IMG/VR virus record: IMGVR_UViG_3300022200_000065
Location: 1-50,248 of that record
From: a virus
Lineage: Duplodnaviria > Caudoviricetes
DNA: 50,248 nt
Reading direction: 5' to 3' (one strand)
This document shows, piece by piece, positions 1-50,248 of this stretch. A program made the position numbers and the translations under genes. How positions within the stretch are numbered: the first letter of the stretch is position 1; each line of letters starts with the position of its first letter. The notes under the pieces are model-generated. The model saw only the letters and a program-made list of their open reading frames with translations, did not search any database and had not been told where the DNA came from.

Positions 1-10
1 GGGTGCACCA

Positions 11-297
11 ATGATTAACGATGATGATTAATGATGATGATTAACGATGATGATTAACGATGATGATTAATGATGATGATTAACGATGATGATTAACGAT
101 GATGATTAACGATGATGATTAATGATGATGATTAGTGATGATGATTAACGATGATGATTAGTGATATGTGATATGTGATGTGTGATGTGTGATGTGCTGA
201 TGTGCTGATGTGTGATGTGTGATGTGTGATGTGCTGATGTGCTGATGATTAGTGATGTGCTGATGTGTGATGTGCTGATGATTAGTGATGATGATTA
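11..297. repeat. Terminal tandem-repeat block: 11 full copies of 13-bp GATGATGATTA(A/G)Y (20-162), then mixed 7/8-bp GATGTGT/GATGTGCT units
   Basis: Units read directly at 20, 33, 46, 59, 72, 85, 98, 111, 124, 137 and 150; no unique spacers; no long ORF. Confidence 0.97.
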
Positions 298-317
298 TTT
301 ACCTGGAAAATTTCAGT

Positions 318-347
318 AAAAAAAACCAGCTAATAAGCTGGCTCTTT
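318..347 (-). terminator. Intrinsic terminator of the leftward early operon (possibly bidirectional)
   Basis: CCAGCT-AATA-AGCTGG stem at 326-341, with an A-run on the left (U-tract on minus) and CTCTTTT on the right. Confidence 0.8.
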
Positions 348-370
348 TGTTGTTGTGTGTCGTACAGTTG

Positions 371-562
371 TTAGTTACGTAAAGCCTTTGCTTTTAGTAT
401 TGCACTAAACTTGTCGTTTGCTTCAACCTTTACAGACCAAACCATGGCGTTAACTGGTATATTGCGGAAAGATTCACTATTCACAGACGCATAATAACCG
501 CGTTCTGTGTTCACTGATGTATTACCAAAATGATCATGTTTTATCACATAATAAGTTTTCAT
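371..562 (-). CDS. Hypothetical early protein (63 aa)
   Basis: ORF in tightly packed leftward operon, AGGTGG RBS. Confidence 0.75.
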   Translation of the reverse strand: MKTYYVIKHDHFGNTSVNTERGYYASVNSESFRNIPVNAMVWSVKVEANDKFSAILKAKALRN

Positions 563-563
563 A

Positions 564-659
564 TCAAACCACCTTCTTAGCTAATAACACAACACACAGA
601 ACCAACACAGCAAGGTTAGGTTGCAACGCTAATAACATCAGGAATATTAAAAATTCCAT
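564..659 (-). CDS. Small hydrophobic membrane peptide (31 aa, MEFLIFLMLLALQPNLAVLVLCVVLLAKKVV)
   Basis: Translated by hand; fills the gap between neighbouring genes exactly; below the ORF-track cutoff. Confidence 0.6.
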   Translation of the reverse strand: MEFLIFLMLLALQPNLAVLVLCVVLLAKKVV

Positions 660-660
660 A

Positions 661-1110
661 CTAAGCCACCGACAAAAAAGCATTAATACGATTAACAGCA
701 ATTTGATAATTGTTTGTCACACCTTCTGCAATAATCAAACCGTCATTGCCTCGGATATTCCACCACCAACCAAGATCAGAATGTTGCTCAAGGCTAGTTG
801 TATAACCTTCTCTTTGTTTGATAATTTCAGCGTTTAAAACTTCAAAAGGTGTTTTATATCCAAGTTCGTCAATAGAGTAGTCGATTTCTTCAATTGTCAT
901 TGCATGTCCGTGAATAGTCATAAAACCATATGTAGTATTTGAAGAAGAACAAATAACATCATGGAATATTTGACTGATAGCAGACCACAACTTAATACTT
1001 TTCAAAATTTCCGAATAATCACATTTTGACAAAGTTAATCCGTCATAATTTTGAGCGATTTCAAAACTACTAAATTTTGTACTGTCATATGATAAAAGAT
1101 TAATAGCCAT
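661..1110 (-). CDS. Hypothetical early protein (149 aa)
   Basis: ORF with GAGG RBS, coupled to the upstream gene. Confidence 0.8.
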   Translation of the reverse strand: MAINLLSYDSTKFSSFEIAQNYDGLTLSKCDYSEILKSIKLWSAISQIFHDVICSSSNTTYGFMTIHGHAMTIEEIDYSIDELGYKTPFEVLNAEIIKQREGYTTSLEQHSDLGWWWNIRGNDGLIIAEGVTNNYQIAVNRINAFLSVA

Positions 1111-1391
1111 TATTGATTATCCTCGGTTTGTTTCTCAGAAATATTGCTGTAAATATCCATAAAATCAGATACAAAAACACTGTTATAATCCGGTGTTTCT
1201 GATAAATCAAAGTCGAACAAATGTATAAAATCACAAGCTTTTTCAAAAGCCTGATCAAAGTCTAAATAAATGACAGCGTTATTAATTTCATCAATCAAAG
1301 ATTGTGCGCCGTCAACCTGTGACAATTCAGCTTTATATTTAGCAATGAATTTGTCGATATCAATAGACAACGTAATAAAGTGAATAGTCAT
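1110..1391 (-). CDS. Acidic hypothetical early protein (93 aa)
   Basis: ORF with GAGG RBS; D/E-rich. Confidence 0.8.
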   Translation of the reverse strand: MTIHFITLSIDIDKFIAKYKAELSQVDGAQSLIDEINNAVIYLDFDQAFEKACDFIHLFDFDLSETPDYNSVFVSDFMDIYSNISEKQTEDNQ

Positions 1392-1792
1392 TATTTATCC
1401 TCGGTTTTAAAACATTGTTCACCACCATAAGCAGAATCAATTTTTTTATTGCTATGATCACAATATAGTTCGATATCTTCCCAGTTAACATCGCAAGCAA
1501 CAACGCGCCAACCGTTGTTTCTGTTGTGTCTTATATCGCCAACTATATCAGCAAAATTTTCGAGTACACTTTCAAAAGATAAAGCAGCACCGTCTAAAGT
1601 TATAAAATACAAAGGATAACAGCCAATATTAGTAAAAGAACCAGCGCGCAATGTTGCCTTTAAATCAGCAACGGTTTTTATTTCGTTGTGCGTGATTCTA
1701 TAATTTTCGCGCAATGGTGGTTTTGTTGACCAATCAGCGGCTGATGTATTAAACAAGTTGCCGTCACAAGATACAAAAAGTTCAATTTTCAT
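1391..1792 (-). CDS. Hypothetical phage protein (133 aa)
   Basis: ORF with ATGA overlap and AAGGA RBS. Confidence 0.8.
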   Translation of the reverse strand: MKIELFVSCDGNLFNTSAADWSTKPPLRENYRITHNEIKTVADLKATLRAGSFTNIGCYPLYFITLDGAALSFESVLENFADIVGDIRHNRNNGWRVVACDVNWEDIELYCDHSNKKIDSAYGGEQCFKTEDK

Positions 1793-2103
1793 TTTTGCAG
1801 TCCTTCAATAAACAAATCAATAAACCGTTGCGCTTGGTCTTTATCAGTGGCAAGGCTGCATGCAATTTCATTACCATTCTGAAAAACTGACCACTGAATT
1901 TTAAATTCAGAATAATGGTCTGGATTTTGTTCGATTGAATAAGTGCAAGCCATTGTTGATTCTATTAAATCAATCAATTCAGCACAATCAACGTAATAAC
2001 CTTGTGCCGCAAAATAACCACGAGCAAACAATTTAAAACCTTTGTCTAGTTTTACACTGATATACTTTTGATAAGTATCAACGCAATCTTTAATTGTTTT
2101 CAT
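1789..2103 (-). CDS. Hypothetical early protein (104 aa)
   Basis: ORF with GAGGT RBS. Confidence 0.8.
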   Translation of the reverse strand: MKTIKDCVDTYQKYISVKLDKGFKLFARGYFAAQGYYVDCAELIDLIESTMACTYSIEQNPDHYSEFKIQWSVFQNGNEIACSLATDKDQAQRFIDLFIEGLQK

Positions 2104-2117
2104 TTCGAATACCTCAG

Positions 2118-2477
2118 TTATTTATAAACAGCAATTGGTTTAATGTTTTTCTGACTTAGTAAATTTTCAAAGTCACTGACCATACGATCATCAAAACTCA
2201 TATATACTGATTTTTTAACCGTTACGCCGTTTTCAGATGATACCGTTTTATAACCATCATCCGGTTTAATATCTAAATTCCAACCTTCGACAATACAGAT
2301 AAAAGGATTATAAGTTTGCTGTATGCCGTATGGCTTGCGCCCACCTTTTTTCTTGAATGTCACAAAAGGTGCCGCGTTATATTGAGCATAAGGACGCACA
2401 CCGTGATCAATCAAAGTAACTTCAGCGCTTGCAATATTGCCGAAAAATTCAGTCTTCCAAAAGATTGTAACTTTCAT
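2118..2477 (-). CDS. Hypothetical early protein (119 aa)
   Basis: ORF with GAGGTGG RBS and ATGA overlap. Confidence 0.8.
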   Translation of the reverse strand: MKVTIFWKTEFFGNIASAEVTLIDHGVRPYAQYNAAPFVTFKKKGGRKPYGIQQTYNPFICIVEGWNLDIKPDDGYKTVSSENGVTVKKSVYMSFDDRMVSDFENLLSQKNIKPIAVYK

Positions 2478-3073
2478 AATACCACCTCAAAATAATTTGA
2501 ATGACTTTGAGCCAGCATATCAAGTAAACCAAGCAATTGAACTTCTAAACCACCTGTTGCCCAATGTGGCGCATTTTTAACACAATCCCAACCGTTTAAA
2601 TTTTGATCTGTTAAACCTTCTAATGAAATCAGATCAACATTATCTGACCAACCCGTTCCAACAATTCGACCGTTTAACCGTTCAACTGGTTTATAGTTAC
2701 CAGAAAAGCGCAATTTAAAAAAATCAGATTGAAAACTTATAGCAACACCTTCTTTATTTATAAAAAATCCGTATGTTTTACTTTCAGACAAATAAACATG
2801 CTCAAACCCTAATGATTTAAGTTTATATGCTGCAATTTCAACCAATTGTTTACGGTGTGAATTATCAGCAACAACAACAAATTTACCAGCTTTATCCCAA
2901 TCTTTTCCATCCCACAAATGAGCTGATTTTTTGCCGTCTAAACATTCCATGCGTTCGGCACCATTGGACAAAACCGTTTTATATAACCCGTTTATTTCAT
3001 GTTTAAAAGTGTACACTTTGAACGCTTCGAACCCGTTGCCGTTTGTTGTTGGGAAAGCTTTTAAAGTTTTCAT
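2474..3073 (-). CDS. Hypothetical early protein (~199 aa)
   Basis: ORF track gives 2474..3091; the ATG at 3073 has an AAGGA RBS and is the likelier start. Confidence 0.8.
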   Translation of the reverse strand: MKTLKAFPTTNGNGFEAFKVYTFKHEINGLYKTVLSNGAERMECLDGKKSAHLWDGKDWDKAGKFVVVADNSHRKQLVEIAAYKLKSLGFEHVYLSESKTYGFFINKEGVAISFQSDFFKLRFSGNYKPVERLNGRIVGTGWSDNVDLISLEGLTDQNLNGWDCVKNAPHWATGGLEVQLLGLLDMLAQSHSNYFEVVL

Positions 3074-3077
3074 TTCG

Positions 3078-3215
3078 TTATTCCTTTTCACTAATTATGA
3101 CAAGTGCTACGGCACCAACGGCACCAACTAACCACACTAAAAAAGACACTGTATTAAAAATTGCTGCTGAACTTAAAGCAGCTGTTGCTAATAGTAAAAT
3201 GCTATCCAATTTCAT
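3078..3215 (-). CDS. Small membrane protein (45 aa)
   Basis: ATG at 3215 preceded by AGGTGG; almost entirely hydrophobic. Confidence 0.65.
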   Translation of the reverse strand: MKLDSILLLATAALSSAAIFNTVSFLVWLVGAVGAVALVIISEKE

Positions 3216-3225
3216 CGTTGCCACC

Positions 3226-3312
3226 TTATCCAAAAAATGCGCGTTTAAATTGAACACAAAACAAAGCTGTTCCAACGATTGCCACTACTAACAAAAATTC
3301 GATTAAGACCAT
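3226..3312 (-). CDS. First early peptide (28 aa, MVLIEFLLVVAIVGTALFCVQFKRAFFG), pilin-N-terminus-like
   Basis: Translated by hand; GGAG RBS 7 nt upstream; first ORF after the sigma70 promoter. Confidence 0.6.
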   Translation of the reverse strand: MVLIEFLLVVAIVGTALFCVQFKRAFFG

Positions 3313-3327
3313 CTTTTAACTCCATCT

Positions 3328-3381
3328 ACTGTTCCAACGGTATGACGTCATTATAGCTACTGTTCCAACCGTTGCAACAGT
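3328..3381. promoter_or_regulatory. Three ACNGTTNNAACNGT operator-like palindromes (3328, 3359, 3368)
   Basis: ACTGTTCCAACGGT, ACTGTTCCAACCGT and ACCGTTGCAACAGT overlap the +1 region, spacer and -35 of the early promoter. Confidence 0.7.
3350..3377 (-). promoter_or_regulatory. Sigma70-type early leftward promoter
   Basis: TTGCAA-16 bp-TATAAT on the minus strand, upstream of the early operon. Confidence 0.8.
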
Positions 3382-3445
3382 TATTTACTGATTTTCCACT
3401 ATATAAGCAATTATTTTCAATCTGCAATCACATGGTTTTATTCCT

Positions 3446-3505
3446 TTATAAATCAATGACTTACAATCAATAAATCATCAATTGATATAAGTCGTTGATT
3501 TATAA
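3446..3505. promoter_or_regulatory. 18-bp inverted repeat made of two IHF-consensus sites
   Basis: TTATAAATCAATGACTTA (3446-3463) and TAAGTCGTTGATTTATAA (3488-3505), 17/18 complementary; each matches WATCAANNNNTTR. Confidence 0.7.
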
Positions 3506-3656
3506 CGATTTACCGATTATCGAAAAAATCATAATCCCCTGGTTCACCAGGCCAGGACTGCTTTCGTCACCGGGTGCGTATAGGAATTAACCAGGGTTCA
3601 AATCACAAAGTGCTGCTTTAATGGAACAATCACCATTGCCCATGAATTTCTGTGGG

Positions 3657-4126
3657 TGAGACACTTTGAGACACTTCTTAAAAACGAAAGTGTCACACCG
3701 TCACCGTTGTAAGTCGTTGATTTGAAATAGAAATAAATGATGGTGTGACAGAATTTTTAAAAGTGTCACAGCAAGTGTCACACCCTATGTTATTGATTTA
3801 TATAATAAAAATGACCTTCTGAGACACTTTGAGCCAAAACCAGCAGGTAGCCATACTACTTTTTTATTCATTGGTAATCATTAATCATGGTTAATCATCA
3901 TTATCGTTGTGACAATTTCTTATATATTACTATTTAAGGTATATCTTTCTTTAAAAAGTAAATAAGTGTCTCAAAAAGGCAAAAAAGCTATATAAATCAA
4001 TAAGTTAAGGTGTGACAAATCGTGTGACACTTTTATATTGAAAGTGTCTCAGCTGGTTAATTCATTAGTAAAATCAGTAACTTACCAACTGGTCTGATGT
4101 GACACTTTGTTTTTGAAAGTGTCTCA
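3657..4126. other. Putative replication origin: TGWGACACTT iterons and IHF-like sites in dyad symmetry around an AT-rich core
   Basis: 11 perfect 10-mers (3657, 3667, 3688, 3761, 3773, 3820, 3964, 4023, 4042, 4098, 4117) plus degenerate copies; IHF-like sites at 3710, 3786, 3995, 4072; non-coding. Origin function is inferred. Confidence 0.7.
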
Positions 4127-4201
4127 TTTTACCGATTATGATAACAACTATAAATAACCGTGATGATAATCACCATCACCATCACCATTTATGATGTGAC
4201 A

Positions 4202-4400
4202 ACTGTTTAAACTGTGTGTACTGTTACAACTGTTGCAAGGTGCTGAACCAGCAAAGCCCGACCCGATGACGATAACCGACCGTGGCACCAGGTATAACCA
4301 GCATCAGTTAAGCTGACCGGTCACAGTAATCAGTATCACAGGTATCAGTGGTATCCGTTGTATCAGGTGTTCACTGTTTAAACGGTATCGACTGTACCGC
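4202..4400. repeat. Degenerate 9-bp-period repeats (ACNGT and GTATC lattices)
   Basis: ACTGT at 4202, 4211, 4220, 4229; GTATC at 4333, 4342, 4351, 4360; ACNGT at 4373, 4382, 4391. Confidence 0.75.
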
Positions 4401-4422
4401 CGTTATCTGGTATATACTGGCA

Positions 4423-4513
4423 ACATAGATTTTCGCCTTACCACATAGATTTTCGATGGTGGGGGTACACAAATGAGATAGGGGGTATTATGAGCAAGGC
4501 ACCGGGGGTATTA
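4423..4513 (+). repeat. Direct repeats ACATAGATTTTCG x2 and GGGGGTA x3
   Basis: 13-mers at 4423 and 4443; GGGGGTA at 4461, 4481 and 4504. Confidence 0.8.
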
Positions 4514-4726
4514 GTTCCACCAGTTGAATGTGTGATTGCAGATAATCAATACGTTTATAACCCACGTATTGTAATAAGCAGTATCTGTATGTTCGGTTAT
4601 GTTGGTAGCGACTGCATCAGTTTTGCTTTGTTAGGTGGTCATTGTGCGTCATGGTTTTTTGACACCCAAGTTGAATGCTGCAGAGCCATGCAGAGTATTT
4701 ATGATCAGCTGGGGGTGATTGAATGA
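4490..4726 (+). CDS. Hypothetical protein (78 aa)
   Basis: First ORF of the rightward operon, GGGGG RBS, ATGA overlap with the next gene. Confidence 0.6.
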   Translation: MSKAPGVLVPPVECVIADNQYVYNPRIVISSICMFGYVGSDCISFALLGGHCASWFFDTQVECCRAMQSIYDQLGVIE

Positions 4727-4926
4727 AACCTAAAGCACGATATGACCCAGTGTTTAAAGTTTGGATTCTTTGGGATGGTGTCAGCTTTAAAAACGGTTCT
4801 TATATTAGTTCTGATTTAACTGACGCCTTTTTACGGTGGCTCAACAATCAAAAACCGAATAGTTTTTCAGTGTTGACAATGCCCAGATTTAAAATAGTAA
4901 ATGGAAACTACCATGAAACTAAATAA
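4723..4926 (+). CDS. Hypothetical protein (67 aa)
   Basis: Coupled ORF, GGGGGTG RBS. Confidence 0.65.
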   Translation: MKPKARYDPVFKVWILWDGVSFKNGSYISSDLTDAFLRWLNNQKPNSFSVLTMPRFKIVNGNYHETK

Positions 4927-5299
4927 CAAATGCTGTGACGCACTCGGCCAGCGCTCAGAAATTCAATCTGAATTAGACCGGCTTTATAATTATGAAGCTT
5001 TTGCAAGAATCGTTCACGAGTACATCCACGGTAATGATTTACTGCAACCTGACCTGGCCACCCTTTTAACCGCAGTGCGGGGGCTAGTAGCACCTGAATG
5101 GATTAGCGCCGACTTGGTTACACCAACTGAACCAGGGTGGTACTGGGTGCGAATGGGTTACGATACAATGACACCTGTGATGGCTGAATACTGTATCTTC
5201 CCGACATGCCAGCCATGTTGGTTACAACCTGGTGACTTTTACGGTAGCAGCTTTGCTGGCACACATTACATTAAAATCAAAAAACCGGTGGTCAAATGA
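4901..5299 (+). CDS. Hypothetical protein with DUF551-like C-terminal part
   Basis: EWIS..P.EPGWYWV motif typical of phage accessory proteins; the start may be 4913. Confidence 0.6.
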   Translation: METTMKLNNKCCDALGQRSEIQSELDRLYNYEAFARIVHEYIHGNDLLQPDLATLLTAVRGLVAPEWISADLVTPTEPGWYWVRMGYDTMTPVMAEYCIFPTCQPCWLQPGDFYGSSFAGTHYIKIKKPVVK

Positions 5300-6411
5300 A
5301 TGTACTCAGTTTGTTTGATGGTATTAGTTGTGGTCGGTTCTGTCTGGACAGACTGCGTGAACCCGTTGTGTATTACGCCAGCGAAATAAACGAACCGGCA
5401 CAGTTTGTCAGTAATAAGAATTATCCAGATATTATCAGACTGGGTGATGTGACCAACTGGCGGCAATGGCCACTAGACTGGTCCAGTATTGATTTACTGA
5501 TTGCCGGTTCACCCTGTCAGGGGTTTAGCACTGCTGGTAAGGCTGGCGGCACCAAAGCTGTGATTGATGGTGAGACACATATTATTGATAGCCGTAACCG
5601 GTATATGTGGGCTAAGGGGATGGGTGCTGAATTCCTCAGTGAGTCACATTTGTTTTGGGAATTCATATTAATCCTTGACCACGTAAAGAAGCACAACCCA
5701 CGTGTCAGATTCATGCTTGAAAACGTGAAGATGTCACAGAACAACATGAATATGATCACTGCAGCTGTTGGTGTAGAACCAGTATTCATTAATTCAGCAT
5801 TGGTCAGCGCACAAAACCGCCAGCGTTATTACTGGTGCAATTGGAAGGTGCCACAACCTGGTGACACAGGAATCATGCTGGCGGATATTTTGGAAATTAA
5901 CCCCAAGAATACAGTCGTTATGACTGACACATTTGTTAACCGACAAAAAGGTAGAAAGTGTTTAGTAGATAATTTCAACCGCAAAGCATCAAGTTTTAGC
6001 GCTATGGAGTACGTTAAAAACGGTAGGCAAGGTGACTACATAGCTATTCGCCCAGCAGCAATGGTAGGCCGTAAAATCCGTCAGGATGGCAAGCGTGATG
6101 ATTATTCTGACTTACCTATTGTGCAGATGTTGGAAGTGGGTGAGGGGTATAAAGCCCGGTGTTTATCCACGGTACAGAAAGACACGTTATACAGTGATAT
6201 GGAGCCTGGGCGCTACGTGGCTGCTGATGAACAAACCAGGTATCGTAAGTTCACACCCATCGAATGTGAACGACTGCAGGGGCTACCTGATAACTACACA
6301 GCCGGTGTCAGTAATACACAGCGTTACATGATGATCGGCAACGGTTGGCAGTGTGACACCATCGTTCACATTTTCTTCTGGTTATTGATTGATATGGTAG
6401 GTGATAAATGA
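5296..6411 (+). CDS. DNA (cytosine-5) methyltransferase
   Basis: Motifs I (LFDGISCG), IV (GSPCQGFS), VI (ENV), VIII (QNRQR), IX (ERLQGLP) and X (IGNGW). Confidence 0.95.
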   Translation: MNVLSLFDGISCGRFCLDRLREPVVYYASEINEPAQFVSNKNYPDIIRLGDVTNWRQWPLDWSSIDLLIAGSPCQGFSTAGKAGGTKAVIDGETHIIDSRNRYMWAKGMGAEFLSESHLFWEFILILDHVKKHNPRVRFMLENVKMSQNNMNMITAAVGVEPVFINSALVSAQNRQRYYWCNWKVPQPGDTGIMLADILEINPKNTVVMTDTFVNRQKGRKCLVDNFNRKASSFSAMEYVKNGRQGDYIAIRPAAMVGRKIRQDGKRDDYSDLPIVQMLEVGEGYKARCLSTVQKDTLYSDMEPGRYVAADEQTRYRKFTPIECERLQGLPDNYTAGVSNTQRYMMIGNGWQCDTIVHIFFWLLIDMVGDK

Positions 6412-6872
6412 ATCAAACATATTTTAAAGCAAGTCTTGTTCAGGACAAAGATGGTACTAACAGTGTGTGGTTTGACGAATGGCACGTTATTCACGAAACC
6501 AAATGTTTTGTGTTTTGTGTTCCGGCACGTTGGTATAGTCATGCTGGTAACAGCTTCTTTGATTTAAAACGCCTTGAAGGTGATGGAGAATCAAACATAC
6601 AGCTGGCCAAACGTTTCAGTGTACGGGTGAAACGTGTCCATAAACAAAACAGCCGGTTTGCTTTTGCCTCGAAGGAATTAGCCTTTAATCGGTTGAAGTT
6701 TGTTAAGCATTACCATCTAAGTCACCTACGGCACCAGCTTCGTTGTGTTGAGCAATTTGTAAAAGACGCACATGGTAAAAGTTATGCCGAGTATGAACAG
6801 GACCGGTTAAATGAAGCGCTACCGTTGGTATTCGTGTCAGGGCCAGCACCGTGGGAAAGACCAAATGATTAA
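6408..6872 (+). CDS. Hypothetical protein (154 aa)
   Basis: Coupled ORF, AGGTG RBS. Confidence 0.75.
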   Translation: MNQTYFKASLVQDKDGTNSVWFDEWHVIHETKCFVFCVPARWYSHAGNSFFDLKRLEGDGESNIQLAKRFSVRVKRVHKQNSRFAFASKELAFNRLKFVKHYHLSHLRHQLRCVEQFVKDAHGKSYAEYEQDRLNEALPLVFVSGPAPWERPND

Positions 6873-7122
6873 GCAATGTTGTGTCTGTGGCACCACCGCC
6901 AGTAACACTGAATATGCTTACTACAACTTTCAAACCTTAAAGGATGTTTATCAGGTGGGGTATCCTGACATCTGTGAAAATTGTTGTCAGTTAGCTAACT
7001 CGTTTGTCAATTACTACGGGTTAAAGAAACCACAGGATAAAGCAAAGTTACACCGATTCTTAATTTCCGGTGTGCTACCGATGCGGGATTATTCAGCATT
7101 AACCAACGCGGGGTATTATTGA
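6865..7122 (+). CDS. Small Cys-rich (CxxC...CxxC) putative zinc-binding protein
   Basis: CVCG and CENC motifs; ATG at 6865 preferred over 6811. Confidence 0.65.
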   Translation: MIKQCCVCGTTASNTEYAYYNFQTLKDVYQVGYPDICENCCQLANSFVNYYGLKKPQDKAKLHRFLISGVLPMRDYSALTNAGYY

Positions 7123-7123
7123 A

Positions 7124-7270
7124 ATGAAACCATTAATTAAAAAGATCAACGGTGTATGGTCTGTTTTCGGTAATCCTGAATTTAGTGAAACCAACATAGC
7201 GGCAATGGCCTGGTGCCATACCCGTAACATTCAAGAGGGGAATTACAGTGTCAAAACGAAAGCGTCATAA
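7124..7270 (+). CDS. Small hypothetical protein (48 aa)
   Basis: Hand-translated ORF filling the gap in the operon. Confidence 0.55.
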   Translation: MKPLIKKINGVWSVFGNPEFSETNIAAMAWCHTRNIQEGNYSVKTKAS

Positions 7271-7727
7271 CCCGGTAAAACGGTTAATTACTCAGTCTAA
7301 ACTGGCTGTCAACGATCTGGCATTATCCCTGGTTCAATCTGAAGTTGATGCCGGTGAACCTGGTATACAGTGCCGCAAGTTCGCCACTGGCAGACCGGTA
7401 AATGTCGGTAAGTCGGTTGCTGAAGCATTGAACCGGACAGCGTTTAAGTGGGCAGTGTTACTGATCGTTTGGTCTGAAGAATCAAACGGCAAAACCAGAG
7501 TGGTGACTAAATGGATTCGGTTGGCCAGCGACTACCACCAGTCTGATTTAAATGACTGGCTTAAAGACCAACATAGTGAAATGATACGCGCCGAAGATGC
7601 CAAAGGTAACCGGTACATTGATTGTGGTTGGGTCGGGCTACCTGTGCCGCCAGCATACGTTGATGATGCCACTGATGAAGTATTGAAAGCTAAACTATTG
7701 GACATCATTAATGGCCAAGTTCGATAA
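7248..7727 (+). CDS. Hypothetical protein (159 aa)
   Basis: GTG start with GAGGGG RBS; basic N-terminus. Confidence 0.75.
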   Translation: MSKRKRHNPVKRLITQSKLAVNDLALSLVQSEVDAGEPGIQCRKFATGRPVNVGKSVAEALNRTAFKWAVLLIVWSEESNGKTRVVTKWIRLASDYHQSDLNDWLKDQHSEMIRAEDAKGNRYIDCGWVGLPVPPAYVDDATDEVLKAKLLDIINGQVR

Positions 7728-8229
7728 AAACACCTGGCAGACGCCACTGCAGATATTCCAGACACTGAACAACGTGTACCCGATGACTGTGGACACAGCG
7801 GCGAGTGAATTAAACGCACTGCTGCCAGTGTTTATCACCAGGGAAATGGACAGCCTTGCGTTACCGTGGCGTATGTTCACCCCAGCTGGTTCATACGTCT
7901 GGAACAATCCGCCTTACAACAATATAAGCCCCTGGGTATATAAAGCTGCCAAAGAGCAGCGTAGCCACGTTGGTACTGTGCAGCTGGTGTTTAACGACCC
8001 ATCTGCCAGCTGGTATATAGCTGCTTATCAATCCTGCTGCGAAATGTGGCATGTGGTAGGGGGTCGAGTATCGTTCATCAACCCGGCCACCGGTAAACGT
8101 GTTTCAGGCAATAATCGGGGTAGCCTGATATTCATCTGGCACCCGATCAGCACCAGGCAAGATGCCCCACTTATCCGACACGTAACCCGTGATTCCCTCA
8201 TGTCTGCAAATAAACCTGTGTTTTTGTAA
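7711..8229 (+). CDS. dam: Phage DNA N6-adenine methyltransferase (phage Dam family)
   Basis: WQTP, D.AAS..NA, VWNNPPY and GRVSF motifs. Confidence 0.9.
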   Translation: MAKFDKNTWQTPLQIFQTLNNVYPMTVDTAASELNALLPVFITREMDSLALPWRMFTPAGSYVWNNPPYNNISPWVYKAAKEQRSHVGTVQLVFNDPSASWYIAAYQSCCEMWHVVGGRVSFINPATGKRVSGNNRGSLIFIWHPISTRQDAPLIRHVTRDSLMSANKPVFL

Positions 8230-8237
8230 TTTAATAT

Positions 8238-8265
8238 TTGACATTACATTCAGTTCTGATAAGTT
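8238..8265 (+). promoter_or_regulatory. Sigma70-type promoter
   Basis: TTGACA-16 bp-TAAGTT with TGn extension, in an intergenic gap. Confidence 0.55.
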
Positions 8266-8301
8266 TGTATTGTCACTTAACGAACCACAGGAACTGACGA
8301 A

Positions 8302-8520
8302 ATGAGCAGAACACTGAAAGACCTGCTTGCTAAAAACCCATCGGTGCCGTCGCACGAGTGTATCTGTTCGCAATTCTCTAAAGACGAACGAGGTATGTTG
8401 GAACGTCGTTCACAAGCGTTGGTTGATGATTCTGCAACCAATACCATGATCGCTGTTCATGATACCCAGTGGGTGAAAAACCCATTACCACCATTTACTG
8501 TATACAACAAAGTTCAATAA
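8302..8520 (+). CDS. Hypothetical protein (72 aa)
   Basis: AGGA RBS, downstream of the promoter. Confidence 0.7.
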   Translation: MSRTLKDLLAKNPSVPSHECICSQFSKDERGMLERRSQALVDDSATNTMIAVHDTQWVKNPLPPFTVYNKVQ

Positions 8521-8535
8521 CACAGGACTAACGAA

Positions 8536-9297
8536 ATGAGCAAGATTGAAGGTGTAACACTTAACAGCACGTATGCCAAACAGGGTGCTGAACTGGGTAT
8601 CAAGGTAAACAAAACCTTCCTGGTGCCGGTAGAACACATCTACATTGAACCAGGGTTTAACATTCGTGATCTAGACCCTGAACACGTTGAAGCAATCCGC
8701 CAAGGTTACGACGCTGGCCAGCCTATTCCACCAATCACCGTTAAGACCACACCGCAAGGTTTCAAAGTGCTGGACGGTCATCACCGTTATTCAGCAGCCC
8801 AGTTAGCTGGTGTTACCCGCATTGAATGTAAAGAGTTTGCCGGTACTGATGCTGATATCGTGGCGCTGATGGTGACATCATCACAGGGTAAAAACTTATC
8901 ACCCATTGAACGTGGTCGTGCTTATCAGCGTCTGATTAATATGGGTCGTGACGTTGCTGAAATCGCCCAGCTGGTTAAACGTAGTCGTGCCGATGTTGAT
9001 AATCATTTGTTGTTAATGAGCGCCGGTGATGTTGTGTTAAAGGCCGTCAATGCTGGTGTTGTTGGTTCATCTGCTGTTGTGGCTGAACTGCGTAAATCAG
9101 GTGCTGAAGGTGTGGCCACCGTTGAAGCTGCTGTGAAGGTAGCCACCGAACAGGGTAAAAAGGTTAAACCAGCTGATTTAAACCCATTCACTAAAGCAGA
9201 CATCACCCGCGTTATGGAAATCCTGTGTGGTATGAATGCTGCTGGGTTACCTGCTGAACTGGGCGCACTAATCAATAAATACCGTGGGGTGGTGTGA
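8536..9297 (+). CDS. ParB/Srx-like N-terminal domain protein with HTH
   Basis: FNIR, PPITV and LDGHHRY motifs, then LSPIER and an HTH-like segment. Confidence 0.88.
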   Translation: MSKIEGVTLNSTYAKQGAELGIKVNKTFLVPVEHIYIEPGFNIRDLDPEHVEAIRQGYDAGQPIPPITVKTTPQGFKVLDGHHRYSAAQLAGVTRIECKEFAGTDADIVALMVTSSQGKNLSPIERGRAYQRLINMGRDVAEIAQLVKRSRADVDNHLLLMSAGDVVLKAVNAGVVGSSAVVAELRKSGAEGVATVEAAVKVATEQGKKVKPADLNPFTKADITRVMEILCGMNAAGLPAELGALINKYRGVV

Positions 9298-9722
9298 TGC
9301 AAACAGGTCGTGAAGAAAAAGTGATCATTGGTAGTACACCATCACACTATTACAATGCAATGTGTGGTTGCCCAGATTGCCGCAAATTTCGTGATGGCGG
9401 CGGTAACAATTGGTGGGATTTGCAACGCGAACCAAACCACCAGGCCCGAATGGAACAATTAGAACAAAAGGTATTCCGTGAATTAGTTCTGGAAAATGTA
9501 ATTGTTCGCGCTGTCACCGACCACGGTCATTATAACAGCCTGACGCAATACGACATGCTTTTAGAAATGGTGGTTGCACTTGCTGAAACAAACAAACAGC
9601 TGACTGACCAGATTATTCAAGGCTATTCGATGATGCCGAAACCGATGGTTATCCACTGCACACCCGAGCAAGCTGCACTGTTGATGCAACCAGGTGAAAT
9701 TAAACGGATGGATGATTTATGA
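9294..9722 (+). CDS. Hypothetical protein (142 aa)
   Basis: Coupled ORF; CGCPDC motif. Confidence 0.7.
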   Translation: MMQTGREEKVIIGSTPSHYYNAMCGCPDCRKFRDGGGNNWWDLQREPNHQARMEQLEQKVFRELVLENVIVRAVTDHGHYNSLTQYDMLLEMVVALAETNKQLTDQIIQGYSMMPKPMVIHCTPEQAALLMQPGEIKRMDDL

Positions 9723-10360
9723 ATAAGCGTACCCCTGTACAATTCCGCCGCCAGCTTTTAGAAGTGTTGCGGAAAATCCGTGATGAAGGTCCAGCGTTTC
9801 CAGAGTTTGGGCTATTTCGTAACATTGATGAAATGATTAAAACCACAATGATTGTTGAATCAATCGTGATTGATGTCCTTATCAATCGTTCTGGTGGTGT
9901 CAACAGAACCAGTTGGGTTGGTGATGTTTGGAAAAATCCTCACATGTTAAGTGTTATGCACAAAATGATTAGTTTTATTGAAAACGAACATCATTATTTG
10001 TGGATGAAACCAAGTCGGCGCGAATTGCAGCAAACTGAAAATATGCTGTTGAAAAAAGAAGTGGTTCAGCTAGAACAAACCAACAAACAGTTAGTTGCAC
10101 AAATTGAACTGCTTCAGTCTGCAATTAACAAAAACTGTGTTAGTCCTGATGGTGAGGTTGTGCCTGACTGGGTTGCTGAATTGGACCTGTCTAAAACAAA
10201 CGCTTTACGGATTGTTGAGGGCAAAGCGGTAATTGCAGCAGTGAAATATTGTAACCGGCATTTGGCGTTTCTTGGTGGTTGTAGTGGTGGTGCGGTACAA
10301 GAGGTTGTAACCGTTGCCGAGTTAATTAATTACGCAGAACTTTTGGAAGGTGGTTTATGA
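9719..10360 (+). CDS. Hypothetical coiled-coil protein (213 aa)
   Basis: Coupled ORF with a heptad segment. Confidence 0.75.
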   Translation: MNKRTPVQFRRQLLEVLRKIRDEGPAFPEFGLFRNIDEMIKTTMIVESIVIDVLINRSGGVNRTSWVGDVWKNPHMLSVMHKMISFIENEHHYLWMKPSRRELQQTENMLLKKEVVQLEQTNKQLVAQIELLQSAINKNCVSPDGEVVPDWVAELDLSKTNALRIVEGKAVIAAVKYCNRHLAFLGGCSGGAVQEVVTVAELINYAELLEGGL

Positions 10361-10929
10361 CCTACGTAAACACAGAAGAAATACGCCGTGCAGCATCAAC
10401 AGCACAATCTGCGGCAAATGATATGTGTCGTGCTGCTGGCACCGCTGAAGAAGCAGCCAGGTCATTACGGTGCCTGTTTGAAGAAGGTTACGGTAGTCCT
10501 GCACTGGAACTGCTTGAGCTATTGCGTAACCAAGATCGTGATTTAAGACACGAAAACCAGCAACTAAGCGCCGAGTTAGACGCTCTTGGTAAACTGTTAC
10601 CAGGTACGATGTATATGGACCCACCGGACGGCGGTTCACCCACTATCGGCGAACAGATCACCCGTATGATTGCTGACTTACAAAACCAGAAGGTTGAACT
10701 AGTGGCGCAAAACGGCGAATTGGGTAGATTATTGAAAGCTGCGGAACACCAGACCGCAAAGTTAACACTGATTGCTTTGGGTGAAATTAGTCTGCTTGAC
10801 GTTGAGGCTGCTGCTGGTCGTGCTGGGTATATTGAAGCTACAGGTATTGACTGGGAGCAATACACTGTTTCTGAAATTGAACAATCAGCAGACGAATACG
10901 CCGAAAGCGTTAAGGCTGGTAAACGATGA
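10357..10929 (+). CDS. Hypothetical coiled-coil accessory protein (Ead/Ea22-like organisation)
   Basis: Coiled coils and YMDPPDGG motif; the family call is tentative. Confidence 0.65.
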   Translation: MTYVNTEEIRRAASTAQSAANDMCRAAGTAEEAARSLRCLFEEGYGSPALELLELLRNQDRDLRHENQQLSAELDALGKLLPGTMYMDPPDGGSPTIGEQITRMIADLQNQKVELVAQNGELGRLLKAAEHQTAKLTLIALGEISLLDVEAAAGRAGYIEATGIDWEQYTVSEIEQSADEYAESVKAGKR

Positions 10930-11180
10930 TCAAACTAACTGAACAACAAATCGCAGTATTTGGCCGACCAAACTTCCTTTGTTCTGGTGTAGCTAAGTTA
11001 TTAATCAGTCACGGGCTGTATGAGCGTGGCCCAAATAAAGCAGAATATGAACAGGCTGTCTGTATCCATTGGACATCTGAACTGCTTCGGGAACATGGTG
11101 ATAACTGGCGTGATGCTGCTCAACATATTCTGGATGATTTGGAAGCAACTAAACCAGAGGTGAGTGATGGTAATTTATAA
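10926..11180 (+). CDS. Hypothetical protein (84 aa)
   Basis: Coupled ORF, GRPNF.C...AEYEQA motif. Confidence 0.7.
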   Translation: MIKLTEQQIAVFGRPNFLCSGVAKLLISHGLYERGPNKAEYEQAVCIHWTSELLREHGDNWRDAAQHILDDLEATKPEVSDGNL

Positions 11181-11343
11181 AGGTTTAAATCCTACAATCA
11201 CAATCATGCGAAATGAGCCAGTTGTAGCGTCAATCCATCTGGTTAAAAAAACCAAGGGCAAGCAGCCTCGAAATATTCAAGTTGTCAGACCAATCAGCGG
11301 GTTTACAGACCGTAAGATTTTCATTGAATTAACAGCAAGGTGA
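11167..11343 (+). CDS. Small basic hypothetical protein (58 aa)
   Basis: Hand-translated; GAGGTG RBS. Confidence 0.6.
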   Translation: MVIYKGLNPTITIMRNEPVVASIHLVKKTKGKQPRNIQVVRPISGFTDRKIFIELTAR

Positions 11344-11415
11344 GTGATCACCCTGGATGACGATGGTACATATCGCCGGGTACACAGTTCAAATATTGTA
11401 AAGGAATAATAAATA

Positions 11416-11535
11416 ATGCCGCGTTACAACGATAAATCAATCAAGGAACGGGTCTGTTTTGTCACACTGTGGGTGTGCATTGTTGTAACAGGTTTCAAAA
11501 TAACATCGGGGCTAATATCATGCCTTTTATTTTAA
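11416..11535 (+). CDS. Small hydrophobic peptide (39 aa)
   Basis: Hand-translated; AAGGA RBS. Confidence 0.45.
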   Translation: MPRYNDKSIKERVCFVTLWVCIVVTGFKITSGLISCLLF

Positions 11536-11587
11536 CAATCTTGGTTATTATATTAATAATCAAACTCTTAGATAGTGGTAAAAAACC

Positions 11588-12004
11588 ATGAACAACCTTC
11601 AATCTGATTTTCATCAAAAGGCCGAAAAGTGTCTGAGCAAAAAACAGCTTAGTCTGGTGATGGGTTTTTTCCGTACCGTTACCGAACCACTAGAAGCTGA
11701 AGTGCGTCAAGCCCGGTTATCACTGCAGAATAACCAGCACATTGTTAAACAGCTGGAATTAGCCTGTATGGTACGTGATGACTTGACTGCAACAGCTATC
11801 AAAGCTAATGAATATTGCCAGGTAAACCATATCGGTAAAATTGGTGATGTTGCTACACTGGCCCTAATAACTGATCATCAAGTAATAGCAGAACAACGTG
11901 ACGCATTGCAAACTGCGTTACTCGCGCTTGCTGATGGTGTGTTATCAAGTCATCCTGATTTACACGTTAATGCACTTAAAATAGTTCAAACGTTAAGGTC
12001 ATAA
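11588..12004 (+). CDS. Hypothetical protein (138 aa)
   Basis: ORF in operon orientation. Confidence 0.75.
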   Translation: MNNLQSDFHQKAEKCLSKKQLSLVMGFFRTVTEPLEAEVRQARLSLQNNQHIVKQLELACMVRDDLTATAIKANEYCQVNHIGKIGDVATLALITDHQVIAEQRDALQTALLALADGVLSSHPDLHVNALKIVQTLRS

Positions 12005-12006
12005 CC

Positions 12007-12249
12007 ATGAATGTGATAGAGCAACTACGACTTGAGGTACGTAAACAGTGGGATGCTGCCCACGATTTTAAATGTAACCGGCGTTGTGCTTGTGAATCAT
12101 TTGGTAAAAAAGGAACCCGTTGTAAATATCCACCACCAGAGATTTTAAACAATGACCAAACCAATCAACCCACCGACACCAAGACCGAAAGCACCACCGA
12201 TTTCGCGGGACGGCGAACCGAAAATAATTCACCATATGACAAATACTGA
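12007..12249 (+). CDS. Small Cys-containing hypothetical protein (80 aa)
   Basis: Starts 2 nt after the upstream stop; overlaps the next ORF by 98 nt. Confidence 0.55.
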   Translation: MNVIEQLRLEVRKQWDAAHDFKCNRRCACESFGKKGTRCKYPPPEILNNDQTNQPTDTKTESTTDFAGRRTENNSPYDKY

Positions 12250-12397
12250 ATTATCGGCGGCAATTGAACGGACAAATAACCAATTGACCAATGCTAAAGA
12301 CTGCAGCCCACATATGGGTGTTTTGTCTGGTCACTTAAACTTTCTACTTGAAATCGAAGCAGAGAGGGCAGCAGCATGGCGTCTAAACGCAGGTTAA
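12152..12397 (+). CDS. Hypothetical protein (up to 81 aa)
   Basis: ORF in operon orientation; the start could be an internal Met. Confidence 0.6.
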   Translation: MTKPINPPTPRPKAPPISRDGEPKIIHHMTNTELSAAIERTNNQLTNAKDCSPHMGVLSGHLNFLLEIEAERAAAWRLNAG

Positions 12398-12594
12398 GGC
12401 GCAAACAATGTGAAGGTAAGGCAAAGCACACCACAAACGATTTCGCGCTGGTAGAGTTGCAGCGGCTGCGTAAAAAGGGTGTTGGTGGTCAGTTCAACAT
12501 TTACAAATGTACCCACTGTGGATTTTTCCACATCGGCCACGCAACAGGCCGCAACGGGTTAGGTTCAGGATTTCAATTCGGAGGTAAACACTAA
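12376..12594 (+). CDS. Small basic zinc-ribbon protein
   Basis: C..K..H and YKCTHCGFFHIGH motifs; GAGGG RBS. Confidence 0.75.
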   Translation: MASKRRLRRKQCEGKAKHTTNDFALVELQRLRKKGVGGQFNIYKCTHCGFFHIGHATGRNGLGSGFQFGGKH

Positions 12595-12965
12595 TGTTAG
12601 CGATGATGCTTAAATCAAAAAGTACCTGGCAAGGTAAAGTGCAACAAGATTTGTCAATGACCATTCACCCGGACGATACTGGTCACTTGCATATCTGTAT
12701 TTTGGGTTATGACCAAACCAGTGCTGGTCAGTTACAAATCGACATGGACCCGTTAACCATTGAAGAAGGTGAAGAATTAATTCAGTACCTTCAAACCAGA
12801 ATTAACCAGGCTAAGCAGATTAAACGTGAAACTGCTATGCAAGCAAAACCACAACAAGTTTACAGGTCTGGTGATGCGTTTCCACCACAAGCAATACCGA
12901 TGCCACCAGCACCACCTGTCCCAGCGCATGACGCACCATATCAACCAGGAATAATTAAACCATGA
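12594..12965 (+). CDS. Hypothetical protein with Pro-rich tail (123 aa)
   Basis: GGAGGT RBS, TAATG coupling. Confidence 0.75.
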   Translation: MLAMMLKSKSTWQGKVQQDLSMTIHPDDTGHLHICILGYDQTSAGQLQIDMDPLTIEEGEELIQYLQTRINQAKQIKRETAMQAKPQQVYRSGDAFPPQAIPMPPAPPVPAHDAPYQPGIIKP

Positions 12966-13342
12966 CACTACAACACAAAACAATGCACAGCGCCGGTGCT
13001 GACTTATCAGCCACTAAGAAAGTCATCGTACCTGGTTACGCCACGGTACTGGTGCCAACCGGTGAACGTATGCCCAAAGATACACCTGCTGGGTTTTTCG
13101 GTATGTTAACGCTTCGGTCATCCGTGGCGCTGAAAACATCATTATTTTTGAAAAATGGTGTGGGTATCATTGACCGGGACTACCCTGATGAAATCATGGT
13201 GATGGTCTGCAACATAAGTCCTGAAGATTACGTGATTGAACAGGGTGATCGGATTGCACAACTGATTATCGTGCCATACATCTACGCTGGCGCTGTTCTG
13301 GACGTAACCAGGTCTGGTGGCTTCGGGTCAACAGATAAATGA
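12962..13342 (+). CDS. dut: Trimeric dUTPase
   Basis: Motifs SAGADL, RSS, GIIDRDY, GDRIAQL and RSGGFGST. Confidence 0.95.
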   Translation: MTLQHKTMHSAGADLSATKKVIVPGYATVLVPTGERMPKDTPAGFFGMLTLRSSVALKTSLFLKNGVGIIDRDYPDEIMVMVCNISPEDYVIEQGDRIAQLIIVPYIYAGAVLDVTRSGGFGSTDK

Positions 13343-13623
13343 AGGTAGTCACCCAGGGGAGTCAGTCAGCAGCAAGGCTGGCTCTTTTGCTACGGTTTAC
13401 CAAGATAGACAGCGAGGACATGATCGACGCCTTGAATGATTATCTAGTGAAGGGGTTGGCCAGTAGCACTGCTGCAGATATAAACGGGGTAGACCGGGCG
13501 AACTTAAACCGGGCTGTCAACACAATCAACGACGCTGCCATAGTTGTTGAGGAAATTAAAAACCTTGATTACCAGGGTAGTTATTTGAGTCACTTAAAGG
13601 ACAATTCTGATGCAAAAAGTTGA
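13339..13623 (+). CDS. PapB/FocB-family transcriptional regulator
   Basis: LLL.FTKI.SE..I.AL.DYLV.G.....AA...GV pattern of the PapB family. Confidence 0.75.
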   Translation: MKVVTQGSQSAARLALLLRFTKIDSEDMIDALNDYLVKGLASSTAADINGVDRANLNRAVNTINDAAIVVEEIKNLDYQGSYLSHLKDNSDAKS

Positions 13624-13780
13624 ACAAGTCATGAAGCTGGAAAAGCACACGAAAAACACCGTGGTTTACACTGCTGGTGGTGATGCTGCAGTACCCACGC
13701 TGTACATCAAAAAAGATGCCCTAGGTACACCAGCACCATCAACAATCACAGTAACGATTAAGGTGTTCGGGGATGCGTAA
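13610..13780 (+). CDS. Small hypothetical protein (56 aa)
   Basis: Hand-translated; AAGGA RBS; overlaps both neighbours. Confidence 0.65.
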   Translation: MQKVEQVMKLEKHTKNTVVYTAGGDAAVPTLYIKKDALGTPAPSTITVTIKVFGDA

Positions 13781-14174
13781 ACCAGATATGGATATCGGCC
13801 CTGGTTATATGCACCGTTGGTATCTGATACCACGTAACCGGTTCTTTAATATTTACCTTCACAAGATCATTCGTTCGGATGATGACCGGGCGTTACATGA
13901 TCACCCTTGGTGGTCGGTATCCTTGTTGCTGAAGGGTAAGTTGCTGGAACTGCTAAAAGACCGTGAGCGGTTTCCTAAACGGTTTATTCCGGTGGTTCGC
14001 AGTGCTGAATTGGCACATCGTCTGGTTGTGTTAGATGGCCCAGTTTGGACGGTATTTATCACAGGACCACGAATCAGGGAATGGGGTTTTTATTGCCCTA
14101 AAGGTTGGGTGCATTGGAAAATATTCACGAAACCAGGTAGTACCGGTGAAGTCGGTAAAGGGTGTGGTGAATAA
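13773..14174 (+). CDS. Phage protein with cupin-like His motifs
   Basis: LHDHPW...G...E and HRL...WT.FITG...WGF pattern. Confidence 0.7.
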   Translation: MRKPDMDIGPGYMHRWYLIPRNRFFNIYLHKIIRSDDDRALHDHPWWSVSLLLKGKLLELLKDRERFPKRFIPVVRSAELAHRLVVLDGPVWTVFITGPRIREWGFYCPKGWVHWKIFTKPGSTGEVGKGCGE

Positions 14175-14175
14175 T

Positions 14176-14211
14176 AAAACACCGCGCCAGATGGATTAGG
14201 CGCGGGTTATT
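14176..14211. terminator. Hairpin terminator between convergent operons
   Basis: CCGCGCC/GGCGCGG stem at 14182-14205 flanked by A- and T-rich tails. Confidence 0.7.
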
Positions 14212-14213
14212 AA

Positions 14214-14522
14214 CTAACTAACAAACAACACAATACATTGTGGTCTTTCTGGCCCTACGATTACAACGCCATTCGGTGAAGCTGGGGTAATCAGTTTAAT
14301 AATTACGTCATATTTACCGACTGCTAAACCCATTTTCCCAAATTTAATTGAAATCTGACTATCAGTATAACTAACGTTGCCACCACCACTGGACATAGTT
14401 ATATCGCCAGCAATGACATCAATACGTGTAACACCATACACAGTGAAATCTATTGGTAAACCTTCATAGTTTACCTTTAAAACTTCAATGTTATCTGTGC
14501 CGTTAGTGGCAACGATTTTCAT
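14214..14522 (-). CDS. Putative virion adaptor protein, beta-rich (102 aa)
   Basis: Last gene of the fibre cassette; function inferred from context only. Confidence 0.55.
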   Translation of the reverse strand: MKIVATNGTDNIEVLKVNYEGLPIDFTVYGVTRIDVIAGDITMSSGGGNVSYTDSQISIKFGKMGLAVGKYDVIIKLITPASPNGVVIVGPERPQCIVLFVS

Positions 14523-14523
14523 A

Positions 14524-14922
14524 TTACACCGCCGTCATTTCACGATTGAAAAACACCAATGATGGAATATTCAATAAGTCACCAACTTCATTAGTGATTG
14601 CCCGATCATTCGCATCCTGGACCAGAAACACCTTTTCTGAAACTGTATCATAAATAGCAACACAAATGTCGTCGCTAATTAATGCCGTACCACTAGGGTC
14701 AATATTATTTTTAGCAGCAATAGTCACTTGCAAGTCATTACCAACATCAGCAAAAGCAATATCAGTACCACCAACAAGGGCAGCATCTGCAATAACCTTA
14801 CCTGCAAACGTGGCATAATTGTCAGTTTTTACTGGGTTTTTAACCAAAGCAATTCGGTTGGCAGTAGTAACCAAAATGTTTGGGCCGAATTTTTTAAAGT
14901 CAGAATGTGAATAGTTAGCCAT
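14524..14922 (-). CDS. Putative virion structural protein (132 aa)
   Basis: Strong GAGGA RBS, nearly identical to that of the DUF2190 capsid-associated gene; beta-rich. Confidence 0.6.
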   Translation of the reverse strand: MANYSHSDFKKFGPNILVTTANRIALVKNPVKTDNYATFAGKVIADAALVGGTDIAFADVGNDLQVTIAAKNNIDPSGTALISDDICVAIYDTVSEKVFLVQDANDRAITNEVGDLLNIPSLVFFNREMTAV

Positions 14923-14933
14923 GATAAATCCTC

Positions 14934-15986
14934 TTAGCGATAAATTGTAAAAATCGGAGTAACATTTTTAATTGTAAACGGTGATGGTAACGCTGTCACT
15001 TTTATATTAAAAGCATTTATTTCATCAGGTAAATTCTCACCAACAGTCAGAGCCTGGTTAATTTGCTGACTAATTATGATTTGGATTTCTTGTGTTTGCC
15101 AAGATGATATAGTTTGTGCTTCATTCAACTGTTCAGATGAAACAGACGTAACAACTTGTACACCAGATGTTTGGTCAACATCAACCAGTAGTGAATTATT
15201 AAGCTGTTCAGACTGACCTGCATTTACAAGTTGTGTTTCTAAAACAGATATTGTTGAAGCGTTATTAATCTGCTGACTGACAACAACAACATTGAACTGA
15301 TTGGTAAATACATCAACCAGTAGCGAATTATTAAGCTGTTCAGACTGACCAGCAGTTATAATTTGTGGTCCACCAGATTGCTCAATATCAATACTGATTG
15401 TGTTATTAATCTGCTGGCTGACAACAACAACATTAAATTGATTAGTAAATACATCAACCAGTAGTGAATTATTAAGTTGTTCAGACTGGCCAGCAGTTAT
15501 GATTTGTGACCCACCAGATTGCTCAACATCAACGCTAATTGTATTGTTAATCTGCTGGCTGACAACAATAGTATTAAATTGGTCAGTAAATACATCAACC
15601 AGTAGCGAATTATTAAGCTGTTCAGACTGACCAACAGTTATAATTTGCGTTTCTAAAACATCAATACTGATTGTGTTATTAATCTGTTCAGACTGATTTG
15701 CAGTTATACCTTGTATTTCTGAAACAGATATTGTTGAAGCGTTATTAATCTGCTGACTAACAATGACGACACTAAATTGATCAGTAAACACATCAACTAA
15801 TAACGAATTATTAAGCTGTTCAGACTGACTTACAGTTATACCTTGTGTTTCTGAAACAGATATTGCTGAAAAATTATTAAGCTGTTCAGACTGACCTGCA
15901 GTTACAACTTGCGACACAGGTTCGTCAGTAGCAGTTTCTAAATTTACACCGTATGGTTTTACGCCGTAAGCGTTAACGCCATACAT
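14934..15986 (-). CDS. Repeat-rich acidic protein, 13 units of ~22 aa with S(E/Q)Q(L/I)NN
   Basis: Repeats visible in both protein and DNA; central region has no K/R. Confidence 0.85.
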   Translation of the reverse strand: MYGVNAYGVKPYGVNLETATDEPVSQVVTAGQSEQLNNFSAISVSETQGITVSQSEQLNNSLLVDVFTDQFSVVIVSQQINNASTISVSEIQGITANQSEQINNTISIDVLETQIITVGQSEQLNNSLLVDVFTDQFNTIVVSQQINNTISVDVEQSGGSQIITAGQSEQLNNSLLVDVFTNQFNVVVVSQQINNTISIDIEQSGGPQIITAGQSEQLNNSLLVDVFTNQFNVVVVSQQINNASTISVLETQLVNAGQSEQLNNSLLVDVDQTSGVQVVTSVSSEQLNEAQTISSWQTQEIQIIISQQINQALTVGENLPDEINAFNIKVTALPSPFTIKNVTPIFTIYR

Positions 15987-16482
15987 ATACTAAAGCCATC
16001 AAACTTGGTAAAAGTTCATGCTGACCCGAATTAGGGTAGGACTTGATTGTGTCCTCTAATTTGTCACGCATACCCTGCAACATAAAATAATTTGTCGCGT
16101 ACAGTTCGGATTTATCTTTTATTTTAGCAACCAATGAATCTAATGGAATCCCACGAGAATTGGCCAATATTGTTATGTTAGGGCAATCATTAGGGTATGA
16201 ATTAGCTTCACGTTGTTGTATTTCCCAGCTATCCTTTTCAGCTTGAGTCACACCAGCAGTTAACGCTTCAACAGCCTCTACAAAAGATTGATTTATTTCA
16301 ACCAGCTTTTTAGCTTTTTCGACCGGCCACGGATTATACGTGTCAATTAATAACTGTGCTTGTTCTTGTGTCTCAGCGCCTTCTAAATACCAAACTGAAC
16401 CACGTTGATATAAACAACAATTAAAACTTTCGACATGTTCGGTTAATCCGTAACCCAACTCAAGTGGAATATTTACAATCAT
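15973..16482 (-). CDS. Tail-fibre-assembly-like protein
   Basis: E..SW..Q..EA...LA..RGI....LV.KI motif typical of fibre-associated phage proteins. Confidence 0.6.
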   Translation of the reverse strand: MIVNIPLELGYGLTEHVESFNCCLYQRGSVWYLEGAETQEQAQLLIDTYNPWPVEKAKKLVEINQSFVEAVEALTAGVTQAEKDSWEIQQREANSYPNDCPNITILANSRGIPLDSLVAKIKDKSELYATNYFMLQGMRDKLEDTIKSYPNSGQHELLPSLMALVYVWR

Positions 16483-17336
16483 TAGTAATCATCCTCTGTG
16501 CGATAAAATATTGTTGGGGCCGCACTGTTATTTATTGGGTTATTAACCCCTGTTACTTCTGATGGCCATGAACCAGGCCATGTTAACGACCCATAAACCC
16601 ATTGCGTAGCACTACCAAAAGCACTTCCTAAATCTGCATAGTTTATGGCGCGTGACCGTACAGTTGGATTACCAGAGCTATGAACCAACATATAATAGTT
16701 ACCGGCAGGCAATACCCCTGTACCACCAGTAAATGCTTTATCACCAGTAGTTGCAGAATCTATTTCACCTAAATCCGTAAACACTTTATAGCTGGTAAGA
16801 CCAACTCTTTCAGCTAAAGCAGCCCGAACAACAGACCCCGCTGAACCAGTAGTCACAGCACACATAAATTCAGTAACCCTAATGCGAGAAGTAACAACCA
16901 TAGGTATTGCATAAATCCTATTTGCAGTAATGGCTACTGTGCTTGACCCGCCTGCTTGATTATTAGGTATCTGCCATTTGGTTGCTGTGCTTGTTGCCGG
17001 TGAACCGCCAAAGTACATATCTTGTAAATTACCTTGGTCTGCACACATAACATCTTTATCACCGGCGCTAAAATTAACAACGGCATTTGAATTTGATGAC
17101 CTGAATATTTTATGTCTAACCAATGTAGTTGAATCAGACATATAACCTATACCATCTTCATATTCATTCAGTGTTTTGTGTAAAATAGAATAAAAAAATT
17201 GAGCATTGTTAACACCAACAACGTCAGCAAAAGTTCTTATTGCGGGTGAAAGACTGGTTAATGCAGCACCTAATGTAAAGTTGCCTGTTCCTGTGCTGGT
17301 TGAACTTTGACCAACTCTTGTTAATTTTGCTGGCAT
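16482..17336 (-). CDS. Putative fibre/receptor-binding protein
   Basis: N-terminal TGTG.FTL...SSNSN..VNFSAG.KDV virion module, followed by a beta-rich domain. Confidence 0.6.
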   Translation of the reverse strand: MPAKLTRVGQSSTSTGTGNFTLGAALTSLSPAIRTFADVVGVNNAQFFYSILHKTLNEYEDGIGYMSDSTTLVRHKIFRSSNSNAVVNFSAGDKDVMCADQGNLQDMYFGGSPATSTATKWQIPNNQAGGSSTVAITANRIYAIPMVVTSRIRVTEFMCAVTTGSAGSVVRAALAERVGLTSYKVFTDLGEIDSATTGDKAFTGGTGVLPAGNYYMLVHSSGNPTVRSRAINYADLGSAFGSATQWVYGSLTWPGSWPSEVTGVNNPINNSAAPTIFYRTEDDY

Positions 17337-17367
17337 TTTATTAAACCTTTTAAATAATTATGACTCA

Positions 17368-17871
17368 TTACATACACACCTTATAAGCTGCGTCATATTT
17401 GATTTCACACATTAGTCCAGCTTTCCTATTTGCATCAGCCTGGATTGCAACTTTTCTGTATGCTTCGTGTGTCCATTCAAGCAACTCTGTAAACACAAGT
17501 CTATCTGTTGCGGCTGTCGCTCGTTCGCTGACAGTGGAGCAATTACCGGCCTGGGGCAACTTTTTAATTCTGTCGAATTCGTGCTGCAACCCATCATTAG
17601 CAACATTGCTGTTATCAAGATCAGCAAGTTTTTCTTGTTCCAGTTGTTCAACATAATTTTGTGCCTCGTTTAATTTAAGCTGGTAATCACGTTGTTTATC
17701 CATCATATCTGTCGCAGCTTTTTCGTTGACCCGTGAGTCTAACAACAGATGGTCTGCGTAAGTCTTTTCCCATGCTGTGTTTGCAAACCATTTACCAGCA
17801 TAAAAAGAAGCAGCACACCCCAGTAAAACCGAGATGAAAATAATCAAAAACTTGTATTTATCTGGAATCAT
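17368..17871 (-). CDS. Rz: Rz-like inner-membrane spanin
   Basis: N-terminal TM, coiled coil, C-terminal AD....GL.CE..YD motif; nested lipoprotein gene. Confidence 0.8.
   Translation of the reverse strand: MIPDKYKFLIIFISVLLGCAASFYAGKWFANTAWEKTYADHLLLDSRVNEKAATDMMDKQRDYQLKLNEAQNYVEQLEQEKLADLDNSNVANDGLQHEFDRIKKLPQAGNCSTVSERATAATDRLVFTELLEWTHEAYRKVAIQADANRKAGLMCEIKYDAAYKVCM
17412..17654 (-). CDS. Rz1: Rz1-like outer-membrane spanin lipoprotein, nested in Rz
   Basis: Signal peptide ending LLMMGC, Pro-rich segment, alternate frame fully inside Rz. Confidence 0.7.
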   Translation of the reverse strand: MLNNWNKKNLLILITAMLLMMGCSTNSTELKSCPRPVIAPLSANERQPQQIDLCLQSCLNGHTKHTEKLQSRLMQIGKLD

Positions 17872-18076
17872 CTTCGTACCTATCTACTGGTTTGTGCGTC
17901 ATTTCACGCAAAATAAAAATTAAGAAACTGATGATAAATAGCACGATACCAAAATTTTCTTGACCGATTTGATCAGTGATTAAGTGTAAGTTGTATTCGA
18001 GGAACCCGAGCAAACTGACGATAAAACCAAGCCAGTATGTTTTTGATTTAATCCTTGACCTTGGTTTTTTCATCAT
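17858..18076 (-). CDS. Holin (2 TM)
   Basis: Basic N-terminus, two hydrophobic segments, charged tail, directly upstream of the spanins. Confidence 0.7.
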   Translation of the reverse strand: MMKKPRSRIKSKTYWLGFIVSLLGFLEYNLHLITDQIGQENFGIVLFIISFLIFILREMTHKPVDRYEDDSR

Positions 18077-18191
18077 ACACCCCTTGCTTTTGGTCAGAGT
18101 ATAATCAGCAATGGTTAAATAAGAAAGCCCCAGTTATGAGGCATTCTTTATTCCCGACAACATTTGTGCAATTTTAAAAAAGGACTATCGT

Positions 18192-18220
18192 TTGACAAAA
18201 TTAATATGACCAACTAACCT
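18192..18220 (+). promoter_or_regulatory. Sigma70-type promoter facing the 3' end of the primase gene
   Basis: TTGACA-17 bp-TAACCT. Confidence 0.55.
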
Positions 18221-18226
18221 GAATGT

Positions 18227-18291
18227 GTTTCATTAGTGGTGGGCTTGTCATGCCCGAGGCTACCTCAAGGACGGAAAGCCATCATTAAACA
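18227..18291 (+). ncRNA. Candidate structured small/antisense RNA
   Basis: Begins at the predicted +1; folds by eye into a long bulged hairpin; no ORF; family not recognised. Confidence 0.35.
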
Positions 18292-20660
18292 ATTGGTGCA
18301 AACTTCACCAGTTGCAATCCTTTAAAACCCCTCACTTGCTTACCACCAACTCTAGCGCGTTCCTGAGTTATCCCCATCGGTGATGAATTGATTTCCCGTA
18401 CCACTTTACCCTGACTGTATGTGTGGGTTACTTCATGTTGTTTTGCCCACAGCTGATAGGTGCGATACAGATCATCATTTGAAGTAAACGCATTAGCATC
18501 CAACGAACAGACGTCATGGATAAACCGTGACATAGGGTTCATATCTTCAGCGATACATTCTTTTTCTTGCCGTCCGGTATCAGCTTCAGTGAATCGACCA
18601 TTAACACGTAAACGGTTTAAACCAATTAAAGCCCACTGAGCGATACCAGGTATTTCCTGCAGTAGTCGGTCAGTTAACCCGGCATCTTCCCTACCAGCTA
18701 CTGATTTATAAAATGGAAAAACCAGCATCCGGTTTACCAGTGCACCTGACGGGTCATTAAATTCAGGCATACCATTGGTTGATAAAATTAGTTTCACTTT
18801 AAAAACCGTGGTTTGAACACCTTTGTACATAACGTGGTAATCCATTGGGTCACCACCAACAATCGCTTTAAAGTTGGCTAATACAGCATCCCGCGTTGAT
18901 GATGAAACACTGTGGGCGTCCGGGATTAACCCCACTGAGGCGCTTGACAACTTATGTAACACTGAGTCTTTAACAAAATTGCTAAGACTTGGTGCCGATG
19001 TATTATGCTCACCAACCATGTGCCGAATGATGGCAGCAATAACACCTTTACCGGCACGAGATTTACCAACCAGAACAGCAAATTTTTGCAATGACACATC
19101 ACCCACTAAACAGTAACCAAGGAATTCTTGCAACTGATCAACAAGGCGTAAATCATAACTGAATATTTCCCGCAAAAACGCCAACCACCTTGGACATTCG
19201 GCCATCAGGTTATAATCGTACAATAGTTCATTAAACGTAAAGAAATCCGGTGTGTGTGGCATAATTTTCGGTGGTGTGCATGACAAATCAACCAGGCCGT
19301 TTTTAAAACAAACAACATCTTTTGCCAGAATACCTGTGTGTAACCAGGTGCCGTTCTCAATTGCCTTAATGTTCACCAAATCACGCAGGCAGGCAAAAAT
19401 ACCACTAACCAACTTATCAGCTGGTTTGAATGCTTTATAAAAACGTTGCACACCGGCGCGTAAAACTGAATCACTAACCAAACACCACGACTTACCGTTA
19501 AACACATAAAATATCTTTTCGCAACAAATCAACCTTGACCCATCAAAAGCCATACCATCAAACACTTTGGCCAAATCATAATGAGGTGATTTTGCATTCA
19601 TCATTGGGCGCATTGCTGCAGCATCTTTCTTGTCGAGCCTGTCACCGGTTCTGATCACTTCTTCAGTGCTTTGTGGTGGTAGTGGTGCCGGTACAGGTGG
19701 CAAGTTAGCGAATGAAGCAACAGCCGTTTTACAACCGGGTTCATTTCGTGCGTAGTGATAGGCACGTTCAACAACTTCATCAAAATGTGATTGTTCGTTC
19801 TGGCCCCACGGCGGCACACAACGTGGGTTGTAATGTTCCCACATAATCGCCTGAGCTACGTTCAGCGGTAAACCTTGGTCGTAACCATAACCAGCAACAC
19901 GAATCACTGTGGCCGTTCCTGAGCCTTGTACAGCTGGTTCTGCCATCACTTCAAGAAACTTGATAAACCGTTGACGCGCAACAGGTGAATCGTTGAACCC
20001 TGAACCGGTGCCAATGGCATCCCGACTGTTCAACCACTTATCTAATTTGTCAGCATTTTCAGCTGTGAGTGTAAAAGCGTTTGTGAATTCAGCAGCTTTA
20101 TATTTTCTGGTGATTGTTGCTGTGTTATCGACGGTGATAACGTACTGTTTCGGATTTAATGGGTCTTTAAAATGCAACGTACCTGGCGCACGTACCACCC
20201 TGGATGGGTCAACAACCTGTTCATCAGAACCAGTTGATAACGATATCCGGCGCTGCAGTTCACTAAATTGTTCCTGTGACGCAATATCATCAACCAGCCA
20301 GAATGCGTGGCCATGTGTTGCATCACGTTGTGTAATGAAATGTGGTGGTATAGGCCACACCGGTTGATCGATATTATCGAAGTCGGCAAACAGCGCACGA
20401 AAATTAACTATGTTTGCTTTTTTACGACCTTTACCATCTGAACCATTCAAACCAATGTAAACACCACACTGATTGTTTTGTGACTGGATTAAAAACGGCA
20501 ATGCCTGTTGATAAGTCGCAACGAATTGTGCGGCTAAGTCATCACGTTTTAATCCCTTCGGGTCGTAATAAACTTGCCACGTAACCGGTGTACTTTCGTT
20601 ACCAGTCAATAGCCGAATGAAATGACGGATTTGATCCGCATTAAATGCAGGTGCTGTCAT
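18285..20660 (-). CDS. DNA primase-helicase (RepB-like primase plus D5/P4-type SF3 helicase)
   Basis: FADFD, HAFW and R..R.PG..H.K primase motifs; FKNG..D and Walker A GKSRAGKG; C-terminal wHTH-like region. Confidence 0.92.
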   Translation of the reverse strand: MTAPAFNADQIRHFIRLLTGNESTPVTWQVYYDPKGLKRDDLAAQFVATYQQALPFLIQSQNNQCGVYIGLNGSDGKGRKKANIVNFRALFADFDNIDQPVWPIPPHFITQRDATHGHAFWLVDDIASQEQFSELQRRISLSTGSDEQVVDPSRVVRAPGTLHFKDPLNPKQYVITVDNTATITRKYKAAEFTNAFTLTAENADKLDKWLNSRDAIGTGSGFNDSPVARQRFIKFLEVMAEPAVQGSGTATVIRVAGYGYDQGLPLNVAQAIMWEHYNPRCVPPWGQNEQSHFDEVVERAYHYARNEPGCKTAVASFANLPPVPAPLPPQSTEEVIRTGDRLDKKDAAAMRPMMNAKSPHYDLAKVFDGMAFDGSRLICCEKIFYVFNGKSWCLVSDSVLRAGVQRFYKAFKPADKLVSGIFACLRDLVNIKAIENGTWLHTGILAKDVVCFKNGLVDLSCTPPKIMPHTPDFFTFNELLYDYNLMAECPRWLAFLREIFSYDLRLVDQLQEFLGYCLVGDVSLQKFAVLVGKSRAGKGVIAAIIRHMVGEHNTSAPSLSNFVKDSVLHKLSSASVGLIPDAHSVSSSTRDAVLANFKAIVGGDPMDYHVMYKGVQTTVFKVKLILSTNGMPEFNDPSGALVNRMLVFPFYKSVAGREDAGLTDRLLQEIPGIAQWALIGLNRLRVNGRFTEADTGRQEKECIAEDMNPMSRFIHDVCSLDANAFTSNDDLYRTYQLWAKQHEVTHTYSQGKVVREINSSPMGITQERARVGGKQVRGFKGLQLVKFAPIV

Positions 20661-20672
20661 TGAGTCACCCGG

Positions 20673-20948
20673 CTATTGTTGGTTATTTTTGGCGGTGATA
20701 TATTTCGGGTGTGCAAACACAAACTTTGCTTGTTCAATACAACTCAAGCTAATTCGTGATGATTTATCCCGTAAGTATTGACAGACTGTAGATTCTTTAA
20801 GACCGGTTGCAGCAATAACAGCTTCAAGGCCATGTTTCTCACACATCTGAACAAGTTCAGCTTGTCTTTCACGCATTGTTTCCCGTTCATCACGACTGGC
20901 GATAATCCGTTTAATGGTGATCTGCATATTTGTCATCGTTTCAACCAA
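20673..20948 (-). CDS. Small HTH-like DNA-binding protein
   Basis: GLEAVIAATGLKESTVCQYL helix-turn-helix pattern; the start may be 20936. Confidence 0.55.
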   Translation of the reverse strand: MVETMTNMQITIKRIIASRDERETMRERQAELVQMCEKHGLEAVIAATGLKESTVCQYLRDKSSRISLSCIEQAKFVFAHPKYITAKNNQQ

Positions 20949-21358
20949 TCCATAAAGTGTTTATGTATAGCACGTAAGTCGTCAGCAGAAGTAGCGAAAC
21001 CACCGAAACCACCCATCGAAACAACCCATTCAAGAAACTTCAGCTGACCATGTTCACGAGTACCAGGCTTGAAAGCACGCATCTTAAAACCTTTGGGCTT
21101 AACTTCGATAGCAGTAAAAATAAAAACTTTTTTGCCAACCATTTCGGGTGTGATGGTAACCATCGTACCCCCGATTTCATCTGATGACAAAAAATCCTTA
21201 TCCTTTGATGATTCGTTACCTAAACCAAATCTGACGGGTCTACCGTACTCGTTGGTAAACATACCACGGTTATTCCGTAGCAGCCGCATTGAGACAGAGG
21301 CCGCTGCTAAGCGAACCTCGTCTTGTGCTTGTTGTTCTGGTGTTTGCTGCTTAGCCAA
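20933..21358 (-). CDS. VRR-NUC family nuclease
   Basis: RNN.G, SSD.IG, AIEVK and Q..FL...GG motifs. Confidence 0.88.
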   Translation of the reverse strand: MAKQQTPEQQAQDEVRLAAASVSMRLLRNNRGMFTNEYGRPVRFGLGNESSKDKDFLSSDEIGGTMVTITPEMVGKKVFIFTAIEVKPKGFKMRAFKPGTREHGQLKFLEWVVSMGGFGGFATSADDLRAIHKHFMDWLKR

Positions 21359-22415
21359 CGTATGCGTAGTTCCAGTCAGCTTTACCGTGCGCCACTAACA
21401 GTTCGTCAGTCCAACCAGGGTTGGCTTTGTACTGTTCGTAAGGCAGTTCACCCGCTTTCATAATAACGCGGTGATTCGGTACAGCTACGGTTGCAGGCGC
21501 TAGTGTTGGTGCTGGTACCGTGGTCGGTGCTGGGATACCTGGTACTTGACCTGGTGCAACGCCTGGAACCATACCCGGTGCCGCAGCATACTGTTGTTGT
21601 GGCATTACGCCTGGACCTGGCACACCTGGTACACCTGGAACCATTCCGGCTGCAGCACCCGGTAAAGCGACACCTGGCACCATTGCGGCTGGTGCTGGCA
21701 CTTGACCTGGCACACCTGGAACGGCCATACCCGGTACACCTGGAATAGCTGCAGCAGGTTGTGGAATACCATTCATTGCTGGTTGTACGTTACTATCACC
21801 GATTGCCATGTTAGCAAAAGTCTGAGTACCAGCATTTTTCTGATTGCCACCAGATGCCAGTTTTTCATCAATATAAGCCAACTGCAGGTTTAACAGCTTG
21901 ATACTTAAAACACGCTGGTTTGCTTTGTTAGTGTAAGCATCAACACTGATTTCAGCACGTGCCCAATAACCAGAGCAGACCTGTGCTGCTGATAGATTTT
22001 CTTTACCGTTTGGCGAAACCAAATCAACTGGGTCAGCTGATTTCATTGGTAGTTTGAACATACCAGCTGATTCAGGACGGACTTGGCCGATCATTGGGTT
22101 GTTATTTGCATCTTTCTGCCAATCCTGATCACCATCAACAAACTTCGGTGGATACTGAATACCATAAGCAGCGTGGTTAGCCATTAGTGTTGCATAGTCA
22201 ACCTTGAATTCAGTCATACAAACTTCGTTCAGTGCTTCCACAATGTTCGCTGGGTTTGATTCAGGACGACCATTCGGTTTACAGATACCGTTTTTCGGGA
22301 ACAACGCTGTCACACCGAACTTAGGTGTATCAGTCGGCTTTGACGCATAAGGTGCATCCAGATTGGCAAATGGACCAATGCGGAAATATTGAGTTAAAAC
22401 GATTTTCTGAGCCAT
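21351..22415 (-). CDS. ssDNA-binding protein (DUF2815-like) with long Pro/Gly/Ala/Val linker
   Basis: F.NL..P, K.....LFPK, SG.WAR and L.NLQ....E.L motifs; adjacent to the DUF2800 gene. Confidence 0.8.
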   Translation of the reverse strand: MAQKIVLTQYFRIGPFANLDAPYASKPTDTPKFGVTALFPKNGICKPNGRPESNPANIVEALNEVCMTEFKVDYATLMANHAAYGIQYPPKFVDGDQDWQKDANNNPMIGQVRPESAGMFKLPMKSADPVDLVSPNGKENLSAAQVCSGYWARAEISVDAYTNKANQRVLSIKLLNLQLAYIDEKLASGGNQKNAGTQTFANMAIGDSNVQPAMNGIPQPAAAIPGVPGMAVPGVPGQVPAPAAMVPGVALPGAAAGMVPGVPGVPGPGVMPQQQYAAAPGMVPGVAPGQVPGIPAPTTVPAPTLAPATVAVPNHRVIMKAGELPYEQYKANPGWTDELLVAHGKADWNYAYVG

Positions 22416-22423
22416 GTTAATTC

Positions 22424-23611
22424 CTACTCTATTGGGGTGAAGTTATGCGGTTTCATTACACCGCTAACTGGTTCAAATCGACCGATGCCAGCACCAATAC
22501 CAATGGCGGGGCGTTTGTCATTACTTTCAACTAACTCTGTACCAATATTGTCTGGTGCCTTGAAATACTTATCAACCACCGACTTTGGTACACCGGCCAT
22601 ATCCTTCAACACAGTCTTACCTTTTAACCGCATGTTATACAGATCATTCCGGTTCTTAATCGAACTCGCAGGGCTGGTTAAAATTTCATTTACTAATGCT
22701 TCCTCGTTAGTACATTCGTGACGTGCAATTGATTTCACGATTTTATAACCAGAAAGTTTTTTACCAGCCTTAGCATACTGATTTGCCAATTCAATGATTT
22801 TTTCAGCTTGACGCTTCATTGTTGGCACTTCTTTAAACATCAATAACACTTCACCTGGGTCCAGTATTTCTAATGGTGCATCAGGATAAAGCATATCAAG
22901 CGTTCGTAATAATCGTGGTCTACAGTTAGCAGATGCACGACAATAGTGGCAGTGTTCACCAGGTACTAATGGTGCATCCTTAGTCATTGCCAAAGCATAA
23001 ATTTCACGGAACCTTTGTTGAAATTGTCTTGCTTCTGCAATGGTGTAAGTCACCCGTCTGATTTCACCATCAATGTGTTCACCGCGTGGCTGATAGATGG
23101 CACCTTCAATAACATCAATACTATCCCACAGGTTAAATGTGTCTAAAGTGGATACGCTGTAATGCTTCAGCTGCATTGTTGATGATTCAACCAGACCATA
23201 ACCATACTTCAGATCACCAGTATACAATTTACGCTGTGATGGGATGTGAATTGACGCATCGACATACCCAAAAACATCAGTGTGAACACTACTCATTGTT
23301 ACTTTTGGTTCAACTCTTAAAACTGCACCGGGGTTTTCGGCAACGATGCGCCGGATATCACTGATGTACAGTTGCACATCATTGGCCATTGCATCAGTTA
23401 CCGAATGATTATTAAACTCTAACCCCACACAGTCATAAGCAGACAAACCAGCTTTGAAAGCAAATTCAGCCATCTGGTGCGCTGCTGTACCTTCTTCAGC
23501 TTGTGGGCTGCTGGTGTTCTGTAGCGCGTATTTATACTGACGTAATGCACCAGGGCATTTATCTAAAATATAAATACTGCTACCACCAAAATTACTGTGC
23601 ACTGTTGACAT
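22424..23611 (-). CDS. DUF2800 / Cas4-like PD-(D/E)xK exonuclease
   Basis: CPG, EGT.AH, FG.VD, DLKYG, QL..Y, QPR and C.YC....C motifs. Confidence 0.88.
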   Translation of the reverse strand: MSTVHSNFGGSSIYILDKCPGALRQYKYALQNTSSPQAEEGTAAHQMAEFAFKAGLSAYDCVGLEFNNHSVTDAMANDVQLYISDIRRIVAENPGAVLRVEPKVTMSSVHTDVFGYVDASIHIPSQRKLYTGDLKYGYGLVESSTMQLKHYSVSTLDTFNLWDSIDVIEGAIYQPRGEHIDGEIRRVTYTIAEARQFQQRFREIYALAMTKDAPLVPGEHCHYCRASANCRPRLLRTLDMLYPDAPLEILDPGEVLLMFKEVPTMKRQAEKIIELANQYAKAGKKLSGYKIVKSIARHECTNEEALVNEILTSPASSIKNRNDLYNMRLKGKTVLKDMAGVPKSVVDKYFKAPDNIGTELVESNDKRPAIGIGAGIGRFEPVSGVMKPHNFTPIE

Positions 23612-23619
23612 TGAGTTAC

Positions 23620-24558
23620 CTACGATGCAAACGGGTCAGGTTGAACTGGTGTTAACGGTTTTTTGAAATGCGCTTCGAGCTGATTCTGATACGCATGAAC
23701 ATTCTGATACAACCGATACAAATCACGGTATTGGACGGTTGATAAATCTTGAGTACCCAATTTTAATTGAGTCATCAAAGTCATCAGATAAGTCGGGTCA
23801 TTGTTGTTCATACCACGAACAGATTCATCGGCATCATCAACCAAGTCAAACGCAATTGCCCAAGCATTTAACTTTTTATTAACTTCAGGATAAACAGCAT
23901 CCTGTAGTTCAGGGAACGTGCCATTTTTAGCACCATGTTCCATGAGTAGAATACTGATGACAGAAAAATCAATACCGTATTTGTTGGTAAGCACACCCAT
24001 ACCGGCAATAACTTCTTTACGGATTGGATCTTCAAGTGATGACTGATGGACTGCTGCACCAGGTAACGGTAAACCAGGTAACGGTAAACCTGCTACTGCT
24101 GGCACCGGTAGCGTTGCTGTGGTGGTGACTGCAGCCGGTGCAGCGCCAGCAACTTCAGATTTAATAGCTGCAACACGATTATCGTACAAAGTATTATCAA
24201 CACCTTTACCACGTTTCCAAATGTTTTTCTGTGTAACAGCTGGCACACTGGTATTGATGTCTTTCGCCCAGTAACAACCCTGTTCGTCAATTTCTTGACC
24301 TGTCAGTTTTGCACCAGCATCAAGAGCCTGTTTAACGGTGACACGTGGCGCACCGGCAGGCGCTGCAGGAACACCAGCAACGGTACCTAACACAGCAGCA
24401 GTTACTGCAGCAGGTGCCATGCCTGGGATAACAACGGTTTCAATTGGTGGTAACTTGTTCACAGTTTCCACAACACCAACTGTGTCATCAGTCAGCGCAA
24501 TATTCAAAGCTGCACAAATCAAGCTTAATCGGTAGTTAACCTGTTCTAGCAAACCCAT
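23620..24558 (-). CDS. Hypothetical replication-module protein (312 aa, Ala/Pro-rich linkers)
   Basis: GAGGA RBS; located upstream of DUF2800. Confidence 0.8.
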   Translation of the reverse strand: MGLLEQVNYRLSLICAALNIALTDDTVGVVETVNKLPPIETVVIPGMAPAAVTAAVLGTVAGVPAAPAGAPRVTVKQALDAGAKLTGQEIDEQGCYWAKDINTSVPAVTQKNIWKRGKGVDNTLYDNRVAAIKSEVAGAAPAAVTTTATLPVPAVAGLPLPGLPLPGAAVHQSSLEDPIRKEVIAGMGVLTNKYGIDFSVISILLMEHGAKNGTFPELQDAVYPEVNKKLNAWAIAFDLVDDADESVRGMNNNDPTYLMTLMTQLKLGTQDLSTVQYRDLYRLYQNVHAYQNQLEAHFKKPLTPVQPDPFAS

Positions 24559-24607
24559 AATGTAAATCCTCTTGGTTAGTTATCGGAGTCATTTAGCCGA
24601 TGCCACA

Positions 24608-24673
24608 AATACTGGATGATGTAATTTTAAATGTCAAATTTTATTTTACACTTTTTTTGTTGTCTGTTAGTCT
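24608..24673. promoter_or_regulatory. Divergent sigma70-type promoters of the replication module
   Basis: Plus strand TTTACA(24645)-17-TGn-TAGTCT; minus strand TTGACA-17-CAGTAT (weaker -10). Confidence 0.55.
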
Positions 24674-24697
24674 TGCCTCATTCACAGAGGATTTCCA

Positions 24698-26401
24698 ATG
24701 ATTCAACTAAGAGAACACCAGACCGAGACAGCTAACAAGGTTGATGAACTACACAGTCAAGCATTTAAAAACGTCATGGCTGTATTACCCACAGGTGCCG
24801 GTAAAACCATCCTCATGGCCCATTTTGCATGGCGGTGTAACCAGCGTGGGGAAGGTGTTGTGATATTTGCACACCGTGATGTTTTGCTTGAACAAATCAG
24901 TGAAGCGCTTTGCTTGTTTAATGTTTATCACAGCATTTACAGCAGCAAACCTACCGTAAATTTTATCAGCAATAACAATCACCAGAAATTTGGTAACAGC
25001 TATTATCGTGAATCTTCAATGGTCATCTTGGCATCCGTTGATACTTTCTGGCGGCGTGATGTTGCTGCAATTTTACCCTACATCAAACTGTGGATGATGG
25101 ATGAAGGTCACCACATGACCAAGGATAGCAAGTGGCACCGTTGTATTGAAAAGCTTGACGAACAACCAGGCACAAAGGGAATGCTGGTTACAGCAACACC
25201 ACTAAGGGCTGACCGTAAAGGTTTGGGTCGTCATGCTTCAGGCATTGCTGATGCTATGTACGTCGGCACCAACATGCACAAACTTATTGAACGAAAACTG
25301 TTGTGTATGTACAAAATCTATGTGCCTGAATCAATGGTCGATACCTCTGATGTTAATATAACCAGTAGTGGTGATTACAACAGGGATAAACTGGCCAAAG
25401 CAACTGATAAATCAAATATCACCGGCAACGTGATTGAAAACTGGAAAGATAAAGCGTTTGGTAAACGCACCATTATTTTTACCGTAAACATAGCCCACAG
25501 TGATCATGTTGCTGCACAGTTTCGGGCTGCTGGTGTTAAGGCCGTCAGTTTATCATCAGAGGATTTACCATCGGTACGGAAAAAAGAAATCGAGGATTTC
25601 CGGTCAGGTAGGACCACGATACTAGTCAACTGTGATTTGTTTTCTGAGGGCTTTGACGTTCCTGGCGTTGAGGTGGTTATCCAACTTCGTAAAACCATGT
25701 CGTATGCCATGTTTAAACAGCAGTTTGGCCGGATGCTTCGTATACTTGACGGTAAGTTGTTCGGCATCTTAATTGACCATGTGGGTAACGTACCCTACTT
25801 CATGGATAAATATAACCTACAGTACCCGCACGATGACCCTGAATGGACGCTGGACGATTCACCAAAAAAAACCAACGGGTCTAGTGGCAAGACAATATTT
25901 ACTATCACTTGCAAAAAATGTCGTGCGTTTTATGCACCGGCACCAAACACAGACCAAAAAGATGTTTGCCCCGAGTGTCAGCACAACCACAGTGAGGATG
26001 AACAGTTAGCAACTATCCGGTCGTTTCAGGAAAAACAAGGCAAGATTGTTGAATATCAGCTTGACCTCGAACTGTTTAAAAAACTGCTGGCTGAACGTGC
26101 CAAAGTCGATGAACCGCCTGAAAACGTTCGTAGGCGAATGCAATACGCAGGGGCTGCAGATATTGTGGTTAGCGCTACTTACAACAACCATGCAAAGCGC
26201 CGGAATGCACAGATCATAATGAGGCATTACCTACAGCGTTGGTGTATGCAACGAGCCAAACAGATGCCCCATTTACCACCACCACTGATACAACGTGAAT
26301 TTGAATTAGCGTTCGGTGTGGCAGTTATCAAAGCTGTTGTGTTGTCTGAACCAGAGGCGATCAAGTTAACTGAACGAATTCAAATTGAACTGAAGGATTA
26401 A
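24698..26401 (+). CDS. Superfamily 2 DNA helicase with C-terminal zinc ribbon
   Basis: PTGAGKT, DEGHH, TATP, EGFDVP and QQFGR.LR motifs; CKKC...CPEC. Confidence 0.93.
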   Translation: MIQLREHQTETANKVDELHSQAFKNVMAVLPTGAGKTILMAHFAWRCNQRGEGVVIFAHRDVLLEQISEALCLFNVYHSIYSSKPTVNFISNNNHQKFGNSYYRESSMVILASVDTFWRRDVAAILPYIKLWMMDEGHHMTKDSKWHRCIEKLDEQPGTKGMLVTATPLRADRKGLGRHASGIADAMYVGTNMHKLIERKLLCMYKIYVPESMVDTSDVNITSSGDYNRDKLAKATDKSNITGNVIENWKDKAFGKRTIIFTVNIAHSDHVAAQFRAAGVKAVSLSSEDLPSVRKKEIEDFRSGRTTILVNCDLFSEGFDVPGVEVVIQLRKTMSYAMFKQQFGRMLRILDGKLFGILIDHVGNVPYFMDKYNLQYPHDDPEWTLDDSPKKTNGSSGKTIFTITCKKCRAFYAPAPNTDQKDVCPECQHNHSEDEQLATIRSFQEKQGKIVEYQLDLELFKKLLAERAKVDEPPENVRRRMQYAGAADIVVSATYNNHAKRRNAQIIMRHYLQRWCMQRAKQMPHLPPPLIQREFELAFGVAVIKAVVLSEPEAIKLTERIQIELKD

Positions 26402-26403
26402 CG

Positions 26404-28473
26404 ATGTCCATTACATTCCCGGCAAAGCGTAAAACAGAATGGCCCTGGCCAAACGATTACGGCTACGATGAAGAATCATACCCAAACTTTTACAGTCTTG
26501 CTGCAAGGCATATTCAGACAAATGCACTTTACGTTTTCGAGATTAGCGACTGGCGGGATGACACTGACGCATTGATAAACTGGATGTACTGGTTACATCA
26601 GAATAAATGCAGGATGCTTGGTTTTAATAATGTTGGTTATGATTACCTGTTGATGCACTTTATTTTTATGAATTGCAAAGCCTGGGGAAGTTATAGCGGT
26701 AGTCAAAAGGCTTACATGATTTACCAATATTCAGCAAACCTTTTTAAAGGTGAAAACGAAACTGAAGATGGATACCGTGAAAGACGTTACAAAACGTCAA
26801 TCAGACCTAAAGATGTGATTATTCCACAAATTGATTTATTCAAGATTTACCACTTTGACAACCAGGCCAAAAATACCAGTTTAAAAGTTTTACAAATCAA
26901 CATGAGGTCGAAGAACGTTAGAGATTTACCAATTCCACCAGGTACACGAATTACTGCTGAACAAAGGCCGGTGTTGCTTTTGTACAACGTTAACGATACT
27001 GATGAAACCATTGGGTTTGCAATGTTCAGCGTTGACGAAATAAAGCTGCGGGAAACCATGTCAGCCAAGTTTGGTATTGATATGACCAACTTCAGTGAGG
27101 GTAAAATGGGTGAAGAAATAATCAGGCTGCAGCTGAATAACGCTGGCCTGAACACCCGAGGCAAAACACCAAGGGCGTCGATTGCACTTCGTGATGTAAT
27201 TTTTCCGTATATCAGATTCAATCACCCCGAGTTTCAACGAGTTCACCAATTCTTACTGGGTGAAGTGATCACTAAAACCAAACTAGACAAAAAGGACGAT
27301 GACACTGAAGGTTACCCATGTGCTGTAATCAATGGGTTTGGTTGGCAGTTTGGTCGTGGTGGTATGCACGCTTCTGTTTTAAGTTCGATTATCAAAGCTG
27401 ACGATTATTACGAAATTATTGACATTGACGTTATCAGCTTTTACCCGAGAACCAGCATCGTCAACAAGACTTACCCAGCACACTTAGGGCCGCAATTCTG
27501 TGAAGAATACGACGGTGTTTTCACAATGCGTGGCCAATACCCTAAAGATAAATTTCCGATGGAAAACTTGGCACTGAAATATTCTTTGAACGTACCTTAT
27601 GGTAAGTCAAACAGCCCGTTTAGCTTTCTCTATGACCCACAGTACACAATGACTACGACGATCAACTGTCAATTATTGATTTGTATGTTGGGTGAATGGT
27701 TAATGCAAATACCAGACATCAGTTTTATTCAGGTGAACACAGACGGTATCACATTCAAGGTACCACGTGTTTTCCGTGGTCATGTTGAAAGTATTTGTAA
27801 AGCTTGGGAACAGTTCACCTGTCTGGAACTCGAATACGCTTTTTATCAGGCTATGTATATTCGTGATGTAAACAACTACATTGCCCACGCTGTTAACGGT
27901 AAAATCAAAAGCAAAGGTGCCTATGTTCACAAGGAAATCCCGTGGCACAAAGACCACAGCAGCGTAATTATTGCAAGGGCTGTTGAAGGGTATTTGTTAC
28001 GTGGTGAAGATGTTGTACAGCAAATTATGGCTTGTCGTGACCCGTTTGATTTCATGATCAAGGCCAAGGTACCACGGTCATCAAAACTTATGATGTTTAA
28101 CCAAGATGGAACCAGAACGGAACTACAGAACACCACCAGATATTATGTTGCTGTTAGTGGTGGTCGTCTGGTTAAAATCATGCCACCAACACCGGCAATG
28201 CGTGAACACTGGAATACCGGCACCCATTACATCAGGCACCGTGACCAGGATTACAAGGTTGTGAAACCTGATGGTAAACGTCCTGCTAAAACTTATGACC
28301 TGGTGCCACTGAATCAGATAGCACCCGAACCCTACGACCGGGAGATTTCATTGGGTAGTAAATGGCTGGCTGCAGACTGTGCCAATGTTGATGATTTCAA
28401 TTGGTCAAACCTGAATTACAACTATTATATCGAAGAAGCACGCAAATTAATTGACCCACTGTTAGAACAGTGA
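26404..28473 (+). CDS. Family B DNA polymerase with 3'-5' exonuclease domain
   Basis: YDEE, GFN...YD, YN.ND exonuclease motifs; DVISFYP, K..LN..YG and NTDG polymerase motifs. Confidence 0.93.
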   Translation: MSITFPAKRKTEWPWPNDYGYDEESYPNFYSLAARHIQTNALYVFEISDWRDDTDALINWMYWLHQNKCRMLGFNNVGYDYLLMHFIFMNCKAWGSYSGSQKAYMIYQYSANLFKGENETEDGYRERRYKTSIRPKDVIIPQIDLFKIYHFDNQAKNTSLKVLQINMRSKNVRDLPIPPGTRITAEQRPVLLLYNVNDTDETIGFAMFSVDEIKLRETMSAKFGIDMTNFSEGKMGEEIIRLQLNNAGLNTRGKTPRASIALRDVIFPYIRFNHPEFQRVHQFLLGEVITKTKLDKKDDDTEGYPCAVINGFGWQFGRGGMHASVLSSIIKADDYYEIIDIDVISFYPRTSIVNKTYPAHLGPQFCEEYDGVFTMRGQYPKDKFPMENLALKYSLNVPYGKSNSPFSFLYDPQYTMTTTINCQLLICMLGEWLMQIPDISFIQVNTDGITFKVPRVFRGHVESICKAWEQFTCLELEYAFYQAMYIRDVNNYIAHAVNGKIKSKGAYVHKEIPWHKDHSSVIIARAVEGYLLRGEDVVQQIMACRDPFDFMIKAKVPRSSKLMMFNQDGTRTELQNTTRYYVAVSGGRLVKIMPPTPAMREHWNTGTHYIRHRDQDYKVVKPDGKRPAKTYDLVPLNQIAPEPYDREISLGSKWLAADCANVDDFNWSNLNYNYYIEEARKLIDPLLEQ

Positions 28474-28491
28474 TTATACTGTTGCAACAGT
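28451..28491 (+). promoter_or_regulatory. Promoter of the Phd-like gene with two operator-like palindromes
   Basis: TTGACC-18 bp-TATACT; ACTGTTAGAACAGT at 28458 and perfect ACTGTTGCAACAGT at 28478. Confidence 0.75.
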
Positions 28492-28507
28492 CAGTGAGGG
28501 TTAGACG

Positions 28508-28735
28508 ATGATCATTAAAGGTTTGAAGTATGCAAGGGCAAGGTTTACCGAATTGGTGGACGCTGCGCGTGATGGTAACGAGTCCATTTTTATTGAAATG
28601 GGCAACAGTCGTAAACTGAATGTAGGTTACAAACTGGTGAAAATGACACCTGAAGAATTGACCGAAGCAGTGAAACAGCATCCTGAACTTTGCATACCGA
28701 AACCAGGTCTACCACAACCGAAGGTATTAATATGA
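28508..28735 (+). CDS. Phd/YefM-family antitoxin-like DNA-binding protein (orphan)
   Basis: ARARFTELVDAARDGNESIFI matches the Phd/YefM N-terminal pattern (AR..L..L.D.V..GE...I); GAGGG RBS. Confidence 0.65.
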   Translation: MIIKGLKYARARFTELVDAARDGNESIFIEMGNSRKLNVGYKLVKMTPEELTEAVKQHPELCIPKPGLPQPKVLI

Positions 28736-29028
28736 AATGTGATTGCCCTGGTTGTGTTCGAGAAAGAAAAGGCTTAGGTGGTTATCAACCATGTAGCAAA
28801 TCACCTAAGTTATCCAACCCACCACAAAACAAAGGAAACATTATGACTACTACTGTAATTGTTCAGGCGCATTGTGCCAGTGATAAAGAAGTTATCGTGA
28901 CTATCGAAGGTCTTAACGACGGGGATGGTAATGACACTGTGAAAGTGTTGCAGGACGGCGAGACTTACCAAAACGTTGTTTTCGATGACCGGGTTATTTC
29001 CATCTGTGAACAGTACAAAGCTGATTAA
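28732..29028 (+). CDS. Hypothetical protein (start 28732 or 28843)
   Basis: ATG 28732 overlaps the upstream stop; ATG 28843 has an AAGGA RBS. Confidence 0.65.
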   Translation: MKCDCPGCVRERKGLGGYQPCSKSPKLSNPPQNKGNIMTTTVIVQAHCASDKEVIVTIEGLNDGDGNDTVKVLQDGETYQNVVFDDRVISICEQYKAD

Positions 29029-29035
29029 TTTAGTC

Positions 29036-29075
29036 GCCCCAGGTAAACTATCCCTGTAAGACCTGGGGCATTTTT
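29036..29075 (+). terminator. Intrinsic terminator at the convergence of replication and late operons
   Basis: GCCCCAGGT/ACCTGGGGC 9-bp stem followed by ATTTTT. Confidence 0.75.
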
Positions 29076-29536
29076 CAAGCGTGTCGTGATACCTTTTCGA
29101 TGTACTTTTCAACAGTACCTTTACCTAACTCAGTGTTGTAATACTTTTTCCAATACCGAGCACGACCTTCCACACTGTCTGGAATTTCTTCGGGAATTAA
29201 CATCAGTTTCAACCGGGTCATTGCCAGAGCTAACAATGGGTCATACGCTAAATCTGCCAGCTGCAGTTTGTCCAAATCATACCCGAGCATATCTTTCAGG
29301 CGTTGTTTGTTTTTCGGCCTTGTGCGCTGCTGTACGTCGTCAAAACCAATCTGGTCGAACTGGGTCAGACCGACACCGAGTTTGTCAGGGTGTGCGTCAG
29401 GATATTCACCACTGTTCGTTTCAACAGCAGCAAATTCAATTAGCGCACGAGTGACGTTATACCCGCCGCCGAATACAGAAACAACCTTGCGGGAAAATAC
29501 AGCAATATCCGATTTCATTTTTAATCCGTAGTTCAT
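29075..29536 (-). CDS. Putative endolysin (lysozyme/transglycosylase-like fold)
   Basis: AAVET..G catalytic-Glu context, G.GLTQFD and YWKKYYNT..GKG; end of the late operon. Confidence 0.65.
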   Translation of the reverse strand: MNYGLKMKSDIAVFSRKVVSVFGGGYNVTRALIEFAAVETNSGEYPDAHPDKLGVGLTQFDQIGFDDVQQRTRPKNKQRLKDMLGYDLDKLQLADLAYDPLLALAMTRLKLMLIPEEIPDSVEGRARYWKKYYNTELGKGTVEKYIEKVSRHA

Positions 29537-29745
29537 ATATCAATCACCCCGTGCGCTAATGTTGACGCGGTGCCTATCACCATTGCGTCCTGAACATAAA
29601 CATAACTATTAACAGTGCCGGTGCCGATAGCATTAAACACAAAACCGCTATCAGTTGTTACCGTTACCGTACCGTCACCGTTTACTTGGGTGACTTTGAC
29701 AATCATCCTGGCTGGTAATAAAGCGTTGCGTAGCTCTTTAAGCAT
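29533..29745 (-). CDS. Small tail-tip-associated protein, OB-fold-like (70 aa)
   Basis: Beta-rich, follows the central tail gene. Confidence 0.6.
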   Translation of the reverse strand: MLKELRNALLPARMIVKVTQVNGDGTVTVTTDSGFVFNAIGTGTVNSYVYVQDAMVIGTASTLAHGVIDI

Positions 29746-29750
29746 CGTTG

Positions 29751-31526
29751 CTACTCCATGTGCCTGACAAGATTTGCAGTTTGTGTAACATCAATATCAC
29801 CGTCACTGTTTACACTGGCAGTAATACTCACACTATCACAAGTTGCTTTATACACCTCACCGAAATATGTAACACCAATCAGCATACCCTTAACCAAAGG
29901 TGGTAGATCATCCATGACCGGTAAAGACACTGTGACACGTTCTTTTTTACCGGTATCAACAATTTTTGCAGTACCAACTAATCTGGCTGCTGTATCAGTG
30001 ACGATCAAAGAATTGCTAACGTCTGACGTAGGTATGTTTCCAGCTGTGCCTGTGCGCCTCACATGACGACTAACGCCTTGTTGTTCACCACGAACCCAGC
30101 ACGAGTCACAAAGTTGATTTAGTTCGTCACGTGCACTGTATGTAATAATTACAGCATCGTGAATGTTAATATCGGAGACTTCGGTACCCATGTTCCAAGG
30201 TGTGACCGGCCAACGAGGAACCACATTAATTACTGATGTAAATTCATCCGGTATCAGGATGCAACCAACCATATCAGCAATTTCATTTACTGATTCTATA
30301 GGTGCTTTACCGGTGATGCTAAAAACACCTGCAGGTATGTTAAAATCCAGAAATCCAATAAGTTGAACAGACCAACCAGTACCTGTAAGTATATCGCCCA
30401 TAATCCCCGCTAACGAACGATCTACGTTATTGCTATAGCTGACCAGCGATTTTAAGGGTGACGCTATCTGTGCTATTCTGCTGCGGCATGACGCTGAATA
30501 TTGTGACCGCCCAAACGACTGTGATCGGGTAATTTCTTCAGGTAACAAATAAAAATCATAACCGTTAATTTCAACCAGTAACAGATTATTAATTGCGTTA
30601 TCTGCATCACCTTTACTTGAAAAGTCAATACTACCACTTGCTGTGAACTGACCTCGACTATTTGATATCGAAACGGAATCAACAACAATCGGTGTGCCGT
30701 CCGACACTCGGGTAACAATTAACGTTGGTTGCATTAAATATGCCCTTCTTATCTGCGGTTCGATAGGTACTTTAAAATCAAAGTTTGGTAATTGACCACC
30801 ACCATCCAACGAACCACCACCATCATCGTAGTAGCAAAATTCTTCAGATGGTGTAAATCTAATAATTGCTGGGTTAGTCGGTGTAACTAACAAATTACTA
30901 AATCGAATTGTGACTTTGCCGATTGCTGGTCTGTAATTCGTGCTACAAATCCAGCGTGGTTTATGTGGCCCATAGAATATATTGTATTCCACTTCATCTT
31001 GGTCACTACCACTTCGCCATATAACATTTAAATCGACATGCTTTGGGTGCAGTGATGATTCAAAATTAATTTTAGTTAGCGTTTCATGTTTTATTAACTT
31101 TGACTGCCAATAACAATCTATTCTGTTTTCCTTTTGTGGAGGTATTAACCAGCTTGTTTTTGTTTCAGTACAGTAAAGATTAGTAATATGCCATGCAGGG
31201 TGTATTAATTGTTCCACTAAAGATGTGTCGATATATGTCAAATTAAATACAGTGTCATGCCACCCCATAACTTGCCAAGGAATGTTTAGTTGATTCCCAA
31301 CCTTAGCCAAACCTGTATAAGCAATTGATATATCATTTCCTCTACGAAATAACGACCAATTTAATAATATACCAACCTCATGATCTAAAGTATCGGAAAA
31401 ATCAACACTTGTAACAATACCAATCTGACCCCAATCAAACGGGATGGTAGGTATTGGTTCAAACCGCAATGTGATCGGTATTGTTGTATTTTCAACAAGT
31501 GTAGAAAATCTTAACTCAATTGTCAT
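29751..31526 (-). CDS. Tail tip / hub-like protein
   Basis: Size, position and beta-rich hub-like C-terminal half. Confidence 0.65.
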   Translation of the reverse strand: MTIELRFSTLVENTTIPITLRFEPIPTIPFDWGQIGIVTSVDFSDTLDHEVGILLNWSLFRRGNDISIAYTGLAKVGNQLNIPWQVMGWHDTVFNLTYIDTSLVEQLIHPAWHITNLYCTETKTSWLIPPQKENRIDCYWQSKLIKHETLTKINFESSLHPKHVDLNVIWRSGSDQDEVEYNIFYGPHKPRWICSTNYRPAIGKVTIRFSNLLVTPTNPAIIRFTPSEEFCYYDDGGGSLDGGGQLPNFDFKVPIEPQIRRAYLMQPTLIVTRVSDGTPIVVDSVSISNSRGQFTASGSIDFSSKGDADNAINNLLLVEINGYDFYLLPEEITRSQSFGRSQYSASCRSRIAQIASPLKSLVSYSNNVDRSLAGIMGDILTGTGWSVQLIGFLDFNIPAGVFSITGKAPIESVNEIADMVGCILIPDEFTSVINVVPRWPVTPWNMGTEVSDINIHDAVIITYSARDELNQLCDSCWVRGEQQGVSRHVRRTGTAGNIPTSDVSNSLIVTDTAARLVGTAKIVDTGKKERVTVSLPVMDDLPPLVKGMLIGVTYFGEVYKATCDSVSITASVNSDGDIDVTQTANLVRHME

Positions 31527-31831
31527 GGATTTAGCACTACAGTTCTTGCATCAACGAGTTCAGCTTGAATCTTATCAGCACCGGCTAAGTTATACGATGG
31601 TTCGCCTAAGTCATCAAATATAAGCGCAAACAAATCAAACCCAACAGTGTATTGAAAAGGTACAATAAATCTCACTGTGTTTGAACCTGGTTTAAATCCG
31701 GCCCTTATTACATTCATACTTTTGCGGTCGAATACAGCATATCTTTCAGCAGCAGGGTCAATATCAACTTCAACAACTCCACGATGTACTGGGTTTGGGT
31801 ATTGTTGTTCAAATATTACCAAATGGGTCAT
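31523..31831 (-). CDS. Tail-associated protein (~102 aa)
   Basis: ORF track gives 31523..31876; ATG 31831 is the likelier start. Confidence 0.6.
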   Translation of the reverse strand: MTHLVIFEQQYPNPVHRGVVEVDIDPAAERYAVFDRKSMNVIRAGFKPGSNTVRFIVPFQYTVGFDLFALIFDDLGEPSYNLAGADKIQAELVDARTVVLNP

Positions 31832-32828
31832 TCCACTGCTCCATATTAATAAACGCGCCAGCTGAAGTATAACCACCCTGTATAAAACTTCTTAATAACC
31901 AGTGTAAATTACCATTGATTGATTTAGTAAATGGCCAAGTAGTATTTTGATAACCTACTTTTAAACTATAACCATACCCAGGTAGTGTACCTCTAATAGT
32001 AGGTGATAACGTACTATCTCTGACGCTTACGTTTGACCTATCAACAGCTGTAGACGTAATGGCCATGTTTGTTATCCAAAAAAAAGCAGGCATTAATATT
32101 TCATTTGATGTAGGTTCTGATAAAACTACAGAGTTGGTAATACCACCAGTATTACCTGGGTAAAGTATATTCAGAGTATAATCCCTGGAACCGTTAAACC
32201 CATCAGCATCATAAATTTTAAAAGGTGTTCTAACCAATGAGTCGTTAGCTGCTCTCATGTAGTACAAAGAATCTTCAGAAGCAGATGAAGAAAATGTTGC
32301 ATTCCAAAAAGATGAAAACGCTATGAAACGACCGGCATCAGATGGTATTGAAGAATAAAAATCACCGATGTAAGCAGCAGTACCAAAGTTAGACGGCCCT
32401 GTCATTTTTAAGGTTGGTGTACTTTGGTCGATGGTTAGATAAAAACCAATTGTGGTGCCTATGATAACCCAACGAGTCATATTAGTACCTAACCAAACAG
32501 ATTGAACATTACCTTGACCAAAAAAAGTATTAATATCACTTACAGTTTGTGCATAAGTTAAACGCATTGGGGTGTTATTAGCATCGGCAGCTGTATTGCT
32601 ATAAAGTTTTACATAACCACCAGAACCACCAACAGCAGGGTTATTTCTAAATATAACAGATTGTGTTGCCGGTTCATAAAACGGCATAGTCCAGCCTAGT
32701 GGTGATTTTGAACCATAGCCGGTAACTAAACACTTGTTAAGAATATCAATCAATTCCGACGGTTTACCGTTTGTTAATTGCGGTGCACCTGGGTCATCCC
32801 ATCTATACACTGTTACAGCTTGGCTCAT
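31809..32828 (-). CDS. Tail fibre / receptor-binding protein
   Basis: N-terminal D.GAPQL...L..CLV.GYG...GW module typical of phage tail proteins. Confidence 0.7.
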   Translation of the reverse strand: MSQAVTVYRWDDPGAPQLTNGKPSELIDILNKCLVTGYGSKSPLGWTMPFYEPATQSVIFRNNPAVGGSGGYVKLYSNTAADANNTPMRLTYAQTVSDINTFFGQGNVQSVWLGTNMTRWVIIGTTIGFYLTIDQSTPTLKMTGPSNFGTAAYIGDFYSSIPSDAGRFIAFSSFWNATFSSSASEDSLYYMRAANDSLVRTPFKIYDADGFNGSRDYTLNILYPGNTGGITNSVVLSEPTSNEILMPAFFWITNMAITSTAVDRSNVSVRDSTLSPTIRGTLPGYGYSLKVGYQNTTWPFTKSINGNLHWLLRSFIQGGYTSAGAFINMEQWNDPFGNI

Positions 32829-35248
32829 GCTTCGTTACCTCGGAAACTAATTAATGCTCGGTCTGTTGTGATCTGACTATGACCTGATTCAACAACTCGA
32901 ACCAGCATAATTGGTCGTGATGCTGCAAATGTTTCAAACCGGATTGCTTCACCGGCTGACCAACCACCACCAAACGCCTCTTGCCGAATTATAAAATAAG
33001 GTTCACCAACAACATTGTTGATGGGTACAAAGTCATTTAGTGTGTCACCTGTGGCCACCTGACCAATATTTTTACCGACTAGCCGAAACGCTGTACCAGT
33101 AGTAAATATTATTACCCAATCCTCATTAATCGCACCAGCGTTACTAACCTCAATAGGGTAAGCTGCTGTATTTAAATTTGCTGTTGCAGCAGTACCATCA
33201 ATGTCCCAATTATTACCCCAGCTTGTCATATCCCGAACAAGACCAACCACAGCTTGTAAATCACCTAAATTCTGAACACTAGCAACCGTTGACCCAGCAG
33301 GGTATGTACGGGTTAATTCAGACGCTAACAACAAAGAATCAGTGTTTACATTAGCAACTAAACCAAGTTCACCAATAGTATCAACCAGGGTAAATGGTGC
33401 AGTAAACCCAGGGAATGAACTGTTAATGGTTACTGTGCCTGCGTCAAGGTCAACAGTAAAATGAGTGTTACCAACTGTCCACAAACTTACATTATTTGCA
33501 TCTGTGATATCAGCAAATCTTGCATTTGTTCTAATTGTTTTTACCTGTGCTGGTGCCGGTGACGCTACAACCTGAAACTGACTGTGTTGAATAGCAACAA
33601 CACCCCATTTTTGAAATACACTAACTGTGCCGCCTGTTGGCATCCTCAAAGGGTCAAGACCAAATATGCTGGCTGGTGGTAACGTTTTATAAATATCAAT
33701 TACGTCATAAACCAAGGTGCTCAAATCAACAGCTGATGAAAAAGTTAGACTAACTACACCGTTAACTATTGTACCTGTTATCCCTGTACCAGCTATATCC
33801 CCTAAATTATCAGAACTACCACTTAATAAGGTACCAACGAGATTAACAACACGTACGTTGAACGAATCTAATCGGGGGTTTGAAAACGGTAATGCAAAAG
33901 AAAAATTTGATTCACCGTTTAAAAAACTAACTAGTGATGTAAATTGGAATGCTGAAAACGATGCTGATGCTGCAATAAAATTACCAGTCGTATAATTGAA
34001 AGTACCAGCTAAAATGTATTCAAAAGTTGGTGCACCTAAATAAATATAGAATGCGTCATCTTCTTCATAACATGAAACCCTGGAACCGTTGTAAACAATA
34101 CTGCTGTTAACTGTATTTTTAACAATTATCATGTCATCTGGTACAGGGTCAACATAACTATGGTTTAGATACGTGGTATTCGAAAGATAGGATAATGTGA
34201 TTGGTGTACCGACAACAGGCGCATTAGTAAGCGTTACTGAAACAGTACCAGAACCAATAGTCATACCTGCATTAGAGTAAACAGCATTACCAGAACCAGT
34301 ATTTACAGTGTACGTTACGATAGGTCGATAACTAATTTTAGCTGACCCAACAGCTAATAATGATGGGACGGTAAATAAGTAAGTTCTTGCAATTGTTGCT
34401 GTTAATATTGCTGACTTAGTAACTAATCGTGAGCCATCACCCGGCACCTGATTAGAATACGGGTATTGTACTGGTACAGTGGGTATTATTTGTTGTGTAG
34501 TAGAACCTACATCAAGTTCAATACTACCCAAAGTGGCACTAGTCTGTAACTCTTTAACACCATGATATGTTAACTGTGATACAGTGGTTGTTTTTCTAAT
34601 TTTTGTGCACCCGGATTGAGAATTAATAGAAATAGATGGTCCTGGTGTAAGCGTTTCAATGGCTGGGCTAAATGTAACAACACCATTTACAGCTAATGAT
34701 ACTCCTGTAACTTGACAAATATGTTCTAACCTGGGGTAAGTAGCACTTTCGTTACCAGTATATTCCACAGTGATCGCAATAATATCACCAACAACTAAGT
34801 AAGTTGTTATGCTTGTTCCTGATTCATTTCTAGTTAGATACTTCGATGAAAAACTATCTTGAAATGGGACGAATTCAGGACCAGCACCGTTTATCAATGC
34901 ACCAGGTTTAACAGCTGATTCAAGTATGTCAACCATTTCAGGCATACGAGTATTATCATTAAGGTCGCCTGCTTCAACAATCATTGTGGTAACTAATGGA
35001 TCAACTGGTGGGCTGCTGATAAAAATATGACCACCGATCAACTTTTCCGTACCAAGTGTGTTTAATGCCGGATAGCATTTGACGATTTCAACAGCTGATT
35101 GCGCGTGGTCAATATCTGAAATTGGGTCAAATAAATCGTTTAATAAACCAGAGGTAACTTTGTTATTGGTGCGCTGGCCACCTGATTGGTCAGTATCGCC
35201 CAACAACTCAGGTTTAAAAATAACTAGGTCGCTTCGTATGATTGTCAT
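32825..35248 (-). CDS. Minor tail protein (807 aa)
   Basis: Downstream of the tape measure; T/S/G-rich beta structure. Confidence 0.75.
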   Translation of the reverse strand: MTIIRSDLVIFKPELLGDTDQSGGQRTNNKVTSGLLNDLFDPISDIDHAQSAVEIVKCYPALNTLGTEKLIGGHIFISSPPVDPLVTTMIVEAGDLNDNTRMPEMVDILESAVKPGALINGAGPEFVPFQDSFSSKYLTRNESGTSITTYLVVGDIIAITVEYTGNESATYPRLEHICQVTGVSLAVNGVVTFSPAIETLTPGPSISINSQSGCTKIRKTTTVSQLTYHGVKELQTSATLGSIELDVGSTTQQIIPTVPVQYPYSNQVPGDGSRLVTKSAILTATIARTYLFTVPSLLAVGSAKISYRPIVTYTVNTGSGNAVYSNAGMTIGSGTVSVTLTNAPVVGTPITLSYLSNTTYLNHSYVDPVPDDMIIVKNTVNSSIVYNGSRVSCYEEDDAFYIYLGAPTFEYILAGTFNYTTGNFIAASASFSAFQFTSLVSFLNGESNFSFALPFSNPRLDSFNVRVVNLVGTLLSGSSDNLGDIAGTGITGTIVNGVVSLTFSSAVDLSTLVYDVIDIYKTLPPASIFGLDPLRMPTGGTVSVFQKWGVVAIQHSQFQVVASPAPAQVKTIRTNARFADITDANNVSLWTVGNTHFTVDLDAGTVTINSSFPGFTAPFTLVDTIGELGLVANVNTDSLLLASELTRTYPAGSTVASVQNLGDLQAVVGLVRDMTSWGNNWDIDGTAATANLNTAAYPIEVSNAGAINEDWVIIFTTGTAFRLVGKNIGQVATGDTLNDFVPINNVVGEPYFIIRQEAFGGGWSAGEAIRFETFAASRPIMLVRVVESGHSQITTDRALISFRGNEA

Positions 35249-35249
35249 T

Positions 35250-35627
35250 TTACACCGTCAGAAATTTAAGGGTTACATTTGTTAGCGTATCACAACCACC
35301 AACCACTGTGAATAAATCATCACCGGTAACAGCATCACCGGTGTTGTCCCAAATTACATCTAATTCGTCATCATTTATTTTCAATGTAAAGGGGCCAAGT
35401 GTTGTACTGTTGTGATTTTGTAATGCTTCAAAGTCTAGCCTAGTCATCCACCCAGTCAATGTACCAACGATCACAGGTAGACCGGCGACAACTGTGGTTT
35501 GTTGGACAATTAGCGCACCATTACTGGCGCGTTTACTATTGGCGAACACCTTGCGTTGTGTGTTTTTATTTAACCAGACCAGTTGTTGTATTTCTGGTTC
35601 GATTGTATCAATCATTTGATTGGACAC
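35250..35627 (-). CDS. Distal-tail-like protein
   Basis: Directly follows the tape measure gene; GALIVQ..G.P motif. Confidence 0.6.
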   Translation of the reverse strand: MSNQMIDTIEPEIQQLVWLNKNTQRKVFANSKRASNGALIVQQTTVVAGLPVIVGTLTGWMTRLDFEALQNHNSTTLGPFTLKINDDELDVIWDNTGDAVTGDDLFTVVGGCDTLTNVTLKFLTV

Positions 35628-35629
35628 CG

Positions 35630-38600
35630 TTAGCCCCCTACCTTAGACGCACGTTGAATATCTGATACTAATTTGCTAAGTGAGTTTTGGTCCATTTGTG
35701 CCTTATAACTGCTATTACCTACTTGCAACTGTAACACAACCTGCTGACCATTTCCGCTAGTGGTAGATTGTGCACTAGTGGTAGATTGTGCACTAGTGGT
35801 AGATTGTGCACTAGTGGTAGATTGTGTGTTTGGTGTAGTTGGTTTACCAAACTGTTGTTTATACTCTATGTCCTGGGCCTGTTTCAATTTAGTAATTGCT
35901 TCATCAATTTTACTAACCAGGGTGGCATCACCTGCTAATTTAGCCTTTTCCATTAATGCTAAATATTCATCAATCTCAGTTTTAAATTTACGTTTTATAA
36001 TTGATTCCTCATTACCTAATGCTTTATCTAATCGGTCCTGTACACTTAGTAACGCATCATCAACAACACCGTTTAAGGCTTGTATTTCATCTTTTGCTTT
36101 TTGAATTGCAGCCAATAATGGATCTAGCTGTTGTTCAGAAAGGGTATACAACGAGTTATTTGCTTGGTAACTTATTTTTTCCAACTGAGCTAATGATAAG
36201 TTTCCTTGGTCAAGAGTATCGATCAATTTCCGATAAGATAAAGTCTGTCCGATAATTCTTTGTTCACGGGCAAAACCTTTATCAAACTCATTAGCTAGTG
36301 TTTTCCAGAACTGACCAGTAACACCGGCATTTTGCCAAATCTTTTCACCGAGTTCATCATACCGTTTAGTAAGTTCACTAATTGATTTATTACTTAAATC
36401 AAATTGTTGGTTAAGATAATTACTAGCTTCACCATACAAGCTAATTGCTGTTGTTGATTTAGTAACAGCCTCTGTGTGTATACCTTGTGTTGCACTAGCG
36501 CTAGACGTTGCACTATTATTTTCACGAACGATTTCAGTATTCTCACGAATGACACTATTAATTTCGTTCAGCGCCTGGGTCAATGATCTGGTGCGTTCTT
36601 CATATTCTGCCTTTGTCAATGAACCAGCTTCGAACTGGCGCTGCAATAACAACAATTCCTGTTGATATTGACGCTGCATAACGACCAGCTGGCCATAGTT
36701 GGCGTTCTCTATGGCGATTAGCTGACTCTGTTCCGTCCGTAAACCTTTTAACTTTTGTTCTTCAACAGCAAGTGCAGCTAAGGTTCTGGCACGGTCTGCA
36801 GCAATTTGATTACCAGCCTCTAAAGTTTCGTTGTACTCTGTAATCTTTTTTTCAGACTGTAAAATTTCGTCAGCAAATTTGGCCTGACCCAATGTGTTTG
36901 CAGTAACAGCTTTACCGAATGTGCCTACTGACTGTGTGGCAATTGTATAATTGTCACTTAACGCACCAATTGCTGCAGTAAAATCAGCCTCTGTAATAGC
37001 ACCATCCTGGTACTGTTGGAATAATTCTTTACGGGCTGCAAGGTTTTCTTCAGTTGACGCAGTATTTGCTTTTACTGCTTCAACTTGTTCTGTTACAACA
37101 ATGTTGTATTGTGACAAAGATGCAGATAACTCATTAATGGCCAATGCAGCAGCTTCATCAGTAACCTTACCGGCTTCGCGTAACGCTTTGACATTTGCAA
37201 TTGATTCTTCAACTAGTGTTGCTTTTGCAAGATACTCAGTCATCGACACGTTGATACCGATCTGAGCATTTACCAGCTGTTCAATACTACCAATTTCATC
37301 CTGCTTGGCTTCAGCTGATTGGCGGGACGCTTCTGCACTTTGTAATTTTAACTGTGTTTCAATTTCCTGTTCACGGTTAGCCCGGACAAGGCTGGCAGTC
37401 AGTTGACGGTATAAACCATCCTCAGCGGCTGAATACTCATTTTTTGCAAGAATAGTTGTGATTGATGCGCGTTGTTCAGCAGATAAATTGGTAATAGCAC
37501 CTTTATATTTTTCAGCAGCGTCTTTTAACCCTTCAAAAGCGATAGACGATTTGCCGGCCATCCGGTCTTGTGCGTCACTGATATCTTTTAAATCTTGATC
37601 AATGCTGTTCTTTGTTTCACGCATTAACTCTTTGTACCGGTTCAGACCAGTTTCATCAAAATTCAGGCCAAGTGTTTCATTACCAATTTTTTGCAATTCT
37701 AACGTTGCTACGATAGCGCCTTGCAACCCTAATACCATCAGATTCAGTGCACCTGTTACGGTATTAGCTGAAATCTTGATAGACCCCATTACGTTTTCAA
37801 GGGCACTAAAACCAGAGTCGTCTGAACTGAACGTGTTTAATAGATTATCAAGTACACCCAATGTTTCTGTTAACCCTGTAACAGCTTCAGGTAAAAGTTC
37901 CATTAAGCTAACAACTTCATCAGTTGTTTGGGCAATAACATCACCGACAGCGTTTATGGTTTTTTCGGTTTCGTCGCTGAATGCTTCACCGATGGATTTT
38001 TTAAGCACCCCGAATTTATTATCTAACCGACCTAATGCAGATTCCTGATTGGCATATGCTTTGGCTGCTTCCTTCATGTGGGCATTACCAGCAACCCACT
38101 GTTCATTACTGAGTTTTAACGCGGTTTCAAGCCTGTCAGTGCGACCAGCTAGGGTACCCAATACTGTGAGTGCTTCAGAACCTTCAATGCCCATCTGACG
38201 CAACACAGTTGACATCTGGCCACCTGATTCGTTGATATCATCAAGACCCTTTAAAAATGCCAACAGAATTTTTTCAGGTTCGGTACCAAATGAATCAACA
38301 ATTTCTTGCCCAGTCATCTTAGTGATCAGCGCAAGGCGTTCCATATTTTCACCACCCGTTACGGTGGCTTCTTTAATCACACCAGCAAGGCGTTGAATGG
38401 CCGTCCGGCTACGTTCAGCAGGTTGACCTAATTCAGCAAGTGTTGCACCAACTGCAGCAGCAGCTTTTGACGACAATTCGATTTCACGAGTACCGGCAAC
38501 AATCTCTTTAGTCATTTGTACTATGTCAGCTTCACTGGCTGCGAAATCGTTACCCAGTGCCACTACAGCAGACGAAATGTTTTGAATTGCAGGGATGCCC

Positions 38601-40147
38601 TCACCGGTCATGGTTAATATTCTGGCCAACAGTTGAACCGCTTGATCACCGGCCAAATCAGTTGAATTCTCTAACGCATCTGCAGCACTAACCAGGTTTA
38701 GCAAATCACCTGTTGATTTAGTACCCAGCTGGCCAGCAACTTCAGCATATTTAAGCAATTCGGTTGTTGCTGTTGGTGTGATGTTTTGTGCTAAATCGGA
38801 TAGTGTTTCAGCAAGTCTTTCAGTCTGTTCCCTGGCAATACCTGTGGTTTTTTCAACCTTAGTGATCGCTGTCTCTAGCTGACCATATTCTGTCACACCG
38901 GCTGTAACTGCCTGCGCTGCTTTCTGTGCGCCTAATAACACAGTGTACGCTTGTGCAAGCCTACGGGTTGCTTGTGTCAGCAGGTCTGTGTTTTTGGCAC
39001 CTGTTGAACGGCTAACTACATCGGCTTCGATAGCGCGTCTGGTAAGTTTCACTTGGGCTTCAGTCAACTGCAATGACCGGCGTAATTGGTTTTCTGAACG
39101 AATATACTGACCACTGGTGATCACACCATCAGCTTTTTCACGATTAAGCTTTTCAAGTGCTAATTCATATTCTTTGACAGACGCTTTTACCCGGTCAAGT
39201 TCAACAGCGGCCAACCGTTCAGCTTGTGCAGCTGCTGCTTGTTGTTCTGTTAATTTTTTCTGGCTTAACGCTTGGGCCTCTAACGACTTTTCGACTTTTT
39301 TGCGTTCATCAATTTCGGCACGTAACGAATTGCGAATTGTTTTAGTCTGAGCCTCACTTAATTCTAATGACTTGCGTAACCGTTCTTCTTCTCTGATATA
39401 TTCGGATGTACTTAATATCGCGTCATCCACTTCGTTATTTAATTCACGTAGTGATTGTTCATATTGTTCCAGCGACTGGTTTAACTTGGCTTGGTTGGCA
39501 ATTCTCGAAGCTTCAATTGCGGCAAGTTTTCTGGTTGAATCAACCAGCTTTTCTTGTTCGATTGCAGTTTGTGTAGCTGCTTGTTCAGACTGTTTTGCAA
39601 CAGTAATAGCTTGTTTTTCAACATCAATACGTTGTCTTACAGCAACAATCTGTTTTTGATAATCACTGGTCAGCTTTGCAGCTTGTACGGAAGTATCTTG
39701 AATTTGTTGTTGTAATTTCTGTTGTGTACCATCTAAATCTTTGGTGTCAATACCAAATTGCTTTAGGCTGCGACTTAACCGGTTGTATTCGGTATCCTGG
39801 CTGCGTAAAACTTTACCCATATCGGATAATTCACGCTTAGCATTTTTAACGGCTAAAATTTCTTCGTCTGTTGCGTTTTTGTTTGCTTTAACAGCCTTAG
39901 ATAGTTTTTCGTAGCTAATTTCAGCTAAATCAAATTCATTGCGTAACCGGGCACGTTCTTCAGTAGCTTGCCGGTATGAATTAATTGTTTCTTTACTAAG
40001 TTCAAGTTGTTCTAAATCCTTCTGAGCCTTACGACTGGCTGCACCCAGTTCACCAAGACCATCAACCGTTTCATCAAGTTCGGCAATTGCTAAGTTTTCC
40101 GCTTCAATTCGCAGCTTTACAATATCGGTATCTTTGGTGCTGGCCAT
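35630..40147 (-). CDS. Tail tape measure protein (1505 aa)
   Basis: Longest ORF, helical Ala/Gln/Leu-rich, TP901-type core (AGQLG, LGN.FAASE), follows the tail tube gene. Confidence 0.95.
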   Translation of the reverse strand: MASTKDTDIVKLRIEAENLAIAELDETVDGLGELGAASRKAQKDLEQLELSKETINSYRQATEERARLRNEFDLAEISYEKLSKAVKANKNATDEEILAVKNAKRELSDMGKVLRSQDTEYNRLSRSLKQFGIDTKDLDGTQQKLQQQIQDTSVQAAKLTSDYQKQIVAVRQRIDVEKQAITVAKQSEQAATQTAIEQEKLVDSTRKLAAIEASRIANQAKLNQSLEQYEQSLRELNNEVDDAILSTSEYIREEERLRKSLELSEAQTKTIRNSLRAEIDERKKVEKSLEAQALSQKKLTEQQAAAAQAERLAAVELDRVKASVKEYELALEKLNREKADGVITSGQYIRSENQLRRSLQLTEAQVKLTRRAIEADVVSRSTGAKNTDLLTQATRRLAQAYTVLLGAQKAAQAVTAGVTEYGQLETAITKVEKTTGIAREQTERLAETLSDLAQNITPTATTELLKYAEVAGQLGTKSTGDLLNLVSAADALENSTDLAGDQAVQLLARILTMTGEGIPAIQNISSAVVALGNDFAASEADIVQMTKEIVAGTREIELSSKAAAAVGATLAELGQPAERSRTAIQRLAGVIKEATVTGGENMERLALITKMTGQEIVDSFGTEPEKILLAFLKGLDDINESGGQMSTVLRQMGIEGSEALTVLGTLAGRTDRLETALKLSNEQWVAGNAHMKEAAKAYANQESALGRLDNKFGVLKKSIGEAFSDETEKTINAVGDVIAQTTDEVVSLMELLPEAVTGLTETLGVLDNLLNTFSSDDSGFSALENVMGSIKISANTVTGALNLMVLGLQGAIVATLELQKIGNETLGLNFDETGLNRYKELMRETKNSIDQDLKDISDAQDRMAGKSSIAFEGLKDAAEKYKGAITNLSAEQRASITTILAKNEYSAAEDGLYRQLTASLVRANREQEIETQLKLQSAEASRQSAEAKQDEIGSIEQLVNAQIGINVSMTEYLAKATLVEESIANVKALREAGKVTDEAAALAINELSASLSQYNIVVTEQVEAVKANTASTEENLAARKELFQQYQDGAITEADFTAAIGALSDNYTIATQSVGTFGKAVTANTLGQAKFADEILQSEKKITEYNETLEAGNQIAADRARTLAALAVEEQKLKGLRTEQSQLIAIENANYGQLVVMQRQYQQELLLLQRQFEAGSLTKAEYEERTRSLTQALNEINSVIRENTEIVRENNSATSSASATQGIHTEAVTKSTTAISLYGEASNYLNQQFDLSNKSISELTKRYDELGEKIWQNAGVTGQFWKTLANEFDKGFAREQRIIGQTLSYRKLIDTLDQGNLSLAQLEKISYQANNSLYTLSEQQLDPLLAAIQKAKDEIQALNGVVDDALLSVQDRLDKALGNEESIIKRKFKTEIDEYLALMEKAKLAGDATLVSKIDEAITKLKQAQDIEYKQQFGKPTTPNTQSTTSAQSTTSAQSTTSAQSTTSGNGQQVVLQLQVGNSSYKAQMDQNSLSKLVSDIQRASKVGG
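35757..35826. repeat. 18-bp in-frame tandem repeat (~3.9 copies, SAQSTT) in the TMP C-terminus
   Basis: CTAGTGGTAGATTGTGCA at 35757, 35775 and 35793, partial at 35811. Confidence 0.95.
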
Positions 40148-40163
40148 GTGTCAAATTCCAAAT

Positions 40164-40192
40164 AAAAAAAAGGGCATGCCTAAGCATACCCC
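40164..40192 (-). terminator. Intrinsic terminator after the tail tube gene
   Basis: GGGTATGC-TTAG-GCATGCCC followed by T8 on the minus strand. Confidence 0.85.
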
Positions 40193-40212
40193 TTAATTAT
40201 TATGATTTACAG

Positions 40213-40992
40213 TTATGCGGTCATTTCCACACTGAAATATTGTGATTCACCAGCTGCTACAATGGTGTCATCTGCCAAAATCTCAAATGAGATTGGTAAC
40301 GCCCCAAAATCTTCACTAATTAAATCTAACGCTTGGGTCGGACTGAACTTAATTTTGTGGCAGACAACACTTACAGCCTTACCATTATCAGCGTCATTGA
40401 ACCCGTTAAAAATCAACCGGTATTCGAGTGATGATTGTGTAATCGCTTGAACACTGAACGTATCCACACTGGTATAAGTTACCTTGATATCAACACCAGC
40501 ATTCAGTGTATCAGCGGTTGTGATTGCAGAACCTTCAGGGATAAACAAACCAGCGCGTTCAACTATGTAATCAACGTTGTTGACATACGTAACCAGCCCT
40601 GTTGCGGAATCTTTGACAGTAATTGTTTCATCAACGTCTGGAATACTATCAAGTTTTACAAACGCATCTTTAAATGCTTTTTGAACTTCATCTGTGATCG
40701 CTGTACCGGTGTTCGCAGTAACCAACGACCGCAACGCCGTTGCCAGTGTTTGCGGTTGGAATGAAAGTGCATTAATTGTTGCAGTTACGTCAGTGATCGC
40801 CGATTGTGATGCAATATTACCACCACCAGGGGTTTGAAAGTTTCGCTGTGTTTTTTTATCTTCACCAATAGCGAAGCTAAAACTATCAGCGTTACCGAAT
40901 GCGTATGCTGGACCAAACACACCGGCGATAATTTGTTGAATATAAATTTTACCACCGCCGATAAAAGAACGGTTACGGGTTGCATTACTCAT
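40213..40992 (-). CDS. Major tail tube protein
   Basis: IG.GKIY, GN...F and F.P...L.LI..DF motifs; position; followed by a terminator. Confidence 0.85.
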   Translation of the reverse strand: MSNATRNRSFIGGGKIYIQQIIAGVFGPAYAFGNADSFSFAIGEDKKTQRNFQTPGGGNIASQSAITDVTATINALSFQPQTLATALRSLVTANTGTAITDEVQKAFKDAFVKLDSIPDVDETITVKDSATGLVTYVNNVDYIVERAGLFIPEGSAITTADTLNAGVDIKVTYTSVDTFSVQAITQSSLEYRLIFNGFNDADNGKAVSVVCHKIKFSPTQALDLISEDFGALPISFEILADDTIVAAGESQYFSVEMTA

Positions 40993-41161
40993 GGTCTGTT
41001 ACCTCTGCTGGTTTTTCAATAAATTTATGCGCTAACCAGGTTGAAACATCAGCAGAGTCAATCTCAACCGACTTGCCTTTCATTCCTGTTTGATTAACGC
41101 CATTAATTCTGATTCTATCAACGGCAATTACAACCGTTACTTTTTTAACCTTGTCTTTCAT
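40985..41161 (-). CDS. Small hypothetical virion-module protein (58 aa)
   Basis: ATG 41161 with GGAG RBS; the longer ORF-track start overlaps groES. Confidence 0.6.
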   Translation of the reverse strand: MKDKVKKVTVVIAVDRIRINGVNQTGMKGKSVEIDSADVSTWLAHKFIEKPAEVTDHE

Positions 41162-41465
41162 CGGATGGCTCCACAATATAATAAATACAATCTTCAGGTA
41201 TTGCCAGTAAATCAACACCAACAGGACCATGTAGAACTTTTGTACCAGATTTTTTGGCGAACACAACCTTGTCACCGGCACGTACCTGGCTTTGATTGCG
41301 CCTGGTTCCATCACGATGATAACTTTCAGGGTTCGGTGTCACTACGATACCCGTTACACTTTCTTCAACGTCTTTAGACGCCAAAACAATACCACCAACA
41401 CTTGTACTTGGATTGGGGATTACTTGAACGATAACTTGATCGCCCAATGGTATAATCTTATTCAT
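41145..41465 (-). CDS. groES: GroES/Cpn10 co-chaperonin homologue
   Basis: I.PLGD.VIV, mobile loop GGIVL, G.VV, V..GDKV.F.K..GT.V and E..I motifs. Confidence 0.9.
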   Translation of the reverse strand: MNKIIPLGDQVIVQVIPNPSTSVGGIVLASKDVEESVTGIVVTPNPESYHRDGTRRNQSQVRAGDKVVFAKKSGTKVLHGPVGVDLLAIPEDCIYYIVEPSDERQG

Positions 41466-41914
41466 ATAGTTCCTATTTTTTCCGTTACTTTGATAGTTGC
41501 CGTCACCCTTAGAATAGCATAAGGGTCGTTGTTTTCCGGCAATGAATAATCTACCTCAGTAATCATCAAATTACTATCAGTATTACAGATGGCACATTTA
41601 ACATCAAACAGCAAATCATCAAGTTTTTCATTTACACTGTCAGGACAATCCGCGCTGACGGCACCAAAAATTTGCACGGTACGATTGCAGATTGAATCAA
41701 GTGACCCCTGCTGTTGTTTATTCACATCCTTAAAATATTGAACGGTCAACGCTGGGAAGTTTTTACCCCCTTTACCCTTTAATAAATCAGCTGCGTGGTG
41801 TACCAAAAAACCATTTAAGACTGTAGGGTCAGTTAAAAAACCAGCGTTGCGATTAATAGTTTTAAGCTTTTCGATAGTTAAATTTTGAGTACTAGCATAA
41901 AGTTTAGTCGTCAT
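41462..41914 (-). CDS. Tail terminator-like protein
   Basis: L.TI....GF.TD motif; position between gpZ-like and tube genes. Confidence 0.65.
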   Translation of the reverse strand: MTTKLYASTQNLTIEKLKTINRNAGFLTDPTVLNGFLVHHAADLLKGKGGKNFPALTVQYFKDVNKQQQGSLDSICNRTVQIFGAVSADCPDSVNEKLDDLLFDVKCAICNTDSNLMITEVDYSLPENNDPYAILRVTATIKVTEKIGTI

Positions 41915-42543
41915 CTTAGTTTCAACCTGTTGAATTGTTCTATAAAATCTTCCAGTAAAAAGTCACTCGCAAGTGGACCTACATCATCCCTAACGCTGGT
42001 AAATAGTTGGTTAATGCTTCGACTGTGAAGAACATAAATACCGTTTGGTCTAGCTTTAGCTTTTGCTGCTAATCGGGCTAACTTTGAAGATTTACCAGAT
42101 GTACGCTCACCATTACCAGCGGCACGCTCGAAGAATTCTAAGGCCACTTTGTTACGCATAGCAATACCAGTAGCCTGGGAGCCACGCAGACCGCTTATTT
42201 TGAATGCTCCGCGCAATTCTGTCAGACCACCACCACGATTGACGGCAACACGAATACCTTTAGCAGACTGACTAGTTTTATACCTGGTCAAAAGTGTGGC
42301 GCGTTCGTTGGCATAAATAACGACAGATAAGTTTGACGGTGACGCACGATTACCAACTTTGAAATGTTTTTTAACATATTCAGGTGATAGGTTCACAGCT
42401 TTGGTGATTTCGTCAACGGATTTATTGATTGCAAATGTAGCAGTTTTATTCAACGCTTGGGCAGCGGCACGATTAATAACTGCGGAGTTCGTTTTGATTT
42501 TACTTATTAATGATTGGGGTGCAGTAGCCTTATAAACAGCCAT
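41911..42543 (-). CDS. Lambda gpZ-like tail completion protein
   Basis: Basic; RAA..ALNKTA motif; position. Confidence 0.7.
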   Translation of the reverse strand: MAVYKATAPQSLISKIKTNSAVINRAAAQALNKTATFAINKSVDEITKAVNLSPEYVKKHFKVGNRASPSNLSVVIYANERATLLTRYKTSQSAKGIRVAVNRGGGLTELRGAFKISGLRGSQATGIAMRNKVALEFFERAAGNGERTSGKSSKLARLAAKAKARPNGIYVLHSRSINQLFTSVRDDVGPLASDFLLEDFIEQFNRLKLR

Positions 42544-42863
42544 TATGTTTCCCTTACATCAACATACCACTTAATTTCGGTTTCAGTAGTAACATCACCA
42601 ATACGCCATTCAACACCACCTTCGGCGGTTATGATATCACCGGGTTCAGGACGGCGAGGATGTTGGGATTTTAAAAAATTGGCTTCATTTCTGAAACCAA
42701 CAATCATCTTAAATTCATCCGTGACTTTTTTATTTCTATTGATGATCACCATCACGTTGTCAATTGTGGTGTGATCATCGGGTCGCATAAATGAGCAAGG
42801 CACCCCCATCACTTCATTAGTGACAGAAAGTGCCTGTGCTAATTCTGCGAAAATGGACGGCAT
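42543..42863 (-). CDS. Head-tail joining protein (gpFII-like)
   Basis: P..GD.I motif and position; ATG 42863 is coupled to the upstream stop. Confidence 0.65.
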   Translation of the reverse strand: MPSIFAELAQALSVTNEVMGVPCSFMRPDDHTTIDNVMVIINRNKKVTDEFKMIVGFRNEANFLKSQHPRRPEPGDIITAEGGVEWRIGDVTTETEIKWYVDVRET

Positions 42864-43207
42864 TAAGCAGCAGCCGTTCCGTTTAGACGTACCTGGCAAA
42901 TACCAGACGAACCACCACCAGAGGAAAGGAACACACCGATAAAAGTGTTACCTGACGCGGTGGTAGTGATTTCAGTACCGGCAGCGTTTAAATAAGCCTT
43001 AGCACCAAACGCAGGGGTGTTAGCAGGTGTTTTGTTAGTAAAGTTCCAGATGCCTTTCGTGTGACCTTCAAATTCTTCACCAGCAGCTGCTGTAATAGCT
43101 GCAACAACTACTAACGCACCCAACAAATACAACTGACCAGCGATAACACCACCAGCTGGAGCAACACAGGTGATTGTATCACCCTTTTTAACAAAATTCT
43201 TAGCCAT
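42863..43207 (-). CDS. DUF2190-family capsid-associated protein
   Basis: MAKNFV..G..I...AP.GGV..G and V.LNG motifs; follows the major capsid gene. Confidence 0.85.
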   Translation of the reverse strand: MAKNFVKKGDTITCVAPAGGVIAGQLYLLGALVVVAAITAAAGEEFEGHTKGIWNFTNKTPANTPAFGAKAYLNAAGTEITTTASGNTFIGVFLSSGGGSSGICQVRLNGTAAA

Positions 43208-43230
43208 GATAAATATCCTCTACACACAGC

Positions 43231-43260
43231 GAAAACGGAAACCGGGGGCGAACCCCCAGC
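43231..43260 (-). terminator. Hairpin/terminator after the major capsid gene
   Basis: GGGGG-TTCG-CCCCC followed by GGTTTCCGTTTT on the minus strand. Confidence 0.7.
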
Positions 43261-43268
43261 AAATTTAA

Positions 43269-45293
43269 TTACGCACCGGCTGACTTAACAGCACCACGCT
43301 CGTCAACGTAACCAGCACCGAAGTCTTTACGCACCAGAATTTCCATACCATCAACGTTAGTTGAATTGTTGATTTCTGTGTACATGCCTTCTTCACCAGC
43401 CAGATAAGCGTATTCAAATGCGTCAATCATGTTAGTGAAACCATAAAACGCTGTGGGAGACACGACGGCTAAACGCGGTTCAACCCGGAAGTTGTATTTA
43501 CCCTGGAACGTGTTGATATTCTCTACCTGGGTTGCCATGATAGAATTAATCAACAGTTTTTCAGCGTCTGTTTCAAGTTCTTCAGGGAATACAAAAGTGT
43601 TCCACATGATGTTCATGAAATTGCCGTCAAGAGTTTTCATCTTACGACCTTTTTGACGGATAGTGCTTAACGCTGCTTCACCCAGTACAGAACCAGCACC
43701 AGTGACCAGGTTGTTGTGGTCAGCATGGAAAAACGTTTTACCATCACGCATTTTAAAGTTTGCTGCAGCACTCAGACGGAAGTTGTAGTTCAACAACAGA
43801 CCCCAAACCACATCAGACTCCAAACGTGAACCGGCCTGGCCGAATGAACGTGGCACGTTGGTTAAAGCACCCATATCGTCATTGATCAGCATCTTACGGC
43901 TGAAACCGATTAACCGGGCAAAGGTGTCAATTGCGAACGATTCTTTTGCTTCACTGATTGTGCCGCTTTGGTATTCACCGTTTTCACCCAGTGGTAGCAG
44001 TGAAGGTGCATCACCCATACGGTAAGTATGTTTTGCACGGAAATCGTTGACTGAGCCACGACGACCCAAACCTAAAAACGTCCGTGGTGTTTCTTCATAA
44101 CCAGCGGCCAGAGATTTATTCATTACGTTTTCCAGAATCAGCGGGAAATCGCTGGTACTTTGGAAAGCACGTTTTGATAATTCCAGCGGGTTCATAAAAC
44201 CTTGCTGACCCATCACATGACGGGCTAAATCCATCAAAGTGGCACCGTTAAACTTGCGGGTTTCTGCAGTTGCTTCAGCCATACCATTACGAGCCAGAAT
44301 AGATGTCACAATCAAATTGCGCTCTTGTTCTTTATGGTCAGAACGGTTATCAGCAACTAACGGCACTTGTGGTGTCTGTGCAACTGAACGTTGTGACATG
44401 GCCTGCAACAGTTCTGCGTTGTACTGTTCCAGCGTCAGGCCACGGCTAAAGGCGTTGACGGCATGTTCAGAATCAAAACCAGCTGCACGAGCGTTGGTGG
44501 TGAACGTGGTGATTAAGCCACGATCAGACGCAACAGGGGCGACTGGTGCCACAACGACTGGTGCTGGTGCTGGTGCAGGTGCTGGGTCAGCAGCGCGGTT
44601 AATTACAGGTGCTGGGGCAGGATTACCACCACCAGCAGCGTCACCATCAACCTTTGCAGGGTCGCGGTACTTTAATAACATATTTCGGAATTTCATGGTG
44701 GTATCTTCCCCAGTGATGGTGATTTGTAACGGAAACAGACTTTCTGGCGCTGGTTTTTCGCACTCCATAGCTCTGATACCGTTGTTGGTTTCAAACGAAA
44801 CTGGAACGATTGACAATTCGGTAGGTTCCCAATCGGTTGCCCGGTAAGTGTCTAACCCTTCCCCAGCGTTTAAAATCGCGTCATAGCGGTGAACGATGTA
44901 TCCTAACGAACAATGTCGTAAAATACCATCAACCACCTTTTGAAAAACTACATCAGAATCAGCGTCAGATGCAAAACGTACAGTACCCACTAACTCACCG
45001 TTTTCAATTCGGTATTCTTCAGTAATACCATGAACATTACTGATACCACGGTAAGTGTCGTGGTTATCAATAACAGACAACCCTTTTTTTAGACGATCTT
45101 GGCGGATTGCTGTGGTGCTGACTTCTAAACTTTCCAGATAATAGCCGATGTCCCAATGAAAGCGCTGACCCTCTTGCCCTGTTGTAAAAACAAACTCAAC
45201 AGTTCTGTTTTCAAGGTTAACAGTTTCAGGACGAACCATACCGTTAAGGCGTTGTGCGTCAATTGTGCTTGATGCTGTAATTTTACGTTCCAT
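43269..45293 (-). CDS. Prohead protease-major capsid protein fusion
   Basis: N-terminal protease (DNH, SLGY, ELSIV), Pro/Ala linker, capsid part with STSDFP.IL and NDD.GA motifs. Confidence 0.92.
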   Translation of the reverse strand: MERKITASSTIDAQRLNGMVRPETVNLENRTVEFVFTTGQEGQRFHWDIGYYLESLEVSTTAIRQDRLKKGLSVIDNHDTYRGISNVHGITEEYRIENGELVGTVRFASDADSDVVFQKVVDGILRHCSLGYIVHRYDAILNAGEGLDTYRATDWEPTELSIVPVSFETNNGIRAMECEKPAPESLFPLQITITGEDTTMKFRNMLLKYRDPAKVDGDAAGGGNPAPAPVINRAADPAPAPAPAPVVVAPVAPVASDRGLITTFTTNARAAGFDSEHAVNAFSRGLTLEQYNAELLQAMSQRSVAQTPQVPLVADNRSDHKEQERNLIVTSILARNGMAEATAETRKFNGATLMDLARHVMGQQGFMNPLELSKRAFQSTSDFPLILENVMNKSLAAGYEETPRTFLGLGRRGSVNDFRAKHTYRMGDAPSLLPLGENGEYQSGTISEAKESFAIDTFARLIGFSRKMLINDDMGALTNVPRSFGQAGSRLESDVVWGLLLNYNFRLSAAANFKMRDGKTFFHADHNNLVTGAGSVLGEAALSTIRQKGRKMKTLDGNFMNIMWNTFVFPEELETDAEKLLINSIMATQVENINTFQGKYNFRVEPRLAVVSPTAFYGFTNMIDAFEYAYLAGEEGMYTEINNSTNVDGMEILVRKDFGAGYVDERGAVKSAGA

Positions 45294-45294
45294 T

Positions 45295-45750
45295 TCAGCT
45301 ACTCTTAATCATTTTATACAAGCCTACAATAACCGGTATTAAGATAATAAACAATGTTACAAGTTTAAACCAGTTATCTGACCAAAATTTAGAATGTTTT
45401 TCACTTGCACGACGTTCACCGGTTGATTCAAAATTATGTTTTTCTAAATCCCCAACACGTTCACCAAGTCTGCTGATTGATGTTTTATTTTCGCTATCTT
45501 TTGAAACAATCAATTCTCGCAAAATTTCAATGTGTTGTTCACTTGTTCTGGTCTGTAATATGAGCTTATTGATACTATCATTGACCTTTTCATTAGACCT
45601 GGTAAGCGCTGAAATAGCTTCATTCATATGTTTAACGTCCCCAATATGCTGAAGTCTTTCTTTTTCATAATGACGATCCCGGTCAACTAGCGCGGCGAGT
45701 GATTGATTAATTGTTGTCAATACAGCTGTTACATCAGGGTTATTCTGCAT
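45295..45750 (-). CDS. Coiled-coil protein with C-terminal TM helix (151 aa)
   Basis: ATG 45750 with GAGGGTG RBS; single hydrophobic C-terminal segment. Confidence 0.75.
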   Translation of the reverse strand: MQNNPDVTAVLTTINQSLAALVDRDRHYEKERLQHIGDVKHMNEAISALTRSNEKVNDSINKLILQTRTSEQHIEILRELIVSKDSENKTSISRLGERVGDLEKHNFESTGERRASEKHSKFWSDNWFKLVTLFIILIPVIVGLYKMIKSS

Positions 45751-47260
45751 CTTCGTCACCCTCTTTTTTTGCCGGTGACGCGGCATTACTGCTGGCAGCG
45801 TCATCAACATTCAGCTGATTACCGGCCTTACTGAATTTTGACGGGTCAATATCAAACGGTAAATCACCAAACAATTGTTTATCTACCTTCCACTGTTCAA
45901 TTACAGTTTCAAGGTTACCATCAGCGTCACCCATTGATTTAACTGCTGCAGATGGTGTGGTAAAACCAGCGCGTACCTTAGTGATCAGTGTGTCGAGTTC
46001 TTCTTTCGGTTGTACAACACCTCGTGGCGGATAAGTCCAACTGCAACTTAAAACATTTCGGGCGTTTACATTCGCTGACATCATATAAACAGCACTAAAC
46101 CACCTGAAAATGGTGTCTAAACCCGGTTCTAACATATGCTTTTGGCAGTAGTCAAGTGTTTGAAAGAACTCAATTTTACTCATTCTACCAGACGCAAAGT
46201 TCATTTTACTATAATCACCGGTGACCTGGGTGTGAGCAAGACCGGCGCCTATGGCGATGTCAGAACGCACAATTTCCATAAACTGGGCACTACCTTGCGA
46301 CGATGGAGGTGTTACCGTGGTGACCGTAGCACCTTGGTCAGTATAATGAACCATACCTGGTTCAATTTCTTCAATCTGACTGTTACTGTTACCAACACCA
46401 ACAGCACTACTTGCACCGCTGATAATAATACCCAAACATGCAGCAATCTGGTCCTGCATCAATTTAGCGTCAATCAGGGTGTCATACTTGTTCAGCGTTG
46501 TGGCTGATTGCGTTAACCAGCTTACACCTAAATGCTGTCCCGAACGCTCTTTGCGGAAAAGGTGAATACATTCGATGTCTTTGCGTAAAAATATCGGCGG
46601 ATTATTGGAGATTTGACCAGTAAGTCTATCAAGGTTTTTAATCCAATAACCGTATGGTCTACCTTCTAAATCAAATTCAATACCCGATAAAACGGTGTGT
46701 CCTTCAACCTTCGGTTTACTGACTGTGGCGTCAAGCATTGTTTGTTCAAACGTCTGCAGGCGTACCGGTGCTAATCCACGCTCTTTGCCACCTTTATCGT
46801 CAACATGCTTGCGGATAAGCACACCACCAGATTCAACGATTGTCGCAGCCCAAAGCCATTGCAGGCCGTAAAAACTATAATGCCCATCGAAGTCGGCAAA
46901 GGTAGACCAAGCCCAATCAGACAATGCCTGGTTAGCTTTTTTACGCACGTTTTTGTTTGTAGTGGCAACCTGGCCACGGATGCCCGAGCCAACCATATTA
47001 CTTGCCCAAATGATTTTAATGCGGTGGGCAAGTGGGTTATTCCGACAAAGTTCCTGGGCAGTTGCTGCCAGTGCATTCGCTGCAACGGATACTTCTTCAG
47101 CTGCAGTGGTCTTAGATCGAAACCAGCCGCTATTACGACGACCACCCTGTGTGGCTGCATCATATTTGCGTACAACGAATTCAGCGGCCAGCCGATTACG
47201 CATACGACGTAAACCAGCTTCGGGTGATATGGTTAAAATAATTTTATCAAGAAAATTCAT
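45740..47260 (-). CDS. Portal protein, lambda family
   Basis: YDAA, L.RNNP, G...GVSW, TGDYS..NFAS.R and P.EE motifs. Confidence 0.95.
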   Translation of the reverse strand: MNFLDKIILTISPEAGLRRMRNRLAAEFVVRKYDAATQGGRRNSGWFRSKTTAAEEVSVAANALAATAQELCRNNPLAHRIKIIWASNMVGSGIRGQVATTNKNVRKKANQALSDWAWSTFADFDGHYSFYGLQWLWAATIVESGGVLIRKHVDDKGGKERGLAPVRLQTFEQTMLDATVSKPKVEGHTVLSGIEFDLEGRPYGYWIKNLDRLTGQISNNPPIFLRKDIECIHLFRKERSGQHLGVSWLTQSATTLNKYDTLIDAKLMQDQIAACLGIIISGASSAVGVGNSNSQIEEIEPGMVHYTDQGATVTTVTPPSSQGSAQFMEIVRSDIAIGAGLAHTQVTGDYSKMNFASGRMSKIEFFQTLDYCQKHMLEPGLDTIFRWFSAVYMMSANVNARNVLSCSWTYPPRGVVQPKEELDTLITKVRAGFTTPSAAVKSMGDADGNLETVIEQWKVDKQLFGDLPFDIDPSKFSKAGNQLNVDDAASSNAASPAKKEGDEDAE

Positions 47261-47262
47261 TA

Positions 47263-47466
47263 TTAATAACCTTTGCTGATTGACACAAGACGGCTACCGC
47301 GTGGCACCGGGCCGGAACTTAATTCAGATTCCATCAACTGAATTGCCTGACGCATTTCTGACAAACTATTGTATTTGACCCATGAGTCACCTTCACGAAT
47401 TTCGAGTATACCCCGAGCGTAGGCGTCTTTTAATTTCTGCACTTGTTCTGTGGTAAAATTAGCCAT
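47263..47466 (-). CDS. gpW-like head completion protein
   Basis: L..A.A.G...I.....V.Y.SL.EM motif; between terminase and portal. Confidence 0.85.
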   Translation of the reverse strand: MANFTTEQVQKLKDAYARGILEIREGDSWVKYNSLSEMRQAIQLMESELSSGPVPRGSRLVSISKGY

Positions 47467-49477
47467 TTCGTTTTAACCAGCCTTTGCGTCGTAACGTTGG
47501 TGTTTTTTGCTTAGATTGAATCATAGTATCAACGTCAACCGGTTTAGAGTCAACTACCTGTTTTGTAGTACCGTATAAACGTTCACGAGCTTTCCAATCA
47601 TCATCACTAAACCGGTCAATTTGTAGCATAGCAGCAGCAGCCCGGTTGTAAGCATGAGTATCTAAAAAGTGGTTATCTTTTCTAAGCTTTTCCCAATGAA
47701 AAGTAATAAATCCGCGTCTATCTTCCATTCTTACAAGCTGTTCAGCAGTAATTTGTTTGAAATATTCATCGTCATATTCAGGGAAATGACAGTATCCTGA
47801 CGGGTATTTTTTACCGGCTGCGAGTTCTTCATCAGTCGGTTTCTTCATGTTTAACCAGGCATAAAATTCCTCTTTACAAACGCTGGAACCAACTGGCCAC
47901 ATCATCAGACCCCGGCTAATTCTCTTACCATCAACAGCAACATCAACCGGTGTTGGTGTACCAATAACAGTTTTTAAATTTTCGCTTTTCTCACCTTTGA
48001 TGGCAACGAACCGGTCAGACATGAAGTTTCGGACGATATTATAAACGCGCTGGGTTCTGAAACCCGAGTCAATAACCGCCTTTTCAACAGGCATCATTAC
48101 ATCAATCTGATTGGGGAATTCACGACGAACAAGATTATGAATATAGTCTTGCATTTCGTCACTGTTAATATCACCCGCCTGATAACCTTTATCCAGGGAC
48201 CAGTTTTCTTTATCACGACCCCACGCGATAAACTCCCAGTAAATACCTTTGGTCTGGACGTCGATGGCCAAAGTGATCATCAATCCGCCAGCCGGTACGG
48301 TGCCAATTTCATAACTGTCACGGCGTTCGTATAAGCGTTCCCAGTTTGGTTGTTCACCAAGTTCCCGCCATGTTCTAGCCAACCGGGTATTGTAAAAAGC
48401 TTTTAACAGGTTACTGTTGCCCAGCGCTTTAATGTATTCCAGTGCCAGCGTTTCAATTGGTGTAAATGGGCTGGCCAACGATGACATTTTAAAACCACGG
48501 TGCCACGTGATTTCTGGTCGTTTGTGTAACCAGTAGCCGTTACGGATTGAATTTAAACGGTCACCCTCAGACCACTTTTCACCACACCCACCGCCAGCAG
48601 TATCACAGATAATGTGTGCGAACTCATGTTGCAGTTCACCAGTTACAACGTCAGCAGGGATGATGACATCAGTGAACCAATCCAATTCCTTGGCGTGGCC
48701 ACAGTGTGGGCAGACCTGTAAAAAGATGCCTTGGCTGGACGCCTGATATTCTTGTTCTACACGAGATAGACCCTGAACCGTAGGGCTGCAGGCAACTATC
48801 TTTTTGGCACGCTTACCATAGGTTGTAGCGCGACCCCAGGCAACAGCAATAGAGTCACCCTCACCACCTGTACCACCTTCACCAGCACCCACGTTTAACG
48901 GGTATTTATCCACTTCATCAAACATCAGGATACGGCAAGCCCTCATTGCCAAATCGTCAGGGTTACGCGCTGACACAATACTGATCTGACCGCCTGGATA
49001 TTGCTTCTGTAAAATGGTGTTACCTTCACCCCGGCGATTCTCTGTGAAAATTTCTCGGGTAACAGGCGTGGCCTTGACCGACTTCATAAACCGTTCTTTG
49101 GACCAGGCTTCGGCAAGTTCTTTTTTCGGTGCCACATACATCAGTGGGGATGGTTCTTGGTGCATAAAAAACAAAGCAGTGTTGATCATCAGTTCTGTTT
49201 TCATGGCCTGGATGCAACACATTACAGTTACTTCCTGAACCTTTGGGTCAGATATAGCTAACATCGGTTCACGCGCTGGGGGCATCCTGTCTGTTTTCCA
49301 TCGTCCAGGCTCTGCAGAATTGTCAGGTAAGTGACGGAATTCATCAGCCCACTGAACCAGGTCAAGCTTTGGTAATGCCCTCAGACAACTTTGTTTTGCC
49401 TTAGTGATCCGTACAGCAAGATATTGTTTAGCTTGTCTTGACGTCTGCAGAATGTTCAATCGTAGGTTTCCTGACAA
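47459..49477 (-). CDS. Terminase large subunit, lambda gpA family
   Basis: WAD..R, Q..KTE, DEVDKYP, SPT, CPHC, DVQ, IDSG and NH.LD motifs. Confidence 0.96.
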   Translation of the reverse strand: MSGNLRLNILQTSRQAKQYLAVRITKAKQSCLRALPKLDLVQWADEFRHLPDNSAEPGRWKTDRMPPAREPMLAISDPKVQEVTVMCCIQAMKTELMINTALFFMHQEPSPLMYVAPKKELAEAWSKERFMKSVKATPVTREIFTENRRGEGNTILQKQYPGGQISIVSARNPDDLAMRACRILMFDEVDKYPLNVGAGEGGTGGEGDSIAVAWGRATTYGKRAKKIVACSPTVQGLSRVEQEYQASSQGIFLQVCPHCGHAKELDWFTDVIIPADVVTGELQHEFAHIICDTAGGGCGEKWSEGDRLNSIRNGYWLHKRPEITWHRGFKMSSLASPFTPIETLALEYIKALGNSNLLKAFYNTRLARTWRELGEQPNWERLYERRDSYEIGTVPAGGLMITLAIDVQTKGIYWEFIAWGRDKENWSLDKGYQAGDINSDEMQDYIHNLVRREFPNQIDVMMPVEKAVIDSGFRTQRVYNIVRNFMSDRFVAIKGEKSENLKTVIGTPTPVDVAVDGKRISRGLMMWPVGSSVCKEEFYAWLNMKKPTDEELAAGKKYPSGYCHFPEYDDEYFKQITAEQLVRMEDRRGFITFHWEKLRKDNHFLDTHAYNRAAAAMLQIDRFSDDDWKARERLYGTTKQVVDSKPVDVDTMIQSKQKTPTLRRKGWLKRNG

Positions 49478-49941
49478 GTGTGTTCATATGCTGACAACTT
49501 AGTTAAAATATCTTCAATGTCGGCGTTTAGGATTTCTGCAACTTTATCTTCAGACTGATGGGCAAGCAAACCATTTAACCGGTTTGGTTGTGATGTTAGT
49601 GACGCACGGACATCAATTAATGCGGCAGAAAATTCAACCATCAAATCATCAATGACGACTAATTGTTCACGTTTTACAGCAAGATCTAATTCAGCTGATA
49701 ACGCTAAAGCAACTTCACGACGTCGTTTTGCTTCAGACGCTGACATGGTTTTTTCATCAACATCGGTAAGACCACCTTTGTCGATATGCCACTGTAAAAT
49801 ATCAGCGATAACAAACCGGTCATTCCATTGGCCATCAGCACCGACAACATACGGCATACCTTCATCACACCATTTACGCAAAGTGTAAGGTGTGACATTT
49901 AATATCTTAGCGGTTGTTGCCTGGTTTAATTGGTCGCTCAT
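49456..49941 (-). CDS. Terminase small subunit, Nu1-like
   Basis: N-terminal wHTH (A.ILNVT..TL..W..EGMP) plus coiled coil; upstream of gpA. Confidence 0.9.
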   Translation of the reverse strand: MSDQLNQATTAKILNVTPYTLRKWCDEGMPYVVGADGQWNDRFVIADILQWHIDKGGLTDVDEKTMSASEAKRRREVALALSAELDLAVKREQLVVIDDLMVEFSAALIDVRASLTSQPNRLNGLLAHQSEDKVAEILNADIEDILTKLSAYEHTCQETYD

Positions 49942-50173
49942 TTAATTTGGCCTTTGTCTGTTTCAGCATCATTAAAACCTTATCGTGACCGGTTATACAA
50001 CCAGGGTCATCATCATCATCATCCCATCGTTTATTACAAAAACTGCAATGATAACAACGGTTAGCATAATCATGGAGTAAATCACGGTGTTCAATCTTCA
50101 TAGTCGTCACCATCATTTTTAAAATTTTATGATTAGTGCAACCACAGTTGATTTTGACGGTAATCATTGTCAA
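49907..50173 (-). CDS. Small Cys-rich hypothetical protein (start uncertain)
   Basis: C..C..C...C motif; lies between the promoter and terS. Confidence 0.45.
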   Translation of the reverse strand: MTMITVKINCGCTNHKILKMMVTTMKIEHRDLLHDYANRCYHCSFCNKRWDDDDDDPGCITGHDKVLMMLKQTKAKLNERPIKPGNNR

Positions 50174-50193
50174 CCAAGGGGGGTAGCACCACC

Positions 50194-50226
50194 ATTATGG
50201 TTCAAATGGATTACGGTTGCAACAGT
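50194..50226 (-). promoter_or_regulatory. Sigma70-type promoter of the packaging operon with an overlapping operator-like palindrome
   Basis: TTGCAA-17 bp-CATAAT on the minus strand; ACGGTTGCAACAGT at 50213-50226 covers the -35. Confidence 0.65.
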
Positions 50227-50248
50227 GTTGATATATCACGAATTTTTT

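Follow-up and report, generated by a model that had tools for sequence, protein, structure and literature searches.

The 470-base stretch at positions 3657-4126 of the window (the whole 50,248-bp viral record analyzed here) is non-coding and consists of two-fold symmetric iterons, IHF-like sites and an AT-rich core. On balance, this module is probably a replication origin of the iteron type known from P4, SaPIs and PICIs, and its function probably involves assistance by IHF. A first-pass annotation of the sequence had proposed an origin that serves the primase-helicase encoded at 18285..20660, and this proposal is partly supported; it is the best-supported reading because the same layout recurs in all 10 of the related siphoviruses that encode this enzyme, was not found in four of four terminase relatives without it, surrounds the most easily melted DNA of the genome, and is accompanied by a predicted winged-helix domain of the P4 origin-binding type in the enzyme itself.

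The 10-mer AAGTGTCWCA occurs in 11 exact copies across the record, every one of them inside the module, with starts at 3657(-), 3667(-), 3688(+), 3761(+), 3773(+), 3820(-), 3964(+), 4023(-), 4042(+), 4098(-) and 4117(+); the control, the same pattern written backwards, yields a single match in the record. With at most one mismatch allowed, there are 21 matches compared to 9.43 expected, a number that was reached by none of 100 shuffled sequences. A scan of about 99,000 axes genome-wide (mean of 25.6% paired positions, standard deviation 3.1%) ranks the axis with the start+end sum of 7793 (axis 3896.5) first and that with the sum of 7795 third; in the ungapped comparison at the former, 114 of 235 positions are paired, which is approximately 7.5 standard deviations above the genome mean. 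The mirror symmetry about ~3896.5 that had been noticed in the first-pass annotation is therefore borne out. Seven sites to the left of 3830-3963 face six to the right in mirror orientation, and two copies, at 3657 and at 3908, have no partner. Among the six iteron pairs originally listed, four have exact copies on both sides, but the remaining two make use of degenerate copies (3744-3753 and 4011-4020).

The left arm starts with two abutting direct iterons at 3657-3666 and 3667-3676 (3657..3676, minus strand; both exact AAGTGTCTCA, reported by TRF with a period of 10). The second of these and the exact iteron AAGTGTCACA at 3688..3697 (plus strand), a half-site located 11 nt away from its partner, make up a palindromic unit. 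They are followed by a degenerate iteron at 3744..3753 (minus strand), which mirrors 4042-4051 and retains the TGTGACA core but differs from the 10-mer at 3 positions and is accordingly absent from the matches with up to 2 mismatches; by two exact direct iterons 12 bp apart, 3761-3770 and 3773-3782 (3761..3782, plus strand); and by the innermost left iteron, 3820..3829 (minus strand, exact), which borders the core. On the other side, the innermost right iteron at 3964..3973 (plus strand, exact) is followed by direct iterons 12 bp apart (4011..4032, minus strand), namely 4011-4020 with 2 mismatches and the exact copy 4023-4032; by an exact iteron at 4042..4051 (plus strand, repeat D5/I3) that is palindromic with 4023-4032, with 9 nt in between; and by the outermost palindromic unit, 4098..4126, formed by exact copies at 4098-4107 (minus) and 4117-4126 (plus). 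A 47-nt stretch that includes the left direct iterons is 85% complementary to its counterpart in the right arm (3758-3804 and 3989-4035), and a gapped alignment of the arms has matches at 78 of the 96 positions that belong to the named elements and at 76 of the other 144. The two arms represent a true inverted repeat that has decayed, and the original statement that positions rather than a hairpin are conserved is only half right. A blastn search started with 3300-4500 against 50,697 phage records gives zero matches; the 4 matches from an Rfam search are all at chance level (E 0.37-0.82), well short of the gathering scores, and a tRNA search finds none.

The core, 3830..3963, is a candidate DNA-unwinding element with a GC content of 26.9% compared to 41.8% for the genome, in agreement with the AT-richness that had been assigned to it. 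The least stable 100-bp interval of the entire genome is 3865-3964 (dG of -107.5, with a mean of -132.9 and standard deviation of 7.0). The unpaired iteron at 3908-3917 (minus strand, 1 mismatch) is located in the core as well, and so is ATGATTAA, which occurs twice at the axis.

The exact IHF consensus is found at 12 sites genome-wide compared to 4.99 expected (12 sites were reached by none of 100 shuffles), and four of these fall in 3451-4007. The module itself includes four IHF-like sites that consist of WATCAANNNNTTR and an A/T-rich flank, two exact and two with 1 mismatch. The outer pair is formed by 3710..3722 (left arm, minus strand, exact WATCAANNNNTTR; this type of site is kept in the relatives) and 4072..4084 (right arm, plus strand, 1 mismatch), and the inner pair by 3786..3798 (left arm, minus strand, 1 mismatch) and 3995..4007 (right arm, plus strand, exact WATCAANNNNTTR). 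The positions of the two IHF-like pairs described earlier are indeed mirrored, but each pair combines one exact site with one 1-mismatch copy. The 10 modules compared contain 28 exact IHF-like sites in 6.67 kb, with the consensus AAATCAATGACTTA. The assignment of the module sites to IHF is a consensus match and accordingly putative; the four "free" positions of the IHF consensus are likewise conserved across the modules, which could indicate a different protein. Outside the module, an inverted pair of exact IHF-consensus sites, 3451 (plus) and 3488 (minus), is located within 3446..3505, between the leftward promoter-like site and the module; its arms (I10) are 94% complementary.

Relatives among viral contigs were obtained by alignment-based scans; the single-protein scans gave few useful loci (none for the flanking protein, one for TerL, one for the ParB-like protein and none for the primase-helicase). 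The 10 module carriers are the window, Vibrio phages 1.049.O and 1.083.O, Shewanella phage 1/44, and the IMG/VR records G001-G005 and G009; the host of the cultured relatives is Shewanella. In all 10 of these siphoviruses, each of which encodes the primase-helicase, the repeats, IHF-like sites and AT-rich centre reside in the syntenic gap between the divergent early operons. The innermost iterons face each other around the centre in nine of nine mapped genomes. No module was found in four of four terminase relatives without a primase-helicase (three whole genomes and one 22.5-kb piece). The sequence of the repeat varies by phage (GTGGCACA, TAGGACA, GGACGCATTT, CCACGGTTGG, GCCCGTATTT, GGACAAAAG, TGACACAA), whereas the IHF-like site AAATCAATGACTTA is constant among the module carriers. 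In G009, the top dyad axis corresponds to a coding tandem repeat, not to the module, which is located at ~3920-4320. Conservation among the relatives does not extend to the adjoining early genes, so that no small regulator in the neighborhood accompanies the module. Beyond this group, five more distant genomes with a different type of terminase encode a related primase-helicase (42-46% identity), and none of them has a two-strand array of at least 5 copies; no comparable array or module was seen in Edwardsiella phage MSW-3 either. Hence, the rich array is not obligatory for the enzyme family. Judging from coordinates, most of the MSW-3 repeats are inside annotated coding regions.

The location of the module in a 1.2-kb gap between divergent early operons is also what would be expected if the repeats were operators of a phage regulator that controls both operons through an IHF-shaped repression loop, with no role in initiation, a scenario that we find rather unlikely. 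The outermost right iteron unit, 4098..4126, overlaps a rightward promoter-like site (4113..4142, plus strand, TTGAAA-18-TATGAT, a consensus match only), the outer palindrome of Vibrio phage 1.049.O adjoins the gene that opens the non-terminase operon, and the palindromic units of 29-31 bp resemble dimer operators. However, 13-14 sites spread over 470 bp and an AT-rich centre without a convincing outward promoter do not fit this scheme well, and the promoter-like site of the leftward, terminase-side early operon (3350..3377, minus strand, TTGCAA-16-TATAAT) is located 280 bp outside the module, so that the symmetry is not matched by the positions of the promoters. Moreover, the latter site sits within ACTGTT / AACAGT palindromes, and the early promoters have their own, distinct palindrome, ACTGTT-NN-AACAGT, which is conserved in the clade; therefore, iterons are not needed to explain promoter control. 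Finally, the relatives share no small flanking gene, and the sole small HTH protein that is present in all nine compared genomes, encoded upstream of the primase-helicase, was rejected as the binder because its recognition helix is conserved whereas the repeats vary. Two other candidates were discarded, namely a PapB-like regulator, which is present in two of five records and scores under the family cut-off, and the 312-aa protein encoded first in the replication operon, which lacks a family assignment or fold lead and is not matched by tblastn in either G001 or G004. The Ala/Pro-rich stretches of the 312-aa protein resemble low-complexity linkers. In general, there are 8 promoter-like matches within 3000-4800 compared to 5.9 expected, and one of an inward orientation (GTCACA-18-TATAAT, 3777-3806), which is made up of an iteron and the A/T flank of an IHF-like site, is treated as coincidental.

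The first-pass annotation had offered as the alternative to an origin an IHF-assisted, centromere-like parS array for the ParB-like protein encoded at 8536-9297. This protein contains an HTH_ParB domain and its gene is 4.4 kb away from the module, and inverted-repeat sites are combined with IHF at some plasmid centromeres. The alternative is weakened by the distribution of the ParB-like gene, which was found in only six of the 10 module carriers (the window, L012, L013, G001, G004 and G009) and not in L011, G002, G003 and G005, and a centromere has no use for a highly meltable centre. In addition, the phage looks lytic, given that no integrase or recombinase family was found among the scanned ORFs; altogether, we consider a parS function very improbable. 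Least probable of all is a cos/pac packaging or site-specific recombination site with terminase or recombinase repeats and IHF: the window encodes a lambda-type large terminase, and repeats bound by proteins occur together with IHF sites in lambda cosB and attP, but eight genes and ~4 kb separate the module from terS (49456-49941, adjoining the right end of the record), which is not the position of a lambda-type cos, a separate 13-bp tandem array is present at the left end of the record, no integrase, invertase or protelomerase family was found among the scanned ORFs, and the genome ends can be placed next to terS because, in the full-length records of at least five relatives and likewise in the window record viewed from its right end, the large-terminase gene follows the start of the record at a distance of 0.7-1.5 kb.

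Under the interpretation of the module as an origin, the proposed initiator is the 791-aa primase-helicase (18285..20660, minus strand), identified through PHROGs, Pfam and PDB sequence matches. It consists of an AEP-type primase-polymerase, D5_N, SF3 helicase and C-terminal winged-helix domains; the Pfam matches are D5_N and DUF5906. A search of PDB started with the enzyme profile identifies the SaPI5 PriRep chain 7OLA with an E-value of 3.8e-24 and RFX winged-helix DNA-binding domains with an E-value of 0.004, and the AEP-like primase part matches 6zp9. A phmmer search of PDB with the C-terminal 132 residues alone gives no match, whereas profile and fold searches do. The structure model of the winged helix (approximately residues 705-791; 18288..18548, minus strand), the proposed iteron reader, has a pLDDT of 86-92 per 10-residue block, and comparison of the model with known structures gives VIA Z-scores of 10.5 for the RFX1 DNA-binding domain (1dp7), 10.4 for RFX5 and 9.5 for the P4 origin-binding domain 1ka8, the latter with an rmsd of 2.2 A over 79 residues. 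The portion of PMC2777425 available to us describes two conserved tyrosines in helix 2 of such winged helices; in the window protein, two tyrosines that may be their equivalents, Y93 and Y96 of the 152-residue query, within an LYxxY stretch, are invariant in an alignment of 21 sequences.

The winged helix is the most variable and fastest-evolving part of the primase-helicase, and six of the 32 type-specific residues map to the last 50 alignment columns. Winged-helix identity correlates with iteron cross-matching among 45 pairs from 10 genomes (Spearman 0.48), but when identity of the helicase core is controlled for, the correlation drops to 0.26 and is not significant (label-permutation p ~0.11). 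G009 is a counter-example, with a GTGTCA core that resembles the repeat of the window and a winged helix that is merely 29% identical. The module is located ~14 kb from the primase-helicase gene, and ~7 kb or more in the relatives. The cumulative GC skew, suggested earlier as a check, has a minimum near 3-4 kb, but it tracks gene orientation and was not used.

The P4 ori contains octamer iterons in direct and inverted orientations. The similarity to P4 lies in the architecture of the initiator, which in the case of the alpha protein also comprises a primase and an SF3 helicase followed by a C-terminal origin binder of the winged-helix type, and in the alignment of the C-terminal model with 1ka8. 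The differences are that the iteron sequences are unrelated, that a second cis region like crr was not identified in the window, and that the window enzyme matches AEP primase-polymerases whereas the P4 alpha primase is of the DnaG type, according to the accessible part of PMC2777425. As described in the portion of PMC9371898 at hand, SaPI origins contain 6-12 iterons that are split by a central AT-rich region, opposed on both sides and read by the winged helix of Rep. The likeness to SaPI/PriRep5 includes the opposed iteron sets around an AT-rich centre, an SF3 initiator, which is fused to a primase in SaPI5 (PMC9371898, same portion), and the sequence match of the enzyme to chain 7OLA. Compared to SaPI, the array in the window is larger (13-14 sites, 470 bp), is almost exactly two-fold symmetric, and includes palindromic units and four IHF-like sites; the module is 14 kb away from the initiator gene whereas the SaPI origin is directly behind rep; and instead of a satellite, the replicon is a siphovirus of 50 kb that looks lytic and belongs to Gram-negative hosts. 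Origins of E. coli PICIs always consist of two iteron sets around an AT-rich region, and PICI replication depends on Pri-Rep, e.g., in the pri-rep-ori module of EcCICFT073 (PMC6092414, in the part available); here the genomic setting differs, and IHF sites are unmentioned in that part of the text (PMC6092414).

All in all, the features shared with the origins of this kind are the opposed repeat sets around a meltable AT-rich region, an SF3 initiator with a C-terminal winged helix encoded in the same replicon, and the co-occurrence of module and initiator among relatives, within the limit set by the distant carriers and MSW-3. An origin adjoining the initiator gene, which is typical of SaPIs and PICIs but not defining, is not observed. 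Host bending proteins are also part of the pSC101, R6K gamma and lambda origins, which combine iterons with an AT-rich region, but there the Rep or O proteins recruit host DnaB, unlike a self-loading helicase. SV40 large T and papillomavirus E1 form two opposed SF3 hexamers on two-fold symmetric short sites next to easily melted DNA; these origins are far smaller and lack IHF, and given that there is no link beyond the SF3 fold and the origin-binding domains differ, the comparison is one of mode of operation only.

If the module is an origin, the winged helix of the primase-helicase would recognize the 13-14 TGWGACACTT sites, which are arranged as singles, direct doublets and palindromic units of 29-31 bp in two mirrored arms. 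Host IHF would bend either arm at two sites, so that the outer and inner sites meet, and the two resulting protein-DNA assemblies, opposed across the ~135-bp AT-rich centre, would melt it. Two helicase rings might then be loaded in opposite directions, with priming by the primase domain of the enzyme itself and extension by the phage DNA polymerase. Given the overlap of the outermost right unit with a promoter-like site, occupancy of this unit may also damp rightward early transcription. A more specific version of this scheme, possible but quite doubtful at present, would be a symmetric IHF-wrapped platform with ~7 sites and two IHF bends per arm that loads two SF3 rings head-to-head onto the ~135-bp centre, a phage counterpart of the SV40 and papillomavirus origins; in this version, the repeat and the winged helix would change in concert, as an exchangeable specificity pair, throughout this clade of aquatic siphoviruses, and origin firing would be coupled to the early promoters on either side, under separate conserved ACTGT-type operators.

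The replication origins of most lytic phages are unmapped, and no origin described for this clade was found in the literature searched. Accordingly, what is new here is most likely a candidate origin, predicted from sequence, in a phage group without a described one, although the kind of origin is known. Should the prediction hold, the group, including cultured Shewanella phages, would gain a precisely bounded, testable origin that relies on a self-loading helicase and has host IHF as an integral component, and ten natural origins with one grammar and differing repeats would become available for the study of winged-helix specificity and its change. For annotation purposes, the combination of phage-specific repeats, AAATCAATGACTTA sites and an AT-rich centre is directly searchable in related viral contigs. 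The 10 sequencing runs that contain the phage, all available as contigs, are labelled freshwater metagenomes, and none is listed as RNA. Contigs of relatives with ~91% identity cover 3683-4311, and in one run, guessed to be RNA, contigs extend over 3523-3744 and 4100-4307.

The non-coding stretch 3657-4126 contains all 11 exact copies of the iteron AAGTGTCWCA (reverse complement TGWGACACTT) that are present in the record, in which the control pattern read backwards matches once; when one mismatch is allowed, the record yields 21 matches against 9.4 expected, a number reached in none of 100 shuffles. A dyad scan, in which each possible two-fold axis of the genome is scored over 235 bp per side, confirms the mirror axis that the first-pass annotation placed at about 3896.5: the axis at this position (start+end sum 7793) ranks first among ~99,000, with 114 of 235 positions complementary, compared to a genome-wide mean of 25.6% (sd 3.1%). 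The iterons are arranged as direct doublets, abutting or spaced by 12 bp (3657/3667, 3761/3773 and 4011/4023), as palindromic units TGWGACACTT-N9-11-AAGTGTCWCA (3667-3697, 4023-4051 and 4098-4126), and as inward-facing single copies that border the centre to the left (3820) and to the right (3964); the copies at 3657 and 3908 lack a counterpart across the axis. Of the six iteron pairs originally listed, two include degenerate copies (3744, with three mismatches, and 4011, with two); similarly, each of the two IHF-like pairs consists of one exact WATCAANNNNTTR site and a partner with one mismatch. Exact IHF-consensus sites number 12 in the genome (5.0 expected), four of them within 3451-4007. 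In a gapped alignment of the arms, 78 of 96 positions match inside the named elements and 76 of 144 outside; the elements are therefore better kept than the spacers, yet the spacers, initially taken to be unrelated, still match to this extent and, judging by the alignment, the arms are a decayed but genuine inverted repeat. The AT-rich core is borne out, with a GC content of 26.9% at 3830-3963, and the least stable 100-bp window genome-wide is 3865-3964.

The module is located in an ORF-free gap of 1.2 kb (3291-4490), to the left of which minus-strand genes run toward the left end of the record and then across the ends toward terS, and to the right of which plus-strand early genes start at 4490. 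Between the module and the leftward promoter-like site lies a region whose AT content is the second highest in the genome; here, a pair of exact IHF-consensus sites makes up an 18-nt inverted repeat of its own (3446-3505, 94% complementary); the related locus L034 likewise has two IHF-consensus sites upstream of the terminase-side promoter. The record is linear (50,248 bp, CheckV completeness 100), and PHROGs and Pfam scans of its ORFs reveal a siphovirus gene content: the large terminase is of the lambda type, protease and capsid protein are fused, and the tape-measure protein is long. The phage has a replication set of its own, to which the 791-aa primase-helicase (18285-20660, minus strand) belongs along with a DNA polymerase (26404-28473), an SF2 helicase (24698-26401), a DUF2800 exonuclease, an Enc34-type ssDNA-binding protein and a VRR-NUC-like nuclease. 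Among the scanned ORFs, integrase and recombinase families were not found.

A DNA polymerase search identifies, at ~50% identity, Vibrio phages 1.049.O and 1.083.O (listed hosts Shewanella) and Shewanella phage 1/44 as the nearest annotated relatives. The syntenic divergent gap contains the top-scoring two-fold axis genome-wide in both 1.049.O and 1/44, and the third-ranking one in 1.083.O. A terminase alignment search of viral contigs yields 40 loci; the IMG/VR records G001-G005 (complete) and G009 all encode the primase-helicase and contain the module at the same location. The layout is seen in ten genomes in the same divergent gap. In all ten, a short repeat forms palindromic units and doublets in two arms, IHF-like sites are interspersed among the repeats, and the terminase side has one to three copies of an element in which CC(A/T)ATTAAAG follows a small hairpin; facing each other, the innermost repeats flank the AT-rich centre, at a distance of 104-177 bp in the nine mapped genomes. 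The repeat TGWGACAC is common to the window and 1.083.O, and GTGGCACA to 1.049.O and 1/44; the other six genomes have TAGGACA, GGACGCATTT, CCACGGTTGG, GCCCGTATTT, GGACAAAAG and TGACACAA. The IHF-like site is nearly invariant, with 28 exact consensus sites (consensus AAATCAATGACTTA) in 6.67 kb of module sequence. This pattern fits a phage-encoded reader of drifting specificity combined with a conserved, probably host, bending factor. No small flanking gene is common to the window and the three annotated relatives. The hairpin with CC(A/T)ATTAAAG(TG), which in the window lies at 3616-3641 (minus strand), upstream of the terminase-side early promoter, is found in one to three tandem copies in every relative examined (e.g., 41495-41558 in L011, ~170-290 in L013, ~6410-6437 in L034 and ~5860-5885 in L036), with stem sequences that vary by phage.

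The proposal of the first-pass annotation that the module is an origin for the primase-helicase is strengthened by the presence of the enzyme in all ten carriers and by the lack of a comparable module in four terminase relatives without it (G006, G007, G008 and G010; three whole genomes and a 22.5-kb piece of the fourth). It is weakened by five further complete or nearly complete records that encode a primase-helicase 42-46% identical to that of the window along with a different terminase: none has an array of at least five copies on both strands. Nor was a comparable module found in Edwardsiella phage MSW-3, and therefore the rich symmetric array characterises one siphovirus clade rather than the enzyme family as a whole. 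In two of the five distant carriers, G013 and G014, the AT-rich gap is simpler and includes a single IHF-like site as well as a short element, AAAGAGTTTAAGA, close variants of which are apparent by eye in the centres of L013, G004 and G009. Two of the enzyme-less relatives, G010 (40691-40769 in locus L070) and G007 (30699-30780 in L075), contain five direct copies of CCCGGTCA with 16-24-bp spacing, which looks like a different, direct-repeat iteron set of another replication module. Dyad scans also pick up tandem coding repeats, as in G009, where the top axis was rejected as a module because its score comes from ~12-nt GCTGCTACAGGW-type units at 15000-15400 (locus L065), within ORF 14883-16037.

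The primase-helicase consists of an AEP-type primase-polymerase (6zp9, E 2.2e-5), D5_N and SF3 helicase parts (7OLA, the SaPI5 PriRep chain, E 3.8e-24), and a C-terminal portion with similarity to the winged-helix DNA-binding domains of RFX proteins (E 0.004). When residues 640-791 are modelled with AlphaFold (mean pLDDT 76.3; block means of 86-92 in the last domain), Foldseek matches the model to RFX5 (E 2.5e-4) and RFX1 (E 1.2e-3); a second structural alignment gives RFX1 (Z 10.5), RFX5 (Z 10.4) and, at Z 9.5 (79 residues, rmsd 2.2 A), the solved structure 1ka8 of the origin-binding domain of phage P4. P4 alpha and pRN1 ORF904 end in a winged helix of this type with two conserved tyrosines in helix 2, as described in PMC2777425. 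Y93 and Y96 of the LYxxY stretch (numbering of the 152-residue query) are invariant in a 21-sequence alignment. Variability within the enzyme peaks in the last ~90 residues, where pairwise identity averages 0.31-0.39, versus 0.5-0.6 in the helicase core. Two other candidate readers were rejected, namely a PapB-like regulator, detected in just two of five records and below the family cut-off, and a small HTH protein, encoded directly upstream of the primase-helicase in all nine genomes compared, the recognition helix of which is nearly constant, so that it does not explain the variable repeats.

The winged helix of the window shares 60-65% identity with its counterparts in the three phages whose repeats are nearly the same and 29-47% identity with its counterparts in G009, G004 and G001, at a core identity of 0.61-0.66 in both groups. 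Among the 32 residues that separate the TGWGACAC from the GTGGCACA phages (four phages), six fall in the last 50 alignment columns. Over the 45 pairs of the ten genomes, the correlation of iteron cross-matching with winged-helix identity (Spearman 0.48) is hardly stronger than that with core identity (0.43); with core identity regressed out, the coefficient is 0.26 (label-permutation p ~0.11). A counter-example is G009, in which the repeat core GTGTCA resembles that of the window and the winged helix is just 29% identical. The link between domain and repeats rests on homology, co-occurrence and precedent; co-variation is not among its supports.

SaPI origins contain 6-12 iterons, which lie in opposed orientation to the left and right of a central AT-rich region; their reader is the winged helix of Rep, a self-loading SF3 helicase (PMC9371898). 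In E. coli PICIs, the origin is Pri-Rep-dependent and always has an AT-rich region flanked by two sets of iterons (PMC6092414), and P4 alpha has the same three-part design as the enzyme of the window (PMC2777425). The module resembles the SaPI, PICI and P4 origins in the features tested; it differs in its larger size, near-exact two-fold symmetry, palindromic units, four built-in IHF-like sites and location 14 kb away from the initiator gene, and also in its setting, a lytic-looking 50-kb phage. We lean towards reading the module as a replication origin, new for this clade but of a kind already known.

The alternative that fares best, namely that the module is simply the operator region of the early promoters, is compatible with a rightward promoter-like site (4113-4142) that overlaps the module edge, but the leftward one, TTGCAA-16-TATAAT (3377-3350), lies 280 bp outside, and therefore the symmetry does not mirror the promoters; promoter-like matches in 3000-4800 are not enriched either (8 versus 5.9 expected). 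Moreover, the promoter regions have a second, different motif, the palindrome ACTGTT-NN-AACAGT, which flanks the leftward early promoter-like site on both sides. With at most one mismatch, it occurs at nine sites, all outside annotated ORFs: 3328, 3359 and 3368 (span 3328-3381), 4202 and 4220 (4202-4233), 4373 (4373-4386), 28458 and 28478 (28458-28491), and 50213 (50213-50226); two exact copies are located just beyond the DNA polymerase gene, and up to two mismatches give 15 sites versus 4.5 expected. Relatives have ACTGT-type repeats, sometimes the full palindrome, at or near early promoters. The palindrome looks like the operator of a clade-conserved regulator, for which the small HTH protein (20673-20948), with its nearly invariant recognition helix, is a candidate; a conserved operator with a conserved regulator would suffice to explain how the promoters are controlled, with no need for the variable repeats. 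The module may have a dual role, e.g., an occupied outermost unit damping rightward transcription. Downstream of the rightward promoter-like site, a 15-codon ORF, MIITITITIYDVTTV (4163-4210), is built on (ATCACC)x3.3 and overlaps a hairpin flagged as terminator-like on the minus strand; no ribosome-binding site was seen for this ORF, which resembles a leader peptide and may be due to chance.

The other reading offered at first, a parS site of the ParB-like protein, is weakened in that the respective gene was found in six of the ten module carriers and not in the other four. Finally, identification of the module with the cos (packaging) site is at odds with the full-length records of at least five relatives, which start 0.7-1.5 kb upstream of the large-terminase gene, with the end of the window record 307 bp upstream of terS, and with a separate 13-bp tandem array at its left end, which together place the packaging site at the ends of the record. 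This array (11-160) comprises 11.5 tandem copies of the 13-mer ATGATTAACGATG and is directly followed by 7- and 15-bp GTGATGT-type arrays (161-290); the left-end arrays may serve as binding sites for terminase close to the end of the genome. Two exact copies of ATGATTAA, an 8-mer of the left-end array, are also present at the dyad centre (3881 and 3891).

Follow-up and report, generated by a model that had tools for sequence, protein, structure and literature searches.

The antitoxins Phd of phage P1 and YefM of E. coli and S. aureus (PF02604) are small proteins of addiction modules that act at a single promoter, their own, where paired palindromes lie over core elements. Cro of phages lambda and 434 is a small dimer with operators over the divergent early promoters and its own promoter, and it brings about early shut-off. 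C1 of phage P1, a protein of 283 aa, maintains lysogeny through asymmetric 17-mer operators scattered over the genome. P1 Phd-Doc is described as engaging two neighbouring palindromic sites (PMC13034048), and known YefM/Phd operators are given GTAC cores of 6-8 bp per dimer (PMC7544224).

The 75-aa protein encoded at 28508..28735 (plus strand) of the phage DNA analyzed here (the window, 50,248 nucleotides) is likewise small and shares with Phd and YefM an N-terminal A-R-x-x-F/L-(S/T)-E-L motif with Arg10, a residue invariant in the phage family, an order of two strands and then a helix, and paired palindromes over the core elements of its own promoter. Unlike those antitoxins, it lacks both a toxin gene and a long toxin-binding C-terminus, it scores below every family cut-off, and its presumed operator is a 14-bp ACNGTT-NN-AACNGT sequence rather than a GTAC-core palindrome, present at 8-17 sites per complete genome rather than at a single promoter. 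The element that carries it is a phage, not an addiction module, and family annotation of the window proteins detected no integrase, CI-type repressor or lysogeny module. Operators that overlap early promoters as well as the gene's own promoter recall lambda and 434 Cro, but the 75-aa protein lacks an HTH_3 signature and sites also lie on a late promoter. The spread of one operator type over many phage promoters recalls P1 C1, although the sites here are symmetric 14-mers and evidence of lysogeny was not found. A further likeness is to orphan anti-defense antitoxin-like proteins such as those of the DarG-like type, which also belong to an antitoxin family, are phage-borne and lack a toxin. These, however, act on host toxins or their products, whereas here the toxin-binding part is gone and the DNA-binding part is conserved.

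The word ACNGTTNNAACNGT occurs nine times in the window, with starts at 3328, 3359, 3368, 4202, 4220, 4373, 28458, 28478 and 50213, against 0.05 copies expected by chance, and none of 100 dinucleotide shuffles of the window attained nine copies. A preliminary description of this DNA had picked out nine copies by eye and put the expectation at far less than one in 50 kb; an exhaustive exact-match scan of the whole window reproduced every coordinate and sequence and added no site, and the computed expectation agrees with that estimate. Because tolerating one mismatch still returned nine sites (3.25 expected), with zero gained, the motif, whose 14-bp consensus is ACNGTT-NN-AACNGT, is sharply defined in this genome. 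Eight of the nine operators are intergenic in a window of which 7.3% is non-coding by a greedy ORF call, and the ninth (28458) overlaps the final 16 bases of the DNA polymerase ORF (26404..28473). The same distribution holds across seven genomes, where 63 of 83 exact sites fall mostly in non-coding DNA (5.5-8.3% of these genomes); the motif is thus uncommon within coding DNA. As a rule, the operators of the clade come in pairs: 59 of the 83 sites have a partner no more than 40 bp away, most commonly at 20 bp. The top repeated 9-mers in the relatives L002 and L003 are themselves words of the motif.

The window operators overlap sigma-70-like promoters, identified by promoter scans and, for the terminase operon, by eye, which together with the intergenic position of eight of the nine bears out the original placement of the copies at promoter or control regions. 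Three operators (3328, 3359 and 3368; 3328..3381) lie on a leftward early promoter (TTGCAA-16-TATAAT, 3377..3350, minus strand), where one of them, site 3368, holds the -35 element, one lies in the spacer and one is just past the start. Two more (4202 and 4220; 4202..4233) are found just downstream of several putative rightward promoter-like matches (4113-4170, plus strand), and a lone operator (4373..4386) precedes the first rightward gene (4490) by about 100 bp. Repeats of the GTGTCACA type occupy 3650-4130. The center of the operator at 50213..50226, TTGCAA, coincides with the -35 element of a putative minus-strand promoter of the terminase/structural operon (TTGCAA at 50222..50217, a 17-bp spacer and CATAAT at 50199..50194; found by eye and unscored). 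The suggestion that middle promoters also belong to the set found no support, since the divergent replication promoter region (24559-24697) contained zero operators in the window scan.

The ORF call returned the 75-aa gene with the boundaries first given to it. Its sigma-70-like promoter (28451..28480, plus strand; 10 of 12 matches) is placed inside the 3´ end of the polymerase gene, with the -35 element TTGACC (28451-28456), an 18-bp spacer and the -10 element TATACT (28475-28480). Operator copy 1, ACTGTTAGAACAGT (28458..28471), lies in the spacer and overlaps the last polymerase codons, while copy 2, ACTGTTGCAACAGT (28478..28491), covers the -10 element and the expected transcription start; the two palindromes begin 20 bp apart, as had been reported. 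A promoter scan of 28000-29200 gave one match against 2.2 in shuffles, not significant by itself, and the call is supported because the promoter is conserved in all eight aligned relatives. The -35 block TTGACCC and the block TGTTGnAACAGT of operator copy 2 are each invariant in eight of eight aligned sequences, and the position of copy 1 holds an exact or degenerate copy in the relatives. In L004 and L005, each operator at this promoter has one mismatch. The layout in which palindromic operators overlap the gene's own promoter is kept in the eight aligned relatives and in Pseudoalteromonas phage B8b. Such a conserved promoter and operator upstream of the Phd-like gene, or of its two-gene operon, reads as a signature of probable autoregulation.

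The stop codon of the Phd-like gene overlaps, in an ATGA, a 98-aa ORF (28732..29028, plus strand; alternative start 28843) that had zero family matches and is not conserved in the relatives. In type II modules the toxin gene, of the Doc or YoeB/RelE/ParE type, is a neighbor of the antitoxin gene, but profile searches gave no toxin-family match for this ORF or for the 90-200-aa genes upstream of the Phd-like gene in relatives. The neighbors of the gene vary among relatives, and in L004 and L005 there are zero small partner genes on either side. The early remark that a cognate toxin is missing therefore stands, in that profile searches of the neighbors revealed no recognizable partner. The variants listed for short contigs of four runs all fall either no later than 28405 or no earlier than 28495, an observation that we do not count as constraint.

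The clade considered here consists of siphoviruses related to phage 1/44 and has nine members, comprising the window (from freshwater and wastewater metagenomes), six complete genomes and two partial records: Shewanella phage 1/44, four Nahant 'Vibrio phage' isolates, Pseudoalteromonas phage B8b and two uncultured contigs in addition to the window. Phage 1/44, in which the homolog of the Phd-like gene is S144_46, was isolated from Baltic Sea ice and deposited, and it may be cultivable even now. The six complete genomes each carry 8-17 exact copies of the motif, and copies are also present in the two partial records. The Phd-like gene and the motif both occur in nine of nine genomes or fragments examined, and in all nine the motif is found at the polymerase-3´-end promoter that drives the Phd-like gene or its two-gene operon. 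A fifth Nahant Vibrio phage, 1.050.O, which was outside the motif scan, has the gene by tblastn. Four outgroup phages with the same polymerase/primase (replication) module have motif counts of 0, 0, 0 and 1, and a Phd-like profile found nothing in them at E≤1. Co-conservation of gene and motif, the check proposed at the outset, is therefore seen within the clade, and the outgroups that lack the gene have at most one copy of the motif. What is established is the motif itself, where it lies, that it is conserved and that it occurs together with the gene; the motif very probably marks a real phage-encoded regulon.

Searches for more distant members of the family returned little. A word-based protein search found two proteins. 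Scans of viral contigs found zero relatives with the window protein or P0005 as query, marginal matches with P0004 (E 5e-4) and a 17-residue match with P0008, none of them with motif sites. A search with alignment A1 added one further 8.9-kb fragment from viral contigs and nothing from genome contigs. A paired-site scan of viral contigs gave 45 loci, nearly all unrelated 9-bp tandem repeats, and two contigs with a single pair each, G001 and G004, come from unrelated phages that lack the Phd-like gene.

Conservation between the window and its relatives does not extend to the early-region genes, and therefore few small conserved proteins can read an invariant motif. The candidates are the Phd-like protein, an HTH protein, a PapB-like protein and a Cys-rich 88-aa protein. 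The HTH and PapB-like genes match the Phd-like gene in their perfect co-occurrence with the motif across the clade; since this is true of every conserved clade gene, we only infer binding by the Phd-like protein.

How closely the 75-aa protein resembles Phd and YefM was examined in several ways. Residues ~1-57 make up the folded part (helix, beta-hairpin, helix), followed by a Pro-rich tail (58-75). An AF2 model built from a nine-sequence alignment reached a pLDDT of 79, with helices at 2-21 and 48-57 and strands at 26-31 and 37-43, and the fold from the single sequence was poor (pLDDT 43). For comparison, the N-terminal part of Phd/YefM antitoxins, which binds DNA and dimerizes, has the order beta-alpha-alpha-beta-beta(-alpha). 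The Pfam profile PF02604 matched residues 1-29 at 18.5 bits (E 1.7e-3; 15.3 bits in a second run) against a cut-off of 29.8, with sub-threshold matches at E≤1 in five of nine family members, and TIGR01552 reached 14.4 bits against a cut-off of 20.8, with sub-threshold matches in four of nine Phd-like proteins tested. No HTH family was among the Pfam matches of the 75-aa protein at E≤1, and it showed no membership of the Cro/CI-type HTH repressors (HTH_3/XRE), though it may act in a Cro-like way. A PDB profile search returned P1 Phd chains at E 0.04-0.07, the same kind of search with alignment A1 gave zero Phd matches, and hhalign against a narrow YefM profile gave E 0.099 and 0.27. Of seven structure neighbors in the Atlas, five bear the name Phd/YefM or prevent-host-death, with TM 0.54-0.62, and one more is a cluster rich in PF02604. 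VIA listed 65 chains with Z≥2, among them at least four of Phd/YefM type (3hs2, 3hry, 2odk and 7v5y, at Z 2.2-2.6). Phd at Z 2.6 and the other Phd/YefM chains at 2.0-2.3 are all within noise, and the best chain, at 3.7, is unrelated.

Arg10 is invariant in seven of seven and nine of nine aligned Phd-like proteins and falls, in sub-threshold alignments, on position 10 of the PF02604 profile and on A9-R10 of YefM. In a YefM-DNA crystal structure, Arg10 on helix 1 reads guanines of the palindrome (PMC7544224). The conserved GN(D/S)RK hairpin loop of the phage family, with N33 and R35 in the 75-aa protein, is the counterpart of the YefM beta2-beta3 wing. The signals are consistent, agreeing in direction and register while remaining sub-threshold in every test. 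The Phd/YefM identity first assigned to the protein is tentative, below every curated or significance threshold; in the fold comparison the Atlas neighbors are mostly Phd/YefM clusters, and Foldseek against the PDB returned nothing at E≤0.001 (Phd 3hs2 at TMt 0.53). The 75-aa protein appears to represent a diverged DNA-binding domain of the Phd/YefM type from which the toxin-binding tail has been lost.

We suggest that the 14-bp palindrome, shared by the clade around phage 1/44, serves as operator for a phage-encoded, two-fold-symmetric repressor, and that this repressor is most likely the 75-aa protein, acting without a toxin partner. It would be expressed from a strong sigma-70 promoter of its own at the polymerase 3´ end and, bound to its two operators in the spacer and over -10/+1, would limit its own synthesis. 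At the early promoters, leftward and rightward, the same protein would occupy the -35 element, the spacer or the early transcribed region, and at the terminase-operon promoter the -35 element, with the net role of a Cro-like shut-off or timing factor. Of this model, we infer the fold, the dimerization, the identity of the binder and the sign of late-promoter regulation. A repressor sitting on the -35 element of a late promoter needs additional explanation, and a 14-bp palindrome would also suit an HTH dimer. We regard the Phd-like protein as the best candidate for the repressor, at about even chances. The larger proposal, in which a toxin-less Phd/YefM fold has been domesticated as a master transcriptional timer with a new class of 14-bp operator at 8-17 promoter sites per genome (early, late and its own) in apparently non-temperate aquatic siphoviruses, is to our minds just short of an even bet.

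The alternative binders named in the preliminary description, the HTH protein at 20673, a ParB-like protein and the PapB-like protein, are each weakened. In the first alternative, the PapB-like regulator (13339..13623, plus strand, from family and PHROG annotation) reads the operators and the Phd-like gene is merely a regulated early gene, encoding for example an antitoxin mimic directed against host toxin-antitoxin defense. The PHROG label of this protein is transcriptional regulator, and a PapB-like gene is present in all five clade members searched (the window, L001, L002, L004 and G002) and absent from Sasha. Yet the window protein shares only 30-40% identity with the copies in relatives, is not found in them by tblastn at 1e-3, and is encoded at a different genome position, the gene lying between the terminase subunit genes in relatives. 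It is 40-47% identical to copies in Pseudoalteromonas phage ACA1, Vibrio phage 1.184.A and Shewanella phage X14, whose genomes have 0 motif copies. PapB-family proteins occupy repeated AT-rich sites as oligomers and are not known to bind 14-bp palindromes. The mimic part is countered by the Phd-like tail of 18 Pro-rich residues, the toxin-binding C-terminus of YefM or Phd being much longer. In its favor, orphan antitoxin-like anti-defense proteins of phages are already described (PMC13309987). We consider this explanation unlikely.

Somewhat less probable is that a 91-aa XRE/CII-like HTH protein (20673..20948, minus strand), encoded immediately upstream of the primase gene, reads the operators as a classical Cro-like dimer. 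Small HTH dimers, 434 Cro among them, typically bind palindromes of 14 bp, the protein is conserved in all clade members tested, with a highly conserved presumed recognition helix, and its Atlas neighbors are HTH_3/CII-like. Against this, homologs directly upstream of the primase gene in Sasha (gp69) and KP13-27 accompany motif counts of 0 and 1, so the HTH gene travels with the primase and not with the motif; these outgroup matches are marginal (E 2.5e-4 and 2.5e-5), and the protein may have changed its specificity. In addition, the promoter region of the HTH operon (24559-24697) has no operator in the window.

It is improbable that the motif is bound by a transcription factor of the host, whose regulon the phages would then exploit. 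The hosts in the related records, Shewanella, Enterovibrio and Pseudoalteromonas, all Gammaproteobacteria, would be compatible with such a factor. However, paired motifs occurred in only 12 stretches across the genomes of 185,579 species, with no Shewanella, Vibrio, Pseudoalteromonas or enteric title among them, and the sole gammaproteobacterial match is a 9-bp tandem repeat. In 151 gammaproteobacterial genomes, a sample that may not include the true hosts, the motif was found 0-10 times each, mostly no more often than a reversed-pattern control (0-34). A few genomes exceed the control, for example G119 with 6 against 1; two unpublished genomes in the sample (G044 and G146) do not affect the result. 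These counts weigh less against a factor that has few chromosomal sites. The motif is also identical in the window despite its origin in freshwater and wastewater metagenomes.

At slightly longer odds still, the operators would be read by a Cys-rich 88-aa protein (49907..50173, minus strand), which would then be a zinc-finger late regulator of the P2 Ogr type. Its gene, the first of the late operon, is directly downstream of the operator at 50213, and the protein has six cysteines and a weak match to the zinc-binding C-terminus of Hsp33. It is partly conserved in four of five relatives, over 39-50 residues, and also in G002, but this stretch is short, there is no match in L001 at 1e-3, and DNA-binding family matches number zero. 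A late protein also accounts for operators at early promoters and at its own promoter no better than the other candidates.

The ParB-like protein (8536..9297, plus strand) was rejected as the binder because L002, a genome labeled partial, has 14 sites and no ParB-like gene (tblastn at 1e-3); the partial label keeps this rejection from being absolute. Also rejected were an RNA hairpin or terminator, as a 2-nt loop cannot close a 6-bp stem and Rfam had no match in the window, and a LexA box, which is CTGT-N8-ACAG and differs in spacing from the CTGT-N4-ACAG of the operator. A reading as two separate 7-bp AACNGTT units found no support, the outer flanks having no A/T preference.

In the full-text literature covered, with subscription journals outside its scope, we found no description of the motif or of a Phd/YefM-type phage-wide regulator. 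If the Phd-like protein is indeed the repressor, the DNA-binding domain of an antitoxin would have been exapted from the autorepressor of a single promoter into a genome-wide phage regulator. Orphan antitoxins of phages would thereby gain a third fate in addition to addiction and anti-defense. Whichever protein binds them, the operators provide a map of regulated promoters in a poorly annotated group of phages.

The window, a complete virus record of 50,248 bp, carries exactly nine copies of the 14-bp palindrome ACNGTTNNAACNGT, compared with 0.05 expected; a count of nine was reached in 0 of 100 shuffles, and a search of the window allowing one mismatch yielded no extra sites. These are the nine positions read by eye in the preliminary description, all recovered by an exact pattern scan. 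Although ORFs occupy 92.7% of the window by our own greedy call, on which the coding/non-coding split is based, eight of the nine sites are wholly non-coding; the ninth covers the final 16 bases of the polymerase ORF. The same call supports the 75-aa ORF at 28508..28735 (+) as real. Upstream of it, a promoter match, TTGACC-18-TATACT (28451-28480), has one operator in its spacer, and the second covers the -10/+1 region. At the leftward early promoter (TTGCAA-16-TATAAT, 3377..3350), the -35 lies within the site at 3368, the site at 3359 is in the spacer, and the site at 3328 falls just downstream of the start. The centre of the site at 50213, TTGCAA, with a 17-bp spacer and CATAAT (read by eye), is plausibly part of the promoter of the terminase/structural operon.

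No relatives of the window were found at the nucleotide level in the phage collection searched. Closest at the protein level are Shewanella phage 1/44 and five "Vibrio phage" isolates of the Nahant collection (deposited hosts Shewanella for four and Enterovibrio for one), whose polymerases are 50-52% identical to that of the window. Replication and structural modules are held in common, early-region genes not at all. Public sequencing runs in which the window occurs come from freshwater and wastewater metagenomes. Pfam and PHROG scans of the window detected no integrase and no CI-type repressor, in keeping with the initial impression regarding CI. The rightward early operon includes two DNA methyltransferases (5296-6411 and 7711-8229), one a C-5 cytosine and one a Dam-like N6-adenine type.

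Exact copies of the motif number 12, 14, 17, 11, and 12 in five complete relatives, eight in G002, a more remote IMG/VR genome with a 39% identical polymerase, four in the partial record (20 kb) of Pseudoalteromonas phage B8b, and one in an 8.9-kb relative fragment. Of the 83 exact sites in the seven complete genomes, 63 are mostly non-coding, where non-coding DNA makes up 5.5-8.3%, and 59 lie no more than 40 bp from a partner, most commonly at start-to-start spacings of 20 bp (n=10), 16 bp (n=4), or 15 bp (n=3). The expectations that the motif would be scarce in coding DNA and conserved along with the gene were borne out in the clade. In two relatives (L002 and L003), the most repeated 9-mers genome-wide are motif words. 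An alignment of eight genomes shows TTGACCC plus TGTTGnAACAGT to be invariant in the polymerase 3' ends, a layout also seen in B8b; two relatives (L004 and L005) have one mismatch in each of both operators there. We are highly confident that these sites make up a genuine, phage-encoded operator regulon.

A one-mismatch site, ACCCTTATAACNGT, is kept at the helicase gene start in three relatives (L001 33687, L002 27516, and L003 29662), with no counterpart in window 24559-24697. In runs X6 and X9 (wastewater/metagenome), other contigs match window 28458-28491 solely over the 34-bp double operator, with 4 differences; a TTGACA lies ahead of it there, and the ribosome-binding site and gene start behind it differ. 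The operator pair is therefore in use at other promoters of co-occurring relatives.

On the proposed Phd/YefM identity of the 75-aa protein, every test concurred in direction and register, and significance was reached by none. Pfam PF02604 matched residues 1-29 (E 1.7e-3; 18.5 bits, cut-off 29.8) and was found at E<=1 for five of nine family members; TIGR01552 gave sub-threshold matches in four of nine proteins tested. A PDB profile search returned P1 Phd chains at E 0.04-0.07, with no Phd match when the narrower alignment A1 was used, and hhalign against a narrow YefM profile gave E 0.099 and 0.27. AF2 predictions rose from pLDDT 43 without an alignment to 79 with nine sequences, the latter having helix 2-21, strands 26-31 and 37-43, helix 48-57, and a Pro-rich tail. 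Foldseek against the PDB had no match at E<=0.001 (Phd 3hs2 at TMt 0.53), VIA-align ranked an unrelated chain first (Z 3.7; Phd 2.6, several other Phd/YefM chains 2.0-2.3), and ESM Atlas structure neighbours (TM 0.54-0.62) were in the majority Phd/YefM clusters. This is a very small family (eight representatives in 1.84 billion proteins), and its invariant Arg10 aligns with YefM Arg10, which, as outlined for the YefM-DNA structure, reads guanines of the palindrome while the beta2-beta3 wing enters the minor groove (PMC7544224). Canonical P1 Phd-Doc is described as engaging two adjacent palindromes (PMC13034048). On these profile and model comparisons, the protein probably has a Phd/YefM fold.

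The ten fixed bases are identical in all clade members while early genes are not conserved; the protein that reads the motif is therefore expected among the few small proteins that the clade retains. The sole candidate with its own dedicated, conserved, operator-covered promoter is the Phd-like gene. A Phd-like profile found no match in Sasha, KP13-27, MSW-3, or fEV-1, which share the replication module, and all four lack the motif apart from a single KP13-27 copy. The alternative that another protein binds the sites was weakened. A PapB-like regulator is encoded throughout the clade, although the window copy is only 30-40% identical to those of relatives, occupies a different genome place, and is closer to PapB-like proteins of three phages with zero motif copies. 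This gene lies at the end of the rightward early operon in the window (13339-13623) but is flanked by the two terminase genes, small and large, in each of the five relatives, which suggests independent acquisition. Binding by the XRE/CII-like HTH protein encoded at 20673 is disfavoured by its homologues directly upstream of primase in Sasha and KP13-27, with 0 and 1 motif copies, and binding by the Cys-rich 88-aa protein (49907..50173) by its only partial conservation. Nor is a host factor supported: across the genomes of 185,579 species, paired sites are all but missing, and 151 sampled gammaproteobacterial genomes hold 0-10 copies each, in most at or below a reversed-pattern control, independently of the unpublished G044 and G146 in that sample. 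The ParB-like protein was rejected, as L002 has 14 sites and no ParB-like gene by tblastn at 1e-3. We regard the Phd-like protein as the leading candidate binder, with moderate confidence.

The view that the gene has no recognisable cognate toxin also stood. A downstream 98-aa ORF, whose ATGA overlaps the Phd-like stop, matches no family and lacks a counterpart among relatives. In these, the Phd-like gene is instead preceded by one encoding 90-92 aa or 200 aa, none with a toxin-family match, or has no small partner.

Other repeats were also noted. Dense tandem repeats at 11-290 (13-nt ATGATTAACGATG x11.5, then 7-nt GTGATGT-type units) separate the last leftward gene from the late promoter, which is reached across the ends of the record; in relatives, ATCATC-type blocks adjoin late-promoter sites. 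A 1.2-kb gene-free gap contains some twelve GTGTCACA / GAGACAC(TT) repeats, in either orientation (3650-4130, by eye); they resemble iterons, and the primase-linked HTH protein could target them. The gene for this small protein is kept immediately upstream of primase from the clade (window 20673-20948, minus strand) to Sashavirus (Sasha KX987158, 45461-45634) and Klebsiella phage KP13-27; a TetR_N-like small gene takes its position in Edwardsiella phage MSW-3. MSW-3 (L059) has five TTGAC-N6-GTCAA copies, ~140-fold above expectation, which may be its own operator. In G002 (L052-L054), another palindrome is over-represented, (C)TAACGTTA(G), with up to 12 copies across 2.5-37 kb; unrelated to the operator, it could be a word linked to methylation or restriction.

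An operator regulon with a Phd-like protein is not a categorically new system. The sites, where they lie, their conservation and their phyletic pattern were observed directly, and the fold, the dimer, which protein binds and repression are inferred from these. In our model, host RNA polymerase would fire the strong early promoters and a promoter within the 3' end of the polymerase gene. The Phd-like protein would build up as a dimer and occupy the paired operators, probably cooperatively given that most operator partners are 15-20 bp apart, and would throttle its own gene together with both early operons, leftward and rightward. At the late promoter, the lone operator on the -35 may delay expression of the structural genes or modulate it.
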